From: a virus
Virus record (IMG/VR): IMGVR_UViG_3300025030_001282
Location: 15,915 to 79,914 of that record
Reading direction: 5' to 3' (one strand)
DNA length: 64,000 nt
The position numbers and the translations under genes are program-made. Below are positions 1 through 64,000 of this stretch, piece by piece. Within the stretch, counting starts at the first letter, position 1, and every line of letters starts with the position of its first letter. The notes beneath the pieces were generated by a model. That model did not search any database, was not told the origin of the DNA, and saw only the letters and a list, made by a program, of their open reading frames with translations.

Positions 1-188
1 AGTACCGCTGCACCTTCCCGGAGCTGTACCCGAAGCCTGCAGCCGGTTACAAAGACCCGAAGCACCGCCAGGGGCACTACGTGGACGCCAGAAGCGAGGA
101 TGAGGCCCAGGAGATCATGCGGAAGCGGTATCCGCACGGGACGCAGGTGATCGAGGCGGAGCTGGTCAAGAAAGGGAGGAAGGCATAA
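1..188 (+). CDS. Hypothetical protein, 5'-truncated by the window edge
   Basis: Frame 3 is open from the edge to TAA at 186-188, which overlaps the next ATG; high GC3. Confidence 0.6.
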   Translation, partial: YRCTFPELYPKPAAGYKDPKHRQGHYVDARSEDEAQEIMRKRYPHGTQVIEAELVKKGRKA

Positions 189-535
189 TGCGAGGACACG
201 CATTCGAATCATCCTGCGACACGTTGCGCGACATGGGGTATTTCGGCGACCCGGAGCCGGACGACGAGGATCGGGACTTCAAGGTGCTCCAGGACACCAC
301 GCACGTGGCGAAGAAACCGCACCGCTGCGACGCCGGTCTCACGATCGAGCCGGGCACCACGTACCACAAGCTGGTGGTGATCGAGGAAGGGCACTTCACC
401 ATCCACAAGAGCTGCATGGGCAACGTCTGCGGCCCCTGCATGGATAAGGAGTTCCAGGACCGCACCAAGGCGATGGGAGAGAGCTGCGTCGAGGCCGATC
501 AGCAGGCCCGCCAGGAGGACGCATGGGATTTCTAG
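188..535 (+). CDS. Hypothetical Cys/His-rich phage protein
   Basis: GGAGG RBS; TAATG coupling; ARKxHRC...C motifs. Confidence 0.7.
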   Translation: MRGHAFESSCDTLRDMGYFGDPEPDDEDRDFKVLQDTTHVAKKPHRCDAGLTIEPGTTYHKLVVIEEGHFTIHKSCMGNVCGPCMDKEFQDRTKAMGESCVEADQQARQEDAWDF

Positions 536-867
536 CGTGCCCCAACACCGTCACAGAGATAGCCAGGGAAGCAGGCCGAGACTATATCACCCCCGAGGAC
601 GTCCAGGCGGCCATGGACCTCTACGGCAGGGACGACCCGCACCGGATCAGGATCGACGTGCTGGAGGTTCTGGGCAAGGCATCGCCGTATCGAGCCGAGG
701 ACGCGACAGCCTGCGCCCGTGTCGCCTATGACGGTCCGGAGCCCTTTGTCGGCCCGCTGCAGGTGATCTGCCGGAATGGTGGCACCAAGTACGGGACACC
801 GTGCCAGGGGCACAGCCCTCGAGGCTGTAAGAGCTCCAGGGACTGCACACACAACTACTTTTTCTGA
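523..867 (+). CDS. Hypothetical protein
   Basis: GGAGG RBS before ATG; tiles with its neighbours. Confidence 0.65.
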   Translation: MGFLACPNTVTEIAREAGRDYITPEDVQAAMDLYGRDDPHRIRIDVLEVLGKASPYRAEDATACARVAYDGPEPFVGPLQVICRNGGTKYGTPCQGHSPRGCKSSRDCTHNYFF

Positions 868-877
868 GGAGACGACG

Positions 878-1360
878 ATGGCCACACAAGCAAAGGGGGA
901 ACTGCGGCCCTACCGGGTTAAGCAGCTCGGCGATTCAGAAGACTACTGCGTGATCTACAACGCACGGTCCAGGTCGCAGGCGAAGTACTTCTACTGGCTC
1001 TACACGCTGGAGTCGAACGACCCGTACAAGGAGTACCTGCCCTACCTGCACGCCCGCGTTGCAGGCGGGGACTGCTACCCGACCAGCGAGGGCTTCAAGC
1101 GCAACGCGAAGTACCGCAATATCGAGTTCGCCTACTGCGGCATGCGCGTGCTCCAGGGCGGCAGGATGGGGACCATCGTCGGCCACAATGACAGCGCCAA
1201 CCTGGACGTGCTGTTCGACGAGTGGAACACCCCGAGCAACTGCCACCCCTGGTGGGACATTACCTACTTCAACAAGAACGGCGGCATCATCCGCAGGTAT
1301 ATCCAGGGAGACCGGGACCGCAGCGTCGAGCCCCAGGCCCAGCAGGCGGCCACGGCATGA
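878..1360 (+). CDS. Hypothetical phage protein
   Basis: GAGGAG RBS before ATG 878 (start shortened from the ORF-track call of 776). Confidence 0.7.
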   Translation: MATQAKGELRPYRVKQLGDSEDYCVIYNARSRSQAKYFYWLYTLESNDPYKEYLPYLHARVAGGDCYPTSEGFKRNAKYRNIEFAYCGMRVLQGGRMGTIVGHNDSANLDVLFDEWNTPSNCHPWWDITYFNKNGGIIRRYIQGDRDRSVEPQAQQAATA

Positions 1361-2115
1361 AGGAGTGGATATACCAGATCAAGGGCAAGGAAACCGGCAG
1401 CGGCTTCGGCAACTGGTCCTGGCCACCGCTCGCCTCGAACATGGTGGTAGCGCCCGACCGGAAAACCGCCAAGGCCATGATCGAGGAGGAGTACGGTCGC
1501 ACCTTCCCCACCAGGGTGCTGCAGGCTGACCTGGACAGCAACGAGTTCCTGCTGAGCCTGAAGGAGATCAAGGCCGACGACCATTTCACCCGGAGGCTGT
1601 TCGAGGTCACGCTTTGCAAGCACTGCGACAAGCCGTTCAAGATTATCGAGAAGTACCGCTTCGGCAACCCAGGGGGAGGCTCGGACTACTGCAGCACCGA
1701 GTGCTCGAAGGCCCACGCGGTCGAGAACGGGGACTACTTCAGCGAGGTATGGCGCAGCACGCCCCCCGTGATCTACCGGATCACCAATAAGGCCACCGGC
1801 CAGTGCTACATCGGGAAGACCCGGCAGGTTTTCACTTTGCGCTGGTACCAGCATTTCTTCCAGGGATGCGACACGAAGTTCCACCGGGCGATCAAGGACA
1901 CGTCGATCACCGATTGGACCTTCGAGGTGATCGAGATAGTGAACGTGCCCAGCCAACTGAGCCTTGCTGAGAGCGACGCCTTTATATCCGAGCGCGAGAA
2001 GCACCACATCGCCGCCCACAGCAGCGTCGTGAACGGCTACAACACCCAGGGACCGACCGAGATAAACGGCGAATTGTTCAGCGAGCCATCAGCCTGCTGC
2101 GCCGCCTTACAGTAG
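1357..2115 (+). CDS. GIY-YIG nuclease-domain protein with upstream CxxC/YCS motifs
   Basis: VIYRITNKATGQCYIGKT...R...H...E...GYN motif; ATGA overlap start at 1357. Confidence 0.8.
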   Translation: MKEWIYQIKGKETGSGFGNWSWPPLASNMVVAPDRKTAKAMIEEEYGRTFPTRVLQADLDSNEFLLSLKEIKADDHFTRRLFEVTLCKHCDKPFKIIEKYRFGNPGGGSDYCSTECSKAHAVENGDYFSEVWRSTPPVIYRITNKATGQCYIGKTRQVFTLRWYQHFFQGCDTKFHRAIKDTSITDWTFEVIEIVNVPSQLSLAESDAFISEREKHHIAAHSSVVNGYNTQGPTEINGELFSEPSACCAALQ

Positions 2116-2139
2116 GAAAGAAACGAGGAGGCACACGCG

Positions 2140-2379
2140 ATGGCACACCAGGGAGATTTGTTTTTTGACGCGGAAGCATACTGGCGCGACAAGCCGTTCA
2201 AGAAGTGGGTGGTTTACCTCTCGAAAGGCAGCGGCAAGAAGCCGGACACCAGGATCATGTACATAGGAGCGGCCACCGAGGAGAAGGCTATCGCCTGCGC
2301 CAAAAGGCACTGCGTGCTCACTGGCAGGATCCAGGGCCGGGCACGGCTCGCAACCCCCACCGACCTCGGCTGTAAATAG
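2140..2379 (+). CDS. Hypothetical protein with N-terminal QGDLF motif
   Basis: GAGGAGG RBS; ORF track. Confidence 0.65.
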   Translation: MAHQGDLFFDAEAYWRDKPFKKWVVYLSKGSGKKPDTRIMYIGAATEEKAIACAKRHCVLTGRIQGRARLATPTDLGCK

Positions 2380-2397
2380 ACAACAGGAGAAGACAAG

Positions 2398-2829
2398 ATG
2401 CCCAAGAAGCCCCTCCATATCGGAACCTCGCCGCTCACCAACCGCATTTACGCCGGGCACGTCCTGAAAGACGGCCAGACCTGGGCAGCGGACAAGGAAG
2501 ACGTAACCGGAGCCGCCTGCGCCGCCGTAGCCCAGCACGTGCTGAAGAACGACGACCCCGTGGTGGTGACCGCCAATGGCAAGCCCAAGTACGAGATCAC
2601 TGCGAAAGACCTCCAGAGCCCCATCCATGCACCGGCACCCAAGGACGCCGTATGGGTGGTCCACTTGATCGGTCCGGACGACGTAATCGACCAGCCGGAC
2701 GAATTGACCGCACTTCGGGAAGCGAACAAACTCAACATCGGCTTGGCTCGGAGGCGTGCAGAGGATCCTTCGGACAATGACCCGCATTGCTGGGCGGTCG
2801 TAAAGGATGCATCGGTGGAGTCGGTTTGA
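2398..2829 (+). CDS. Conserved phage hypothetical protein
   Basis: AGGAG RBS; SPLTNRIYAG...KEDVT pattern familiar from small phage proteins. Confidence 0.7.
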   Translation: MPKKPLHIGTSPLTNRIYAGHVLKDGQTWAADKEDVTGAACAAVAQHVLKNDDPVVVTANGKPKYEITAKDLQSPIHAPAPKDAVWVVHLIGPDDVIDQPDELTALREANKLNIGLARRRAEDPSDNDPHCWAVVKDASVESV

Positions 2830-2886
2830 CGCCAGCTCGCGCAAAACGCACGCTATGCGTGCAAAAACGACGAAAAGGGAGCAGAA

Positions 2887-3273
2887 ATGTTTGACCGCGT
2901 AACCATCCAGCAAGGCAAAGAGGCAGCGCCCTACGCGAAAACTGTCACGGTCCACGAGCACCGGGCACCGACGGACGACAGCATCCGGCTCTACCAGGAG
3001 ATCGAGGACAAGGCGTACCAGAACCTCCTGCACCGGATCCAGGTGAACGACAACGCCCTCAACTTCGGCGCGATAGTTCATGTGCCGAGGACGACCACAA
3101 ACCAGGAGATCGCCTACATATTCACCCTCAACGGCAGGGAGATTACCGGGAAGATCACCATCAAGCACCATGAGGCCTTGACCTTGGACCGGCAAGGGAT
3201 TGTCAGGAAGATCGTCGAGGACGCCTCCAGGCATATTGCGGTCGAGATTCTGCAGCACATGACGGGCCTCTAG
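2887..3273 (+). CDS. Hypothetical protein
   Basis: GGGAG RBS; typical codon usage. Confidence 0.65.
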   Translation: MFDRVTIQQGKEAAPYAKTVTVHEHRAPTDDSIRLYQEIEDKAYQNLLHRIQVNDNALNFGAIVHVPRTTTNQEIAYIFTLNGREITGKITIKHHEALTLDRQGIVRKIVEDASRHIAVEILQHMTGL

Positions 3274-3275
3274 CC

Positions 3276-3578
3276 ATGGCTGAACCCAGGCAGAGAGCAC
3301 AGAAGCCCAGCCCCATGACGCCTGAAGAGCTGGCCCAGGTAATGGACAGGCTCGGGCTCAAGCCTAGGGACATGGTGATCGCGCTGGACACCAAGCGCCG
3401 CACCCTCCAGGACTACCTGAGCGGTAAGCGCCGTATCCCAGGCATCTGCCGGGTAGCATGCGACGGGCTCATCCTGAAGAACGACCTGTTCATGGCAGGC
3501 ATCCCCAGGCCCAAGCCGTACATGCCCAGCAGATTAAACGGCAGGCTTTCTATAGAAGAGGAGGGAACGACCACATGA
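3276..3578 (+). CDS. Putative HTH DNA-binding protein
   Basis: MTPEEL...LGL...MVIALDTKRRTLQDYLSGKRRIP resembles an XRE/Cro-type HTH. Confidence 0.6.
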   Translation: MAEPRQRAQKPSPMTPEELAQVMDRLGLKPRDMVIALDTKRRTLQDYLSGKRRIPGICRVACDGLILKNDLFMAGIPRPKPYMPSRLNGRLSIEEEGTTT

Positions 3579-3761
3579 AACGGATCAGCGTGCAGTTCGA
3601 AGCGGACGTCCCCGAGGACGCCACCGAGGCGCAAATAGAGGAGTGGGTCCGGTTCGGGCTCCACGAGAGAGGCGACATGTCGGCCAGGAACCCGCTGGCT
3701 GAGCATGACGTGGACGCTGTATTCGGCAGCGTAGATATCAGGCACTAAGGCGGAGACAACG

Positions 3762-4055
3762 ATGCCCAAAGAAACGATGAAGATACCGATCGATCCCAGG
3801 TACCCGGAAGGGTGCGCAGCTTATCCGAGGCCTCAGGTCACCAGCGCCATGAAGATGGACTGCATCGGGGAGTTCACGATCGAGCGGGAACAGACCTGCC
3901 CCTCCTGCTACGCCGAGGAAGAAGGACCGCAGGCAGACTGCACGATCTGCAGCGGCAACCTCACCTACACCGAAAAGATCGATGTTCCTTGGGACATCAT
4001 GAAGGACATCTACAAGCGCATGGCGACAGCCGCAGCCAGAGAGGTAGAGCAGTGA
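3762..4055 (+). CDS. Hypothetical zinc-finger protein
   Basis: CPSC...CTIC pair; GGAG RBS. Confidence 0.6.
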   Translation: MPKETMKIPIDPRYPEGCAAYPRPQVTSAMKMDCIGEFTIEREQTCPSCYAEEEGPQADCTICSGNLTYTEKIDVPWDIMKDIYKRMATAAAREVEQ

Positions 4056-4455
4056 CGCCTGCAGAGAGAGGCATCGCCAGGACCAAGGCGCGGCTGCTGT
4101 TCGGCCAGGGAAAGAAGCGGAGGGAGATCGCCAAGGAGATGGACGTCACATACCAGTTCGTCTGCGACGCAATCCCCCGAGGAGTGAAGCAAGGAGGCAA
4201 AGGCTAGCATGGCCAGAAAGGCACCATACGAGATCATCCCGTGCGACTGCGAATACTACGATCCGCCCTGCCACTACTGCTGCACAGACGCGGTCGTTGC
4301 TTTCTATCTGAATGGGAGAACGCAGTACATGAAAAAGAGCGAAGCGATCGAGCAAGAGCAGCAACGCAACGCCGGTCGGCAGAGTTAAGGGCTCCGGCCC
4401 TGCTCCCGGCTTCACATAGAGAGCCTGTACCACCCACCACAGTGGCAAGGAGACG

Positions 4456-4818
4456 ATGATGAAGGCAGGCGACAAGTTCCACATTAAAGCGGGAAAATTC
4501 CCCCACGAGGCAATTGAGGACGAGCACGAGGTGATCGAGGACACCGGCAAGAGTCTCCTTGTCCGCAACTGTGTCACCGGAGAGGAGACCACCGTCCTCT
4601 ACTACCAGATCACCGACTGGCCCAGGTGCGCTCAGTGTGGCAGGCCCCGCCTGCAGGGCGAGCTGAAAAACAGCCAGATCAGCTTCCGAAACAGCAGGCA
4701 GGAGTACAGCAGCTGGAAAAAACGGATGGTCAATAAGCAGTTCATTGACCACAAGACGCTCCCCTTCTGCGCCGATGGCCCCTGCGCCGGACACTACCAG
4801 ATGGGATGCGAGGGGTAG
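4456..4818 (+). CDS. Hypothetical protein
   Basis: AAGGAG RBS; CxxC motifs. Confidence 0.6.
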   Translation: MMKAGDKFHIKAGKFPHEAIEDEHEVIEDTGKSLLVRNCVTGEETTVLYYQITDWPRCAQCGRPRLQGELKNSQISFRNSRQEYSSWKKRMVNKQFIDHKTLPFCADGPCAGHYQMGCEG

Positions 4819-5020
4819 CAGTGAACGCAGCAAAGTTGAGATCCTGCCCATGTGGCAACGAACTGAAAAAGTACCAGAAAAAATACTGTTGCCGGGCATA
4901 CAAAAGCGATTTTCACAGGGAACCGCCAAAGCTTACCCGATTCGGCAACCCAGTACCAAAAGACAAGACGGTCGTCAGGATCGGCCCAGGCATTCAGGCT
5001 TATCTCGACTTGTATCCAAG

Positions 5021-5036
5021 CTGTAGCGCATATCAA
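5021..5036 (-). promoter_or_regulatory. Copy of the 16-bp phage motif TTGATATRCGCTACR (reverse orientation)
   Basis: ctgtagcgcatatcaa is the reverse complement of TTGATATGCGCTACAG. Confidence 0.7.
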
Positions 5037-5203
5037 CAAAGGGAGGGCAACAAAAAATGACCACGGAGTTTTGCAAAATACTTGGAGCCGCAGCACTCGC
5101 AGCGGGAATCGTGGTGCTCACAGCCGCATACGACGCCTGGAGCAACCGCAGGAAGTACAAAGCCAGGGAAGACCAGCGCAGAGCCAAAGGAGGGCTGCAC
5201 TAG

Positions 5204-5539
5204 ATGCTGATGAAATACATCAACGCCATCACTGGGCACCGGTACTGGTACAGCTTGAGGTTGGCCTATTACGACGGGGAGCACGAGCGGTTCCACTGGC
5301 ACGCCGAGATTGGTTGCGTACAGCAGGGGGACATACTGCACCACCGGCAGATCAAGAAGCTTGTCGCTCCTACCCTGCTCAAGACGCCAAGGGCCAAGCG
5401 CTACCTCTGCAACGGTAGGCTGAAAATTGAAATCATCGGCTGCCTCGGAAAATTCAGGAAGCCGGAGAAATGCGCCACCGCCATCACCGTTTCCAGGCTC
5501 GACATCTTCGGTGCCTTCCTGCTGGAATGGCTAAGATGA
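5204..5539 (+). CDS. Hypothetical protein
   Basis: ORF track; ATGA overlap with the next gene. Confidence 0.55.
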   Translation: MLMKYINAITGHRYWYSLRLAYYDGEHERFHWHAEIGCVQQGDILHHRQIKKLVAPTLLKTPRAKRYLCNGRLKIEIIGCLGKFRKPEKCATAITVSRLDIFGAFLLEWLR

Positions 5540-6075
5540 CGCACTCGGAACTCGTAGAGATAGCTTACCGTTGGCTGATCGGCACGCGCAAATGCGGCTT
5601 CGCCTTCACCGAGCTGGCCTGCATTGCCACCAGTGAGATACCGGACGCCATCGGCTTCCGAGGCGACGGCTCGATCCTGGTCGAATGCAAGGTGAGCCGG
5701 GCGGACTTCCTGAGCGACAAGAAGAAGTACTTCCGCCAGCGCCCGGAGATGGGAGTGGGCACCTACCGCTTTTTCATGGCACCCGAGGGGATCATAACAC
5801 CCAGCGACCTTCCTAAAGGCTGGGGACTCGTGGCGGTAAACGAGAAGGGGAAGCCACGGCAGATCGTCGGGGCGAAGTGGAACTGCTGGAACACGGACGC
5901 ACAATTCCGCAACGAGCGCAACCTACAGGCCGAGCACGGCATGATGTCGAGTGCTCTGCGCCGCCTCCACCTCCACAACGTCCTGCACCTGATCAAGGCC
6001 GAGAATAACCCCTACATCACAAAGGAGGAGCCATGCAGCTCTACACCAACTGCCCAGGATGCGGAAAGCCCCTGA
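5536..6075 (+). CDS. PD-(D/E)xK-like (MmcB-like) putative nuclease
   Basis: EIPDAIGF...ILVECKVSRADFLSD motif; start at ATG 5536. Confidence 0.7.
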   Translation: MTHSELVEIAYRWLIGTRKCGFAFTELACIATSEIPDAIGFRGDGSILVECKVSRADFLSDKKKYFRQRPEMGVGTYRFFMAPEGIITPSDLPKGWGLVAVNEKGKPRQIVGAKWNCWNTDAQFRNERNLQAEHGMMSSALRRLHLHNVLHLIKAENNPYITKEEPCSSTPTAQDAESP

Positions 6076-6205
6076 CCCTTGACCTCCGGCATAAGGAGCC
6101 CTACGCGCCCATGACGGAGCCCACGGTCGTGGCCCAGGAGCGCTGCGACGAGTGCCGCCAGCAGCTCACGATCAGCGTCACCATCACCCCGGAGGAGATA
6201 ACCGC

Positions 6206-6550
6206 ATGAGCCAACAGCAGTACGACGATACCGCAAAGAACCTGGAGATCATGGCCGAGGAACTGGCCGAGGTAGGCGAGGTGCTGGCGGATATCGCAGC
6301 CACCTGCGCCAGGGCCGCCATCATCAAGTCGAAGATTATCCGCTTCGGCATTGAGGATTGCCACCCGGAGAGGCCCGGCGTTACCAACCGCCAAAGGCTG
6401 GAGCTGGAGATAGGACACCTCAACGCGATGGTGCGGATCCTGGTGCAGAACGGGACGATCACCCAGGTAGGCATAGATGCAGGGGAAGCCAACAAGATGG
6501 CGAAGCTGCAGCACTGGTATGACGGCAACCCGGAGAGGGCCAAGGCATGA
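6206..6550 (+). CDS. MazG-like NTP pyrophosphohydrolase-fold protein
   Basis: EELAEV...KIIRFG...LELEIGHL helical ExxE pattern; GGAGG RBS. Confidence 0.55.
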   Translation: MSQQQYDDTAKNLEIMAEELAEVGEVLADIAATCARAAIIKSKIIRFGIEDCHPERPGVTNRQRLELEIGHLNAMVRILVQNGTITQVGIDAGEANKMAKLQHWYDGNPERAKA

Positions 6551-6846
6551 AGGTGACGCTGCCAGGGAACGTGATCAATATCGAGGTGGCTAGAGCCAGC
6601 CGCAAGGTGCGCCAGCTCGAAGGCAAGTGCGCCCACACGAACCTGATTATCCACGCGGTCGACGGGCTCGTCTGCGGAGATTGTAACCGCCAGCTGGATC
6701 CCATTGGCTGGATTATCGAGCGCATGGAGGAGCTGAACGCAATCGGGTACCGGGAAAAGGAACTGAACGCGGCAGCAAAGAAGCTCGACGAGAGGACCAG
6801 GACGAAGTGCGTCCACTGCGAGAAGATGACACCGGTCAGGATATAG
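6547..6846 (+). CDS. Hypothetical zinc-binding protein
   Basis: CxH, CGDC and CVHC motifs; ATGA overlap. Confidence 0.6.
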   Translation: MKVTLPGNVINIEVARASRKVRQLEGKCAHTNLIIHAVDGLVCGDCNRQLDPIGWIIERMEELNAIGYREKELNAAAKKLDERTRTKCVHCEKMTPVRI

Positions 6847-6895
6847 CAAATTACGGCGGAGCCTTCCAGTAGGGGACGCCACAGAAGGAGACACC

Positions 6896-7426
6896 ATGCA
6901 CGCGAAAGAGATACTGCCGCAGATCGCGCCGACCAGCACCAGCCAAGCCGACCGGTTCAGCCTGAACCTCTGGCGTTGGGTACGAAAGGCCTGCAGGGGC
7001 AACAGCAAGGGGCAGCTGCACCTGTTCGTGGCCATCGCCACCAAAGACGCGGGCAGCTTCGACCCGACCAGGACGCAGGCCAGCAGCCTGTATATCGGAT
7101 TGGGCAACTTGGATGAAGGATGGCTCCACGGCTCGCGCCTGAGCGAAATCCTCTGCACCGGGGTCAAGGCCTCCGGCTACGCCTACCCGCCCAGGATGAA
7201 GTTCGAGATCATTGCGGACTGGTGGGAGCGGTACATCGTAGGCGGGAAATGCTTTATCGACCCGGCCCACACCCTTTACTTCGACCGTGAGCGCTGGCAG
7301 GAAAGCGCCGATGGCAAGGAGCGCACCTGCCTCTGGTGCGGCAAGCACAAGCAGCACCTGCACGCCGAGATGGTGGAGAAGACGGACTGGAGAAACCCGA
7401 CAACGGAGGAAGTAAGCAATGTGTGA
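6896..7426 (+). CDS. Hypothetical phage protein
   Basis: AAGGAG RBS; ORF track. Confidence 0.65.
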   Translation: MHAKEILPQIAPTSTSQADRFSLNLWRWVRKACRGNSKGQLHLFVAIATKDAGSFDPTRTQASSLYIGLGNLDEGWLHGSRLSEILCTGVKASGYAYPPRMKFEIIADWWERYIVGGKCFIDPAHTLYFDRERWQESADGKERTCLWCGKHKQHLHAEMVEKTDWRNPTTEEVSNV

Positions 7427-7727
7427 TTGCAGAGAGAAGATCGAGGCGAGGCTGCTGCAGGCCTTCAAGGAAGAGCACCCGGAGGCGACCGATCACAAGG
7501 TGAAGCTGGAGGGCTACGCCTTCATTTTCGGAGCCCAGGTGACCGTGAAGGCCTGCATGCCGATCAAGCGCACCGCGACCTTCCCGGTGAAGAAAGGCGG
7601 CGGTACCAGGGAGAAGGCCGAGAAGGTCAGCCTCATGTTCAACTGCTGCCCCTTCTGCGGTGAGAAGTACGAGAGGGAGGAGCCCGCCCCGGAAGCCCCG
7701 AAGGAGGAAACGCCGTGCGCCTTGTAA
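7419..7727 (+). CDS. Hypothetical protein (MCDC...CPFCG family)
   Basis: Terminal Cys motifs; GGAGG RBS. Confidence 0.65.
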   Translation: MCDCREKIEARLLQAFKEEHPEATDHKVKLEGYAFIFGAQVTVKACMPIKRTATFPVKKGGGTREKAEKVSLMFNCCPFCGEKYEREEPAPEAPKEETPCAL

Positions 7728-8302
7728 TCCTGGAAAGCCCCTACGCGGGCAAAACGCCGGAGGAGATCGCCCGCAACGTCGAGTACGCCAGGAGAGCCCT
7801 GCGCGATTCGCTGATGCGCGGGGAGAGTCCGGCAGCCAGCCACCTGCTGTTCACGCAACCCGGAGTACTCCGCGACAACGTGCCAGAGGAGCGCCGCCAG
7901 GGCATCATGGCTGGCCTCGCATGGGGCACCGTGGCGCACGCTGCGGTCGTCTACACCGACCTCGGGATCAGCGATGGCATGAAGATGGGAATCGGCCTGC
8001 ACGTGGCCCAGGGCCTCCCGGTCGAGTACCGGCAGATCGGCCTTCCCGGAAGCTGGCTCCTCCACGTCTGGGCATACGATGCCTACGCCGGATCATACGA
8101 CCACTGCACCGAGGCCGAGGCAATCGCCGACATGGAAGAGCGGAAGGCAAGCGGGCTTGTCAACATCGGGTACAGGTACCAGATCAGCAACTCGCCAGAC
8201 GAACCGAGAAAGACAGACTGCAGCACCTGCAGTAAGGCGAACAAGACCTGCCCGGTCTATCCCCAGGACTGGCTGAACTGCGGTCAGCACCAGGGAGCCT
8301 GA
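7715..8302 (+). CDS. Nucleoside 2-deoxyribosyltransferase-like phage protein
   Basis: LVILESPYAG...NVEYAR...GESPAASHLL...GISxGM pattern. Confidence 0.6.
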   Translation: MRLVILESPYAGKTPEEIARNVEYARRALRDSLMRGESPAASHLLFTQPGVLRDNVPEERRQGIMAGLAWGTVAHAAVVYTDLGISDGMKMGIGLHVAQGLPVEYRQIGLPGSWLLHVWAYDAYAGSYDHCTEAEAIADMEERKASGLVNIGYRYQISNSPDEPRKTDCSTCSKANKTCPVYPQDWLNCGQHQGA

Positions 8303-8549
8303 CGTGAAGCCGCTGCGGGTCAAATGCAACCGGGCAGGAGCCACGGCAGGCTGCAAGACCTGCCCGCACGGTCAGGAGCACGACGAGATAATCTACACCC
8401 TGCCACCCGGAATGAAGATCAGCCACAAGCCGCCCCACACCTGCTCCGAAGGGGGAAAGGTCCGCTGCCTCCCGGTGAAGGATGGGGCTGCTGCAGACTA
8501 AAGCGCCGCCTTACGAAGAAGAGAGCAACCCAGACAAAGGAGAACGCAG

Positions 8550-9149
8550 ATGAAATTGCAGCCGGTCGAATCGACCAATGTTTTTGCAACCGCGCACGAC
8601 GGCGACACCATGCACGTCATGTACCTGAACGGAGGCCTCTACGCCTACGCACCGACCACGGCGGCGGACCACCAGAAGCTTAGGGAGGCCCATAGCATCG
8701 GTGCCGCCATCAACCGGCTTCAGAAGACCGTCACGGGGATCAAGGTGGAACTTCCCAAGCTGGACTGGACCGGCGAGAACGACGACATGGGTAACACCAC
8801 CTGGGAGGCCGCGAGCCCCTACCACGAGGACGGTCACCCCTTCATGTGGCGGATCAAGCCGCGCCTGGGGGACAACAAGGTGGAGTTCTACGAGTGCCAC
8901 GACCTGGAGCTGATGGACGAGGAGAGCCCCCAGGGCTGGCCCACGATCGAGGTGGCAAAAGCAATGATCGAGCAGAAGCACGCGGAGATCATGGAAGCGG
9001 AAGGCATCCAGGAATCCCCGAAGCCGACCAAGGATAAATCCCTTTGCGAAAGCTGCGCACCGGACGATGGTCCCTGCGAACTGCAGCACCACGGCATCGT
9101 CGCCATAGGCGGCTCCTGCAACCGCTACAAGGAGGTCACCCCGCTGTGA
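8550..9149 (+). CDS. KTSC-domain protein with C-terminal extension
   Basis: PVESTNV...V.Y.NGG.YAY......L.EA.SIG KTSC pattern; AAGGAG RBS. Confidence 0.65.
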   Translation: MKLQPVESTNVFATAHDGDTMHVMYLNGGLYAYAPTTAADHQKLREAHSIGAAINRLQKTVTGIKVELPKLDWTGENDDMGNTTWEAASPYHEDGHPFMWRIKPRLGDNKVEFYECHDLELMDEESPQGWPTIEVAKAMIEQKHAEIMEAEGIQESPKPTKDKSLCESCAPDDGPCELQHHGIVAIGGSCNRYKEVTPL

Positions 9150-9463
9150 AGAAGACGACCACCCTCAAGATACGCAGCTTCGCATGGCTGCTCCCGTTCG
9201 CCATCCCCGCTTTCCTGTTCCTCGCGCTGCCGGTGCTTTTTGAGGCCATCGAGGACTTTTGCTACAAGATGCGCAAGAAGACCGAGACGCTCGCCGAGAA
9301 GGCAGGAAACTTCTTCCGCCCCCCGGCATGGTGGCCGACGCACAAGCTCCTCGAGGAGCTGAACGCCGAGCGCGAGAGAATCCGCCAGGAAACCAATCAA
9401 AAGCGCCAGGAGAGGATGGTCAGCCGCTGCCAAAGAATCGAGCCGCAGGGAGAGAGCGTATGA
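9146..9463 (+). CDS. Hypothetical membrane protein
   Basis: GGAGG RBS, GTG start; hydrophobic FAWLLPFAIPAFLFLALPVLF segment. Confidence 0.55.
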   Translation: MKKTTTLKIRSFAWLLPFAIPAFLFLALPVLFEAIEDFCYKMRKKTETLAEKAGNFFRPPAWWPTHKLLEELNAERERIRQETNQKRQERMVSRCQRIEPQGESV

Positions 9464-9852
9464 AGCTGATCGAGGCCATGAACATCACCCGCAACCCGTT
9501 CGGGCACCCGGAGCACGTCGTCCGGGAGGCCCGCCTCGCGGTCTGCGATGAACTGGAACTGCTGATGCTGACCGACGAGCAGCGCCGCCTGCGCCAGGAG
9601 CAGACCACCCCGATGAAGACCGCCGAAGGCCGGGTGGTCCTCTACCAGAACAAGACGTTCGGCGTGCAGTTGCTGAACCGGGAAGGCGAGTGGTCGTTTA
9701 TCGAGGACAACACGACCGATGGGAAGGCCCGCAAGCTCCTGGTCGATTGGACCGAGAGCACCGGCTGCAGAGGCCGAATGGTAGAGGTCACCACCATCAC
9801 CGCCGAGGTTGTAGTCTGGGGCGGAGACAGACAAGAGGACACCGAGGCATGA
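9460..9852 (+). CDS. Hypothetical protein
   Basis: ATGA overlaps at both ends. Confidence 0.6.
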   Translation: MKLIEAMNITRNPFGHPEHVVREARLAVCDELELLMLTDEQRRLRQEQTTPMKTAEGRVVLYQNKTFGVQLLNREGEWSFIEDNTTDGKARKLLVDWTESTGCRGRMVEVTTITAEVVVWGGDRQEDTEA

Positions 9853-10565
9853 GCGACGAACAACAGGAGCTGAACGAGGCGGAAGACATGATCCGGCAAC
9901 TGCGCGAGAACTGCCGGATTCAGACCGAGCGGGCGGACGCCGCCGAGAAGGAGGTCAAGCGTCTGACAACGGAAATTCCGGTCCAGGCACTTATCACCCT
10001 CCCCTCCGGGCTCCCCGCGCCCGTGGAGAAGTATCGGCCCACCATGACCGAGGAGGTGCTGCACTATTGGGCAAAGGATGCCCAGGCGGAACTGGAGAAG
10101 TCGCGGGAGTTGCTGCGCCAGTTCACGGAAATCTGCCGGGAAGGGAACGCCCTCGGGCACCAGAAAACCGCCAAGATCGAAAGCCTGACCGAGGAAATCC
10201 AGCGGCTGCAGGGCCTCATGAGCGAAGCGCTGCACATTGAGAAACTGCACTTCGAGAATGGCAAGCTTGAACTTTCCGGTACCCACCCGCTCGGCGAAGC
10301 GGTGATCGCTGCCCTGGTATCGGTTTTCGCCTCCTCCTTTTCGGAAAACTACCTTGAGATGCAGGTATACCACCCGGAAGTCGGCCCGCTCGCGGTCGTA
10401 CTGCAGCGGCTCGAAGGCAAAACGCCTGCCCAAGTGGCGCAGGAACTGCGAGCGGTTGTCCGAGAGGCCGACGAGTACCTGGATACCAACAGCCTGACCA
10501 ATATCGGCCACGGCAGCATCCTGCACCAGAAGTTCAAGGCAGTCCTGCCGAAGAAGGCCGCGTAG
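9849..10565 (+). CDS. Hypothetical coiled-coil protein
   Basis: ATGA overlap start; heptad-rich sequence. Confidence 0.6.
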   Translation: MSDEQQELNEAEDMIRQLRENCRIQTERADAAEKEVKRLTTEIPVQALITLPSGLPAPVEKYRPTMTEEVLHYWAKDAQAELEKSRELLRQFTEICREGNALGHQKTAKIESLTEEIQRLQGLMSEALHIEKLHFENGKLELSGTHPLGEAVIAALVSVFASSFSENYLEMQVYHPEVGPLAVVLQRLEGKTPAQVAQELRAVVREADEYLDTNSLTNIGHGSILHQKFKAVLPKKAA

Positions 10566-11128
10566 TGGCGGAACCGAACTGGAAGGAGAAGCCCTGGCGT
10601 TCCCAGGAATACACCGATTTTATATCAGCCAAGCCGTGCTGCATCAAGAAGACGCCCGGCCCGAACGACCCCCATCACGAGCAGCTGCCCGGCCACGGCA
10701 CGATGGGAGGGAAATGCGGGGACGACCGGCAGATACCGCTCCGGCATGACCTACACGTAGAGCTGGAAGCACCAGGGAACAGCCGCCCGGCCTTTTGGGC
10801 AAAGTACGGCGTCGACCCGGAACAGGTGGTCGCCAAGTACAACGCCGAGTGGATCGCCCTGGGGAACAACTTCGACGAGAGCAGCTCCAAACCAAAACCG
10901 AAACGACGGGCGCGACCCGTCAGAGGACGACCGATGGCCAAGAAGAAACCGGAGCCGGAAATAGAGGTGCGGTGTGCGATCTGCGACCACCTCCACGGCA
11001 CCTTCACCAAGAAGACCATACCCAAGGGATTCATCTGCACCAGTTGCAGTACCGGGCAGAAAGTAGAGAAGCCGGATTGGGTGAGCCACACCAAGAAGCG
11101 CAACTACCCCGAGGGAGCGCTGCAGTAG
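10565..11128 (+). CDS. DUF968/HNH-like protein with C-terminal zinc ribbon
   Basis: WRS..Y..FI...PCC......DPHH....G.MGGKC.D...IPL...H pattern; CAIC and CTSC. Confidence 0.65.
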   Translation: MAEPNWKEKPWRSQEYTDFISAKPCCIKKTPGPNDPHHEQLPGHGTMGGKCGDDRQIPLRHDLHVELEAPGNSRPAFWAKYGVDPEQVVAKYNAEWIALGNNFDESSSKPKPKRRARPVRGRPMAKKKPEPEIEVRCAICDHLHGTFTKKTIPKGFICTSCSTGQKVEKPDWVSHTKKRNYPEGALQ

Positions 11129-11166
11129 GCAAAAACATTGATATACGCTACAGCAACAGGTACTCT
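11129..11166 (+). promoter_or_regulatory. Sigma70-type promoter of the portal operon, with the conserved motif at 11138-11153
   Basis: GCAAAAACA-TTGATA-17 nt-TACTCT. Confidence 0.75.
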
Positions 11167-11207
11167 TTGCGGTATTGGCTGGCAAAGCCTTACCGCAAGG
11201 AGCATTC

Positions 11208-12935
11208 ATGTTGAAACATAGCCTTTCCCTCCAGGGATTGTTTGAAGAATCGATGCAGATGCCGTCGGGGCTGATCGTCCCCAAGCACTCGGCCACCGAC
11301 TTCATCAAGTCACAAGCCAAGGAATTGCGCAAAGAGGAGAACAAGGCCCAATTTTTCTCCAAGTTCGCCCTCGCCCAAAACATGGTGTCTTACGGAGCCC
11401 GCGAAAAGCCCGCAGGCACCCCCATGATGCCCCTCCTCTACGAAGCCGCTGAAAAATCGTTTATCGACGCCATCCTGATCCGCGCCCGCGTTGACCAGAT
11501 GAAACGCATCTGGCAGAAGGCCAATAGCGGCAAGGCCAAAGAGGTCGGATTCCGCGTAGTCCACGACCGCCACGACGATCCGGACTACAAGGGGAGCAAG
11601 AACGACGACGAGCGCTGCAGGGAGATGGAGAAGCTGATCGCCAACCCCACGCCCGCCGAGTACAGCGAGCTGTACCCCCACCAGATCAGGCCCCACACCG
11701 GCATCAAAGACTTTGTATCCGTCTGCACCAAAGCCGAACTGATCATAGACCGGAAGGTTATGCTGCGCTACAAGCGCCGCGACGGCCAGGGCTATGCCGC
11801 CTACCACTGGCTCCCCGGCGAGACGATCAAGCCCGTGGACGAGAGCCTGAGAGCCTGGGCGAAGAAGAACGAAAAGGACGGGAAGGTCACCGCCGCCAGC
11901 ATCGAGAAAATGAGCTACGCGACCGGCTTCGACCTCGCCCGCTCGGCATACGTGCAGCTCGTGGACGGTATGATCGTGGGAGCCTACACCGACGAGGAGA
12001 TCAGCGTCCACATATCGAACCCCTCCGACCGGCTCAACCGGTTCGGCTACGGCACCAGCAAACTGGAGCTCTCCCTGGACGTGACCACCACGCTGCTGAT
12101 GGCCTGGACTTATAACAAGGAGATGTTCAAAACCAACTACCCTGAAGCGATCATGACCATCGCGGGGGACTTTGACGCCGAGGGGCTCCAGGCATTCAAG
12201 CAGCAGATGATGAGCGAGGCGGGCGGAGTCGGGAACAACTGGCGGCTGCCGATCATCCCGGCAGGCGAGATGGACAGCTTCAAGCTGGAAACCCACAAGC
12301 TGCGCGACACACCGAAGGACATGCTGTTCGATACCCTTTTCCGCATGCTGGTCATGTTCAAGGCAGCGGCATACGGAGCCCACCCGAGCACGCTGAACCT
12401 GGAGATGGACTCCGGCCAGGGCGGCGGCTCGCTGAATTCCCCGGACCCGGCAAGCGAGATAGAATTCAGCAAGGAACAGGGACTCATGCCCGCCCTGGGC
12501 GACCTCTGCGATTGGCAGACCGACGCGATCGTGAAGCCGAGGTACGACGACCTGAAGATTGTTATCGTCGGCCTGAATCCCGAGGACGAGAAGCAAGCGA
12601 CGGAAATCCGAGTACAGAAGGTCGGCAAGTGGAAGACGAAGAACGAGGCCAGGATGGAGGAAGGGGACCAACCGCTGGGTTTCTATCTCCCCCCCGAGCA
12701 GTACAACAAGCTGCAGGAAGGCGACCCGAAGAAGGAGCAGTACGACGCCAACCCGTGGAACTACCCGGCAGACGTCCCTATCCCCAACTACCTCAACACC
12801 TTCCAGATGCTGGCACAGCCGCAGGATGATGGAGAGGAGGACGACCAGGGCCAGCCAGTCCAGAAGGCGCTGCGCAAGGCCAAGCGGCCCGCCCCCGTCA
12901 AGTTCCTCCACATCGACCTGGAGGACCAGCTGTGA
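11208..12935 (+). CDS. Phage portal protein
   Basis: SPO1/Twort-like portal features (YG.S.LE, A.YG..P..LN..., SKEQGL.P.L, T.NE.R). AAGGAG RBS favours ATG 11208. Confidence 0.85.
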   Translation: MLKHSLSLQGLFEESMQMPSGLIVPKHSATDFIKSQAKELRKEENKAQFFSKFALAQNMVSYGAREKPAGTPMMPLLYEAAEKSFIDAILIRARVDQMKRIWQKANSGKAKEVGFRVVHDRHDDPDYKGSKNDDERCREMEKLIANPTPAEYSELYPHQIRPHTGIKDFVSVCTKAELIIDRKVMLRYKRRDGQGYAAYHWLPGETIKPVDESLRAWAKKNEKDGKVTAASIEKMSYATGFDLARSAYVQLVDGMIVGAYTDEEISVHISNPSDRLNRFGYGTSKLELSLDVTTTLLMAWTYNKEMFKTNYPEAIMTIAGDFDAEGLQAFKQQMMSEAGGVGNNWRLPIIPAGEMDSFKLETHKLRDTPKDMLFDTLFRMLVMFKAAAYGAHPSTLNLEMDSGQGGGSLNSPDPASEIEFSKEQGLMPALGDLCDWQTDAIVKPRYDDLKIVIVGLNPEDEKQATEIRVQKVGKWKTKNEARMEEGDQPLGFYLPPEQYNKLQEGDPKKEQYDANPWNYPADVPIPNYLNTFQMLAQPQDDGEEDDQGQPVQKALRKAKRPAPVKFLHIDLEDQL

Positions 12936-13057
12936 GAACCACACTTTTACAAAGGAGATATCGTGTCAACTGGGAATCCAAATGGCATAAACACATATAT
13001 AACAGAGAAGTAAACAGTTCGGCGCAGGTAGTTACTGCATAAGAGGATGAAAGCAAT

Positions 13058-14587
13058 ATGGCAACCGAATACTCACTCCTAACCTGCCTTGGCCTCTCCA
13101 CTGCCGTGACGCTTTCCACCTCTACGGACGCGGTGACACTGGCTAATCACGGGATGCCGGTCGGTCATGCGTTTCGGTTTCTTGCCACGTCCACCACTCT
13201 CCCTTCTATAGGCGGGGTACAGGTCAGCCCGGACACCACCTATTACGTCTCCGCGAGCTCCCTTGCCGCCGGCACGTTTCTCATCTCCTCGATGGCAGAC
13301 GGTTCCGACGCGCTCGACATTACGGCGGCGGGATCTGCTGTCAAGATCGTGGGTGAGTATTGGGCATCGAGGACGGTCGACCAAAAGGCACGATACGGCA
13401 CGGCGGGAAGTGAGCGGGTTTATGCGGGGATGAACGCCGCCGATACCGCCATTGACGCCATGACCACCGATTACTCCAAAGACATCGTGATAGAAGTTTA
13501 TGACGCTTGGACGGACTACCAGGGCGGTGGTGTCGGTGCCGACTTCGCCTTCAAGTGGCGATCCATGACCGTCCATTCCAAAGTGGGGACGACGCGAACG
13601 CCTGCATATCATGTCGGGGTGTTTGGTGCAGGCTACGTGCTGCAGACTCCGTCCCAGGTGACGCAGCTGCTTTACCGTGGCATGACTTTCACCGTTGACG
13701 GCTTAGAGTTTTTGGGCACTGCAGCATCACCTACGACCGGAGCGGCAGTCAGAGCATTCGCACTGAATTGTACAGTTCGGAATTGCCTTGCCTATGGCGG
13801 GTACTACGGAATATGGGCTACCGCTGTAGGCGCTGTCGCGCATCACAATGTGGTGATTTCTGCCGTAAAGGGGATACAGCATAATTCCTCGAATGCTGCG
13901 GATACGGCGCAATGCTACAACAACATCGTCGCTAAATGTACCGATGGATTCGTAAATACTGGGGGATCATACACGCCATCCTGGAATAACATAGCCATAG
14001 GCTGCACAAATCCTTGGTCTGCTGCACCCACAAACTGCTTTCTTGGCAACAATGCTTCTGACAATGGCACACCGTGGGGGACAAGTCCAGTCACTCTGGC
14101 GGCGGACTTTTCAGATTTTATGGACTATGCGAATAACGATTTCCGCCCCGCAACTGCTTCAAAATTGCAGGTCAACTCGGGCATCACGTTGGAGGGAGTT
14201 GCAACAACAGACATTGCCGATCATACGGTGCCGAACTACCAAGCATCAACTTATCCCAACAACGTTATCGACATCGGTGCCTTTGAGTTCGACCACGGGG
14301 AGGGGCTTGCACCTCAGCAAGTCACCATCTCCCTGACCGGCATGGTCCAGGGCTCCGTTCTCGGCATCTACAAAGACAGCGACGGCAGCGAGATTGTAGC
14401 GCCAACAACCATAGGCGCGTCCGGTTCCCACTCCCTTACCTACAGCTACACCGGAGACACAGCGATCACCGTCAAGGTCCGCAAGGGCTCCGCTGCGCCG
14501 AAATACCTGCCCTATCAATACAGCGGCACCATTACCACTACAGGATTCAGCCTCAACGTCTCGCAGATTCCAGACACGATAGCATAG
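13058..14587 (+). CDS. Putative virion protein with a parallel beta-helix (pectin-lyase-like) domain
   Basis: Repeated V.NC/HNV/YNNI/WNNI strands; D..G...DIGAFE terminal motif; Thr/Gly/Ser-rich. Confidence 0.65.
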   Translation: MATEYSLLTCLGLSTAVTLSTSTDAVTLANHGMPVGHAFRFLATSTTLPSIGGVQVSPDTTYYVSASSLAAGTFLISSMADGSDALDITAAGSAVKIVGEYWASRTVDQKARYGTAGSERVYAGMNAADTAIDAMTTDYSKDIVIEVYDAWTDYQGGGVGADFAFKWRSMTVHSKVGTTRTPAYHVGVFGAGYVLQTPSQVTQLLYRGMTFTVDGLEFLGTAASPTTGAAVRAFALNCTVRNCLAYGGYYGIWATAVGAVAHHNVVISAVKGIQHNSSNAADTAQCYNNIVAKCTDGFVNTGGSYTPSWNNIAIGCTNPWSAAPTNCFLGNNASDNGTPWGTSPVTLAADFSDFMDYANNDFRPATASKLQVNSGITLEGVATTDIADHTVPNYQASTYPNNVIDIGAFEFDHGEGLAPQQVTISLTGMVQGSVLGIYKDSDGSEIVAPTTIGASGSHSLTYSYTGDTAITVKVRKGSAAPKYLPYQYSGTITTTGFSLNVSQIPDTIA

Positions 14588-14596
14588 GAGAGCATC

Positions 14597-15967
14597 ATGG
14601 CTATTCAAGACGATTTCAGCCTCAACTACACCACCAAGAAGATCAGCCACGCCAGCGGATCAACCCGCTACACGGTCAACGCCTTTTACTCCTGGCTCAT
14701 GGATCTGTTTGACGATGCGGGTCAGATTGACGATTCCGTGCCGGTGAAAGCGAACACCCCGACCGAGTACGAGCTTATCAACGGGTGGGAGTTCAACGCC
14801 GATTCAGATCTGGAGTACCTGTATGGCGGCTCCATCATCGTCAACAAGGGCGGCGGGAATGACATCTGGGCGAACTTCTACACGCTCGGCTCCATCAATG
14901 CAGGGTCCGTGGTCTACTGGCAGCAGGGTGCGGCCCTCGTTGCTTCTCATGCCGGATACAGCACCGGCCATATTGACCAGCTTATCAAGGTCGCGGCAGC
15001 AGGGGTGGACAATGACAGCAAAAAAGTCACCGCCTACATCCGCAACCTGGGCGACAGCTACGACCATTTCCAAGTCACGGCAACGGCGACCGGTGGACGA
15101 AACCCCGTCCCGCTGGCGACCTCCACCGACCTCAACGACGATGCAGCAACGGCGTCCATCGGCACCATGACCGTCGCTTTCGGTACGGTCAGCCGGGACA
15201 TTGGCGACGGCAACGGGGCGCAGAACTACGATGTGGAGGTTGACGCCACCGGCTATACCTGTGCTCAGGCGTACAAACTGCTCAAGTACCACACGCGCAG
15301 GCAAGCAACTGGTGCAGTCGGCACCGGCAACACGACTGCCGGGAGGTTCTACCAGGCTGCAAACGGGGCTTACTCGGCAGTCAAGGCCGCGCCCTTTGGC
15401 ACTTTCGCGGGCGGGAAATTCTTTGGTGCTAGAGGCGTCTGGTTGAAAGGGGTTGCCGACCCTATGCAGATGCAGTTGATCGACGCTGGAGGGACCGTCA
15501 GGACGCCGCCCGTATCGATCTCTGTTGCTGTCTCCGGCGTCGTTGCTGGTGACAGGGTGCTGGTTGCCAGATCCTCGGCAGGGACGGTCAACAAGAGCCA
15601 GTTTACCATTGCCAGCGTCACGGCCAATACCATCGTGGCAACGGTGCCGATTCCTACTGACGTACCGGCAACCGGAGTCATCCGCGTGGGAGACACCCGC
15701 TACACCTACAGCGGCAAATCTGGCTCCACGTTCACAGGGGTGGCACCGAATCCGACTGGCAGCACAGGCGACTTCTACGTGCCGTTGATCGACACCGATG
15801 CAGCAGGAACGACTGTGACAGCACCGGCCATAACCTATCTGGCCGATTTCGATGTCATAGCGAGGGTGCGCAAAAAGGGCATCCTGCCGTTTGAAAACAC
15901 CGGCTCCGTCACCAACGCCGGATTGACCATCAGCGCAATCAGGACCGCCGACACCATAGCGGTCTAA
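14597..15967 (+). CDS. Putative virion structural protein (beta-rich)
   Basis: AGGAG RBS; T/G/A-rich; the C-terminal VRK+G...P motif is shared with the preceding gene. Confidence 0.65.
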   Translation: MAIQDDFSLNYTTKKISHASGSTRYTVNAFYSWLMDLFDDAGQIDDSVPVKANTPTEYELINGWEFNADSDLEYLYGGSIIVNKGGGNDIWANFYTLGSINAGSVVYWQQGAALVASHAGYSTGHIDQLIKVAAAGVDNDSKKVTAYIRNLGDSYDHFQVTATATGGRNPVPLATSTDLNDDAATASIGTMTVAFGTVSRDIGDGNGAQNYDVEVDATGYTCAQAYKLLKYHTRRQATGAVGTGNTTAGRFYQAANGAYSAVKAAPFGTFAGGKFFGARGVWLKGVADPMQMQLIDAGGTVRTPPVSISVAVSGVVAGDRVLVARSSAGTVNKSQFTIASVTANTIVATVPIPTDVPATGVIRVGDTRYTYSGKSGSTFTGVAPNPTGSTGDFYVPLIDTDAAGTTVTAPAITYLADFDVIARVRKKGILPFENTGSVTNAGLTISAIRTADTIAV

Positions 15968-15979
15968 TCGGAGGCTCCA

Positions 15980-16558
15980 TTGATTTACGCCTACGATTTC
16001 AGCCAGAAGATAATCACCATCGCAGAGAGTCAATCGCCGCTGCTGGTGATTGACCTGCTCTCAGACATCAGGGAAGCGGAAGCATCCGCCCAAGGGATTA
16101 CCTATGGAAGCATCGCCAGCGCCAGCGGAAAAGAAAGCCTCGGAAGTGGTGTCAGTGTCGGTGTCACCGTCAACCTACTGGACGATTGGCAGATTCGATT
16201 CGAGGCGGGAAATTACATCGCCAAAATCTCCGGCGGCAACCTCGTCGGAGGATTCGGTGGAGACCCTGTAGCATACTCAGCGGGGGTCCAGGTGCTCCTG
16301 ATTCAGAGTACAGCGTCCACCGTGGTCACGCAGTCAACCGGCAGCGGGTTATCTGCCGAACAGGACGCTACTTTGACGGCGGCACTCCAGGCGGCGCAAG
16401 GGGCGAACACTCAGGCTACCAAGGGCCGCAAGATGCAAACGAACAAGGCCATTGTCTCAGGTGACGGGTTGTTTGTCAGCATCTATGACGACGATGGGTT
16501 GACGCTGCTCCAGTCGTTCACGATCAGCTCGGACAAGAACACGAGGACACCCGCATGA
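15980..16558 (+). CDS. Hypothetical, probably structural, protein
   Basis: GGAGG RBS, TTG start. Confidence 0.6.
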   Translation: MIYAYDFSQKIITIAESQSPLLVIDLLSDIREAEASAQGITYGSIASASGKESLGSGVSVGVTVNLLDDWQIRFEAGNYIAKISGGNLVGGFGGDPVAYSAGVQVLLIQSTASTVVTQSTGSGLSAEQDATLTAALQAAQGANTQATKGRKMQTNKAIVSGDGLFVSIYDDDGLTLLQSFTISSDKNTRTPA

Positions 16559-16842
16559 TCTATCCTGACTGGCTAGGGACAGATGATGTCTACGATAAGC
16601 GTAAACCGGCAGCAGCAGTTGTTGCCCAAATAGCATCCCACGGCAGCAAGATAATTATTAAGGCATACAAAAGCCACCAGATGCCAGCCGTGGTCACTGC
16701 TCAATATCCACGGACAAAGACCACAGCAAAACTGCTAATCGTCGCAGCAATAGCAGTCAGAACAACCGTACTTCAGGGTATCCAAATGGCAGGAGGCAGC
16801 AGACAGCCCTCACGACTGAAAAGCGTGAAGCAAATACTTTGA
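16555..16842 (+). CDS. Hypothetical protein
   Basis: ATGA overlap; A-rich low-GC codons. Confidence 0.45.
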   Translation: MIYPDWLGTDDVYDKRKPAAAVVAQIASHGSKIIIKAYKSHQMPAVVTAQYPRTKTTAKLLIVAAIAVRTTVLQGIQMAGGSRQPSRLKSVKQIL

Positions 16843-16857
16843 TCAACAGGAGCGCCA

Positions 16858-17397
16858 ATGCTTACAATAACATTCGAAAACCCTGTCCCCAGCGCCAATG
16901 AGGATGCTGCCATTGGAGTGATTTGGTATGCCTCCATAGACGGTGGTTCATTCGCCGAACTTGGAAGGAGCCTATTAAGCGAAATCCAAATGGACACTGT
17001 GACTGGACAATATATCTGGCAAATGGTTAACGCAGACCCAGCACAGTATCAGTTAATAAAGACCTACAGCGCAGCCGGAGTCCAAAGTTTTGTAGGGTCG
17101 CTCCTGCCCCCCTTGCCGCCAAACCCAAGCCTGCAAAATCTGTTTGGCTACGTGAAAGAGTTGGGCACCGCCTGGGCAAATGGAGATGAGGTGGCTGTAA
17201 GACCTATGGTCGACCAAACGGCAAACGGCGCACTTCTGACGGCATCCTGCAGGAAAACTGTCGTTTCATCTAATGGTATATTCACACTACTTGTCGACAA
17301 GGGTGCAAGGGTGATGATTACGATAGGCACCTACTTTAGTAAAGAAATTACGATTACTGAGCATGACACGAGAGATATTACAGAGTATTTGAGATAG
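16858..17397 (+). CDS. Hypothetical protein
   Basis: AGGAG RBS; low GC. Confidence 0.6.
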   Translation: MLTITFENPVPSANEDAAIGVIWYASIDGGSFAELGRSLLSEIQMDTVTGQYIWQMVNADPAQYQLIKTYSAAGVQSFVGSLLPPLPPNPSLQNLFGYVKELGTAWANGDEVAVRPMVDQTANGALLTASCRKTVVSSNGIFTLLVDKGARVMITIGTYFSKEITITEHDTRDITEYLR

Positions 17398-17410
17398 AGG
17401 TGCCCAGATC

Positions 17411-17656
17411 ATGAGTGCTACCATCAGCCATAACCTGGACGACGAGGAGCTGATCAAGGCCCTCGCCGCCCTGGCCGACGACTCCGGAATAAGCGAGGAG
17501 CTGCAGAAGGCCATCAGACGGAAGGCCTGCGACGACGAGCCGAAGGAGCCCAGGCACCCGGCTATGCGGCACCTGTACCGCCTGTTCCTGCGACAGCACC
17601 AGGAGGCCCTGCGGGATATCGAGCGCTACGCGCAGCAGATCATGGAGGAACAGTGA
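17411..17656 (+). CDS. Small head-associated hypothetical protein
   Basis: GAGG RBS; carries LIKA and LQKA motifs like the other head proteins. Confidence 0.6.
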   Translation: MSATISHNLDDEELIKALAALADDSGISEELQKAIRRKACDDEPKEPRHPAMRHLYRLFLRQHQEALRDIERYAQQIMEEQ

Positions 17657-18147
17657 GTATGACAGGCAACCCCGAGCAAAAGACAATTGCACACGGATAT
17701 TGCCATTGTGGGTGCGGCCAAAAAACAGAAATCGCAAAGAGCGGGCGGCATGAGTGCGGCTGGATCAAGGGCGAGCCCAAGGCTTACACCAGGACCAACA
17801 CCAGGGGTACGGTGAGCCACATCGAGCAGAAAGGGGCACCGGAGCAGCCGGTAACGATTCAAGCAGCAAATCCTGGCAAACGCTACGCCATACCCCCGCC
17901 CCCCGCTGCAGACCAGCAGAGAACGGCGGCAGCAGCGATGGTCAAGCCCGAAATGACGCTTGCCCAGATCAGGGCGGCCATTGAGACACAGCACGTCTCA
18001 ACTGAAGACTTTATCGGCGACCTTGAACCGGGTCAGACCACCATCCTGCGCACGACCACGGGGGACACACAGCGGGTGAAGATTGTCCCGGAAGGAAGAG
18101 TACCGAACCCGGCACTGGCCAAACCGATTAGAAGGACCAAGGCATGA
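17653..18147 (+). CDS. Hypothetical protein with an N-terminal CxCGCG motif
   Basis: GYCHCGCGQKT, as seen in HNH-associated modules; no nuclease domain is recognisable. Confidence 0.55.
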   Translation: MSMTGNPEQKTIAHGYCHCGCGQKTEIAKSGRHECGWIKGEPKAYTRTNTRGTVSHIEQKGAPEQPVTIQAANPGKRYAIPPPPAADQQRTAAAAMVKPEMTLAQIRAAIETQHVSTEDFIGDLEPGQTTILRTTTGDTQRVKIVPEGRVPNPALAKPIRRTKA

Positions 18148-19151
18148 CCCCAGAACAGCTCCGCAGGCTACAGCAGGCGATCACCGACCGCTACGAGTTC
18201 ATAGCAGCCCAGATGGATGAAGGATACCAGCCGGACTCGGCGCAGCTCATGCGCTGGCAACGGCTGGGCCTCGTCCCGGAGGATATCACGCCGGAGACGT
18301 TCGCCCTGTCGGTCCCCCCCGAGATGCACATGCTGCGCAACGCCTTTGTCCTGGGGCGCATGGCGGAAGCCGTGGAGCAGGGGGAGAGCTTCGACCAGGT
18401 GATGCACCTCGCCGTCCAGATGCCCCTGAAGAAGCCGGACCTTGCCGCCATCGCAATGGCAGAGCAGCACGCCGGGATCTACATCAGGAACTTCGCGGGC
18501 GACGTGGCCACCGAGGCAGGAAAGCTTTGGGCTAAGGAGCAAGGCGAGCGCGTGCGGCAGATGGCCATCGACTTCCACAGCCAAACGCTGCAAGCCAAGG
18601 TGCTAGACGTGGAGAGGAAGCTGGACGCGGGAATCCCCATCCCGCAGAAGCAGGTCACGACGTGGCAGCAGTTCGGTAGCGAGCTGCACCACACGATGGA
18701 AGACAAGGCCAGGGACTGGCAGCGAGTGGCATACACCGAGCTGACCGACACGGGGAAGAAGGGAGAGGCGCTCAGGATCCTGGAGCTGCACGGCCCGGAC
18801 GTCCTGGTCTACAAGAAGCCCATGCCGACCGCCTGCGCCCAATGCAAGCACGCCTATCTACTGGCCGACAGCAAGACGCCCAGGCTGTTCCGCCTGCGCG
18901 ATCTGCTGGAGAACGCGAGCAACGTCGGCAGGAAGGCGCACCCGACTAGGAAAGGAAAAGTTGTAGCAGGGGGGAGAGAGGACGGGCAGGAAGCAGTAAA
19001 GGCCGTGGCGGGGGTCATGCACCCCTGGTGCCAGTGCGGAGGCCCCTACGTGGCTACAGGATACGAACCTTGGTTGACAGAGAAGCAGAAGGAGTTGGTG
19101 AAGCAGAGCCGAGCACAGAGAATTCCGCCTCGACCACCACAGGAGGCGTGA
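18144..19151 (+). CDS. MuF/SPP1 gp7-like minor head protein
   Basis: RDWQRVAYTE...ACAQC...HPWCQC motifs; lies downstream of the portal. Confidence 0.75.
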   Translation: MTPEQLRRLQQAITDRYEFIAAQMDEGYQPDSAQLMRWQRLGLVPEDITPETFALSVPPEMHMLRNAFVLGRMAEAVEQGESFDQVMHLAVQMPLKKPDLAAIAMAEQHAGIYIRNFAGDVATEAGKLWAKEQGERVRQMAIDFHSQTLQAKVLDVERKLDAGIPIPQKQVTTWQQFGSELHHTMEDKARDWQRVAYTELTDTGKKGEALRILELHGPDVLVYKKPMPTACAQCKHAYLLADSKTPRLFRLRDLLENASNVGRKAHPTRKGKVVAGGREDGQEAVKAVAGVMHPWCQCGGPYVATGYEPWLTEKQKELVKQSRAQRIPPRPPQEA

Positions 19152-19273
19152 AGCGGACGCAAATAGAGATCGCAAGCGGCCCGGATTGAGAAACCCCCAT
19201 GCGCACCAACGGCACATCGGGCAACCCACCGGGCCGAAGTACTTCCCCCTCCAGCACACGGACAGCCGGAACG

Positions 19274-19456
19274 CTACTCCGGTTCATGGCCGCACACCGA
19301 GCAACGAGCATCACTCTCCAACTCAGCTAGACACCCTGGGCAGCGCCCGGCAATATGATGCCTTCCGCCACCGCACGCCGGACAAAAGCCAGCCTCGGTT
19401 GGATAATCGTACTCGTGCCCGCAGTCTTCACATTTAAAAACGCCCACACACGACAT
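19274..19456 (-). CDS. Small double zinc-ribbon protein
   Basis: Four CxxC pairs in 60 aa. Confidence 0.5.
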   Translation of the reverse strand: MSCVGVFKCEDCGHEYDYPTEAGFCPACGGGRHHIAGRCPGCLAELESDARCSVCGHEPE

Positions 19457-19507
19457 GCGGGCGACTATATCAGAGGAATGAGGACACGTCTAGAAAGGAT
19501 GCAAAGT

Positions 19508-19924
19508 TTACTTTACGGGGACGGGAGCAACGGCTTTAGGGTTTGGGGGGATGGAGCTAAACGAGAACACTATTTTTTGGCCGCCCAGGGCTGTTTCGTA
19601 GGAATAGGCACCCTTCCCTATGACCACCCCAGAATAGAAATTCATGGGCGCACTGGCTTTACCGAAATCGACCATAGCAAATGGGGCAGAGTCAGACATT
19701 GCCGAATAAATACCCTGGCTTTTGTTCAACAGATACACCAAGCGTCCCATATATCTGAAACATTTTCCGGTGCTGTCATATGGGTTTACCGAGACGAGCT
19801 TGATCATGGGCTCTATGCCACCAGGACACATCTTGTCCGCTTCACTTGCGGTAGATTGCCCAGCGTCCTGCGCCCACGCAGGCAAAGCAACGAGTAACAG
19901 CAGACTGGCGACGAACCACTTCAT
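19508..19924 (-). CDS. Secreted/periplasmic hypothetical protein (moron-like)
   Basis: Signal peptide MKWFVASLLLLVALPAWA-; GGAGG RBS; lower GC. Confidence 0.7.
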   Translation of the reverse strand: MKWFVASLLLLVALPAWAQDAGQSTASEADKMCPGGIEPMIKLVSVNPYDSTGKCFRYMGRLVYLLNKSQGIYSAMSDSAPFAMVDFGKASAPMNFYSGVVIGKGAYSYETALGGQKIVFSFSSIPPNPKAVAPVPVK

Positions 19925-19991
19925 GATATCCCTCCCTGGTACGTAATTAAATCATAACGCGGGGGACTATAGCAGAGGAGAAGGCCCACGT

Positions 19992-20504
19992 CTAGCCTTG
20001 AGGCAGAGGCTTGCCCAGGAGCGCCACCTGCCGTGCCACCCGGACCGGAGGCCACTCCAGGGCAATGCCGATCTGTGCCAAGGTTGCCGTCACATCGACG
20101 CCCATCCCCTCCGGGCACCACGTCGCCTCGTACCCAGGGAGCCCGGCCAGTGCCGCCGCGCTCTTCGCCCGGAGCTGCTTCCTGGCAGTACCCTGCCAAT
20201 AGAGCACGCAACGCAGTTGAGCATCGCTCCAGTTTGGATGTTTCATGGCCATGCGCGACACATACCCGCCCAGATCGAAATCGTTGACGACGACGTAGAC
20301 CGGCGCAGAGATATCGAAGGCATGGGCGAAGCCCGGAGCCGCAGGCGGGCAGCGTTCGCTCTTCCCGACGTTGGGGCACCCACGAGGATGCAGCGGGTAC
20401 GGCTTCACGCACAGGGCGCGGACGCTGAAGTCGAGGACCGGCTGAACCTGCCTCACCAACGGCGAAAGGACGCCACCCGAAAAGAGCCCCAGCTGCTCGT
20501 TCAC
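19992..20504 (-). CDS. DUF2284-like metal-binding protein
   Basis: C...GCPN.GK...CPP...PEGMGVDVT.T pattern. Confidence 0.65.
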   Translation of the reverse strand: MNEQLGLFSGGVLSPLVRQVQPVLDFSVRALCVKPYPLHPRGCPNVGKSERCPPAAPGFAHAFDISAPVYVVVNDFDLGGYVSRMAMKHPNWSDAQLRCVLYWQGTARKQLRAKSAAALAGLPGYEATWCPEGMGVDVTATLAQIGIALEWPPVRVARQVALLGKPLPQG

Positions 20505-20674
20505 AGCACTTCACCCTGGCGCTCCACGATTACCATCAGCGAATTGTAGGCCGACATGAACTCCGAGCGGTCCGGGGTGGAAATAACCCCGGAGGCGCTT
20601 TCCAGCTCAGTGGCGGCGCGGCGCACCGATGTAAGAACCGACACGGTGGTGACAGGACCACAAACTAATCTCAT
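20501..20674 (-). CDS. Small hypothetical protein (57 aa; below the ORF-track cut-off)
   Basis: GGAGG RBS; reads MRLVCGPV...GEVL*; stop overlaps the next start. Confidence 0.5.
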   Translation of the reverse strand: MRLVCGPVTTVSVLTSVRRAATELESASGVISTPDRSEFMSAYNSLMVIVERQGEVL

Positions 20675-20697
20675 AACTACCTCCCTTGATAAAGGCC

Positions 20698-22293
20698 CTA
20701 TGCGGCCAGCCCAATTTTGATCTGTGATCCGCCGTTCAAAACAGCAAATAGCGGTTTCTTAGCTTCCTTGTCGTAAGAGACGGCACCCTCGAAGGCCTGA
20801 GCGACAGACTGCGCCTCGCAGGTGAGTTCGCGGAAAGGCTTCGTGCCATAGTCTTGCGGCAACCAACCCTTGCCCCGGCAAGCCACGACGTTGAAGCGGC
20901 GCAGAATATCTTCATTCCTGAAGGTCAGGTGGATGGTGCCCTTTTTGTGCGCTGTGGCCTTGAAGTAGGTACTTTCCACGCCGGAGCTAACGCCAACGGC
21001 AAAGGATTTGCGGAGCGCATCAGAGATAGAAACGTATCCGGCCATGCCATCGAAGTAGTTCATAACCTTGTCGATATCGTCGAGAACCTCGGCAGCCTTG
21101 TAATCCAGTTGCAAGCCGCTGTAGCCATAGAACGGATTGCCGTAACTGGCCCGGATCGGCACAATGACGCGGCGACCGACCTTGAAAGCCTTGTTGGTTT
21201 TCCAGCCATTGAAGTAGTGGATGTTCTTCTGCCACAGGCCATCATCCCAGCAGTGCCGCACTGTGAACATGTCGAAGACATCAAGCACCGCTTCAGTCAG
21301 CGTTTGCTCATAGCCACCGATCAGGTTCATGACGAATTGCCGGATATTGCTTTCGGTGAAGTCCATGAAGCAGCGATCCGTCAGGGCGTGTTCGAACTCC
21401 GCCTGCTTCTTTGCGGTCAACCGGCTTTTCACATCTTTAAGGTCAAGCGTGCGACGCCAGAAGTCGACACGCACCGATCGCAGCAGCAGGTTCACTGCGT
21501 GCTGCAATTTCCCCGTGAGGTCTTCCGCAGAGCGCCCACCTTGTTGCCGCCCCCCCACGTCGTTCAACGTGAGGTATTTTCCGATGTGCCGATAGTTGCG
21601 GTAAAAGCCGGTAATCGTTTCCATCCCCACTTGCACAGCGCGGTTATATTCCAGGACCAGTTCCGAAATCGTGCGGCCATTGGACACTTCATGCTTTTCA
21701 GTGAAGGCAGCCTTCGACTCCTGAGCGATATCTTCAGCGCCAGCAAAAAGGTCATCTTCCACACGGCGGTCGATCACGATGCTGACCAGGGCCACCTCAA
21801 CGTCCGTGCGACGCTCTGCCAGTGAAAACCCGTTAGCAATGTATTCGATGCTGGCTCCGCATTCGTCCAGACGCCGGACTAAGAGCTTTCGGCTGCTGGT
21901 ATGCGGATTCCGAAGGGTCTCCGCGTTGAGGAGGAAAATAATCTGCCCCCGATACATAATGTCGAGAGCCTTGAGCAGATGCTGTTCCCCGTTTTCGAAG
22001 GGAGGATTGGCAATGATCAGGTCGAATTTATCCGGGCCGGAGTAGGCCAGGAAATCGGAATCGATCAGCTTGAAGGACTTGCCACGGAGGGTGGCTTGTA
22101 GTTCGGGGTCGCTTTCGATGGCGAAAATGTCGTCAGCAGAAAAACGCCGAGTGTGCGATGAAAGAAGCGCTTCAATGAGGTCACCCTTGCCAGCGGACGG
22201 CTCTAGAACCTTGACAGGGTGACCTTTGATTTTGCAGATCATGCGGGAGGCCAGGGAAACCGGAGTAGGGAAAAATGATTTGTTGCTTAACAC
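20698..22293 (-). CDS. N6-adenine DNA methyltransferase with a DUF4942-like C-terminus
   Basis: FFPTP, VLEPSAGKG (motif I), NPPF (motif IV); GWKTN and KKGTIH in the C-terminal part. Confidence 0.85.
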   Translation of the reverse strand: MLSNKSFFPTPVSLASRMICKIKGHPVKVLEPSAGKGDLIEALLSSHTRRFSADDIFAIESDPELQATLRGKSFKLIDSDFLAYSGPDKFDLIIANPPFENGEQHLLKALDIMYRGQIIFLLNAETLRNPHTSSRKLLVRRLDECGASIEYIANGFSLAERRTDVEVALVSIVIDRRVEDDLFAGAEDIAQESKAAFTEKHEVSNGRTISELVLEYNRAVQVGMETITGFYRNYRHIGKYLTLNDVGGRQQGGRSAEDLTGKLQHAVNLLLRSVRVDFWRRTLDLKDVKSRLTAKKQAEFEHALTDRCFMDFTESNIRQFVMNLIGGYEQTLTEAVLDVFDMFTVRHCWDDGLWQKNIHYFNGWKTNKAFKVGRRVIVPIRASYGNPFYGYSGLQLDYKAAEVLDDIDKVMNYFDGMAGYVSISDALRKSFAVGVSSGVESTYFKATAHKKGTIHLTFRNEDILRRFNVVACRGKGWLPQDYGTKPFRELTCEAQSVAQAFEGAVSYDKEAKKPLFAVLNGGSQIKIGLAA

Positions 22294-22359
22294 AAAGAGA
22301 CTCCTGATGCTGAAAACGATATCTGCAAAGGGGTAAAGCCCCCAGCCTAAACTGATACA

Positions 22360-22770
22360 TCAACCGCCAGAAGCAAGGTGCAGCAGCAGCGCCTTTTTAT
22401 AGTCGTCGCAGGTGTTCAGGTACTTGTGGCCGCGAGTGGTGCGGATTGCTTCGACCGCCTGGACCGGGTCGGCTCCCTGGGCCGCCTCGTAGAGCTTGAC
22501 CAGCTTCCGCTGGGCGCAGATCAGGGCAGTGTTCTCCGGATTGCCACCCGTGAGAGCCGGAGGAACCGGGACCGCCTTTGCAGCCGCTGCAGGTGCCATT
22601 GCCGCAGCGAAGCGCTTACCTTCCGGGCTGTCCGGGTTGTCTTCGCAGAAGCGGCGGGCTCTTTGTACCTTGGTGAAGATGACATCGACCACCGCGCCCG
22701 TATCGTCGTATATGGTGAGACGACCATTCATGCCATTGCCAAAGTCCCTATGGGTTTCCGCGATTTTCAT
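22360..22770 (-). CDS. Hypothetical protein
   Basis: GGGGAGG RBS favours ATG at 22770 (MKIAETH...). Confidence 0.65.
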   Translation of the reverse strand: MKIAETHRDFGNGMNGRLTIYDDTGAVVDVIFTKVQRARRFCEDNPDSPEGKRFAAAMAPAAAAKAVPVPPALTGGNPENTALICAQRKLVKLYEAAQGADPVQAVEAIRTTRGHKYLNTCDDYKKALLLHLASGG

Positions 22771-22841
22771 GGTGTTCCTCCCCCAGACGCAAAATATGCT
22801 GCATGGATATCCAAAGGCCCCGCCACAAAGTGATCCCACCC

Positions 22842-22880
22842 GGCAAAAAGTTTGATATGCGCTACGAAAGGCCGTAGAAT
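22842..22880 (+). promoter_or_regulatory. Promoter of the giant-protein operon, with the conserved motif at 22852-22867
   Basis: GGCAAAAAGT-TTGATA-17 nt-TAGAAT. Confidence 0.8.
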
Positions 22881-22907
22881 CACCCCCAGGAACAAAAAGG
22901 GGGAATC

Positions 22908-25900
22908 ATGCTGTACCTGCTGCTGCGCAAGAGCCAAATGGCCTTCGATTGGAACAAACCTGCCGAGAAGTCGGAACATACCGCCGAGCCCCACCACAAG
23001 GCATACGACCGAGTGACGGCCAGCGGCAAGCTGGTCCACGTCGAAGCCAAAGGCCCGCAGACCGAGGCACGCGAGAAGCTGGACCACGGCATGAAGATCA
23101 TGTACCGGACGCCGGAGATGCCTCGCCGCCGCAAGGGAACCATCACCGGCAGCGACGAATCCGGCTGGCATGTGACCGGGCAGCGTCAGGGCAACGTACT
23201 GAAGCCCTCCCAGCACGTCCTCCCCCGCGAGCAGATATGGACCATCCCGGAGCACGAGGCGGACCGGGCACCGAAGGGCACCCACGTAGCCGTCAGCGGG
23301 CACGGGCGCGTGCTGAAGCCAGAGATTGTCCGGGAACGGGCAGAGAAGGGATACGCCCGCCTGGGAATCACCGAAGACAAAGTGCTGACCCACCCCGAAG
23401 TGCTGCGCGTCATGAAAAACTCGCTGAACAAGCTCGCCAGGACCAATTCGATGATTATCGAGCCAGGGTTTAACGTGCAGAACGGCATGATCGTGAACGA
23501 TTCGCCGGAGTCGATGGACGCCTACGAAGCCTTCATGGACAGCCTGTTCAACAGCTTCCGCAGGCAGACCGCCCAGGCCCCCGACGAGATGGTGGACGAA
23601 TTCCGCGACCACCTGATGGGGAAACGCGACAACAGCCGCATATTCTGGACCGGGATCCAGGACGGCGAGACGGCGGCGCTGCGCTACGTGAAGAAGCGGA
23701 AACTGGAGCACCATACCCACGAGGAATTCAACACCTCTGCCGAAGGAGACTTCGAAGCCGGTATGCGGGAGATATCGAGCGAGACGGCGACCGCCCACCA
23801 CGAGGATTCCGACCTGAAGCGCCGCATCGACCGTGACAACGCGATCGAGGGAGCCCTGGCCGAGATGCACCCGAAGGCTGCCGAGCTGCTGCGCCGCCAT
23901 TTCGGCCTGGGCGATTACCAAGAGCCTCAGTCCACCGCAGCCATCGCCCGCGAGATGGGGACCACGAAGGAGAAGGTAGAAAAGGCGCTCACCCTGTCGC
24001 TGCAGGCCTTCGCCGCCACCAAGGGAAGCTCCGCCCTGCGGGAGTTTCTTAAATCGTTGCGGGAGGAACTGGATTTCAGAAAGGCCATTGTCTACGAGGA
24101 GGAGCTGCAGAAGAGCCACATCAAGCAGTACGCCCGCATGGACGGCATCGTGGTGCAAGAGCACCAGGACAAGCGCATCGCCAAGCACCCCGACCTGATC
24201 GCCCACGAGAACGCCCACGGCGACAAGGTACACACCGGAGCCGACCTGAAGCACGGCGCGGACCTCCAGGAGCACCTGAAGAGCCGAGGCTGGAAGCAGA
24301 AGGAAGTTTCCGCCGTGCGCAAGAAGGACGGAGCGAAGGTCGGCAAGAAGGAGGACATGCCGGAGCCGTCCGCGATCAAGGGGAAGAACCAGGAGAACTC
24401 CGCGCTGCAATCCGCACAGCGGACCATCCAGAAGATGCACGAAGCCGTGAAGAACGGCAGCGACCCGGTGGCCAGCCTGCAGGCGATCAACACCAGCCGT
24501 GGCAACCCGTACCTCGCCGCCGTGGACGACGAGAAAAAGAAGCTCTTCGAGCACTTCGGCCATGAAACCGACGACAGCGAGAAGCAGCAGAAGTTCGACA
24601 AGGACGGGCACACGGTGATTTTGGCCGACGACGGCAAGAAGGTGGCCTTCGCCGGAGGCGATATCGAGGCGAAGGGGAATAAACCGGTGGGCTCCCTCAC
24701 CGGCAAGAAGGAGGTCGAGAGCACCGATACCGGGAAGAAGCAGCCGAAGTTCATCACCGGGCGGCCCAACACGGCCTACACCGCGAAGATGAACGAGGTG
24801 AAGAGCAACTACGCCCTGGTCGAGGCGCACGACCTGACCGCCAGCCACACCATCCAGGGGCACGTGAACAAGGCATACCCCCAGGAGATCCAGCCCAGGG
24901 AGCGCGAGCGCGTTTCCAGCCAAATGCAGATGGCAAACATCATGAACGACCTGAAGCCCGAGCTGTTCGGCCACAGCGCCACCGCCTCCGATGGTGCGCC
25001 GATCGTGGGCAAGGACGGAGCGGTCGAATCCGGCAACGGGCGCACCATCGCACTTTCCGAGGCCTACAACAGGGGCCTCGCCGACAAATACAAGGAATGG
25101 CTCAAGGGGGAAGCCGAGCATTTCGGCCTGAAGCCCGAGGACGTGGAAGGGATGAAAAGCCCCATGCTGGTCCGGGTCCGGGACGAGGCGGACGGTAACA
25201 AGGACCGCGCCGAGTTCGCCCGCGAGGCAAACCAGAGCTCAAACCTGGGCAGCTCCCCCGCAGAGCAGGCCTGGACGGACGCCGACCGCATCGACGACAG
25301 CCTGCTGAAGAAGTTCACCGCCGACGAGGACGGCGAAATCTACAACGACGACAACATGCCCTTCATCACCGCGTTCCTGGGGAAGCTGGGCAAGAACGAA
25401 GCGGCGAGCTTGCAGGACGCCGACGGCGAGCCGAACAAGAAATGCATCGAGCGGATACAGAACGCAGTGTTCGCCAAGGTGTACGGCAGCTCGGTCCTTA
25501 CCGAGTTCCAGGCCGAGAGCGCCAAGCCGCGCATCAGGAACGTGCTGAAGGCGCTGAACGCCTGCGTCGGAGACTTCGCCCAGGTGAAAGGGCACGACGA
25601 CCTGGACGTGATACCGGACATGATGGAGGCGATCGAGTACACCCTTTCCCACCAGAGCGTGAGCCGAGCGGAGATGGAGCACACGCTAAAGAACGCCGGA
25701 GCCCTAAACTTCACCGGGGACACGCCGACGTTCAAGACGGACTTTGCGGTCAACATGATCCTCGCCATCACCGACCGCACCGGATCCAGGAACCGGCTGC
25801 AGAACGTGTTCAAGGCCATCAGCAACGAGATAAAGACCGAGGTGGCCAGCAGGGAGAACCCGGAGGTGGACATGTTTTCTGGACCGGCGCAGCCGAAGAC

Positions 25901-28900
25901 TAAAGAACAGGTGGTCAAGACCGCCCTGGAGAAGCAGGAGCGCCAGGAGATGCAGAAATCAGTAACGAGCGGGGCCTTTTTATTTAGAAAGGCACACGGA
26001 GGAGCACATGGCCGAGTTATCGGAAGAAGAAAAGTACAAGCGCAAGCAGGCGCTGCTGACGCGGGCGCTCGGGACGGCGGACAAACTGGACGCGGAGGAC
26101 GCGAAGAAGGAAGCCTCCGAAAAGGACAAAGCGAAGAAGCAGCGGGCAGAAAAGACGCAGGCCCGGCAGGAGGAGAAGGAGCAGGAAAAGGAGAAGGCCA
26201 AGAAGGACGCCGAGCCGGTTCTTGGCTGATCAAGGCCCACGTCGTAGCCTACAACCGCACCACCCACTCCGGGGCACTGGCCCAGGTACTGTCGCACGAA
26301 GACAGCCGGGTGAGCGGATACGGCGCAAAGCTGGCCAAGGTGAAGAACCCGAGCGACCTGCACAAGCTGCGCACGGAGCGCTTCGGACACCTCCCCCATT
26401 GGGGCAGGCTCGACGACCAGACGCGCCAGCACGTGCTGAACGCCGAGGACCACATCCATGACAGGCTCAAGGCCGAGGACTTCCACAAGAAGCTGAAGAC
26501 CGCCATCTCCGAGCACCCTGCGATGGATACCATCGACCGGAGCGGCTGGGGCCAGACCCGGCTCTTCAAGGCGCTGCTGCAGAAGTCGATGGGGAAGACC
26601 ATCTGCTTTGACTTTGACGGCGTGATCGCCGATTACAGCGACGGCTTTCAAGGCGTCGACGTTTTCGGCCAGCCGATCGAGGGAGCCTCCAAAACCCTGC
26701 ACGAGCTGCACGACGCCGGAGTGAAGATCATCATATTCACCACCCGCCAGGACACCCCCGCGCTCCGGGCCTACCTTGAGCAGAACAGCATCCCATTCGA
26801 CGAGATCAACAGGAACAGCGACCAGCCGGACCACACCAACGAGGGCAAGCCCATCGCCGACGCCTATGTGGACGACCGAGCCGTCAGGTTCGTGAACTGG
26901 CCCCTGGCAGCCGCTATGCTGGACCACACGCTGCGCAAGAGCGTGATGCACCCGGCAATGATCCTGCGGAAAAGCCAGATGTCGCTCTTCGATTGGGTAC
27001 CGCCCAAGCACGAGGAGGAGCGGACGGTACACGCGACCACCCGGCATCTTGCATCCGGCGCGGCGGTCGCAGTGAAGCAGCACGAGCGTAAGGTCCAGGT
27101 GGCGGAGAAGCCGAAGCCCGGAGGCACCAGCCTGAAGCACACGGACGAGAATTACCGCTACAAGGACGTGGGCCACGTCCCAGGGAGCCGGAAGGAGCTG
27201 GCAGCCGAGCAGGCCACCATGATCAAGCAGCGGGCAAAGACCGGCGCAGGCGTAGATTACCGGGAAGTGAATTGGGACGCCCTCGAGGAGAACCCGCGTG
27301 AGGCCTACGACCTGATCACGAAGGACTCGATCGCCAAGGAGGTGGATTGGGAGGCCATCAAAGCCAGCGGAGTGGAGCCCGGCGCAGGCTTCCTGATGTA
27401 CAAGCTCTACGCTGCCGTGGCACCCAAGCCGGAAGACAGCCCCCAGGCGAGGAAGGACTTTGTGTTCGGCATCAACGCCCTGCAGGAGCGTTTCACCGAT
27501 TGCAGGACCACCCCGGAGGTGATCGCCAAGATTCGGGAAATATCGGAGGAAATGACCGGCTTCACCATGAACCCGGAGCAGCAGAAGGAGTGGGAGCGCC
27601 TGGAGGCAGCATACCGCGAACCGGCGCAGACCGCCCGGAGGTTAAGCAAGGAGCACGACGCGGTATGGAACGCCTACTACAAGCCGAGCCAGCGGCTGCA
27701 GAACCTTAAATGGGACCAGGAGAAGCGGGTCCGGCGCGGCTGGAAAAAGGATCCCGAACTGGAAGCACAGATCGAGGCCCTGCAGAAAGACGTCGACGCA
27801 CTGTATCAGGTGGATCAGGCGTGGAGAGCCGCCAACCAAGCGGCTACGGAGCAGGCCGACAAGGCATCCACTGCCGCCTGGAAGGAACAGAGGGCCTTCA
27901 AGGAAAACGTGATCAACATCAACATCCTGACCCACCCGCTTACCAGAGGCTGGAACAGCTTCGGCAAGAAGTTCTTCAACGCCATCAACTACAGCAGCTA
28001 CAAAGGCTCCGATGCCTTCGGCACGCACGTGGCCACCGCCAGGAGCGGCAAGGTTCAGAATTGGGACTGGCTGGAGAAAGACACCAAGCCCAGGGCGGCC
28101 AGCAAGACCTCTGTGCAGTTCCAGTTGAAGGTAGCGGAGAACGTGGAGCGCATCGGCGGTGCTCCCTTGCCCAAAGCCGACTACGGCACCGACGACATCA
28201 AGAGGGAATTTAACCTCGCCAACGTGCAAAGCGGCAACTGGGTACTGAAAGACCTGAACGCAGCGAAACACCACACTGAGCAGTGCGCTATGGCCTTCCA
28301 GGACATGGCGGATATCCTGGGCATCCCCAGCAGCGAGATCAGCATGAACGGACGCCTCTCGGTCGCCTTCGGTGCCAGGGGGAGCGGCGGAGTGTTCGGG
28401 CCGGGAGCTGCCGCCCACTACGAGAACAAGTACCGGGTGATCAACCTGACCAAGATGAAGGGCGGCGGAAGCCTCGCCCACGAGTGGCTGCACTTCCTGG
28501 ACGACGTGGCAGGAGAGATCGAAACCGGAGAACGAAAAGGGCGCGAAACCTATGCAACCGATTCCGCGCCGACCACCCCGGTCCTGCAGGCGTTCAAGGA
28601 TCTGGCCTTCGAGATGGAGAACGGCGGCCACAACGAGTCGATCAAAATCAAGGTCACCATCACCGAGGCGGAGAAGGAGCACTGGCTGCAAAGAGTGGAA
28701 CGGGCACGTAAGAGCAACTTCTACGGGGCACCGACCATCCACATGATCGCCACAGCCAAAGACCTATCCGAGGCAGTGCAGGGCGCATTCGACGCCATGA
28801 CCGCAGGCAAGTTCGGAGCCGTGGGCGGCCACAAGGCCAAGAAGCAGTACGAGCTTTACCGGGAAATGGCCGTGGCAGTCCATGCGGGCACCGAGGGCAC

Positions 28901-29303
28901 CTACGATGCTATCGGATTTAAGACCGGCAGCAAGTACTACGTCGAGTCCCAGAAGATCGACGCGGGCACGAAGGGAAGTGGCTACTGGCAGAGCCGAAAG
29001 GAAATGGCGGCCCGAGCCTTCGCCGCCTACGTCAGCGACAAGCTGCACGAGCGCAAGCGGGAGAACACCTACCTGACCAGCTACGCCGACAACAAGTACT
29101 ATGTGCTGGAGGGGATCAAGCCCTACCCCGAAGGAGAAGAGCGGACCCGCATCAACGCCGCCTTTGACAAGCTGTTCGCCACGATCAAGACGAGCGGCAC
29201 CCTGCAGAAGGCCATGCAGAATTATGGCCGCGACCAGGGACGGCAGGAAACCGCCCGCCGCGTAGCGTACCTCATCCGCAAAAGAGGAGCGCAGGCATGC
29301 TGA
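22908..29303 (+). CDS. 2131-aa polyvalent protein: sigma70 region-4-like HTH, DdrB-like ParB, HAD phosphatase and LPD1/zincin-like domains
   Basis: LRRHFGL...IAREMG (~23845-24030); QPRER...DGAPIV...VESGNGR (~24800-25250); DFDGV...FTTR...KP...VDD (~26590-26900); AFGARG...INLTK..GGGSLAHEWLH and EMAARAF...YPEGEER (~28190-29190). Confidence 0.85.
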   Translation: MLYLLLRKSQMAFDWNKPAEKSEHTAEPHHKAYDRVTASGKLVHVEAKGPQTEAREKLDHGMKIMYRTPEMPRRRKGTITGSDESGWHVTGQRQGNVLKPSQHVLPREQIWTIPEHEADRAPKGTHVAVSGHGRVLKPEIVRERAEKGYARLGITEDKVLTHPEVLRVMKNSLNKLARTNSMIIEPGFNVQNGMIVNDSPESMDAYEAFMDSLFNSFRRQTAQAPDEMVDEFRDHLMGKRDNSRIFWTGIQDGETAALRYVKKRKLEHHTHEEFNTSAEGDFEAGMREISSETATAHHEDSDLKRRIDRDNAIEGALAEMHPKAAELLRRHFGLGDYQEPQSTAAIAREMGTTKEKVEKALTLSLQAFAATKGSSALREFLKSLREELDFRKAIVYEEELQKSHIKQYARMDGIVVQEHQDKRIAKHPDLIAHENAHGDKVHTGADLKHGADLQEHLKSRGWKQKEVSAVRKKDGAKVGKKEDMPEPSAIKGKNQENSALQSAQRTIQKMHEAVKNGSDPVASLQAINTSRGNPYLAAVDDEKKKLFEHFGHETDDSEKQQKFDKDGHTVILADDGKKVAFAGGDIEAKGNKPVGSLTGKKEVESTDTGKKQPKFITGRPNTAYTAKMNEVKSNYALVEAHDLTASHTIQGHVNKAYPQEIQPRERERVSSQMQMANIMNDLKPELFGHSATASDGAPIVGKDGAVESGNGRTIALSEAYNRGLADKYKEWLKGEAEHFGLKPEDVEGMKSPMLVRVRDEADGNKDRAEFAREANQSSNLGSSPAEQAWTDADRIDDSLLKKFTADEDGEIYNDDNMPFITAFLGKLGKNEAASLQDADGEPNKKCIERIQNAVFAKVYGSSVLTEFQAESAKPRIRNVLKALNACVGDFAQVKGHDDLDVIPDMMEAIEYTLSHQSVSRAEMEHTLKNAGALNFTGDTPTFKTDFAVNMILAITDRTGSRNRLQNVFKAISNEIKTEVASRENPEVDMFSGPAQPKTKEQVVKTALEKQERQEMQKSVTSGAFLFRKAHGGAHGRVIGRRKVQAQAGAADAGARDGGQTGRGGREEGSLRKGQSEEAAGRKDAGPAGGEGAGKGEGQEGRRAGSWLIKAHVVAYNRTTHSGALAQVLSHEDSRVSGYGAKLAKVKNPSDLHKLRTERFGHLPHWGRLDDQTRQHVLNAEDHIHDRLKAEDFHKKLKTAISEHPAMDTIDRSGWGQTRLFKALLQKSMGKTICFDFDGVIADYSDGFQGVDVFGQPIEGASKTLHELHDAGVKIIIFTTRQDTPALRAYLEQNSIPFDEINRNSDQPDHTNEGKPIADAYVDDRAVRFVNWPLAAAMLDHTLRKSVMHPAMILRKSQMSLFDWVPPKHEEERTVHATTRHLASGAAVAVKQHERKVQVAEKPKPGGTSLKHTDENYRYKDVGHVPGSRKELAAEQATMIKQRAKTGAGVDYREVNWDALEENPREAYDLITKDSIAKEVDWEAIKASGVEPGAGFLMYKLYAAVAPKPEDSPQARKDFVFGINALQERFTDCRTTPEVIAKIREISEEMTGFTMNPEQQKEWERLEAAYREPAQTARRLSKEHDAVWNAYYKPSQRLQNLKWDQEKRVRRGWKKDPELEAQIEALQKDVDALYQVDQAWRAANQAATEQADKASTAAWKEQRAFKENVININILTHPLTRGWNSFGKKFFNAINYSSYKGSDAFGTHVATARSGKVQNWDWLEKDTKPRAASKTSVQFQLKVAENVERIGGAPLPKADYGTDDIKREFNLANVQSGNWVLKDLNAAKHHTEQCAMAFQDMADILGIPSSEISMNGRLSVAFGARGSGGVFGPGAAAHYENKYRVINLTKMKGGGSLAHEWLHFLDDVAGEIETGERKGRETYATDSAPTTPVLQAFKDLAFEMENGGHNESIKIKVTITEAEKEHWLQRVERARKSNFYGAPTIHMIATAKDLSEAVQGAFDAMTAGKFGAVGGHKAKKQYELYREMAVAVHAGTEGTYDAIGFKTGSKYYVESQKIDAGTKGSGYWQSRKEMAARAFAAYVSDKLHERKRENTYLTSYADNKYYVLEGIKPYPEGEERTRINAAFDKLFATIKTSGTLQKAMQNYGRDQGRQETARRVAYLIRKRGAQAC
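26008..26229 (+). CDS. Nested +1-frame ORF (73 aa, K/E-rich helix) overprinting the giant gene
   Basis: GGAGGAG RBS at 25998-26004 after an AT-rich patch; genome-typical codons in this frame, while the host frame reads as G/R-rich filler. Confidence 0.65.
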   Translation: MAELSEEEKYKRKQALLTRALGTADKLDAEDAKKEASEKDKAKKQRAEKTQARQEEKEQEKEKAKKDAEPVLG

Positions 29304-30253
29304 TACTTTTAAAGAAAAAGCACGCATTGCGTGCAGAAACGATGCAAAAGGCGCGAAAGCTTGACGGACGCATAAACTTCAACGGCCTGGAGGTGTCGAT
29401 CGAGACAGGGCGCTCCCGTTGCCGGGTCTGGTACGACCCGCACAACAAGAGCGAGGGCATGTCCCGGATGGCGCTCCCCTACGGTTACATCAAGGGGACG
29501 CTGGGCACCGACGGGGACCACGTGGACGTGTTCGTCGGCCCGGACCACAGCGCCCCCGAGGTCTACGTGATCCACACCACGAAGGCCCCCGACTTCACTG
29601 AGTACGACGAGGACAAATGCGTCCTGGGAGTAGGAAGCCCCGAGGCGGCCCAGCGGGCATTCTCCGCGAGCTACAGCGACCCGCAGTTTTACGGCGGCAT
29701 GAGCATCTGGCCTTTCGAGGAATTCAAGGCGCACGTGCTATCGAGCGAGGCCAAGGGGCAGCCCCTGCGGAAGTCCGGAGAGGAGTACTGCAAGAAGCTC
29801 GGGGACCAGCTGGGCATCGATTGGAAGCAGGTAGACCTGGATGCATTCTGCGACGGCATGTTCGAGGAGGACGGCAAGCACGGAAGCATCGCGGGAGCCG
29901 CTAGGGTAGTGATCGCCAACCTGAAGAAAGACCCGCACTGCTACTCCGGGGAGAGCAAGAGCGGCAGGCTGCAGAAGGCGCTCTTCACCGTCGCGGAAAT
30001 CCGGGAACGTGCCCAGAAGGCATATCGGGAGGCCTGCACCGCTGCAGGCGGCAACTGGAACGATCTGAACCCGGAGGAGTTCTACCAGGGGATGAAGGAG
30101 GAGATGGAGCACCGGGACGTGACAGGAGGTGATCTGGTCCTGACCGCCAAGATCGTCCTCGCCCACCTGCGGGAAGACGCGAGCTATTACAGCAAGCTTG
30201 AAAGACTGCAGAAGGCTAGGAAGACCCGACTTCTTGCCGGTGCCTACTGGTAA
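29297..30253 (+). CDS. Inorganic-pyrophosphatase-like domain plus two DUF5661-like domains
   Basis: YGYIKGT.G.DGDHVDVFVG...YDEDK..LG; GMKEEMEH...AKIVLAHLRED..YYSKL plus a degenerate copy (GMFEEDGKH...ANLKKDPHCY). Confidence 0.8.
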   Translation: MLILLKKKHALRAETMQKARKLDGRINFNGLEVSIETGRSRCRVWYDPHNKSEGMSRMALPYGYIKGTLGTDGDHVDVFVGPDHSAPEVYVIHTTKAPDFTEYDEDKCVLGVGSPEAAQRAFSASYSDPQFYGGMSIWPFEEFKAHVLSSEAKGQPLRKSGEEYCKKLGDQLGIDWKQVDLDAFCDGMFEEDGKHGSIAGAARVVIANLKKDPHCYSGESKSGRLQKALFTVAEIRERAQKAYREACTAAGGNWNDLNPEEFYQGMKEEMEHRDVTGGDLVLTAKIVLAHLREDASYYSKLERLQKARKTRLLAGAYW

Positions 30254-30256
30254 CGG

Positions 30257-30571
30257 GTGGGCCACGACAGGGATAGCATAACCCAGCACGCCTGGGACCG
30301 TTTTCTGGAAAGGTGGGAAGGCAGACGCCCAGCCTGCTGGCGCAAAGAACTGTACCGCCTGATCGAGACATCGGTTTTCGAAGACCTGGGGCATGGGCAA
30401 GTTGTCCGGCTGATTAACCACGGATATCAGCCAGCGGTTTACCTCACCACAGAAGGCTGGCGCTTTGTGGTGGACAAGACCTCCGGGATACTGCTGACAT
30501 GCGAACGAGCGTATAAAAGGGCGAAGGCCCGAGCGCCCAAGGGGATCAGCCGGAAGAGGTGCGGGCGATAA
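30257..30571 (+). CDS. Hypothetical protein (T.HA..RF.ER motif; possibly an RNase-like fold)
   Basis: ITQHAWDRFLERW; GTG start right after the previous stop. Confidence 0.5.
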   Translation: MGHDRDSITQHAWDRFLERWEGRRPACWRKELYRLIETSVFEDLGHGQVVRLINHGYQPAVYLTTEGWRFVVDKTSGILLTCERAYKRAKARAPKGISRKRCGR

Positions 30572-30611
30572 AGGGAAGGGGGGAGGCGCTGTCTCCTCTC
30601 CCCTTCCCTTT
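30570..30611. terminator. Bidirectional hairpin terminator between convergent genes
   Basis: aaagggaagggg...ccccttcccttt inverted repeat. Confidence 0.7.
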
Positions 30612-31099
30612 CAGATCCTGAAGAACCCCAACTGCCCCTTTAAGGGATAGAAGGGCAGCGGCTTGATATCGCGCAGCACAAAGCCATACGGCCCCATGAA
30701 CCAGGGTGAATCCGACCTGTTGACGCAATCCACGATCTCCGCCTCGCCGATGATACCGCCGCGCTCAATAGTGCCCGCCATGATCTCCCTGCACCCCTTT
30801 TCCCAAGCCTCCGGGCACCGCTGCCGCACCCAATCCCAGGAACCGCGCCACTCGTCCTTCGTCACGCCTTTAGCCGCATGGATCAGGACGCGGCCCCGCA
30901 CCTTTGTCCGCCAGGAGCGGTTTTCAATATCTTTGCCAGCATTGACGATAAGCCACGCCCACGGCTGCCGGATGGAAAGGACCAGCCCGGTCGGAGCGGG
31001 ACCAGAAGTGATAAGCCCAGCAGCCGACGGCGCGGCTGGGGGGAAGAGACAAAGATCACCCACGAGACACCTCCTACACACCAAGATACCTACGCGCAA
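30611..31099 (-). CDS. ASCH-domain protein (true start may lie downstream of 31099)
   Basis: LSIRQPWAWLIV..GKDIENRSW...RG.VLIHA...KGQLG.F. Confidence 0.85.
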   Translation of the reverse strand: MRVGILVCRRCLVGDLCLFPPAAPSAAGLITSGPAPTGLVLSIRQPWAWLIVNAGKDIENRSWRTKVRGRVLIHAAKGVTKDEWRGSWDWVRQRCPEAWEKGCREIMAGTIERGGIIGEAEIVDCVNRSDSPWFMGPYGFVLRDIKPLPFYPLKGQLGFFRI

Positions 31100-31134
31100 A
31101 GAAAGGCCGCCACGGAAAATGATATCGGAAAAGA

Positions 31135-31175
31135 CAAAAAGTTTGACCGAGTGAAATTATTGACATACGCTACAG
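31135..31175 (+). promoter_or_regulatory. Promoter TTGACC-17-TACGCT, overlapped by the conserved motif (31160-31175)
   Basis: CAAAAAGT-TTGACC (31143), -10 at 31166-31171, motif TTGACATACGCTACAG. Confidence 0.65.
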
Positions 31176-31179
31176 CGAA

Positions 31180-31371
31180 ATGGCCAAGCCGCGCACAATA
31201 TACCTGCTTCGCAAAAGCAGCCAGGGCGCAGAAGAGGCGATCCCGGTACTGACCCGAACGGACCTGCCGCTCAGGTTCCACTACAAGGGCCGGGAAATAA
31301 ACATAGAGGCAACCCCCAAGGGAAACCTCGTAATCAAAGAGACACGCTTGACAGGGAACAACGGGGAGTAG
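31180..31371 (+). CDS. Small hypothetical protein, probably leaderless
   Basis: ATG lies ~9 nt after the -10 box; contains YLLRKS. Confidence 0.55.
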   Translation: MAKPRTIYLLRKSSQGAEEAIPVLTRTDLPLRFHYKGREINIEATPKGNLVIKETRLTGNNGE

Positions 31372-31400
31372 CCGAAAGGCAAATGACCCGTCCAGTTATA

Positions 31401-31433
31401 GGCGACTACCGGTACTACCGGAGTCGCCTTTTT
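31401..31433 (+). terminator. Intrinsic terminator-like hairpin upstream of the protease gene
   Basis: ggcgact(a)ccgg-tacta-ccggagtcgcc followed by TTTTT. Confidence 0.6.
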
Positions 31434-31449
31434 GCGTTTGGAGCCCGGA

Positions 31450-32391
31450 ATGGAAGCAGAAGACCAAGTCCTATTTGAATTGCCGGTGGAACTGGAACTC
31501 AGAAAGAGCCAGGGCAGCAGCACGCCGCGCCGCATTCTCCGGGGCTACGCATCCACCGCGAGCAAGGACCAGGACGGCGAAACTGTTTTGCAGCACGGGA
31601 TGGACTTTTCCCCGCTCCTGAAATCCGGCTTCATGAACTACGACCACCAGGGCAAGTGCCTGCAATGCCAAGTGGTGTCTGATCGCCCGGTCTGCCCCAG
31701 CTGCGGATCCAGAGCAAAGATGCCGATTATCATCGGCTACCCGCTCAGCGCCGAGATCCGGGACAAGGGATGGTGGCTGGAAAGCGAAATTTTCAACGGT
31801 GCCGCCGCCGTCGACGTCAACAGCGACCAGCTGCGGCTCGCAGACGAAATGTGGGCGCTCGGTATGGCCATGCAGAAATCTGGCGGTAACAGGAGCCTTG
31901 CCTATTCGGTCGAGGGAGGCGTCCTGCAGCGGCACGGCAAGAAGGTGGTTAAGTCCGTGGTCCGGCACTGCGCCGTTACCCACAAGCCGGTGAACGAGGA
32001 CGCAAGCGTCGAGCTGTTCATGAAATCCATGTGCTGCGGGCGCTGCAACCCGGATCACATGCTCTACGTGCCCGGCCACAGCTGCGGAAGCCATGCGGAA
32101 GACGAAGTGCAGAAAGCCATGTCCACCGAATCCGCCGCGCCGCTCATGCTGCAGAACCTGGACCGGGGCACCTCGGGGCTCCTGTACGGGATGAACCCGA
32201 CCGCCTGCGGCTGCTGCGATGAAAACTGGAAGTTCAAGAACGGAGTGGTGGGAGCAGCCAACCACCTTCAGAAATGCCAGGGGCTATCCAAGGACCAAAG
32301 CATATCGTTCCTGCGCAAAGTGATCCATAACGCGCCGCACCGTCCCGACCTTGCGGCGCTCGTCAAACAAGCCGGTCTCATAGGCAATTAA
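31450..32391 (+). CDS. Prohead (maturation) protease
   Basis: GYAST..KDQDGE.V.Q.G.D...NYDH...YSVEG...CAVT..PVN; lies before scaffold and capsid; GGAG RBS favours ATG 31450. Confidence 0.85.
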   Translation: MEAEDQVLFELPVELELRKSQGSSTPRRILRGYASTASKDQDGETVLQHGMDFSPLLKSGFMNYDHQGKCLQCQVVSDRPVCPSCGSRAKMPIIIGYPLSAEIRDKGWWLESEIFNGAAAVDVNSDQLRLADEMWALGMAMQKSGGNRSLAYSVEGGVLQRHGKKVVKSVVRHCAVTHKPVNEDASVELFMKSMCCGRCNPDHMLYVPGHSCGSHAEDEVQKAMSTESAAPLMLQNLDRGTSGLLYGMNPTACGCCDENWKFKNGVVGAANHLQKCQGLSKDQSISFLRKVIHNAPHRPDLAALVKQAGLIGN

Positions 32392-32410
32392 AGAGGGGAG
32401 GAATATACGC

Positions 32411-33151
32411 ATGGACGCAAGGGCTAAAGCCAAAAAACAGTACGACGACACGATGGCCGAGCTGGACCTGCTCGAAAAATCGCAGAAAACCGGCGATGAA
32501 GCTACCGACGATCTGGAGGCGCTTACCAAGTCGCTGGAAGCGGAACTTGCAGGGGACGACCCCCTGAAGAAATCCGGGGACAACGACGCGGACGACAAGG
32601 GCGGCAAAACCGAGGGCGACGAGGAAACCGAGATGGAGAAATCCCTCCGCCTCGCCGCCGAGGAAGAACTCCGCAAAGCCCAGGAAGCCGAGCAGGAGGA
32701 GTACGACGAACTGGTGAAGGCCAGCGAGGCGTATGCAGCTCTCGAGGAGACGATCCAGAAGTCCCACGGCGGGATTCAGGAGCAACTTTCGACGCTGTGC
32801 AAGAGCATGGCAGCCCTGACCAACCTCAACCTCAAGATGGCCGGTGTGATTACCGCGCAGTCCGGAGAGATCGCCACCCTGAAGAAGTCCCGCGAAGAGG
32901 ATCTGGAAACCATCCAGAAATCCGTGGCCACCCTGGGCGGCAGGCCGGTCATGCCGAACACTGCGGTCCTCGGCGTGAAGCTGGTCGACGGCAAGGAAGA
33001 GACGCTGACCAAATCCCTTTCCGAAATCGGCGACGACCTGACCAAGGCAGTCCAGGAAGGCAAGATCGATTCCCGCCACCTCTCGGTGTGGGGCACCTAC
33101 AAGGACGTCAACCGGCTGCCCGACGAAGTAAAGACGCTCATCGGCATTTAA
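32411..33151 (+). CDS. Scaffold protein
   Basis: Acidic coiled-coil between protease and capsid; 12 [LIM]xK[SA] motifs. Confidence 0.8.
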   Translation: MDARAKAKKQYDDTMAELDLLEKSQKTGDEATDDLEALTKSLEAELAGDDPLKKSGDNDADDKGGKTEGDEETEMEKSLRLAAEEELRKAQEAEQEEYDELVKASEAYAALEETIQKSHGGIQEQLSTLCKSMAALTNLNLKMAGVITAQSGEIATLKKSREEDLETIQKSVATLGGRPVMPNTAVLGVKLVDGKEETLTKSLSEIGDDLTKAVQEGKIDSRHLSVWGTYKDVNRLPDEVKTLIGI

Positions 33152-33193
33152 CGGTCTTACAACAGGCCTGCACTCAAAAAGGGAGGAATTAGC

Positions 33194-34633
33194 GTGGATA
33201 TCCAGAGTTTTGACATGATGCTGAAAGCAGGCGGATATAGCCTGACCGGGGACCAGATCGTCGACGATCTCCGCAAAGCACTTACCACCACCAACAGCGG
33301 CCCCGGCGGCATCCAGTCCGGCCCGCTGATGCTGGAGAACCTGGACTCGGTCATGACCGAAGTCCTGATCACTGAGCAGCATTTCAAGCTGTTCAACAAA
33401 CTGCCCAAGGTGCCGAGCGCCCAGCCGTACTACGAGTACAACGTCCACAAGGGCTTCGGCTCGAACCGTTCCGGTGGTGCAGGCTTCCGCCAGGGCGGAG
33501 CGCCGAAGGGCGGCACCAGCTCCTTCGAGAGAAAGGGCATCTACAACAAGTTCCTGGGCGTAAAAGGCGGAGTGACCCACCAGATGCTCATCACCGGGCA
33601 GAACGGCGGGAGCTTCGAAGACCCCACGGTCCGCGAAAACCGCGACCGCACCCTGGAGCTGCTGGAGAAGGTCGAGCGTGAACTGATGTTCGGCCAGAAA
33701 GCCATCCTCGACGAGAACGGCGAGGAAGTAAACTTCGACGGACTGCTGACCCAGCTGCTCGCCGACAACGGCGCGAACGTGATCGACATGAAGGGTGCGC
33801 CCCTGACCTTCGACGAGCTGGACGACGCCGCCCAGGATCTGATCACGACCGGCAAGCAGCCTTCGGTGAACGGTTACCAGATTCTGCAGAGCCCGCACGT
33901 TTCCAGCGGCCTCAACAAGCAGTTCGGCACCAGGAACCAGGTCCGCTTCAACAAGGACAGCGCCGTGAACGCGAACTACGTCCCCGGCCAGAGCATCAAC
34001 AAGTACGATTCGGAGTTCGGCACCTTCGAGTTCGACCACTCCATCCTCCTGCAGGAAGTGGAAGCCGCCGCTCCGGTCGCTGCCGCGCCCGCCAACGTTC
34101 CCGCCACCCCGGCGATCACCACCCAGCCCGCAGCAGCCGACGACGCCGTAGGCAACCACATTGCCGGGACGGTCTACTACTCCATCGCGGCCTTTAACGA
34201 TACCGGCGAGAGCCTGCCGGTGATCACCGACGCCGTCGCCATCCCGGACGCTACCAGCAAGGTGACCACCGTCATCACCCGGCTGGCAGGGGCCACCGGC
34301 TACCGCATTTATCGCGGCAAGCTGGCCGACGGCTCCGACCACAAGTGGATTGCCAAGGTGGCACAGAGCACCTCCGGCAACATCACCTTCGTGGACAAGA
34401 ACGGCTGGTTCACCACCGACGCCAACGGCAAGCAGTCCGACGGCCTCGCCCTGATGATCAAGCCCGAGGCCCGCGACATCGCCATCGCACAGATGACGCC
34501 GATGATCAAGATGCCGCTGCCGCAGGAGGGGACCACCTTCCCCTTCCTGCTGCTGCTCTACATCGTCAGCGTGATCAAGGCCCCGGAAAGGGTCAAGATT
34601 TACAAGAACTGCGGCACCTTTACCCCGGCCTAG
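33194..34633 (+). CDS. Major capsid protein (SPO1/A511-like, with an FN3-like insertion)
   Basis: L..ENLD, E...FG, FDGL...NVID.KG..L, Y.Y...A.N..GES..., Y.IYR; GGGAGG RBS. Confidence 0.9.
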   Translation: MDIQSFDMMLKAGGYSLTGDQIVDDLRKALTTTNSGPGGIQSGPLMLENLDSVMTEVLITEQHFKLFNKLPKVPSAQPYYEYNVHKGFGSNRSGGAGFRQGGAPKGGTSSFERKGIYNKFLGVKGGVTHQMLITGQNGGSFEDPTVRENRDRTLELLEKVERELMFGQKAILDENGEEVNFDGLLTQLLADNGANVIDMKGAPLTFDELDDAAQDLITTGKQPSVNGYQILQSPHVSSGLNKQFGTRNQVRFNKDSAVNANYVPGQSINKYDSEFGTFEFDHSILLQEVEAAAPVAAAPANVPATPAITTQPAAADDAVGNHIAGTVYYSIAAFNDTGESLPVITDAVAIPDATSKVTTVITRLAGATGYRIYRGKLADGSDHKWIAKVAQSTSGNITFVDKNGWFTTDANGKQSDGLALMIKPEARDIAIAQMTPMIKMPLPQEGTTFPFLLLLYIVSVIKAPERVKIYKNCGTFTPA

Positions 34634-34634
34634 T

Positions 34635-34650
34635 CTGTAGCGTATAGCAA
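34635..34650 (-). promoter_or_regulatory. Conserved 16-bp motif, reverse copy immediately after the capsid stop
   Basis: Reverse complement reads TTGCTATACGCTACAG. Confidence 0.7.
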
Positions 34651-34658
34651 TGCACCAC

Positions 34659-34690
34659 AAAAGGGAGGCGGCAAGCCCGCCTCCCTTTTT
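34659..34690 (+). terminator. Rho-independent terminator after the capsid gene
   Basis: aaaa-gggaggcgg-caagc-ccgcctccc-ttttt. Confidence 0.85.
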
Positions 34691-34715
34691 CTAACTACCA
34701 CTTAAAGGAGTTTAT

Positions 34716-35321
34716 ATGTCGAGCGTTCAGATTTGCTCCGTGTTCACAGGCCGGGTCGGCGTCACCACCAAACAGGGCAAGAGTTCCACCGTTACCTTCT
34801 ACGAAAAGCACGACGAAACCGGCCCCATCGGTTTCGCCGAAGTTACCCACGAGCAGGCCGAGCAGTTCCTGAAGATTCCCTCCGAATACTGGAAGCCCGG
34901 TACCAGGGGAGCCCAGCCCGTGAATACCCAGGCCGTCATCGAGGCAGCCCTGGCCGCCGATCCCCTGGCGCAGAAAGCTGCCGACGACCTCATGAGCGGG
35001 AATAGTCCCGAGCAGAACCGCGAGGAGTTGAAGGAGGAGCTTAGAAAGGAACTCCTGGCAGAGATGGAGAGCGAGAAGAAGGACACTCGCACCCCTGCAC
35101 AGAAAGCTAAGGACACCAAGGAAGCCAAGAAGGGTAATCTGGCACCCCCCTTCGAGAAGAAGGAAGAAGGCAAAACGGTGGACCCGGCCATCGCGCCGCT
35201 CCTCGACGCCATCAAGCTGGCCGAGACGGACGAAGAGGTTGACGCAGTTGTCGGCACCAACGACAGCCCGGAAGTAACCGCAGCAGCCACCGAGCGCAAA
35301 GCCGAGATCAAGGCCGCGTAG
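34716..35321 (+). CDS. Hypothetical protein
   Basis: AAGGAG RBS; post-capsid position. Confidence 0.7.
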   Translation: MSSVQICSVFTGRVGVTTKQGKSSTVTFYEKHDETGPIGFAEVTHEQAEQFLKIPSEYWKPGTRGAQPVNTQAVIEAALAADPLAQKAADDLMSGNSPEQNREELKEELRKELLAEMESEKKDTRTPAQKAKDTKEAKKGNLAPPFEKKEEGKTVDPAIAPLLDAIKLAETDEEVDAVVGTNDSPEVTAAATERKAEIKAA

Positions 35322-35396
35322 TCACCATAGCAGCACCAACCAAAAGGGAGGCGGACAACCGCCTCCCCGCTTTCAAGCCTGGGGAGGGGAAACACG

Positions 35397-35684
35397 ATGG
35401 CGCGTAAAAAACGTAAATTCGGAAGCAACATGGTCGCAAACTTCGGCGAAGTGAAGGCCATGCGCGAGGAGATGAACAAGCTGGTCGGCGAAGTGGACGA
35501 GCTGAAAACCAAGCTGGCCGCAGCCGTGACGCTGCTCCTTGAGGTGAAGACCAAGCAGGGCTCCCATACGCACACGGGCGTCACTGTGGGTGCCGGTGTT
35601 TCCGGTGCCGCATCCACCCTCACCTACACCGCCACCGACCCGAGCACGACCTTTACCAGCGTCGAAGCAGCAGAGGTCCAGTAG
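35397..35684 (+). CDS. Small coiled-coil structural protein (head fibre/decoration candidate)
   Basis: GGAGG RBS; coiled coil followed by HTH-T-G motif. Confidence 0.6.
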   Translation: MARKKRKFGSNMVANFGEVKAMREEMNKLVGEVDELKTKLAAAVTLLLEVKTKQGSHTHTGVTVGAGVSGAASTLTYTATDPSTTFTSVEAAEVQ

Positions 35685-37037
35685 ATGCTGACCTCCTTAA
35701 AGATAGACACGGACAAGGCGGAGTACAGCCGCCTCGAATCCCTGCGATCGGTGGTCAGGGTGCGGGTACTCCCCACCCCGGCCACCGGGCTCGTTGGGGA
35801 AGCGGCAGTGGTGTCTCTCGTGAAGAAGGGGGTCACCATCTGGAGCACGCCGGTCGTATTCAGCGGCGACGCCAGCAAAGGCGTCGTCGTGCCGATCGAC
35901 CTGACCAACATCAAGGACGACAACGGCGACACGCACATCAGCCGTGGCGTTTACACGGTGGAAGCCACCCAAGGGGACGTCAGCGCCACCAAGGACTTTT
36001 CGGTGGCGCTGATCACCGCCGCAGAGATGCGGAAATCCTACTGCCAGGGGCTCCATCTGGTTGCGGGCTACAAGCTGGCCGCCAAGCGCCAGCCCTCACT
36101 CGTGACCGGCGTCACCATCACCGACGTTTCCAAGGGGACCAGGGCAGGCGTGAAGGCGCTGAGCTACGACGCAAGCGCCCACACGCTGACCTGGGACAAC
36201 GGCCCAGCCATCACCATTGAGGACGCCGAGAACGCCATCCTAATCGACTCCAAGGGGAGCAACTGGATTGAGGTGGACATTGACCCGTTCGGGCTCCCGG
36301 ACGCCGACGCCGCCGAGGGGATCCTGCTCGCGGATGAAAGTTTAGACGACGAGTTTATCCGGCGCGAGATCGAGAAGGCCACCCAGGAAGCAGAGGTGCG
36401 GCTCAAGGTGAACCTGGAGCCCGCCCGCATAGCAACCGAGCCCTACTTTTCCAACCCGGCCCAGGGCGAGTATTTCGACTACAAGGCGGCACCGATCATG
36501 TATCAGGCACGGGATTTTAACACCCGTGGCGTGGCGTGGCAGATGCAGATCCCGTACCACCAAATTTCAAAGATCGGCAAGGTCGAGGGCTTCATGGGGA
36601 ACACACTGGCGCTTACCATCACCGCAGGCGCAATCACCGTAAACCGGAAGTCCGGAATGCTGAACATCCTGCCGTACAACAGCCAGTACAGCTATCTATA
36701 CACCTTTTTCTCCCAGCTCAATTTCTGGGGATCCCGCGAGTTTATTCCGGACTTCTGGCGCTACAAGGGGACCATCGGAGTCGAGGAGAACACGCCGGGC
36801 GACATTCTGAAGCTCGTAGGCCTGCTGGCCGCCGTGTCGATCCTGACCACCGCCGAGCAGGCGTACCGAGCAGGCACCACATCCGAGAGCACCAGCAAGG
36901 ACGGAGTGAGCCACAGCCGTAGCTACAACGCCAAGGGCATCTATGACACCACCATCCAAGAATACAAGGAGTGGGCCGATAAGAACGCGCCCAAGCTGCG
37001 GAACCAGTATCGCGGCATTCCTTGCGTGGTGATGTAA
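35685..37037 (+). CDS. Head-tail adaptor/neck protein with N-terminal Ig-like extension
   Basis: Position; C-terminal S.S.SKDGVS.S.S motif typical of these adaptors. Confidence 0.65.
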   Translation: MLTSLKIDTDKAEYSRLESLRSVVRVRVLPTPATGLVGEAAVVSLVKKGVTIWSTPVVFSGDASKGVVVPIDLTNIKDDNGDTHISRGVYTVEATQGDVSATKDFSVALITAAEMRKSYCQGLHLVAGYKLAAKRQPSLVTGVTITDVSKGTRAGVKALSYDASAHTLTWDNGPAITIEDAENAILIDSKGSNWIEVDIDPFGLPDADAAEGILLADESLDDEFIRREIEKATQEAEVRLKVNLEPARIATEPYFSNPAQGEYFDYKAAPIMYQARDFNTRGVAWQMQIPYHQISKIGKVEGFMGNTLALTITAGAITVNRKSGMLNILPYNSQYSYLYTFFSQLNFWGSREFIPDFWRYKGTIGVEENTPGDILKLVGLLAAVSILTTAEQAYRAGTTSESTSKDGVSHSRSYNAKGIYDTTIQEYKEWADKNAPKLRNQYRGIPCVVM

Positions 37038-37675
37038 TGGCGATTCCCGTCCCGACCATAGACCAGTTCACCGAGGAGGAAGGCGAGGAAGTCCTCCACT
37101 CGATCGGCATGCGCTGCTTCTGCCACGGAGCCGACGGACAGCCGGACCCCAACTGCATGGAGCATGAAAATGGCGGCTGGCTCTACCTGAATGAGCAGAG
37201 GATCGTCGGCCTCGTGACGGACATATCGCAGCGCCGCGAACTGATGGAAACCGGAGTGTTCAACCCTGGAGACTGCGTATTTTCCCCGACGTCCGAGAAC
37301 ACCATATCTGAAGGAGACAAGATCACCTTCACATGGCCACTGCCATTCGGCCAGGGCGACGTCCTGATACGAGGCACCGGCCCGAGCGAAACGCTCTATT
37401 ACGCTGGCGTGAAGGGTATGGTCTGCATCGATCAGAACAAGGTGTTTTACAAGCAGGACCGCGACTACCGGCTACAGGGAAAGGAGATCGTCTGGACCTG
37501 GACCGGGAAGGCGACCGACGGCAAGCAGCCTGCAGCAGGGCTCCGGTACTCCTTCAAATACACCGCCTACATCGAGTGGCTGGCCTTCGTGCCCCCCATC
37601 ACCCGGATCAGCGCCGGAGTTGACATGGGGAACAAGGTCATGCTGCGCAAGAAGCACCTCGTGGAGAACCGCTAA
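37037..37675 (+). CDS. Neck/head-closure protein
   Basis: C.C......P.C......G motif; position; TAATG coupling. Confidence 0.6.
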   Translation: MAIPVPTIDQFTEEEGEEVLHSIGMRCFCHGADGQPDPNCMEHENGGWLYLNEQRIVGLVTDISQRRELMETGVFNPGDCVFSPTSENTISEGDKITFTWPLPFGQGDVLIRGTGPSETLYYAGVKGMVCIDQNKVFYKQDRDYRLQGKEIVWTWTGKATDGKQPAAGLRYSFKYTAYIEWLAFVPPITRISAGVDMGNKVMLRKKHLVENR

Positions 37676-38436
37676 TGGCCGACACGCCGAACCTGAAAAT
37701 GGCCATAACGCTAGCTGCGAATTATGTGGCAGCAACGTGGCAGCAGGTCGTGATGGGGACGCTGCAGGTGCCAGGAGCCCGCACACCAACGGCGAACATC
37801 GGGCTCCGAGACATCTACGCCAAAAGCATTATTCGCAGCAGCCGTTTAGTTGGGCAGGGCGGGTTAGAGCAGTCGGTCATTTCGGATAAGCAGATCGCCA
37901 GGGACTTGGAGAACGGCAAAGGCCCCTGGGACATGAAGCCCATGCTGCTGAACGGCCCCAAGGCCCGCGTGAGCAAGAAGGGGGTCAAGTATAACATTAT
38001 CCCCTTTCGCCACGGCACAAGCGCGAGCAACACACCGAACAGCAACTTCCGGCCTATGCCGAAGGACATCTACCAGCAGGCGCGGGAACTGAAGGCCAGC
38101 GTAAAAAGCGGCAAGGGCATGAAGTGGGGCGGGAGGCTCCCCGCCACCAGCACGCCGGGCAAGAACGCCACCACCGGATACCAGCACAAGCACGACATTC
38201 ACGAGGGGATGGTCCGCATTGAGAAGAAGTATGCAGGCAGCACCTCGAACAAGCACATGACCTTCCGCATCGTCAGCGCCAACTCGGACCCGCTGAGCTG
38301 GTGGCACCCCGGATACCCGGCGCACCACATAGCAGAAGGGGTAACCAATTACTGCCGACCGGCAGTAGAAGAGATGATCCGCGACGCGGCCAAGGCCGAC
38401 CTCATCACCGCTATTGGCACCATAGGAGTGGAGTAA
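37675..38436 (+). CDS. Neck/tail completion protein
   Basis: E.G..PWDMKP, IIPFRH, TFR.VS.NSDP.SW.HPG motifs of myovirus neck proteins. Confidence 0.65.
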   Translation: MADTPNLKMAITLAANYVAATWQQVVMGTLQVPGARTPTANIGLRDIYAKSIIRSSRLVGQGGLEQSVISDKQIARDLENGKGPWDMKPMLLNGPKARVSKKGVKYNIIPFRHGTSASNTPNSNFRPMPKDIYQQARELKASVKSGKGMKWGGRLPATSTPGKNATTGYQHKHDIHEGMVRIEKKYAGSTSNKHMTFRIVSANSDPLSWWHPGYPAHHIAEGVTNYCRPAVEEMIRDAAKADLITAIGTIGVE

Positions 38437-39086
38437 TGGGATTTCCCAACGTAGACAAGCAGCTGGTCCGCATCCTGACCGCAGAGTTTAACGCGGCCAA
38501 GGCCGACCCGACGTTCCTCATAGAAGACCTCTTTGAAGACCTGGACGTGGCAGAGCAGGCGCAGATCACCGCCTACCTCACCAGGAAGACCTTTGTCAAC
38601 GACGTGCGCGAGCACAAGGGGAGCAACGTCTATGTGATCGCCAGCTTTCCCCTACTGGAAGTGCCGTTCCCCCAGATAGCCATCAGCCTGGGCGCGGGCG
38701 ACAGCGACAGGTTCATGAACGACCTCACCGGGCAGAGCAAGCCGATCACCGACGGGACGGGAGCGGTCGTAGCATATGCCATCGAGAAGGGCTACTACGA
38801 GAAGAGCAATTGGGATATTCACACGGTCTGCGCCACCAAGGACGAGGCTATCTGGCTTTCCAGGCTCGTGCAGCGCTTTATCTGCGAAGCCTTCGACGAT
38901 CTGGCCAGAGCGGGCATTTCTGAGGTGAACATCTTCATCCAGGACTTGAGGGCGGACGAAAACACCCTGCAGCCGAACACGGTGTTCAACCGGGCTATCC
39001 GGTTGTCGGCCACCGTGGCGAACACCTGGAACGAGAGGATACCAAACGGGACCTATGCAGAAGGGACGAACATTTCGGCAGGATAA
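38436..39086 (+). CDS. Putative tail terminator protein
   Basis: TAATG coupling at 38436; P.I.I.L motif; precedes the sheath. Confidence 0.6.
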   Translation: MGFPNVDKQLVRILTAEFNAAKADPTFLIEDLFEDLDVAEQAQITAYLTRKTFVNDVREHKGSNVYVIASFPLLEVPFPQIAISLGAGDSDRFMNDLTGQSKPITDGTGAVVAYAIEKGYYEKSNWDIHTVCATKDEAIWLSRLVQRFICEAFDDLARAGISEVNIFIQDLRADENTLQPNTVFNRAIRLSATVANTWNERIPNGTYAEGTNISAG

Positions 39087-39094
39087 AAAGGAGC

Positions 39095-39367
39095 ATGACC
39101 ATGGCAAAAACAGATGTAACCGAAACAGTAGTAGAGCAAGGGCCGACCGAATTCCCGCTCACACTTGAAGAGTACCTGTCCGAGCAACCGGCATCAATGG
39201 TTGAAACAAAAGCAGGCTTCCGAAGTGTGGTCGACGCAGCGGGAATTAGCGGTGCTCGACCGCGAGGAGAGTGGGCCAGCCTGCTCGATCTTTACAACAG
39301 GCAGCCTGCTGCAATGCCATGGGCAGAATGGATGAAATCTGAAGCCAACAACAAGGGAGGGAACTGA
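39095..39367 (+). CDS. Hypothetical protein
   Basis: AAGGAG RBS. Confidence 0.6.
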   Translation: MTMAKTDVTETVVEQGPTEFPLTLEEYLSEQPASMVETKAGFRSVVDAAGISGARPRGEWASLLDLYNRQPAAMPWAEWMKSEANNKGGN

Positions 39368-39369
39368 CA

Positions 39370-41109
39370 ATGGGAGTAGGAACAGGAGTGCTCTGGAAGG
39401 GGGCATATTATGTGCGTCCGCAAGCCGGGTCGTTTATTGACTCTTCGGCGCTTAGCGCCGTTCAGCTCGGCAGCGCCAACAAGGTCTGTATTCTGGGAGA
39501 GATGACCGGCCTCCTTGCGCCAAAGACGCTGAAACAGATCGATTCGACGCTGGCAAATGCCCTGCTGGCACCATCCAACGAGGAGGCGAGACTCGCCGCC
39601 CAGCTGGTCTTCAACCCGTCACCGGGGACACCTGGCGCAACAGAGGTTTACCTGCTGCCGGTCAACCCCTCAACCGCTGCCGCACTGACGCTGGGCACAT
39701 CGCTGAAGTTCGACAGCTACATCTATGGTTTGATCGCCAATCAGATCAAGATCAAGCTAGAGAACGGTACGACCGTCGGGAAAAAAGTCACGGTGGCCTT
39801 TCTCGACAACACGGAAATTCACGACGATATCACCAAGAGCTCCTTCAGCATCCAATACACCGGCTTGGGTTCTTCCTGCGCGTTGACAATCACGCCGACT
39901 GCCGCAGGCCATATTCTTTCAACCGCCTGCGCTGGAGCGACCGCCGACAACCTGTCTATCGACCTGAACGTGTACACCAATGTTCAGGCGATCCTCGACG
40001 CCATTGCCGCAACAGGCAAGTACACCGTGACGGCTATCACCAAATCGCCGAAAAACGACTTGGGGATGCAGTTGGACGGCGCAACCTCGCAGGACATCAA
40101 GACGGCTGCCTTCACAGCCAAAGCCGACCTGCAGGCGATTATAGACCGGCTGGGCGAGCGTTCGGCATATGTCAGCCCGAGCCGGGTGGCGGACGCCATA
40201 GCTGCCCCGGCAAACGTGTCCTGGACGTTCCTTGCCGGTGCCGTTGACGGCACGACCACAAACAATGACTGGCAGGCGGCATTTGATCTCCTGAAGAGCG
40301 TCAACATGGATGTGCTGGTCCCGCTCACAAGCGCCCCGGCGATCCACTCAATGGGAGACGCGCACTGCAACTACATGTCCGGCCCCATCGGCAAAAGCGA
40401 GCGACGGCAGTTCGTCGGAGGAGCATTGCAGACATGGTCCACTGAAGTTGGTCGAACTGCGGCTGTTGCCGCACTGAAAGCTGCGGTCACTGCCATAAAC
40501 AGCGACCGGACAGTGCACGTCGGCCTGGGGTGCAAGCAGTACGACCCGAATGGCAACGTGAAACTCTACCCGGCCTACATTACGGCCTGCATATATGCGG
40601 GGATGGCGGGAGGGGCCTCGCCTGTTACCCCGCTCACGCGGAAATACCTGAGCTGCATCGGCCTCGAGGTGAATCTGCGCAACACCGAGATAAATGATCT
40701 GCTCGAAGGGCATTGCGCCGTTCCGATCCCTGATCTGGTCCAGGAGGCAGGTTATGTGATTTCACGTCAAATCACAACTTGGGCGCAGGACGCGGACCTT
40801 TACCGGGTGGAATTCTCGGTCGGACGCGGTGCTGACTACCTGGCACGCGAAGTCCGCAACCGGCACGAACTGCTTATCGGCAAGCCGGGAACGCCGGGGA
40901 TGGACACAACGATCATCAACACCACCAATGCCGTGCTCGAAGCTGCTCTTCGCGACGAGATCATCACCTCGTATAACCCGAAAGCGACGACGCTTCGTGC
41001 AGACGGGGTCGTTAGGTACATCGACTATTCAGCCAAGCCGGTGCTGCCGATTAACTGGATCTTTTCCACTTACCACCTGCTGCCGACAAAGTTCTCGATC
41101 GGGCTTTAA
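39370..41109 (+). CDS. Contractile tail sheath protein
   Basis: 579 aa; RP...., GE..G..P, W..AF..L, H...MS...ER, P.T.K, terminal P..P.N.I motifs. Confidence 0.9.
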   Translation: MGVGTGVLWKGAYYVRPQAGSFIDSSALSAVQLGSANKVCILGEMTGLLAPKTLKQIDSTLANALLAPSNEEARLAAQLVFNPSPGTPGATEVYLLPVNPSTAAALTLGTSLKFDSYIYGLIANQIKIKLENGTTVGKKVTVAFLDNTEIHDDITKSSFSIQYTGLGSSCALTITPTAAGHILSTACAGATADNLSIDLNVYTNVQAILDAIAATGKYTVTAITKSPKNDLGMQLDGATSQDIKTAAFTAKADLQAIIDRLGERSAYVSPSRVADAIAAPANVSWTFLAGAVDGTTTNNDWQAAFDLLKSVNMDVLVPLTSAPAIHSMGDAHCNYMSGPIGKSERRQFVGGALQTWSTEVGRTAAVAALKAAVTAINSDRTVHVGLGCKQYDPNGNVKLYPAYITACIYAGMAGGASPVTPLTRKYLSCIGLEVNLRNTEINDLLEGHCAVPIPDLVQEAGYVISRQITTWAQDADLYRVEFSVGRGADYLAREVRNRHELLIGKPGTPGMDTTIINTTNAVLEAALRDEIITSYNPKATTLRADGVVRYIDYSAKPVLPINWIFSTYHLLPTKFSIGL

Positions 41110-41119
41110 GCGGCCCCCG

Positions 41120-41135
41120 GTGTAGCGCATATTAA
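41120..41135 (-). promoter_or_regulatory. Conserved 16-bp motif, reverse copy after the sheath stop
   Basis: Reverse complement reads TTAATATGCGCTACAC. Confidence 0.6.
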
Positions 41136-41160
41136 TTTTAAAAAAGGGAGGCAACGCAAC

Positions 41161-41561
41161 ATGAAAGAAACCATGACCGGCAACCGGGCGATTTTCAAGA
41201 TCGCCGGGACAGTAATCGGAGTTGCCCAGAACGTCGAAGTGAGCGACGATTTCGGGCTCCAGGAGGTGGACGGGCTCGGCAACCTCGAGGTGCAGGAGTA
41301 CGTGCCCGGCAAGCTGACCCACCGCATCAGCGGTTCCTCCTACTTCGTTGTGAACCAGAACCTGCGCCAGTTGAACCTCGTGCCGGAATCGGGAGACTGG
41401 CTGTCGTCCCCAGAATTCGAGGTGGAGATCCAGGACGCGCTCACCTACAGCACCGTGGAGAGCTACGTGGCTGCAAATTCGCCAGCCACAGCCGCACCTA
41501 CGCTAAGCACCAGATCACTGGCCAGAGCTTCCAGATTTACGCACGGCACAAAGCAGTCTAA
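41161..41561 (+). pseudogene. Tail tube protein gene with a one-base frameshift at ~41467-41470 (or a sequencing error)
   Basis: The N-terminus is a typical tube (TGNR...IG.AQ.V...DDFG...V.GLG...E.VP). The natural-looking C-terminus GCKFASHSRTY...KAV* is in the -1 frame and stops just before the terminator. Confidence 0.75.
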
Positions 41562-41589
41562 GCAGCACTCCGCAAGGAATGACACCAGG

Positions 41590-41621
41590 AAGGGGGACCG
41601 GGTCACACCGGCCCCCCTTTT
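41590..41621 (+). terminator. Rho-independent terminator after the tail tube gene
   Basis: aagggggaccgg-gtcaca-ccggcccccc-tttt. Confidence 0.75.
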
Positions 41622-41628
41622 GCGTAGA

Positions 41629-41667
41629 GGCAAAATATTTGCCATACGCTACAGGGCGAAGTAATGT
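41629..41667 (+). promoter_or_regulatory. Promoter of the chaperone/tape-measure operon, with the motif at 41639-41654
   Basis: GGCAAAATAT-TTGCCA-17 nt-TAATGT. Confidence 0.7.
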
Positions 41668-41704
41668 ACCAGAAAGCACGACCAACTATATCGCGGAGGT
41701 TTTT

Positions 41705-42127
41705 ATGTTGAAGAACCAGCACTCGTTCAGCATCCAGAACACCCTGGATCCCGAAACCCAAGAGCCGTTCGGCGAAAAATACGCCGGGCAATTTACCGTG
41801 CGGCGGCCCAGCGCTCACGACAAGAAAATGATCGCACTAAAAGATGCCGCGAGCATGGCCGTCTACGGCACGGTCGACCTCCGACTGATCGGCGAAGGCA
41901 CTAAGCTTTTGTCCTACATCGACGCATTCGTGAAGCATGTAGCGGTGAGCGATCTTCCGAAATGGTTCGGCATGGACCAGATGTTCGACGACACGGACGA
42001 GAACGCGGCTTTGGCTGTATGGGAGGAGGTGCAGGCCTTTCTGGCCACCTTTCGACCTGCGAAAGGTGGCGGAGCTGGCGGAGGCGCAAAGGGGGAGTTT
42101 GAGCCTTTGGTACCGGAGAAAGTATAA
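41705..42127 (+). CDS. Tail assembly chaperone
   Basis: GGAGG RBS before ATG 41705; G.F.VRRPS motif; lies between tube and tape measure. Confidence 0.75.
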   Translation: MLKNQHSFSIQNTLDPETQEPFGEKYAGQFTVRRPSAHDKKMIALKDAASMAVYGTVDLRLIGEGTKLLSYIDAFVKHVAVSDLPKWFGMDQMFDDTDENAALAVWEEVQAFLATFRPAKGGGAGGGAKGEFEPLVPEKV

Positions 42128-42419
42128 CCTCCCGCCTAACGATCCGCTGTTCCTGGCCATCACCGACGAGGAGATTGCCCTGGAATATGAATATGATCTG
42201 ATGGCTCAGGGGGAGAAACTGAAAACCTGCCCCAGGTGCGAAGGTAAAACCCACCAGAGGTGGTGCCCGGTCTGCACCATAGACGGGAAGCCCTTGCTAT
42301 TGACAGGCGATAGGCTGGCGGACGAGGTGCAGAGCAGGATCGCAGCAGGGGAAGAACTAGACCTGAACGAGATTTTCCGAGTGACACCAGGCGGATTTGA
42401 ACCAGTCCCAAGAGGATAG
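42066..42419 (+). CDS. Second tail assembly chaperone segment (probable frameshift extension)
   Basis: WYRRKYNLPPNDP motif; overlaps the previous gene in the +1 frame. Confidence 0.65.
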   Translation: MAELAEAQRGSLSLWYRRKYNLPPNDPLFLAITDEEIALEYEYDLMAQGEKLKTCPRCEGKTHQRWCPVCTIDGKPLLLTGDRLADEVQSRIAAGEELDLNEIFRVTPGGFEPVPRG

Positions 42420-42422
42420 AGC

Positions 42423-45419
42423 ATGGCGCTTGAAATTGGCATAAAGGTAGATTCACGACAAGTGGCCGAGGCACGTCGAGAAGTCGAGGCTCTTAATAGA
42501 TCCTGGACTGGCATGCAGGGACAGGACGACATTGCCATCGGCGTAGGTAGCAGTGATGAGCTGGCGAATACTGCGTCAATGGTGACTAAAATCCGCGAGG
42601 AAATCGCGCGCATGGGCGAGCTTTCGGGGGCGGGCAGAGGACTGATCCAAAAAGAGCAGTTCGCCGAAGTCGGAGATCTGGCCAAACGGGTGAGGGACGA
42701 CATCCGCACATGGACAACTGAAATAGACAATGCAAAAGATGCCCTCAAAAAGCTAGCCGTTGAAAAGGCCAACCTCCGGCGCGGGGCAGCGCATAACAAG
42801 CGACAACAAGCCACGGACCAGGCTGATCCATCAGCCAGCCGACTGGACGCCATCACGGCGAAAGAGAAAGAGGCCCTTGCACGGATAAAGCACTTGCAAG
42901 ACCAAAAGGCAAAAGTGTTCCCGTTGGAAGACCGCGCCCTGCGCCCCGTCACCACCGTCAAAGAGCGGCAGATGGAGAAGTGGGCGGAACACCATCCCGC
43001 ATCAGCCAGCCGACTGGACGCCATCACGGCGAAAGAGAAAGAGGCCCTTGCACGGATAAAGCATCATCAAGGACAGCGGTCGAAAGGGATGCCGCTGGAG
43101 AGGCACACCCGCACCACCCCGACCGCACCCCAAATGGAGCGGCTACCAAGAGAGAGCTCCCAAGTCCTAGAGGCTGCCAAAAAAGAGCAATTGCAAGGGG
43201 GGCATCAACCACTGGCAACGCCCCCTACCCCTCAAATCCATGGGCAGGGCGAGCCATCCTCCAAAGATGAGCTAAACATACCGGACTGGATGGCAAAAAC
43301 CCGCGAAGAAGTGCGACGCATGGGCGAGCTTTCAAGGGCAGCTACCACCAGAGGAGGACTCCTCCCTAAAAAACAATTCGAAGAAGCAGAGGGGCTTGGC
43401 AAGCGCGTACAGGTCAGCTTTTCCAAGTGGACGGACGAGATCGATAAAGCACGTGAGTCTCTGAAGAAACTGGCTGCAGAAAAGGAAAATATCGGACGCG
43501 ACTTTATGATGGGCAGAGTCGCGCCCGATCACATGCAGGCCCGCATGGAGCGAGAGGCGGCGATCGAGGGAGAGGAGAAAACCGCACGGGAGCGGCTCGC
43601 CTACATGGAGAAGCAGCAGGCCAAGCTGCAGCCGCTACAGGACCGAGCCCGGCAGTACTCCGGAGTGCTGGCAAATGCGGGGACCGACCCCGAGCAGCAG
43701 GGCACCAGCATGAAGAAGGCCCTGGGATGGGCGCTGGCAGCGGCAGGTGGATTCTCCGTCATGAGCTTTCTCAGCCAGTCCCGTGGAAAGTACCAGGAGT
43801 ACGTGGGGCACGAGGACCAGCTTTACGCCAGAGGCGTGCGGGATATCAGTGCAGGGGGAGGAGCCGCAGCGGCATACGGCGTCGATCCGATGGAGCACTA
43901 TGCGCTGCAGGAGCAGCTGACCCGCAGCATGGGCCTGAGCGGCAAAAGGCTGGGCCGCATGGGCTACAACACCGAGATGTTCGCCAAGGCCTACGGCATG
44001 AACACCTCCGAGGTCGGAGGCTTCGGCGCTTCGATCTACCAGACCACCGGCAGCCAGAACCTTCCGGCCTCGACCCTGATCGCCATGCAGCAGCAGGGCA
44101 TCGAGAAGACCAGGATGCCCGAGACCATGAAGCTGGTAGAGGGGCACCTCCGGGTAATGGCCGAGGCACGCAAGGGGGCCGGGCTCACCGAGGGAAGCGT
44201 GGCGACGGCCCTTGCCCTGGCCACGGCAGCTATGCGGGAGAAAAACCCGGAGATGTCCGCCTACCTGAAGAGCGGCAACCTGACCAACACGCTGCAGAAC
44301 GGCCTGCAGGGTGCAGGATCCCCAGCAGGAGAGATAGCCATCGCCAACGCCGTGGGTATGTTCAGCGGCCCCATGACGTACAAGAAGATCCACGAAATGA
44401 ACATGCTGCGCCAGGGCGGATTCATGGAGCGGCCCGACCTGATGAAGAAGCTCCTGTCCGACATGCCCCCAGGCCTGGACCGCGCCGGGAAGGCTGGATG
44501 GCTAGAAACAAAGTTCCCCGAATGGGCCAAGGGGAAGACGTCGGAGCAGCTCCTCACCCTGTTTGACCCAGAAACCGGGGCGCTAAACGGGATGCACAAG
44601 GATAAGCTGGGCGGGAACGAGAGCGGAGCGCTCGCCGCCATGCTAAAGCAGATCAAGGAGAACCCCGCCTACGCCAAGAAGGTGCGCGAGGCCATGAAGA
44701 CAGACCTCAAGGCCCGCGCCGGAGAGGGGATCGACGCGATCGTGTCCCCGATTGAAACCACCGCGCTGGAAGGCTCCGAGAGCATCTTGAACAGCGATTT
44801 CGTCAACACGGTTTTCAAGGGCAACGAGAAGAAGATCGTGAAGGAGAAGCTGTCCAGGGAGAGCACCAAGCTCCCCTACTACAAGGAGATGCTGGCAGCA
44901 TCCAAAAAACACGGCGTGGCAGTGGAACTGCTGCTCGCCGTGGCGAAGCAGGAAAGTGGATTCAAGTCAGACGCAGTATCCCCGAAAGGTGCGATGGGGA
45001 TCATGCAGCTGATGCCAGCAACCGCAAAAGCGCTCGGCGTGAAAAACCCGATGAACGCCGGAGAAAACATTGACGGGGCAGCCCGGCACCTTGCCTACCT
45101 GGGCAAGAAGTACAAATGGAACATGCAGTCAATGCTCGGAGCCTACAACGAGGGCGAAACCAAATACGACAAGTACGGGATCGCAGGCGGAGGAGAGGAA
45201 ACGCGGAACTACGTGGCCAATGTGCGCGGCGACTTCCTGAACCGCACCGGTCTGACAAGGCTACCGGAAGACGAAACGGTCGGGCAACGAATTTCCAGCG
45301 ATATGTCCGGCATGGTATCCCTGAGCTTTGAAGCGGTGAAGGGGCTCCTAGAACGAATCGCCAAAGCACTGGAACAGCCAGCAAACGGGCAGGCACAGCC
45401 GCTGCCGATCAACCATTGA
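42423..45419 (+). CDS. Tape measure protein with C-terminal soluble lytic transglycosylase domain
   Basis: QESGF...AVSPKGAMGIMQLMP.T...NIDG...AYNEG; position. Confidence 0.85.
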   Translation: MALEIGIKVDSRQVAEARREVEALNRSWTGMQGQDDIAIGVGSSDELANTASMVTKIREEIARMGELSGAGRGLIQKEQFAEVGDLAKRVRDDIRTWTTEIDNAKDALKKLAVEKANLRRGAAHNKRQQATDQADPSASRLDAITAKEKEALARIKHLQDQKAKVFPLEDRALRPVTTVKERQMEKWAEHHPASASRLDAITAKEKEALARIKHHQGQRSKGMPLERHTRTTPTAPQMERLPRESSQVLEAAKKEQLQGGHQPLATPPTPQIHGQGEPSSKDELNIPDWMAKTREEVRRMGELSRAATTRGGLLPKKQFEEAEGLGKRVQVSFSKWTDEIDKARESLKKLAAEKENIGRDFMMGRVAPDHMQARMEREAAIEGEEKTARERLAYMEKQQAKLQPLQDRARQYSGVLANAGTDPEQQGTSMKKALGWALAAAGGFSVMSFLSQSRGKYQEYVGHEDQLYARGVRDISAGGGAAAAYGVDPMEHYALQEQLTRSMGLSGKRLGRMGYNTEMFAKAYGMNTSEVGGFGASIYQTTGSQNLPASTLIAMQQQGIEKTRMPETMKLVEGHLRVMAEARKGAGLTEGSVATALALATAAMREKNPEMSAYLKSGNLTNTLQNGLQGAGSPAGEIAIANAVGMFSGPMTYKKIHEMNMLRQGGFMERPDLMKKLLSDMPPGLDRAGKAGWLETKFPEWAKGKTSEQLLTLFDPETGALNGMHKDKLGGNESGALAAMLKQIKENPAYAKKVREAMKTDLKARAGEGIDAIVSPIETTALEGSESILNSDFVNTVFKGNEKKIVKEKLSRESTKLPYYKEMLAASKKHGVAVELLLAVAKQESGFKSDAVSPKGAMGIMQLMPATAKALGVKNPMNAGENIDGAARHLAYLGKKYKWNMQSMLGAYNEGETKYDKYGIAGGGEETRNYVANVRGDFLNRTGLTRLPEDETVGQRISSDMSGMVSLSFEAVKGLLERIAKALEQPANGQAQPLPINH
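42829..43063 (+). repeat. Exact 64-bp direct repeat (42829-42892 and 43000-43063) inside the tape measure gene
   Basis: catcagccagccgactggacgccatcacggcgaaagagaaagaggcccttgcacggataaagca occurs twice, 171 nt apart and in frame. Confidence 0.9.
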
Positions 45420-45426
45420 GGGGACC

Positions 45427-46719
45427 ATGACCACCACCCCCATGACACAATACGTGCCCGGCCACCGGGTAATCATCAGGGACTTGAAGACCGGCGACGT
45501 GAAGTTCGACGTCTCGAACGACCTGATATCCATAGCCACCAACAAGGCCTATGGCCGTTGCGCCGGAATGTGGCAGTTGCTCCTCACCTACCGTGAGATC
45601 GACGGGCTACGCTACGACCAACTGATCCAGACCAACGACGTGATCACCATAGAGCTGGACGGCGGCAAGGGCAAGGGCCTGCAACCGGTCATGATCGGCG
45701 TGGTCGACCGGCCCTCCCGGACGTTCAACGCTTCGAGCAACATACCTCAGCGCCATGTAAAAGTCTGCGGCCAAGACCTGGGCAAGTTTCTGACCAAGGA
45801 TATTGGCTGGGATATCAGCGGAGCCCAGGTGCAGAAGGTCCAGGAGCAAGGCGAGGGAGCCCCGAGCAAGGAACTGGAGGCAAATTACCTTGCCAGGGTT
45901 ACGCTGCAGGCGGGGACCGCTAAGACGCTCATTGAGCAGTTGATGCAGATATTCCTGAAATCACTAAGCTCCAGCGTGGTACCGAAGTTTCAGTTTAAGC
46001 CGACCACCGACGACGACTGGCAAATCTGGGACTCGTCCCTGCAGTATATCAGAAGCACCTCGGCCTGGAGTGCGATGGAGCGCTACGCGCACAAGCCGTG
46101 GAATATGCTGCACGCCGACACGGTGGACCTGGAAACTTTCCAGGTGATCCTCGAGCGCAACCCCATCAACGATCAGGGGATGCTGGACCGCCCGGACGCC
46201 GCCACCCACGAGATCGGAGACGAGGACATTACCCAGGAGGACGTTGGGACCAGCGACCATGAACGCATCAACCTGCTGTGCTACTGGCCCAGCATGTACC
46301 GCGTATCCGGGGACAGCACCATTGAGACGGTGATGGCGAACAAAGACCTCACATGGTTCGACGAGGAGGAAATCAAGCTTCACGGCTACTGCGCGAGGAT
46401 CATCGAGGACAATTTTAACCCGCCCGACGTGCGGACCCCAAACGACGAAAACGGATACGACAAACTGGTGGGCGGAGCGGTAACCAGGGCAGAAACATTC
46501 TGGAACTGGTACTCCATGAACCACCAGCTGGAATCGGGCACCTTTGCCATCCATAGCAATCCATCGATAAAGGCCGGAGACGTGCTGCTCGTTCGCCAGG
46601 GCACCACCAGCATCAGGACCGAATACCTTATCGAGCAGGTAGGCCACACGCACACAGTCTGGCCCCGCGTGACGGCCATCACCACATTGCACGTAACGAG
46701 AGGACAAAACCGTGCTTGA
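45427..46719 (+). CDS. Baseplate hub protein
   Basis: Follows the tape measure; G..D......V.GQD.GK and EYLIEQV.H......T.L.VTRG motifs. Confidence 0.7.
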   Translation: MTTTPMTQYVPGHRVIIRDLKTGDVKFDVSNDLISIATNKAYGRCAGMWQLLLTYREIDGLRYDQLIQTNDVITIELDGGKGKGLQPVMIGVVDRPSRTFNASSNIPQRHVKVCGQDLGKFLTKDIGWDISGAQVQKVQEQGEGAPSKELEANYLARVTLQAGTAKTLIEQLMQIFLKSLSSSVVPKFQFKPTTDDDWQIWDSSLQYIRSTSAWSAMERYAHKPWNMLHADTVDLETFQVILERNPINDQGMLDRPDAATHEIGDEDITQEDVGTSDHERINLLCYWPSMYRVSGDSTIETVMANKDLTWFDEEEIKLHGYCARIIEDNFNPPDVRTPNDENGYDKLVGGAVTRAETFWNWYSMNHQLESGTFAIHSNPSIKAGDVLLVRQGTTSIRTEYLIEQVGHTHTVWPRVTAITTLHVTRGQNRA

Positions 46720-47461
46720 CGCAACCGGTGCACGACACCAGGAAAGCCTTAGAGAACCCCCCGCCATGCGCGAGGTGCGAACCATCGACCGGATACTAAA
46801 GGGAGTGATCCAGCCGGAAGGCGTTTTTTACCGCGACGACCCGCAGAACAAGACCGGACAGACGCTTGTCAACATCACCCTGTTCGGCGGATACCCCAAC
46901 ATCTCGAACGTCCCGCTCATGACCCAGAAGGTGAACAAAGAGAACGGCGTGGAATGGACGCCCGACCCAGGGGACGTCGTGTTGGTGCAGTTTATCAACG
47001 GGAACTTTTGGGAGCCCGTGGTGGTCGGCTTCCTTTCGCTGCCGGGCAACGAGATCCAGGCGAACAGTGACCAGGCCCCCCCAGGGAAGCGCCGCTACCA
47101 TCTGCGCTGCAACAAGACGGACGTGGTCATCGACAAAGACGGCCACCGCACGACCACCGTAACCGGCAACGAGACGAAGCACACCACGGTCGACGAGGCG
47201 CTGACCGTTGACGGCAAGCGAACCACGATCATCGAGGGGAACGACGAGACGACGATCAATTCAGGCGACCTGACCATCACCGTCTCGGCGGGCAAATGCA
47301 CCGTCCACATCGCAGGCAAGACCGCTTGGACCAGCGACGAAACCATAGAACTGGACGGAGGCACTGGGAGCCCAAAAGGCTGCGTACAGCTTGATTCCAT
47401 CTGCCCCCTACTGAAAGCACCACATATCCACGGGTCTGCAACCGTGAAAGCGAGCAAGTAA
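46712..47461 (+). CDS. Baseplate central spike (gpV/gp5-like)
   Basis: OB-fold P.PGD.VLV.FING....PVVVG, beta-helix repeats and a terminal C....H.H motif. Confidence 0.8.
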   Translation: MLDATGARHQESLREPPAMREVRTIDRILKGVIQPEGVFYRDDPQNKTGQTLVNITLFGGYPNISNVPLMTQKVNKENGVEWTPDPGDVVLVQFINGNFWEPVVVGFLSLPGNEIQANSDQAPPGKRRYHLRCNKTDVVIDKDGHRTTTVTGNETKHTTVDEALTVDGKRTTIIEGNDETTINSGDLTITVSAGKCTVHIAGKTAWTSDETIELDGGTGSPKGCVQLDSICPLLKAPHIHGSATVKASK

Positions 47462-47685
47462 TGGCCATTTCTGGAACCGGTATGAAGAACAGATACTTCA
47501 CCAAGATCGCGGCGCTAACCAGTCAGGGAAGTGACCCAGCTGCGGCAATTGCTCAATCCGATGCCATCATTCAGGCTCTTTTCGATTCAATCTGTGAAGA
47601 GATCGTGGCGAACTCGGAGCTGGTCCCGGTAACCAAAGACAGCGGAACTGCAGGGGCAGGCATCATTACAGGAAAAGTGAAGTAG
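47461..47685 (+). CDS. Small baseplate-region protein
   Basis: TAATG coupling. Confidence 0.6.
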   Translation: MAISGTGMKNRYFTKIAALTSQGSDPAAAIAQSDAIIQALFDSICEEIVANSELVPVTKDSGTAGAGIITGKVK

Positions 47686-47695
47686 GGAGGCCACA

Positions 47696-49891
47696 ATGGA
47701 TCTAATAGGCGCAGCAAGCGCTATAAACGGCGTATTTGGACCGAAGAAGCAGCCGGCGAATCCAAAGGCCCGCGACCAGTCCTTACCGTTCATGTTCGAG
47801 GTGTCTGGTGGAGACGTGGCGATCCCGGAACGGTTTATTCTGCCGCTCAATCCCGAATCGCTGCGCGTCTCGTGGCCTACGCGAACAAATATAACCCACA
47901 CCAAGGCCAGCGCATTTCAGGACAACATCGGTCTTGGCCTTCCAAGCTTCTCGCTTCAGGGCACCTTTGGGTACAGGGGAACCCTTGACAAGGGGAACGC
48001 CGCCCGGTCGCTCACAGGCGACAAGAAAAGCGCATGGGACCTGTACCAGGAATTGGAAGGCATGTTCAGGGCCTTTTACCTCCGGTTCGGAACTTACACT
48101 CACCGAGGAGCCCTTAACCTCAATCCAGTGGACCCGGCAAAACCGCCTTTGCTGAACTTTTACAATTTCACCGACCGCGATTTTTGGGTGGTACAGATAA
48201 ACAAGTTCGACCTGCTACGAAACACGCAACGCAGATATCTGTACCAGTACGACATCCAGATGACAGGCCTCAAGCGGGTGAGCGCCCCCATGAGCGAAGA
48301 CGCTTTGGCAGGGATTCTTTCCAATCTTAGCGCTGTCGATTCAATGCCTGCATGGCTCGCTTTCGCCAAAGGAGCGCTCGCACTCTACACGGCAGTTTCT
48401 AACGCGATCACCACGGTCTTAAACACAATCGATACGATAAAGGACGCAGTTAACCGGGTGGTGGCCGCCGTGAAGGCTTTCAGGGCTGGGATCACCAAGC
48501 TGATCAATGCTCCATTCAGCCTTGTAACTTCTATTGTCAAGGCGGTAGATTCGATCATTAAAACACTGGTCAGCTTCAAGAATATCCCGCATGAGATCAT
48601 CAACGGCTTTCGCGAAATGAAGAGGGCCATGATGCCGCTCAGCGCCAACCCGCGACTGTTCAGCCAGGACATTCAATCTGTCGCCGCCAGGGCCATAACC
48701 GCAGAAATGGCCGTGACTAATGCCCAGACTACACTTTCCGCAGCCAGAGCCGCCTTAGCCGCTGACCCTGCTAGTGCAAAAAAGCAATCGGCTGTTGCTG
48801 CTGCCACCGCAGCTCTGGCATCTGCTCAATCTGCGGCAACAACGGCAAACAGAACGGCGAAGGCCGCAACGACTGGCACTCCCACCAGTCAAATGCAAAA
48901 CCCGGAAATACTCACCATCGCTTTGCCGCAGAACAACGCCGCAGCCAATGCCTACCAAATGGACACCCCGGAAGAAACTCTTTTTGCTTCCGGCAGCGAG
49001 ATCATACGTGACGTATCAGTGCGCGAGGTGTCGATTGGCACCAACGACACTATATATTCCATTGCGCAAAAAAATGGCGTCGACTGGAAGCAGCTCGCAG
49101 CGCTGAACAATCTGGAATACCCCTTCGTCGCCAAGATTCCAGCTGACCTATTCACCCCCTCTAAAGAAACGGGTGGAGCCAGCGAGCCAATTTCTGCTGA
49201 CGCAACAATCATCTACCTGACAGGAATCAACCCAGTCCCTGGTGAGATTTTGGTATTCACCGCGCCTGGGGGCGGGGAGGAAATGAACGTCGTCTCGGCG
49301 GTCGTGGCTACAGCAAGCGGTGGTTCTGCCGAACTTGAAGGCCCGCTGGGAACCGCTTTCAACACCTCAGTGGTGATCACGCGGCATGACGCAGCAGTCG
49401 CGGTACTCAAACCTGGCGACAAAGTCCAGATACCCGGCAACGCCTTGGCCGCAACTCCGATCACTGACGGCGCAGATGGCAGCGACACACCGTCTATGTT
49501 ATTCGGAGTGGACGAGAATGTAGATGGCGAAGGCAGTCAGGACGTCGAAGCAAACGGCGATATCCGTGCAGTCACCGGGATATCGAACCTGGAGATGCAG
49601 CTCCGGCACCGGCTGATGACCCTGCGCGGAGAACTGTCACAGGTAGGCCACCCAGATTACGGATCACTGCTACCGACCTTTATAGGCGAACTCAATAGCC
49701 CCGTCATGCAGGAGCGAGCGCTGCATGAAGCTGAAATAACGGTGCTCGCCGATCCACGGATCGAACGGGTAGAGAACGCATCTTTCCTGGAGGAAGGGAC
49801 AGCCCTTTATTTTGAGGCTGACATATACCCGATCGGGCAACGCAATGCCACCAGGATCACGCTGCCATTGGCCGCGCAAGGATTTTCGTAG
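47696..49891 (+). CDS. Fusion of tube initiator, LysM and gp25/gpW-like baseplate domains
   Basis: LPLNPE...F.LQGTFG; NDTIYSIAQK.GVDW..LA.LNNL; G..NL...L..RL.T..GEL..HPDYGS...DPRI. Confidence 0.75.
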   Translation: MDLIGAASAINGVFGPKKQPANPKARDQSLPFMFEVSGGDVAIPERFILPLNPESLRVSWPTRTNITHTKASAFQDNIGLGLPSFSLQGTFGYRGTLDKGNAARSLTGDKKSAWDLYQELEGMFRAFYLRFGTYTHRGALNLNPVDPAKPPLLNFYNFTDRDFWVVQINKFDLLRNTQRRYLYQYDIQMTGLKRVSAPMSEDALAGILSNLSAVDSMPAWLAFAKGALALYTAVSNAITTVLNTIDTIKDAVNRVVAAVKAFRAGITKLINAPFSLVTSIVKAVDSIIKTLVSFKNIPHEIINGFREMKRAMMPLSANPRLFSQDIQSVAARAITAEMAVTNAQTTLSAARAALAADPASAKKQSAVAAATAALASAQSAATTANRTAKAATTGTPTSQMQNPEILTIALPQNNAAANAYQMDTPEETLFASGSEIIRDVSVREVSIGTNDTIYSIAQKNGVDWKQLAALNNLEYPFVAKIPADLFTPSKETGGASEPISADATIIYLTGINPVPGEILVFTAPGGGEEMNVVSAVVATASGGSAELEGPLGTAFNTSVVITRHDAAVAVLKPGDKVQIPGNALAATPITDGADGSDTPSMLFGVDENVDGEGSQDVEANGDIRAVTGISNLEMQLRHRLMTLRGELSQVGHPDYGSLLPTFIGELNSPVMQERALHEAEITVLADPRIERVENASFLEEGTALYFEADIYPIGQRNATRITLPLAAQGFS

Positions 49892-49929
49892 GCAAAATGT
49901 TTGATATGCGCTACGAGCCGTGATATTCC
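49891..49929 (+). promoter_or_regulatory. Promoter of the baseplate/tail-fibre operon, with the motif at 49901-49916
   Basis: GGCAAAATGT-TTGATA-17 nt-TATTCC with an extended TG; the -10 match is weaker. Confidence 0.6.
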
Positions 49930-49936
49930 TGTAAGC

Positions 49937-51061
49937 ATGGGATTCCAGATCATGAGAGCGGAAGATCGGGCGGCAAGAATGATTCAGTGGTTTTCTGGCA
50001 TCTGCCAGAAAGTCACTGATTTCTTGCCCGGCTCGAAGATCAGAACAAAGTTCGAGGCAATCGCCGTCGAGCTTGAGGCTATGGACTTCGCCTTTTATCA
50101 GGCTGCAAAAAAGGCGATACCAATAGCAATATATCAAGCATTCAGTTTCGACCTCCTCCCCCCCACTAAAGCTGCAGGCACGGTGGTTTTCACCGCGAAC
50201 CAAGCTCCAGTCACCAACGTAACAATTCCCAGCGGAACGCGGCTTGCCACAGCCGGGAGCGCATCCGTCCCAGAAAAACTCTATGAAACGACAGCAACAG
50301 TAACCCTCTTGGCCGGTAACACCTCTATCGAGGCTCCGGTTGCCAGTGTCACTGCTGGGATAATTGGCAATACAGGGATTAACAACATCCGCGTGGTGAA
50401 GGCCACTATAGCTGGAATCACCTCGGTAACGAACGCCGCCGCTCTCATAAATGGGTCGGATAAGGAAACGGAAAACGAACGCCGGTCGCGATTCATTGAC
50501 TATATTGCCGGGTTGCGGCGGGGCACAAACGGCGCAATCGTCACCGGTGCGAAAACCGCTGCGATTGTTGACAGTAGCGGCATTGTTATTGAGGAGGTCG
50601 TGACAGCGCTAGTGGATGAGCCCGGAACGCCCGCAGGGTACATTACCTGCTACATCTACAATGGCACAGGGAGCACATCTGACGCCCTCATCGCTAAGAC
50701 CAGACAGATCATAGACGGGTACGTGGACTCGGACGGAAAAAGGATCGCCGGATACAAGGCAGCGGGCATCGTCTGCGTCGTGACAAGGGCAACTGAAACT
50801 CCACTAAACATTACGGCCACCGTAGCAGCTCTTGCTGGTTACGATCAAGCAGTGCTTCAGGTGCAGTTGGAAACGGCCATTGCCGCATATCTCCAGGGGC
50901 TAGACATTGGGCAAGATTGCCTTCGCAACGAGATCATCGAGCGGATTATGGCAACTGAAGGCGTCTACAATTGCGACCTAATTGCACCGGCAAACGATTT
51001 GACGGCGGAAAAGTACACAGTGTTTACACCTCACGGACTTATTGCAGTGACGGTGAACTGA
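49937..51061 (+). CDS. Baseplate J-like protein
   Basis: TDF.PGS..RT..EA, A.G.V.F, IP.GT, G..GN, G.D.E...R.R motifs. ATG 49937 is preferred over TTG 49901, which is the -35 box. Confidence 0.85.
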   Translation: MGFQIMRAEDRAARMIQWFSGICQKVTDFLPGSKIRTKFEAIAVELEAMDFAFYQAAKKAIPIAIYQAFSFDLLPPTKAAGTVVFTANQAPVTNVTIPSGTRLATAGSASVPEKLYETTATVTLLAGNTSIEAPVASVTAGIIGNTGINNIRVVKATIAGITSVTNAAALINGSDKETENERRSRFIDYIAGLRRGTNGAIVTGAKTAAIVDSSGIVIEEVVTALVDEPGTPAGYITCYIYNGTGSTSDALIAKTRQIIDGYVDSDGKRIAGYKAAGIVCVVTRATETPLNITATVAALAGYDQAVLQVQLETAIAAYLQGLDIGQDCLRNEIIERIMATEGVYNCDLIAPANDLTAEKYTVFTPHGLIAVTVN

Positions 51062-51062
51062 T

Positions 51063-52388
51063 ATGGCTGTTCTTGACAAACTTCTCAGCAGGCTGCACCG
51101 AGTCTTTGACAAAGACCCGCAAAAGACGCCAGTAATTTTACTTTCGTGCACCGTCGACGGCGTACAAGTTTCAACCAGCAACATGCGCATAACCGGCACT
51201 GGCGGACTAAACATCGATTTCAGCGAGATGACGCTGCAAGAACTGGTGACCAGCATCAATGCAGTGGCCGGTTATTCGGCAAGCCTCGTCGCCAACGATT
51301 ATATGGGGCTCTTGGCGCGAGCAATTCTGGAAGACGGAGCCCACAGCGCTGTTCAAAACACGAGCCTACATTATCCGACGTCGCTTCTTTGGGCTGAAAT
51401 GCAGACGTGCGGCTGGATACTGGATGAACAGGTCGAACGTTTACGGCAGCTGGGCAAGCAGCTTTATTTCCATTCCGCCGACTCGGACTGGCTCGACTAC
51501 TGGAGCAAGACCTATTTCGGGATCAATCGCAATCATCAGGAAAGCGACGACGATTATGTCCGGCGAGCCATTCACGACATCGTAGCGCTCAACCAGAATA
51601 ACATCGCCCTGGGTAATCTGATTCGCGAGACAGTGACAGGATACGACTGTGACGTGATAGACACGCCCAGCGAGACCGACGCGCTCTCCTACGGCGGCTT
51701 AATAACTGCCGACGGCGCACAGTTATATAACGGCAGCCTGACAGCGCAATACGGCATGTTCAGCGTGGCTGCCCAAATCGAAATGGAAGATCAAGTTCCC
51801 CTCGCTGAGTTGTCGCAAAAGGTTAGGGAGATCGTCAACCGACACAAGGCTGCGGGGACCGAACTTAGGGCGCTTGATTTCAAGATGGAAACTTCTGACT
51901 CCTTGACGATGGCAGAACACGCTGACGTCAAGTTAGAGCAATTTGCTTCCGACACACTCCCATGGGGGATGCGGTACGACGGTACGATCCTGCACGACAA
52001 CGCCGACTATCGACTATTTAATGGGGCCTTAACCTACAGCGGAGCGGATGGGTACGATGGCTACGCGGCTGTCCGCACAAAATACAACACGGCCTGGGAA
52101 GCTGACGCGAAAGCAGCTCACCTGAAGGCCACCGACCAGCAGACGGCGCTGATGTGTTACGACGGTCTGGCTGATTTCGACGGTTTCGTTGATTTCGGAG
52201 CAATAGGCGCACCGGTACGGGATGGCAGGGCGGCAATCACCGTCAAGCGGCATTACCTATACAACGGGAGGCGCACCTATGGTGGCGGCAAGGTGTACGC
52301 AGGGAGCCTGAGATACAACGGGGCGACCGGTTACGCTGCGGACATGCTCCATCAAGGAATACATATTATTCAGGAGGCAAGAATATGA
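51063..52388 (+). CDS. Baseplate wedge protein (gpI-like) with Y/F-x-G repeats
   Basis: A...WLD.W...FGI.R...ESDD.Y..R and KAAGT motifs. Confidence 0.75.
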   Translation: MAVLDKLLSRLHRVFDKDPQKTPVILLSCTVDGVQVSTSNMRITGTGGLNIDFSEMTLQELVTSINAVAGYSASLVANDYMGLLARAILEDGAHSAVQNTSLHYPTSLLWAEMQTCGWILDEQVERLRQLGKQLYFHSADSDWLDYWSKTYFGINRNHQESDDDYVRRAIHDIVALNQNNIALGNLIRETVTGYDCDVIDTPSETDALSYGGLITADGAQLYNGSLTAQYGMFSVAAQIEMEDQVPLAELSQKVREIVNRHKAAGTELRALDFKMETSDSLTMAEHADVKLEQFASDTLPWGMRYDGTILHDNADYRLFNGALTYSGADGYDGYAAVRTKYNTAWEADAKAAHLKATDQQTALMCYDGLADFDGFVDFGAIGAPVRDGRAAITVKRHYLYNGRRTYGGGKVYAGSLRYNGATGYAADMLHQGIHIIQEARI

Positions 52389-52822
52389 AGATGTCGGACG
52401 ATACACACCTCCACGGGGAGTTCCGGCTTGTCGTGAGACGCAACGGCGTGGTGATCGAGGAGTATGAAGATCACAACATGATTATGAGTGTGGCGAAGGA
52501 CGCCATGGCGCATTTGATCGCTGGCAACGGCAGTGGCAAAACAATCACAAAGATCGGGTTTGGCACCAACGGCAACGGCCCGGCACCAGGCGACACTGCG
52601 CTCACCGGCAGTTACAGCAAGAACGTGGCAAGCGCAAGCTACCCGGCCATAGGGCAAGTGCAGTTTAACTGGAGCCTGGCGACCACCGAGGCGAACGGGA
52701 TGAGCATCAGGGAATTCGGTCTTGTTTGCGGAGACAGCACGCTCTTCGCACGCAAAACCAGGGGTGCAATCGAAAAGCAGGACGACATCTCATTGGACGG
52801 CAGTTGGACGATTATTTTTTAG
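52385..52822 (+). CDS. Tail-fibre attachment/baseplate protein
   Basis: N.I.......IGFGT......DT.L...EANG..IREFGL....LFARK...I.K......W.I.F. Confidence 0.75.
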   Translation: MKMSDDTHLHGEFRLVVRRNGVVIEEYEDHNMIMSVAKDAMAHLIAGNGSGKTITKIGFGTNGNGPAPGDTALTGSYSKNVASASYPAIGQVQFNWSLATTEANGMSIREFGLVCGDSTLFARKTRGAIEKQDDISLDGSWTIIF

Positions 52823-52832
52823 GGGGTAGCCG

Positions 52833-53729
52833 ATGGCAAACGTAACAGAGGTAGCACAGTACGATACTGGAATATACCAGATCGAGACCACCGACCCGGT
52901 CCTCGGCGGATCGGGCGGGATTGCCAACGTGCAGGCTAAGCAGCTGGCCAACCGCACGGCCTTCTTGAAGCAGATAGCCGACGAAGTGGTGGCCGCTCGC
53001 GGGTCCAAAGCGAACTTGGACGCACGGCTGGACACCTACGACCTGCTTGACCCGGAGATGCAGGCCAACATCGGGCAGATGGTGATCGCTGCTCTGTCCG
53101 ATGCGGGAATTGCCAACCGCGAAATCCAGACGCTTTTGACAAAGCGGACCCAGAAAGGGACTGCGACGGTCCGCAGTACGGGGGTGGTCTCCGGCTGTGA
53201 CGCAACGGCAGGCGGGACAGGACGGCTGGTCAACCTGTCGGCAGGGATGGTGTATGTGAACGGGCAGAGGGTGCCTGTCTCTGCGCAGATCAGTACGGCG
53301 TCCCTCGCGCAGAACACAGGAGCTGCAGTCGGATACGTGGAGCTGTATCTGGACAGCACCGGCGACCTGAAGGCGACCAACTTGGATGAGTTATCACCGG
53401 CAAACACCATGGTGCTGTACCGCGTGACCGTGCCTGCAGGGAACACGTCAGAAGGTCTGACCGGCTGCACTTTCACCAAAGTTGCATCCGTACAGGCGCA
53501 GTACCCGTTCTACTACACGGCATACCCCAAAGCATCCGTCGTACTGCCATTCGCCATGCCGAACAATGATTACGGTGTGGACCTGGAAGTGACCGGATAT
53601 AGCGGCGGCGCTTCACAGCTGGGCGACGTGTTCGTGACCAACAAGACGACTACTGGATTCGACATCGTAACCAACGGCACGGCAGACAACATCGTGGTGC
53701 GCTGGACTATGACCAAATACAACTTGTAG
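52833..53729 (+). CDS. Tail fibre protein
   Basis: IYQIETTDPVLGG..G.AN.QAKQLANRT.FLK N-terminus typical of tail fibres. Confidence 0.75.
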   Translation: MANVTEVAQYDTGIYQIETTDPVLGGSGGIANVQAKQLANRTAFLKQIADEVVAARGSKANLDARLDTYDLLDPEMQANIGQMVIAALSDAGIANREIQTLLTKRTQKGTATVRSTGVVSGCDATAGGTGRLVNLSAGMVYVNGQRVPVSAQISTASLAQNTGAAVGYVELYLDSTGDLKATNLDELSPANTMVLYRVTVPAGNTSEGLTGCTFTKVASVQAQYPFYYTAYPKASVVLPFAMPNNDYGVDLEVTGYSGGASQLGDVFVTNKTTTGFDIVTNGTADNIVVRWTMTKYNL

Positions 53730-53753
53730 ACAAACCGAAAAGGAGAAAAAACG

Positions 53754-54818
53754 ATGCCGACGATTATCACCAAGGACGCCTTAAGGCAATCAGTTGAAGC
53801 TGCTACCGGAGGGGCCTGCACGGTGCTGTACGACAGCAAGGGCTTCGCCAACTACATGAAGATCATCCCTAAGTTCCGCTGTGAGGACGTCAGCGCCAAT
53901 CTGGGAACCGGAGTCCACCCCGCCTTTATCGTAGGGGGAGTAGAGAAAAACGAGATCTTCATCGGCCAGTACAATGCCGTAAATATGGATGGCCTGGGTG
54001 TTTCCCAGCCCGGCATGGCTCCGTACGTCTCCATAAACTTCGACAATGCGAAGCTCGCCTGCACAAACAAAGGCGCTGGCTGGCATCTCATGACCAACTG
54101 GGAGTGGGCGGCAATCGCGCTTTGGTGCATCAAAAACGGCACGCCGCTGGTACGAGGCAACACCTACTATGGCCAGTCCCACGCATCACCGTTCGAGACC
54201 GGACGACGCACCGACGGTCTGGCACCGGCAACGGCATCCGGCAACGCCCACATCCTGAACGGATCCGGCCCGGCCTCGTGGCGTCACGATGGCTCCTTCA
54301 GCGGCATCTCCGATCTGGTCGGCAATATCTGGGAATGGCAGGACGGCATGAAGATGGTCGACGGCGTCATTAAGATGCCTTCCGACAACAACTTCACGCT
54401 GGCGGAGGCCAGCTGGCCGGACACCTTGGCGCGTATCGCTTCCGCTGTCGCTGGCAGCGCGAACGCCGCCACGGGCGCACTGGTGCTGACCGAGTCGGCG
54501 GTAGCAGACGTAAACCGTGGAGCGTCGCTGAACAACTCCGCATGGAATGCCACCGTGGCGACAGGACTCGTTACCCCGGCAGTGGCGCTCAAAATGAAGC
54601 AGGCGCTCATCGCTCCGTATGACACCCCGGCGAACATGGGCAGCGTAGCCGGATACATCTACGCAAACAACACCAACGCGCCGTCGTTCGAGGCTCTGCC
54701 GTTCCGTGGGGGCGATTGGAGCCACGCCTCCGGTGCTGGCCTGGCTGCGTTGAACTTGGACAACCAGCGCTCCAACGTGGGCGCGAGCATCGGGTTCCGC
54801 CCCGCTTTTATCGGATAA
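53754..54818 (+). CDS. DGR target protein (Mtd-like, FGE-type C-type-lectin fold; putative receptor-binding protein)
   Basis: HPAF, GWHLMTN.EW, DL.GN.WEW and RGG.W...GFRP motifs; the VR lies at the 3' end. Confidence 0.9.
   Translation: MPTIITKDALRQSVEAATGGACTVLYDSKGFANYMKIIPKFRCEDVSANLGTGVHPAFIVGGVEKNEIFIGQYNAVNMDGLGVSQPGMAPYVSINFDNAKLACTNKGAGWHLMTNWEWAAIALWCIKNGTPLVRGNTYYGQSHASPFETGRRTDGLAPATASGNAHILNGSGPASWRHDGSFSGISDLVGNIWEWQDGMKMVDGVIKMPSDNNFTLAEASWPDTLARIASAVAGSANAATGALVLTESAVADVNRGASLNNSAWNATVATGLVTPAVALKMKQALIAPYDTPANMGSVAGYIYANNTNAPSFEALPFRGGDWSHASGAGLAALNLDNQRSNVGASIGFRPAFIG
54695..54806 (+). repeat. DGR variable repeat (VR)
   Basis: 112-bp ungapped match to 55236-55347 with 8 mismatches, all opposite TR adenines. 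Confidence 0.95.
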
Positions 54819-54853
54819 TCTGGTATCTGAGATCCTGATTATCTGAATGGGTT

Positions 54854-54888
54854 AGCAGGGGCGAAGAGCCCCTGCTGCCCGAAGGGCA
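54854..54888 (+). other. Tandem hairpins downstream of the VR (candidate DGR target-recognition element)
   Basis: agcaggggc-gaaga-gcccctgct, then tgccc-gaa-gggca. Confidence 0.75.
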
Positions 54889-54892
54889 TAGC

Positions 54893-55228
54893 GTGGAAAA
54901 CCTGAAAATCAAGCAGAAGCACGAGGACATGATCAAGTACGGCTATGTCGCACTGAGGCAGTTCCCGAAATCGGAAAAGTTTTCCCTGGCGCAGGACATC
55001 AAGAAAACGATGTTCAGCATGCTCGAGCTGATAATCCGAGCAAACCGGAGCCGCGACAAGCGGTCAACATTGTACGAAATAGACACCGAGCTTGAAGTTC
55101 TCCGCACGCAAGTGCGTCTTGCGATGGAACTGCAATTTCTGCCGTTCGCAAAGTACGAAGTGTGGGGCGGCCATCTTGCCGAAATTGGCCGGATGCTCGG
55201 TGGATGGGTGAAATCAATAAAGGGGTAA
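54893..55228 (+). CDS. avd: DGR accessory variability determinant
   Basis: FPKSEKF.LAQ.I...LE.LR..VRLA......Y......EIGRMLGGW four-helix motif; lies between VR and TR. Confidence 0.9.
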   Translation: MENLKIKQKHEDMIKYGYVALRQFPKSEKFSLAQDIKKTMFSMLELIIRANRSRDKRSTLYEIDTELEVLRTQVRLAMELQFLPFAKYEVWGGHLAEIGRMLGGWVKSIKG

Positions 55229-55235
55229 GGCTATT

Positions 55236-55347
55236 TCTGCCGATCCGTGGGGGCAATTGGAACAACACCTCCAATGCTGGCCTGGCTGCGTTGAACTTGA
55301 ACAACCAGCGCTCCAACGTGGGCGCGAGCATCGGGTTCCGCCCCGCT
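55236..55347 (+). ncRNA. DGR template repeat (TR)
   Basis: Adenine-rich copy of the VR (21 A, 8 AAY codons), located between avd and RT. Confidence 0.95.
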
Positions 55348-55454
55348 CTCGCCTGTTGCCAGATAAGGCGTTCCCAAGGGAGAGCATTCAGTGCACCAGG
55401 CAAAAGGAGCCTTACTCCTGTGCCGCACCAGAAGACACAAACAATTTTAAACCG

Positions 55455-55495
55455 GAAGGCTGCGGTGAGTACCGCAAGGGGAAATGGCAGCTTTC
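55455..55495 (+). other. Structured spacer between TR and RT (probable DGR RNA element)
   Basis: gaaggctgc...gcagctttc stem enclosing ggtgagtaccgcaaggggaaa. Confidence 0.45.
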
Positions 55496-55519
55496 TACTT
55501 TTAAAAAACATGAGGTCGT

Positions 55520-56572
55520 ATGCCGGTCACCCACAACAACATCTGGAACGAGATAGTCAATTTTGAAAACCTGTACGAAGGGTACCGTGCGGCCTCACGC
55601 GCAAAGCGCTACCGTGGCTCCGTTTTGAGCTACGGACAACGACTCGAAGAGAACATCATTGAGTCGTTAAACCAGCTGACGTGGAAGCAGTGGCGACCTT
55701 CCCGCTACCGCGAATTCGTGGTTCACGAGCCGAAAAGAAGAACTATCCATGCGCCCCCCTTCAAGGACCGCGTCGTACATCATGCCCTGGTCCAAGTTAT
55801 CGAACCACTTTTCGAGCGTAAATTCATCCCGGATTCATTCGCCTGCCGGACCGGCAAAGGGACCCATGCCGCCCAGCTGCGAGTGGAATCGTTCGCCGCC
55901 ATGGCCGACAAGAAATGGGGCGACTACTACGTGCTAAAAGCAGACATCAAGAGCTATTTTCCCAGCATCGACAGGAACGTACTGTTTGACATGATCAAGC
56001 GGACGATCTCGGACAAGGACACCCTCTGGCTGATCGGGCAAATCATCGACTGTGACGAAGACAAGCGCGGCCTGCCTATCGGGGCGTTGACCAGCCAGCT
56101 TTTTGCCAACATCTACCTGGACGCGCTGGACCACTACGTCAAAGACGAGTTAGGCGTCAAGATGTACGCCCGCTACATGGACGACTTTGTTGTCGTGCAC
56201 CCCGACAAGGATTACCTCAAAAAGCTGCATTTCGATATCGGGGTATTCATTACCGAGCGCCTGCACCTGACGTTCAACCCCAAAACCACCATTTTCAAAT
56301 CCGGCAACGGCACCTGCCATCCGATTGATTTCTGCGGCTATCGGATGTGGCCGAGCCACACTAAACCACGCAAGCGCACAGTGAAGGCTGCCAGGAAACG
56401 GTTCAGAAAGTTCGTCGAGCTCTATCGGCTTGGCTTGATGACCCTGGAGCAGATCCGAGCCAGCATAATGAGCTTTCTCGGCTACATGAAGCACTGCGAC
56501 GGCAAGCGGTCGGTTGATTCAATCTTGGAACAACTCGTATTCACGAAGGGCACCGCCCCTGTATCAACTTAA
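55520..56572 (+). CDS. DGR reverse transcriptase
   Basis: EPK.R.I....F.DRVVHHA, K.DI..YF.SI, GLPIG.LTSQ.FAN.YL, RYMDDF and IDF.GY motifs; 350 aa. Confidence 0.95.
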   Translation: MPVTHNNIWNEIVNFENLYEGYRAASRAKRYRGSVLSYGQRLEENIIESLNQLTWKQWRPSRYREFVVHEPKRRTIHAPPFKDRVVHHALVQVIEPLFERKFIPDSFACRTGKGTHAAQLRVESFAAMADKKWGDYYVLKADIKSYFPSIDRNVLFDMIKRTISDKDTLWLIGQIIDCDEDKRGLPIGALTSQLFANIYLDALDHYVKDELGVKMYARYMDDFVVVHPDKDYLKKLHFDIGVFITERLHLTFNPKTTIFKSGNGTCHPIDFCGYRMWPSHTKPRKRTVKAARKRFRKFVELYRLGLMTLEQIRASIMSFLGYMKHCDGKRSVDSILEQLVFTKGTAPVST

Positions 56573-56587
56573 AAGGAGAACACGGAT

Positions 56588-56956
56588 ATGGAAATGAACA
56601 CCGACCCTATCATCGGGCTAAAAGCGGTGCAAACCTCGCGCCTCCGCGATGGATTCAACCAGGCCCCCCTTAATGGGCATACCACTACCACTGGTATCAA
56701 GATGGATGCCCGGCGGGAAGATATCGACAACCTGACCCGCCTGAGAGACCGCCTGCTGGAGACCGGCACCACCAGCACTACAACCACGATCCGCGACTAC
56801 GACAACCAGTTTCACACGGTGACCATTGCCGAATTGTCCGAGATCATCGGAGAACTTGTAGATTTCGGGCTGGGGCTGTATGCCCGCAAATGGGAACTGG
56901 AGCAAGTCCTTGCTGCGGCAACTACCGAAGAAGAAGTGCTAGCGACGGTCTGGTGA
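56588..56956 (+). CDS. DUF4376-like tail-associated protein
   Basis: RDYDN....T..EL...Y..KW.L...A.T.EEV..VW pattern. Confidence 0.65.
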   Translation: MEMNTDPIIGLKAVQTSRLRDGFNQAPLNGHTTTTGIKMDARREDIDNLTRLRDRLLETGTTSTTTTIRDYDNQFHTVTIAELSEIIGELVDFGLGLYARKWELEQVLAAATTEEEVLATVW

Positions 56957-57183
56957 AGCTGTATTTTTACAACCTGCTGATAGGCCTGGACCAGTTTGTA
57001 AACGTCATACTTGGCGGTGCGCCTGACCAGACCATATCAAGCCGTTGCTGGAAACACAGAGATCATTGGGCAGGAAAGCTGGCGGTTAGCTTCGTCGATT
57101 TCTTGTTCGGCTGGCATGAGGCGAATCATTGCCGGGCAAGCTACGAATCAGGAGATCGGCAGGAAAAAGAAGCATGGGGATAG
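56953..57183 (+). CDS. Small conserved phage protein
   Basis: N.LI.LDQ.VN.ILGG.PD.TISSR...HC pattern; GTGA overlap. Confidence 0.7.
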   Translation: MKLYFYNLLIGLDQFVNVILGGAPDQTISSRCWKHRDHWAGKLAVSFVDFLFGWHEANHCRASYESGDRQEKEAWG

Positions 57184-57261
57184 TTCAGGGTTATTTAATA
57201 GCGCAAAGGCCAAATTGCCCCAAGAGCAACACCTACTTTTATTGAATACTGGAGACGCATC

Positions 57262-64000: not shown

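Follow-up and report, generated by a model that had tools for sequence, protein, structure and literature searches.

The giant-protein gene considered here lies in a 64,000-nt stretch of DNA (the window) from the genome of an uncultured myovirus. All features discussed are on the + strand, with coordinates given in window positions. The head module is of the SPO1/Herelleviridae type, with homologues of the SPO1 protease, scaffold, major capsid protein (MCP), and portal at 25–33% identity (BLASTP), although the genome differs from those phages in its size (about 80 kb), its GC content (60%), its proviral relatives (at least two by IMG/VR class), and the ~18 kb of other genes, the giant cargo gene among them, that separate the portal gene from the protease-scaffold-MCP block. 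No close cultured relative was found, the best MCP identity being 29%.

Head genes and predicted maturation sites

Most of the sites described below have the form [LIMF]xK[SA], with the predicted scissile bond (↓) after Lys. The portal protein (11175–12935; PHROG portal families; 25% identity to the SPO1 portal, E 7e-22) has a predicted trimming site close to either terminus, FIKS at residue 43 and LRKA at residue 566 of 586, with VQKA beside the latter at residue 562. The site positions at both ends are kept in relatives L031 and L034; the count alone (3 vs. 1.44 expected) is not significant. The prohead serine protease (31450–32391; SPO1 gp3.2 type; phrog_1028, E 4.7e-33) is 33% identical to that of SPO1 (E 3e-32). 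Its start is likely the ATG at 31450, preceded by a hairpin, and its predicted 19-residue propeptide ends in LRK↓S. The putative catalytic His (NYDH) and Ser (SVEG) align with the corresponding positions of the SPO1, P100, and ISP proteases. Its sites are LRKS, LLKS, MQKS, and FMKS, with VVKS and VQKA in addition. The scaffolding protein (32411–33151; 246 aa; 27% identity to the SPO1 scaffold, E 8e-9) has 12 sites, and those of relatives have 8–13 apiece.

The MCP (33194–34633; phrog_752, E 5e-47) matches its SPO1 counterpart at E 4e-32 by BLASTP and at E 1e-29 in the PDB (9vel, SPO1 gp6.1). Its maturation cut is predicted after Lys28 (LRK↓A, with LRKA at residue 26), and there is a second, earlier site, MLK↓A (MLKA at residue 9). 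Both are kept in 10/10 MCPs compared, and the window LRKA aligns over LNKA of SPO1 gp6.1. The same code is found in SPO1, P100 (A511-like), and ISP, as x-x-Lys↓Ser/Ala motifs in scaffolds, protease N-termini (the propeptide), and MCP N-termini. The capsid protein of A511 was reportedly found to be cleaved at Lys↓Ser by Loessner and Scherer in 1995. The comparison with an A511-type capsid drawn in the earlier note is sound, since the head proteins are homologous to those of SPO1 and the ALKS-FTT string is present in P100 Cps. With SPO1, P100, and ISP sharing it, the Lys↓Ser code of the head module is ancestral.

The giant polyvalent protein and its neighbors

A single ORF of 2131 aa (22908–29303) combines ddrB-ParB, HAD, and LPD1 plus HExxH domains. 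Upstream of it is a TTGATATGCGCTACG motif, and a GGGGG ribosome binding site stands 6 nt ahead of its ATG. The product opens with an 8-residue hydrophobic leader ending in LRK↓S. Module A (aa 9–382, ~42 kDa; 22932–24053) begins with a QMxFDW element and a tag-like stretch, and is 31–34% identical to the first module of the giants of L001, L004, L005, and L026. No Pfam or PHROG family matched it, so the "sigma-4-like" label of the earlier note has no Pfam support. Junction 1 (24045–24116) has three sites 10 residues apart, FLKS 380, FRKA 390, and LQKS 400. Module B (aa 403–1017, ~68 kDa; 24114–25958) carries a tag at its N-terminus and, at aa 629–758, a ddrB-ParB domain (PF18763, E 4.6e-36), and is a homologue of P1 DdrB (42.7% identity over ~285 aa, query residues 208–493). 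A disposable linker (aa 1018–1109; 25959–26234) lies between MQKS/FRKA and LIKA. It is low-complexity in the giant's frame and holds an overprinted +1-frame ORF (26008–26229), with a GC3 of 0.28–0.40 in the giant's frame vs. 0.85 in the +1 frame; the +1-frame peptide is kept in L001, L004, and L005 (E 1e-13 to 4e-15).

Module C (aa 1110–1221, 12.8 kDa; 26235–26570) consists of a hairpin tag and then a helical domain in the AlphaFold model, where strands are predicted at aa 1115–1118 and 1124–1127 ahead of the helices (10-residue block pLDDT 74–95); a profile search gave 62 proteins. The HAD-type phosphatase module (aa 1227–1344, 13.1 kDa; 26586–26939; Pfam HAD families, E 2e-5; phrog_1238, E 1e-28) is predicted by AlphaFold to be folded, and is flanked by LFKA/LQKS on one side and LRKS/LRKS on the other. 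The zincin/LPD1 module (aa 1356–2101, 83.5 kDa; 26973–29210) has HEWLH (HExxH) at aa 1858–1862 and LPD1 at aa 2021–2095 (PF18796, E 1.3e-21), followed by LQK↓A (LQKA 2099) and a 30-residue tail.

Next is a 318-aa protein with an InPase domain and two DUF5661-like units (29297–30253; PF18823, E 4.5e-27; PF18905, E 2.2e-12). One of its four sites is at the leader, two are in linkers between domains, and one is close to the C-terminus; three of the four are in or overlap segments with predicted pLDDT<50, and none carries a hairpin tag. A conserved 63-aa protein (31180–31371) has a 12-residue leader ending in LLRK↓S. In nine genomes its gene is directly upstream of that for the protease and LLRKS is invariant, and it is a candidate small head protein. 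Leaders of 8–40 residues ending in h-x-K↓S/A (h, hydrophobic) are present in 15/22 giants, InPase proteins, and small proteins; the seven without them include four 5'-truncated ORFs and one with an over-long called start. Stand-alone cargo genes retain the N-terminal leader and site.

Distribution of the motif, module borders, and hairpin tag

Expected counts of [LIMF]xK[SA] were obtained from per-protein shuffles. In the window, the scaffold has 12 (0.8 expected), the giant 13 (4.83 expected, p=0.0005), the InPase protein 4 (0.70 expected, p=0.0055), and the protease 4 (0.60 expected, p=0.0015), while nearly all remaining proteins have 0–1. The sheath has 4 (0.96 expected, p=0.015), an excess treated as chance because it is not conserved in relatives, whose sheaths have only 0–1. 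When counts for the window and nine relatives were pooled, the observed and expected numbers were 111/7.4 for scaffold, 59/5.6 for protease, 21/7.5 for MCP, and 85/29.0 for cargo, none of these being reached by any of 1000 shuffles. The check proposed earlier, of head against tail proteins, thus gave enrichment in head and cargo and none in the pooled neck and tail proteins (62/55.2, p=0.19). In cargo, Ser occupies the position after h-x-K in 51 cases, against 12.6 expected, and Ala in 34, against 23.7; in tail proteins Ser does so in 25, with no excess over the 24.6 expected. The residue enriched at the P1 position is Lys, not Arg. Counted in the head proteins of SPO1, a Glu code, [LIMF]xE[SAG], showed no enrichment.

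All motifs that the earlier note had listed in the scaffold, MCP, portal, protease, and giant are present in the places it gave. Its 12 border motifs in the giant are confirmed; the thirteenth, LPKA 1754, is inside a module, as it had cautioned, and several V-x-K-A matches also fall within modules. The 13 are not 13 independent events, because several belong to a duplicated cassette of site plus tag or site plus QMxLFDW, a point that the earlier note left out of account. Within the giant, LRKS with QMxFDW occurs twice and L-x-K-S/A with H-V/I three times.

Comparison with relatives places module borders at the sites. None of the six rearrangement breakpoints is more than 3.5 residues from a predicted cut, a distance that takes in just 4.7% of the length of the giant; those at 393 and 400, in junction 1, are 0.5 and 2.5 residues from the scissile bond. 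The HAD module is relocated to a position after module A in L001, L004, L005, and L026. In L001 the InPase is fused to the C-terminus of the giant, behind LIKA, and in L007 the LPD1 module is a stand-alone 804-aa gene with its own leader and site. Pfam domains in relatives are likewise flanked by sites, with SNF2 separated in this way from ART-PolyVal and that from the next module, and InPase from topoisomerase IB. In two AlphaFold models of moderate quality (mean pLDDT 64), sites are at domain termini or in low-confidence linkers. It is exactly at the sites that modules change place, join, or come apart.

A conserved hairpin tag of 22 residues is joined to many of the sites, with the consensus h-x-K↓S/A, then H-V-x-x-Y-x-R-x-x-x-S-G-x-x-x-x-V-x-x-H-E-D. 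In a library of 1.84 billion proteins, 81/81 tags found directly follow a site, which was seen by regular expression in 77 and by inspection in the other four, where the pattern was mis-registered. Effector domains, Zeta toxin, SAM lyase, ART, and InPase among them, are set apart from one another by these tags. Neither module C, which bears the tag, nor any of ten tag-bearing proteins scanned had a Pfam match. Within the tag, Lys-Ser/Ala could be kept for structural reasons.

Possible processing of the giant protein in the prohead

From the enrichment, the border location, and the homologies, we infer cleavage of the giant by the head protease into separate enzymes inside the prohead, their packaging and injection with the DNA as effectors, and a role for the tag; that the enzymes are cut apart, packaged, and injected in this way is a reading we consider fairly probable. 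The prohead serine protease would cut after Lys in hydrophobic-x-Lys↓Ser/Ala, chopping the scaffold to 10–25-residue peptides, removing 28 residues from the MCP, and trimming itself and the portal. The giant, InPase/DUF5661, and 63-residue proteins would enter the prohead as substrates via their short hydrophobic leaders, and are taken as such because the leaders end in the same site, by analogy with T4 capsid targeting. Cutting of the giant at its clustered junctions would give five folded products (module A, DdrB-like ParB, module C, HAD, and zincin/LPD1), the short spacers between them being discarded, and several products would then start with the hairpin tag (Ser/Ala-His-Val-x-x-Tyr-x-Arg ... 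His-Glu-Asp). There would be little point in tagging each module unless they all ended up as separate molecules. We suggest that the tag serves each freed piece as a retention or ejection signal of its own. A bolder idea, to which we attach rather little confidence, is that site and tag together are a portable "cut-and-keep" address: the protease would free the module, and the exposed N-terminal hairpin would hold it on the DNA or capsid wall and take it out through the tail. If so, any enzyme placed behind the cassette would become an independently injected effector, the ease with which Zeta toxin, SAM lyase, ART, topoisomerase IB, ParB, HAD, and InPase modules are shuffled would be explained, and the cassette would be a programmable cargo-loading signal.

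The joints could instead be a structural or recombination cassette of linker and hairpin tag that is never cut, with the giant acting or packaged as one chain and the likeness to the scaffold code incidental or a matter of shared helical linker style. The motif is, after all, the invariant N-terminal part of a ~26-residue element in the 81 library tags, junction sequences are duplicated within the window giant, and packaging of giant proteins uncut has precedents in the virion RNA polymerase of N4 and DarB of P1 (PMC5512222, PMC9024508). We think this unlikely, however. At least half of the giant's sites are tagless (FLKS, FRKA, MQKS, FRKA, LFKA, the LQKS before HAD, LRKS 1342, and LQKA 2099), as are the four of the InPase protein; the enrichment of P1 Lys with P1' Ser/Ala is general across cargo proteins; the joints have two or three sites each at ~10-residue spacing, as in scaffolds; and scaffolds, proteins that undergo degradation in the lineage's relatives, show a 15-fold enrichment of this very motif. 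The scaffold-like character of the junctions (acidic, helical, with repeated sites) would also suit a giant that is cut by the prohead protease but is an auxiliary core or scaffold part, its pieces mostly expelled or inert rather than injected. The 81-residue linker is clearly expendable, and the head-internal anti-restriction proteins DarA and Hdf of P1 double as morphogenetic factors (PMC12810830). Yet the ddrB-ParB, HAD, InPase, and zincin modules here, like the ART, SNF2, topoisomerase IB, Zeta toxin, and SAM lyase modules of relatives, are the kinds of enzyme that injected polyvalent proteins usually carry, folded 13–84-kDa products could not exit by the capsid pores, and the module set turns over rapidly among relatives, as fits conflict genes and not assembly parts, all of which makes a purely morphogenetic role improbable.

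Processing in cis by the giant's own zincin-like metallopeptidase, with the junction motif as its site, would follow the published polyvalent model, which invokes such processing and notes a domain of this kind in P1 DdrB (PMC5512222); the HEWLH is in the LPD1-bearing module. It is argued against, and seems very improbable, because in three relatives, each given 100% completeness by CheckV, nothing matches the zincin/LPD1 module past its first 60–80 residues, and yet the junction sites are kept. The zincin module is itself bordered by sites, and the same motif saturates the scaffold, protease, and MCP N-terminus and is also found in SPO1, P100, and ISP. Cutting by the head protease, the capsid-packaged polyprotein that the earlier note had proposed, is supported at the level of sequences and models, where each computational check named in that note came out on its side, by the enrichment, the conservation of borders in homologues, and the location of sites in predicted linkers and beside Pfam domains.

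Among known systems, the T4 internal proteins IPI-III and Alt and the ejection proteins of phiKZ and SPN3US, which enter the prohead and are later injected, have a similar short N-terminal leader ending in a prohead-protease site. Their proteases belong to another family and have another code (Leu-x-Glu, or Ser/Ala/Gly-x-Glu), and we know of no splitting by these proteases of a multi-enzyme chain into several retained products. They remove only N-terminal propeptides (PMC10052503). Membership of the T4-type CTS (gp21-family) system was rejected, the protease being of SPO1 gp3.2 type with a Lys code; the likeness is in how it works. P1 heads contain DdrB and giant anti-restriction proteins, including DarB with an N-terminal capsid localisation signal (PMC9024508), and module B is a further link to this Dar system. 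The P1 protease, however, cuts after Glu (MCP E120↓S121), the Dar proteins are separate genes, and the processing reported for P1 is limited to trimming of the DarA N-terminus and an undefined event in DdrB. DarA, Hdf, DarB, and Ulx were not recognised by Pfam or PHROGs among the neighbors scanned.

A further parallel is with polyvalent proteins, for which processing by a built-in zincin metallopeptidase has been proposed (Iyer, Burroughs, Anand, de Souza, and Aravind, 2017; PMC5512222). Here too, many unrelated effector domains are in one late-gene chain, shuffle rapidly, and are predicted to be delivered with DNA, and the hallmark families PF18763 (ddrB-ParB), PF18796 (LPD1), and PF18823 (InPase) are in the window and PF18760 (ART-PolyVal) in relatives. 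In contrast to that model, the joints carry the head-protease code, persist in relatives without the zincin module, and are in many cases followed by a conserved hairpin tag. Nothing equivalent was found in the searchable literature. IMG/VR classes two relatives as proviruses, with record numbers that hint at genomes of bacterial isolates, so a bench test of the prediction may be feasible.

Polyvalent proteins are widespread, and how one chain of enzymes that differ in target is converted into working parts has so far only been guessed at. With joints written in the capsid-protease code, one gene product with one leader could yield many effectors, cut inside the head. This would extend the role of prohead proteases from propeptide trimming to polyprotein processing, which is elsewhere a typical strategy of RNA viruses. 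With the cut-site rule, the boundaries of mature effectors could be read from sequence, an aid in finding anti-defence enzymes. The leader, the site, and the tag are also candidate tools for placing proteins of choice inside phage capsids.

Head genes and their SPO1-type relatives

Genes in the window (bases 15915-79914 of one 79.9-kb virus contig; GC ~60%, nearly all genes on the + strand) were named by PHROG and Pfam scans. These place the portal at 11175-12935, a 2131-aa ORF with ddrB-ParB, small HAD and LPD1 domains (the giant) at 22908-29303, an InPase+DUF5661 protein at 29297-30253, a head maturation protease at 31432-32391 as called by the ORF tool, and the major capsid protein (MCP) at 33194-34633; sheath, lytic tail protein (likely the tape measure) and baseplate genes were also identified, and the 246-aa scaffold has no family match in either scan. 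The gene for a 63-aa protein is separated from that for the protease by a GC-rich hairpin and a T run after it (31403-31437). Because this hairpin overlaps the called TTG start of the protease, ATG 31450 is most likely the true start, in line with the starts in relatives. Copies of a TTGATATGCGCTACG-like motif at 22852-22866 and 31159-31173, just 5' of the giant gene and the 63-aa gene, are candidate late promoters or operators. An opposite-strand methyltransferase with DUF4942 (20698-22293, -) is encoded next to the giant gene, on its upstream side, and occupies the same place in the related loci L001 and L005.

Among 50,697 phage records, megablast with the full region found no close cultured relative. 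The top MCP match is from a Bacillus phage (29% identity), and the top MCP and protease matches together are from Firmicutes Herelleviridae (25-36% identity). A protease-profile search of genome contigs found no relative; about a dozen related viral contigs were recovered in scans with protease and MCP profiles. Two of the related loci, L001 and L017, lie in records that are proviruses by the IMG/VR classification. Compared with their SPO1 counterparts, the protease (33% identity, E 3e-32), scaffold (27%, E 8e-9), MCP (26%, E 4e-32) and portal (25%, E 7e-22) all match, and the protease His (NYDH) and Ser (SVEG) align with the His and Ser of the Herelleviridae enzymes. The protease also has Cys-rich stretches at aa 76-92, 201-219 and 259-262, absent from SPO1, P100 and ISP, which may be zinc-binding insertions; the first, a CxxC...CxxC insert, is missing from L001 too.

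The likeness extends to the proposed cleavage site, hydrophobic-x-Lys|Ser/Ala. The SPO1 scaffold, like that of the window, is rich in it (9-11 h-x-K-S motifs vs 0.7-1.3 expected), the N-terminal leader of the SPO1 protease ends in ILK|S directly ahead of the conserved GYAS block, and the LRKA position of the window MCP is LNKA in SPO1. ISP has the same Lys-Ser pattern as SPO1, while the A511-like phage P100 has a looser x-x-K-S form. The ALKS-FTT string that the earlier note gave for the A511 capsid is present in P100 Cps. The A511 capsid protein is reportedly cut at Lys|Ser, and literature searches gave no usable account of the Herelleviridae cleavage site. By homology, the Lys-code head maturation is taken to be of a known kind. 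By these alignments, the Lys code appears to be ancestral to the SPO1-type head.

Motif counts in head, cargo and tail proteins

Every motif listed in the earlier note was found again on recounting the window proteins. For each called protein, [LIMF]xK[SA] was counted and compared with 2000 composition-preserving shuffles of the same protein. The scaffold has 12 against 0.8 expected, a count reached in 0 of 2000 shuffles; the giant has 13 against 4.83 (p=0.0005), the InPase protein four against 0.70 (p=0.0055) and the protease four against 0.60 (p=0.0015). Nearly all of the remaining ~60 window proteins have none or one. The sheath has four (p=0.015) but only 0-1 in relatives, and was set aside as a chance case. 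An 81-aa ORF with no family match (17411-17656) has two sites, LIKA and LQKA (p=0.01 vs shuffles), and may be a further small protease substrate or another product of chance.

Relatives show the same distribution, with 8-13 sites per scaffold, 6-9 per protease, 2-3 per MCP and 10-13 per complete giant, and tail proteins at background. Pooled over the window and nine relatives, enrichment is seen in scaffold (111 observed vs 7.4 expected), protease (59 vs 5.6), MCP (21 vs 7.5) and cargo, i.e., giants, InPase proteins and the small leader protein (85 vs 29.0), and is not significant in neck and tail proteins (62 vs 55.2). The head and cargo versus tail comparison thus came out as the earlier note had proposed. 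The preference is also specific by residue: in cargo proteins the residue next to h-x-K is Ser in 51 cases (12.6 expected) and Ala in 34 (23.7 expected), against 25 Ser in tail proteins (24.6 expected), and ahead of Ser/Ala there is an excess of Lys (85 vs 34) but none of Arg (14 vs 30).

Module borders and the hairpin tag

The giants of the window and its relatives consist of collinear blocks in differing order. The HAD, for example, follows module A, the N-terminal one, in L001, L004, L005 and L026 and module C in the window; the InPase is fused to the L001 giant C-terminus directly after LIKA and is a separate gene elsewhere; and in L007 the LPD1 module has an 804-aa gene to itself, complete with leader, site and tag. 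The distance from block end to predicted scissile bond is 0.5-3.5 residues in all six cases. Just 4.7% of the giant falls so near a site, which for three independent joints gives a chance of roughly 1e-4. Pfam borders agree: in the L022 giant, SNF2 (230-484) is followed by a site at 675, ART-PolyVal (725-845) and a site at 852, and in a second L022 protein a site at 158 falls between InPase (23-146) and topoisomerase IB (212-435).

For giant aa 1100-1420, AlphaFold (mean pLDDT 64) places a hairpin directly after LIKA, then a confidently modelled helical domain, a helix of low confidence with LFKA/LQKS, and a HAD fold, with LRKS/LRKS at, and just past, its C-terminal helix. Three of four sites in the modelled InPase protein fall in or overlap segments of predicted pLDDT <50 (1-22, 159-161 and 220-235). 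With the C-HAD model as query, a Foldseek search of the PDB gave only weak small-HAD-like matches (2obb and 1xpj, E about 2e-3), and none for the hairpin. Stand-alone cargo genes retain an N-terminal hydrophobic leader ending in a site, as does the 63-aa protein just upstream of the protease, whose LLRKS is invariant in nine genomes. Portal sites near both termini are likewise conserved in position. Rearrangements, Pfam borders, models and stand-alone genes are four independent lines that agree in placing sites at module borders, as the earlier note had suggested for the giant. The “sigma-4-like” label given to module A did not hold up: a cut-off relaxed to E<=1 still yielded no family from Pfam or PHROGs, and only a sub-threshold HTH_62 match was seen in L001 (E 0.0018).

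Close to the portal genes, in locus L032 of genome G002 and locus L033 of genome G003, are more cargo-like ORFs, with a scaffold-like acidic leader and then L-x-K-S, so cargo genes are not confined to the protease-proximal block. Both have a QM-x-(L)-F element after L-x-K-S (QMSLF and QMGFDF, respectively), related to QMxFDW in the window; of the two, only the L032 ORF continues into a tag-like stretch.

Many sites are directly followed by H-V/I-x-x-Y/H-x-R-x-x-x-S-G-x-x-x-x-V-x-x-H-E/D-D, a tag modelled as a beta hairpin and found, for example, at 26235-26310 in the window and at aa 403-425 of the giant. A profile of tag plus module C, run against 1.84 billion representative proteins, found just 62 proteins (P0006-P0067) with 81 tags. 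Directly before 77 of these is [LIMFV]xK[SA], and the other four conform after register correction, which shows that site and tag form a strict cassette. Given this pairing, the giant's sites are in part duplicated cassettes. Lys-Ser/Ala inside the tag could be structural. Pfam scans of ten tag-bearing proteins show them to be polyvalent (with Zeta toxin, SAM lyase, ART-PolyVal, InPase, DUF5661, ddrB-ParB and HAD), and no Pfam family covers the tag in them; tags stand between effector domains, including topoisomerase IB. Cultured phages gave no match in tblastn with a 34-residue tag, and no related loci were found for P0053 and P0041. A tag on each module is understandable if the modules become separated.

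Proposed cutting of the cargo and competing readings

The 81-residue linker between FRKA and LIKA (giant aa 1029-1109) has a GC3 of 0.28-0.40 in the giant frame and 0.85 in +1, where a 73-aa Lys/Glu-rich ORF (26008-26229) is preceded by a GGAGGAG ribosome binding site. L001, L004 and L005 share its peptide (E 1e-13 to 4e-15), which is better conserved than the giant-frame translation, and each copy is in +1 relative to its giant with an RBS-like sequence. The +1 ORF raised the possibility of a frameshift or of two genes in place of one giant; but no stop interrupts frame 0 in the linker of any of four diverged genomes, for which the chance is roughly 5% per genome (a rough estimate, not computed), and this reading was rejected. 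With its low GC3 and better-conserved +1 peptide, the linker is taken as a spacer in the giant's frame, with sites at both ends. Separation of the modules could also be the work of the giant itself, the published model for polyvalent proteins being self-processing by a zincin-like domain (PMC5512222), and HEWLH does occur in the window giant, at 1858-1862. Against this, three relatives with a completeness rating of 100% match the 746-aa zincin/LPD1 module only over its first 60-80 residues (a shared N-terminal element), yet their giants keep the joints, and cis-processing is considered very improbable.

Cutting by the prohead protease, as the earlier note had it, is the reading favoured by all computational tests run (enrichment, borders, structure and homology). 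If all 12 border sites were cut, the products would be five folded pieces (42, 68, 12.8, 13.1 and 83.5 kDa), spacers 5-81 residues long and a C-terminal tail of 30 residues. No equivalent protease-cut polyvalent or cargo polyprotein was found in the searchable literature. The prohead proteases of T4, phiKZ and SPN3US trim N-terminal propeptides off cargo, with no report of a chain being split into several retained products (PMC10052503). Over about 285 residues, module B shares 42.7% identity with P1 DdrB, a Dar protein present in P1 heads (PMC9024508; PMC12810830). Acinetobacter phage ABMM1 was discarded for a covariation test, its DdrB-like gene being outside any comparable head module. The protease of P1 itself cuts after Glu (E120|S121), so the Lys code here is tied to the SPO1-type protease and not to the cargo family. 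That the prohead protease cuts the packaged giant into separate effectors, injected as such, is, as a full mechanism, somewhat probable.

Follow-up and report, generated by a model that had tools for sequence, protein, structure and literature searches.

The window, a 64,000 nt stretch of viral DNA, contains a 2131-codon ORF for a polyvalent virion-module protein, and the spacer between two cassettes of this protein probably holds a real small gene, read in the +1 frame from an internal ATG at position 26008 (Table 1). The small ORF lies complete within the longer ORF, on the same strand and in a different frame, so that the two form an embedded overlapping pair. All the sequence features on which the preliminary description of this region relied (the 2131-codon frame, the AT-rich patch, GGAGGAG, ATG 26008, the 73-codon ORF and the motifs FLFRKAH and WLIKAH) were found where it had placed them.

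Table 1. Positions in the window of the small gene, the host ORF and associated features
Feature	Position	Strand	Remarks
Host gene, 2131-codon polyvalent virion-module protein	22908..29303	+	ORF analysis, Pfam
ddrB-like ParB domain, cassette upstream of spacer	24792..25181	+	Pfam PF18763, E = 1.9e-35
AT-rich patch 5' of internal start	25974..25992	+	Host frame encodes FLFRKAH there
Upstream junction motif FLFRKAH	25977-25997	+	Host frame
Shine-Dalgarno (SD) site GGAGGAG	25998..26004	+	3 nt before ATG 26008; host frame Gly-Gly
Host-frame spacer, aa 1031-1105	25998..26222	+	Gly 23, Ala 13, Arg 10 of 75
Small gene, 73 codons + TGA (26227-26229)	26008..26229	+	+1 frame of host ORF
Conserved core, first ~31 codons	26008..26100	+	Alignments; invariant Y10, K13, L16, L17, A20, A24, D28
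Downstream junction motif WLIKAH, start of next cassette	26223..26240	+	CTGA within it carries the stop of the small gene
Head maturation protease	31432..32391	+	PHROG 1028, E = 4.7e-33

Start signals and base composition of the overlap

The sequence from -30 to +30 around ATG 26008 folded at -6.2 kcal/mol compared with an ORF-wide mean of -15.3, which put it in the least structured 0.9 % of host-ORF windows. No promoter-like site emerged when 25500-26500 was scanned; for this reason the small gene would share its late mRNA with the giant ORF, ribosomes initiating at the internal site.

The claimed switch in codon usage, with G/C-ending codons in the small frame and not in the host frame, was confirmed and proved to be sharp. 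Across the overlap the small frame had a GC3 of 0.82 and the host frame one of 0.33, as against ~0.86 in the host ORF elsewhere; host-frame GC3 ranged from 0.73 to 0.98 in all 150 nt windows except the four covering 25908-26282 (0.33-0.53). The length of the small ORF alone was not significant, because the GC-rich host gene holds numerous alternative-frame ORFs (60-170 codons). The overlap region was also purine-rich and T-poor (T = 2-9 %), a composition with which a second frame stays open fairly often (synonymous resampling, P = 0.35). What goes beyond chance, on sequence comparison, is the phase switch together with conservation across other genomes.

Conservation of the nested layout and selection on the two frames

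The nested layout was kept at six other loci, in four related phages and on two contigs from Desulfuromonadales bacterial genomes, although these loci are not fully independent since L003 and L004 are closely related. The four phages (L002-L005) shared ~80 % aa identity in the ParB cassette and carried both a nested copy and an open host frame; nested homologues with the host frame open were likewise present in L007 (a Geobacteraceae MAG) and L026/L028. Interruption of the +1 frame or loss of the ribosome-binding site in close homologues had been named beforehand as grounds for rejecting the small gene; the frame was uninterrupted and the site was retained. An ATG with an SD site occurred in 7/7 nested loci (window included) and in most free-standing relatives. 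At the six other nested loci the SD site lay 4-7 nt upstream of the ATG, with GGAGG or AAGGAG as equivalents in L002-L005, L007 and L026. Host-frame codons at the start of the small gene varied (His/Asn/Tyr), always retaining xAT-G, and the start region was among the 1-8 % least structured host-ORF windows in the six nested loci tested (all but L026).

The -1 frame of the small gene was open in 7/7 nested copies and closed in 9/10 free-standing copies, and the third frame contained one to three stops in each of five loci. Resampling probabilities for an open host frame over five loci were 0.35, 0.05, 0.33, 0.34 and 0.05, so that openness alone is not very improbable in GC-rich loci (P ~0.35).

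Blastn against plasmid and phage collections gave no match. A metagenome contig from a different study (sediment) was ~95 % identical to the window and spanned 25600-26600 with 49 substitutions and 0 gaps. The homopolymer runs (G4, T5) at the upstream border might suggest an assembly or sequencing artefact, in which two compensating indels push a normal linker out of frame. The probability of this is negligible: the same layout was found in six other independent assemblies, and an assembly artefact was ruled out because the independent sediment contig crossed the region without gaps. Fusion of separate genes during assembly, which the preliminary description had listed as a potential refutation, failed on the same ground, the independent assembly being free of indels.

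Comparison of both frames, another check proposed at the outset, separated them clearly. For 27 core codons in 15 pairs, pN was 0.12-0.43 and pS 0.20-0.91 in the small frame, whereas pN was at or above pS in 13 of the 15 pairs in the host frame; these are simple Nei-Gojobori counts over 27 codons with saturated synonymous sites, as distinct from estimates under an overlapping-gene model. Between the sediment contig and the window there were seven synonymous and five non-synonymous differences in the small frame, as against three and nine in the host frame. Variable sites numbered 17, 16 and 24 of 27 at small-frame codon positions 1, 2 and 3, respectively, and replacements in the small protein were conservative (K/R, D/E). 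These counts indicate an embedded pair in which purifying selection is acting on the small frame and not on the host frame. The comparative evidence splits the frames cleanly, one being selected as protein and the other only to stay open.

DNA homology among 11 loci was limited to the conserved core stretch and ~30 nt upstream. A short block of homology that persists across contexts (no more than ~105 nt of the ORF and the ~30 nt preceding it), in a module that seems portable between cassettes, could reflect conservation at the nucleotide level, either of an RNA element or of a hotspot for recombination where cassettes join. This is very unlikely, given that the variation was concentrated at small-frame third positions, that the replacements were conservative and that the region was unusually unstructured rather than structured.

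An untranslated relic, whether it began as a K/E-rich linker in the host frame or as a captured gene, would now lie out of frame and owe its coding-like codon statistics to recency. Compensating frameshifts are tolerated in spacers, and purine-rich sequence may be open in several frames by chance, at the probability given above for GC-rich loci. Nevertheless, we consider such a relic improbable. Because small-frame pS was saturated between loci (0.5-0.9) while pN was low, the small frame has been maintained for a long time, and all three start features (ATG, SD site, lack of structure) were kept in the nested loci. Furthermore, the peptide did not turn up as an in-frame linker of any large protein; the only two long proteins with the peptide in frame were P0031, an apparent read-through into the downstream cassette, and P0032, a probable FliJ chimera.

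In a programmed +1 frameshift near 25985-26005, terminating at the stop at 26229, some ribosomes would make a shortened product that includes the ParB domain and ends in a helix. With a rare codon (AGA) and a strong SD-like site just upstream, the region loosely resembles prfB-type frameshift sites. However, a +1 frame stop lies 6-14 codons before the ATG in the window and in L002-L004, leaving a tiny slip window, no slippery heptamer was conserved across loci, and free-standing copies carry the same ATG and SD site in the absence of any host ORF. A frameshift is thus highly improbable. Separate initiation, as originally proposed for the small protein, was supported by the conserved ATG and SD site, by selection and by the unstructured start, whereas its supposed role as a partner of the ParB domain was not supported, the gene occurring also in contexts in which this domain was not found.

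The small protein and the contexts of its gene

AlphaFold2 modelled residues 6-67 of the small protein as a helix with a pLDDT of 90, a value to be read with the caveat that a K/E-rich sequence gives a high-confidence single helix by default. The invariant residues of the core line one face of this helix. Homologues comprised 28 called proteins, and 47 clusters at 50 % identity were found among 1.84 billion proteins; nearly all of these clusters were 32-88 aa in length, with the match beginning at residue 1. The family is built of a conserved N-terminal helix of ~30 residues followed by a variable tail. Searches of Pfam, PHROGs, NCBIfam, PADLOC and the ESM Atlas gave no useful match, and a PDB profile search returned nothing below E = 0.1. 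Profile scans of viral contigs with the small protein recovered only one contig, already known, since the confirmation step of these scans is weak for so short a query. From these comparisons the small protein is assigned to a new family, whose members occur in mobile elements of Geobacter-like bacteria living in groundwater and sediments. A tie to the 'AEGG' domain, to which some bacteria have the helix fused, was considered and rejected, as this domain is absent from the phage of the window.

Members of the family also stood alone, lay within decayed polyvalent genes or were fused to other domains. In the decayed polyvalent-gene fragments L012, L016, L018 and L019 the small ORF was intact. 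Free-standing copies adjoined recombinases, a GIY-YIG-like gene and other genes, although some of those counted as free-standing retain remnants of the junction motifs and may be recent debris of polyvalent genes.

These contexts bear on the suggestion that the small protein serves the neighbouring DdrB-like ParB domain specifically, as its inhibitor or chaperone, and that the two travel together as a cassette. When ddrB-ParB homologues were checked for a similar small ORF, as had been advised, a nested copy was found directly after the ParB cassette in L002-L005, as in the window; L005 keeps the upstream cassette with a different cassette downstream, and the relics L018 and L026 retain the C-terminal end of the ParB cassette. 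In L007, however, the 883-aa ORF has no ddrB-ParB match and the module is nested between LPD3-containing and InPase cassettes, which, together with the free-standing and fused copies elsewhere, speaks against its capture as a unit with ddrB-ParB. Neither the free-standing copies, with neighbours such as recombinases and the GIY-YIG-like gene, nor the fusions of the N-terminal helix to unrelated domains fit a ParB partner, and co-occurrence of the small gene was not restricted to ddrB-ParB cassettes. Complex prediction for the ParB cassette with the small protein scored 0.02 and 0.00 (mark, 0.32), which speaks neither for nor against pairing. A dedicated ParB partner is unlikely, and the small gene would instead be an autonomous portable module. 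Its product, predicted to be a single amphipathic helix of ~70 residues, may be a small trans-acting adaptor or regulator whose synthesis coincides with that of the packaged effectors; the conserved residues that line one side of the helix over its first ~30 positions would serve as a protein-binding surface, the tail being free to vary.

The host ORF, its spacer and the origin of the overlap

Two domains of the host ORF, ddrB-ParB (aa 629-758) and LPD1 (aa 2021-2095), scored above the Pfam cut-offs; an HExxH motif was present at aa 1858 with no metallopeptidase (MPTase) profile match. InPase and LPD3 were further domains in relatives of the host ORF. Directly 3' of it lie a minor-head-like gene, the prohead protease and the major head protein. 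The host ORF was classed as polyvalent on two grounds, the joining of several unrelated effector/LPD domains in one polypeptide and its position among phage late/virion genes. Virion-packaged polyvalent proteins that are proteolytically processed have been described from phages and conjugative elements, for example P1 DdrB (Iyer et al., 2017; PMC5512222). Like these P1 DdrB-type proteins, the host ORF joins ddrB-ParB, LPD1 and other modules beside head genes (PMC5512222); unlike them as published, it has a nested gene within a spacer, and that paper, searched by term, mentions neither linkers nor overlapping genes nor frameshifts.

The host-frame spacer showed no amino acid conservation, the absence of stops being the only visible constraint. 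Both of its flanks fit an h-x-K-[S/A] motif that was strongly enriched in the scaffold (12 observed, 1.07 expected), in the protease (six vs 0.9) and in the giant ORF (17 vs 7.4), and was enriched at domain junctions. Excision of the spacer at these two putative sites is plausible on sequence grounds, and we infer that the head maturation protease would be the enzyme responsible. Trimming of the spacer by this prohead protease, which is probable, would explain why its sequence does not matter; in that case the overlap would cost the host protein nothing, and more hidden genes would be predicted in polyvalent-protein linkers. A reading of the recurrent LRKS junction motif as a DNA-level relic of an SD site plus start was considered and rejected; as other junctions code Arg as CGC or CGG, the motif belongs to the protein level.

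In phage lambda, the spanin gene Rz1 has its own SD site and start and lies wholly inside Rz, on the same strand and in the +1 frame; a single late mRNA serves both genes, whose products are subunits of the same machine, and both frames are constrained. The small gene described here is similarly embedded, with its own SD site and start and, by inference, a shared mRNA. It differs from the lambda pair in that the host frame is an unconstrained spacer and in that the small protein, which is unrelated to spanins, has no lipobox or signal peptide.

Overprinted genes are known from other viruses, among them phiX174 B in A and E in D, and codon usage can separate the older from the newer of two overlapping frames (reviewed in PMC8227390 and PMC3494269). 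As in phiX174 B/A and E/D, one stretch of DNA is here read in two frames, but in cases of that type the small gene arose de novo in an old gene, whereas here it is apparently the large ORF that is the newer of the two readings. The preliminary description had spoken of an overprinted gene; the overlap itself was borne out, whilst the direction was probably the reverse. Because the small frame has genome-typical codons and free-standing relatives, it was most likely the giant ORF that expanded over an existing gene. The small gene would predate the overlap, and the polyvalent ORF was most likely fused across it by read-through. This suggests an unusual origin, in which a giant modular ORF was fused across a small gene that was already present.

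More generally, and tentatively, the disposable, protease-trimmed spacers of virion-packaged polyvalent proteins might host independently translated small genes in phages and other mobile elements. The helix gene with its flanking motifs could then be a portable 'gene-in-linker' cassette passed from one polyvalent protein to another, whose product would be an undescribed trans-acting factor (e.g. an anti-defence protein or packaging adaptor) made in step with the effectors, as part of an overlooked coding layer beyond the reach of gene callers. Long same-strand overlaps with good coding evidence in two frames are rare in bacteria and phages. Standard gene callers exclude such overlaps, and for this reason the small-protein family has mostly been recorded where the host ORF is cut or broken.

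Codon phase, start signals and selection in the overlap

All of the features that a preliminary description had listed inside the giant ORF were present, including the two flanking motifs (see table). The length of the small ORF is not by itself beyond chance; the GC-rich giant gene has many alternative-frame ORFs, and stops are rare in all frames of the overlap because it is purine-rich and T-poor. In the host frame, i.e. that of the giant ORF, GC3 was 0.73–0.98 in all 150-nt windows of the giant gene outside 25908–26282, compared with 0.33–0.53 over this interval, where the GC peak shifts to +1-frame third codon positions. Over the overlap itself, the small frame had a GC3 of 0.82 and the host frame one of 0.33, confirming the codon-phase switch described earlier. 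On this sequence evidence it is codon phase, unlike ORF length, that decisively sets the small ORF apart from chance.

Features of the giant ORF, the small ORF and neighbouring genes, with numbers of h-x-K-[S/A] motifs observed and expected from shuffling each protein
Feature	Position	Strand	Remarks	Observed	Expected	P
Upstream ORF	20698–22293	-	531 aa
Giant ORF	22908–29303	+	2131 codons	17	7.4	0.001
ddrB-like ParB domain	aa 629–758 of giant ORF
AT-rich patch	25974–25992	+
Shine–Dalgarno GGAGGAG	25998–26004	+
Small ORF	ATG 26008, end 26229	+	73 codons, +1 frame
FLFRKAH, WLIKAH			host frame, one each side of small ORF
HExxH motif (HEWLH)	28479–28493		aa 1858 of giant ORF
LPD1 domain	aa 2021–2095 of giant ORF
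InPase-like cassette	29297–30253		own gene; start overlaps giant ORF stop (ATGCTGA)
Putative scaffold	32411–33151			12	1.07	<0.0005
Protease				6	0.9	<0.0005

Four related viral contigs with ~80 % amino acid identity in the ParB cassette (L002–L005) all carried a homologous nested +1 ORF with an ATG, through which the host frame (ORFs of 1512–2025 codons) was open. The same layout was found in a Geobacteraceae MAG (L007), where the host ORF carries LPD3 and InPase domains with no match to ParB, and in a further genome from the same order (L026/L028). A Shine–Dalgarno sequence (GGAGG, AAGGAG or GAGGAGG) lay 4–7 nt 5′ of the ATG in all nested loci. The host-frame codon giving the AT of this ATG encoded His, Asn or Tyr, and xAT-G was invariably kept; its retention despite the varying host residue bears the mark of selection acting on the start codon and not on the host residue. 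In six nested loci (L026 left out), the 60 nt around the start ranked among the 1–8 % of host-ORF windows with the least structure. No promoter-like site was found near the small gene, which is therefore presumably transcribed as part of the late mRNA.

The two frames also differed in substitution pattern, a comparison suggested by the preliminary description, when pN and pS were calculated over 27 ungapped core codons from six loci (15 pairs). In the small frame pN (0.12–0.43) was below pS (0.20–0.91), and in the host frame pN equalled or exceeded pS in 13 of the 15 pairs. Host-frame translations of the overlap had no meaningful conservation, with Cys-rich strings appearing in lower-GC relatives. 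A ~95 % identical sediment-metagenome contig from a different study covered 25600–26600 with 49 substitutions and no gaps; seven of the 12 changes listed in the small ORF were synonymous in the small frame and three in the host frame, and those in the first 31 codons were exclusively synonymous in the small frame. This independent, gap-free contig disposes of an assembly error as the explanation for the nested layout.

Genomic contexts and relatives of the small protein

Free-standing copies retained the Shine–Dalgarno sequence and ATG; in a few, e.g. L017 and L020, these signals were weak or unclear. The neighbours of these copies were unrelated genes: L013 has one tyrosine-recombinase-like and one serine-recombinase-like gene, L009 a GIY-YIG-like gene, and L012 and L014 phage genes. 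In L012, L016, L018 and L019 the small ORF lay intact within short, disrupted pieces of the polyvalent frame that retain junction motifs. In L021–L023 and the database homologues P0054 and P0071, larger proteins with an uncharacterised domain had the same helix at their N-terminus. At the DNA level, 11 loci were homologous only over ~30 nt upstream and ~105 nt of the ORF. These nested, free-standing, relic and fused contexts show the small ORF to be an apparently autonomous module, and argue against the earlier idea of a dedicated ParB partner, which was not borne out: L007 is nested without a ParB match and other copies stand free or are fused elsewhere. Co-folding the small protein and the ParB cassette lent no support to pairing, a result that counts as evidence neither way.

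The domain fused to the N-terminal helix in L021, L022 and L023 (Desulfuromonadales) has a conserved AEGG...LY.PW...VHPEF pattern, with an HNH-like tail in one, and was absent from the phage of the window. In L029 (4982–5863) it is fused to a region that by eye resembles an alpha/beta hydrolase (no profile match), and a relic small ORF lies ~1 kb away. L012 carries a second, degenerate small-ORF core on the opposite strand (7218–7469, -), ~1.2 kb from the intact copy. The ends of L009 (1682 nt) repeat each other, ORF 11–409 being identical to the C-terminus of ORF 1081–1682; this contig may represent a small element, circular or tandem, comprising the GIY-YIG-like gene and the small ORF. In P0031 (203 aa, from a 2.6-kb JGI contig) the small-ORF frame continues without a shift through an LIK junction into a downstream globular cassette, so that an internal start would yield a helix–cassette fusion.

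A profile of the small proteins matched 28 called proteins in a database of 5.8 billion clusters. Among 1.84 billion representatives it matched 47 clusters at 50 % identity; almost all of these measured 32–88 aa and were matched from residue 1 onwards. Matches were present in 13 of 239 genomes in the order containing L007. No known relative was found in Pfam, PHROG, NCBIfam, PADLOC, PDB or Atlas. Conservation lies in the first ~30 residues (consensus near EEKYxRKxxLLxxALxxADxxD), in which the invariant residues (Y10, K13, L16, L17, A20, A24 and D28) are spaced by three to four positions and thus define one face of a helix; the tails are free to differ in both length and composition. AlphaFold2 predicted a single helix over residues 6–67 (pLDDT 90), which is expected of a K/E-rich sequence and uninformative alone.

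The host frame, its junction motifs and the origin of the overlap

The source record (79.9 kb, from an uncultured virus) is estimated to be ~91 % complete. Given its ParB and LPD1 domains and the minor-head-like, head maturation protease and major head protein genes directly 3′, the giant ORF belongs to the virion-module polyvalent proteins that Iyer et al. (2017; PMC5512222) described. A term search of that paper found no mention of genes nested in polyvalent-protein genes. Towards the C-terminus of the giant ORF, the HExxH motif may belong to the self-processing metallopeptidase of polyvalent proteins, for which no profile match was found.

Both flanking motifs, FLFRK/AH and WLIK/AH (slash, putative cleavage site), fit the pattern h-x-K-[S/A], a candidate prohead-protease cleavage code, whose sites in the giant ORF concentrate at domain junctions. 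The giant ORF, the gene after it and a small ORF immediately 5′ of the protease gene also begin with a stricter, LRKS-type motif. The junction motif was rejected as a disguised ribosome-binding site, since at other junctions Arg is encoded by CGC or CGG, which indicates action at the protein level. Enrichment of the motif and its clustering at junctions make it plausible that the spacer is excised when the head matures. Within the region surveyed (22908–34633), the major head protein has h-x-K-[S/A] twice near its N-terminus. Head-module genes at 22908, 29297, 31180 and 31432 have [RK]K[SK] after a hydrophobic stretch at or near the start (LLLRKSQ, LILLKKKH, YLLRKSS and ELRKSQ), a possible capsid-targeting or propeptide signal.

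When synonymous codons of the small protein were resampled with each locus's own codon usage, the probability of an open host frame was 0.35, 0.05, 0.33, 0.34 and 0.05 in the five loci, and the third frame contained one to three stops in all five. The -1 frame was closed within the small ORF in nine of 10 free-standing copies vs none of seven nested copies (Fisher P = 4e-4), which agrees with selection keeping the host frame open, the comparison being partly circular as ‘nested’ is itself defined by openness. Cassettes downstream of the spacer lack start codons, and their production therefore needs read-through of the spacer.

Genome-typical codon usage is usually taken to mark the older frame in overlapping genes (PMC8227390, PMC3494269). 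By this argument the small gene would be the older; free-standing and fused relatives also exist. Most economically, cassette genes would have joined into one ORF by reading across a small gene that lay between them. The InPase cassette is separate in the window and fused into the polyvalent ORF in L005 and L007; cassettes thus alternate between own genes and fused modules. After fusion, selection would have kept the host frame stop-free over the small gene. We consider it quite probable that the small gene is initiated independently on the late mRNA, that its single-helix product binds a partner in trans through the conserved face and is co-expressed with packaged effectors, and that the host frame over the overlap is a disposable spacer. 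A role in anti-defence or as a packaging adaptor would be a guess.

The 531-aa ORF upstream of the giant gene matched two PHROG families of phage DNA methyltransferases (32703 and 6263).
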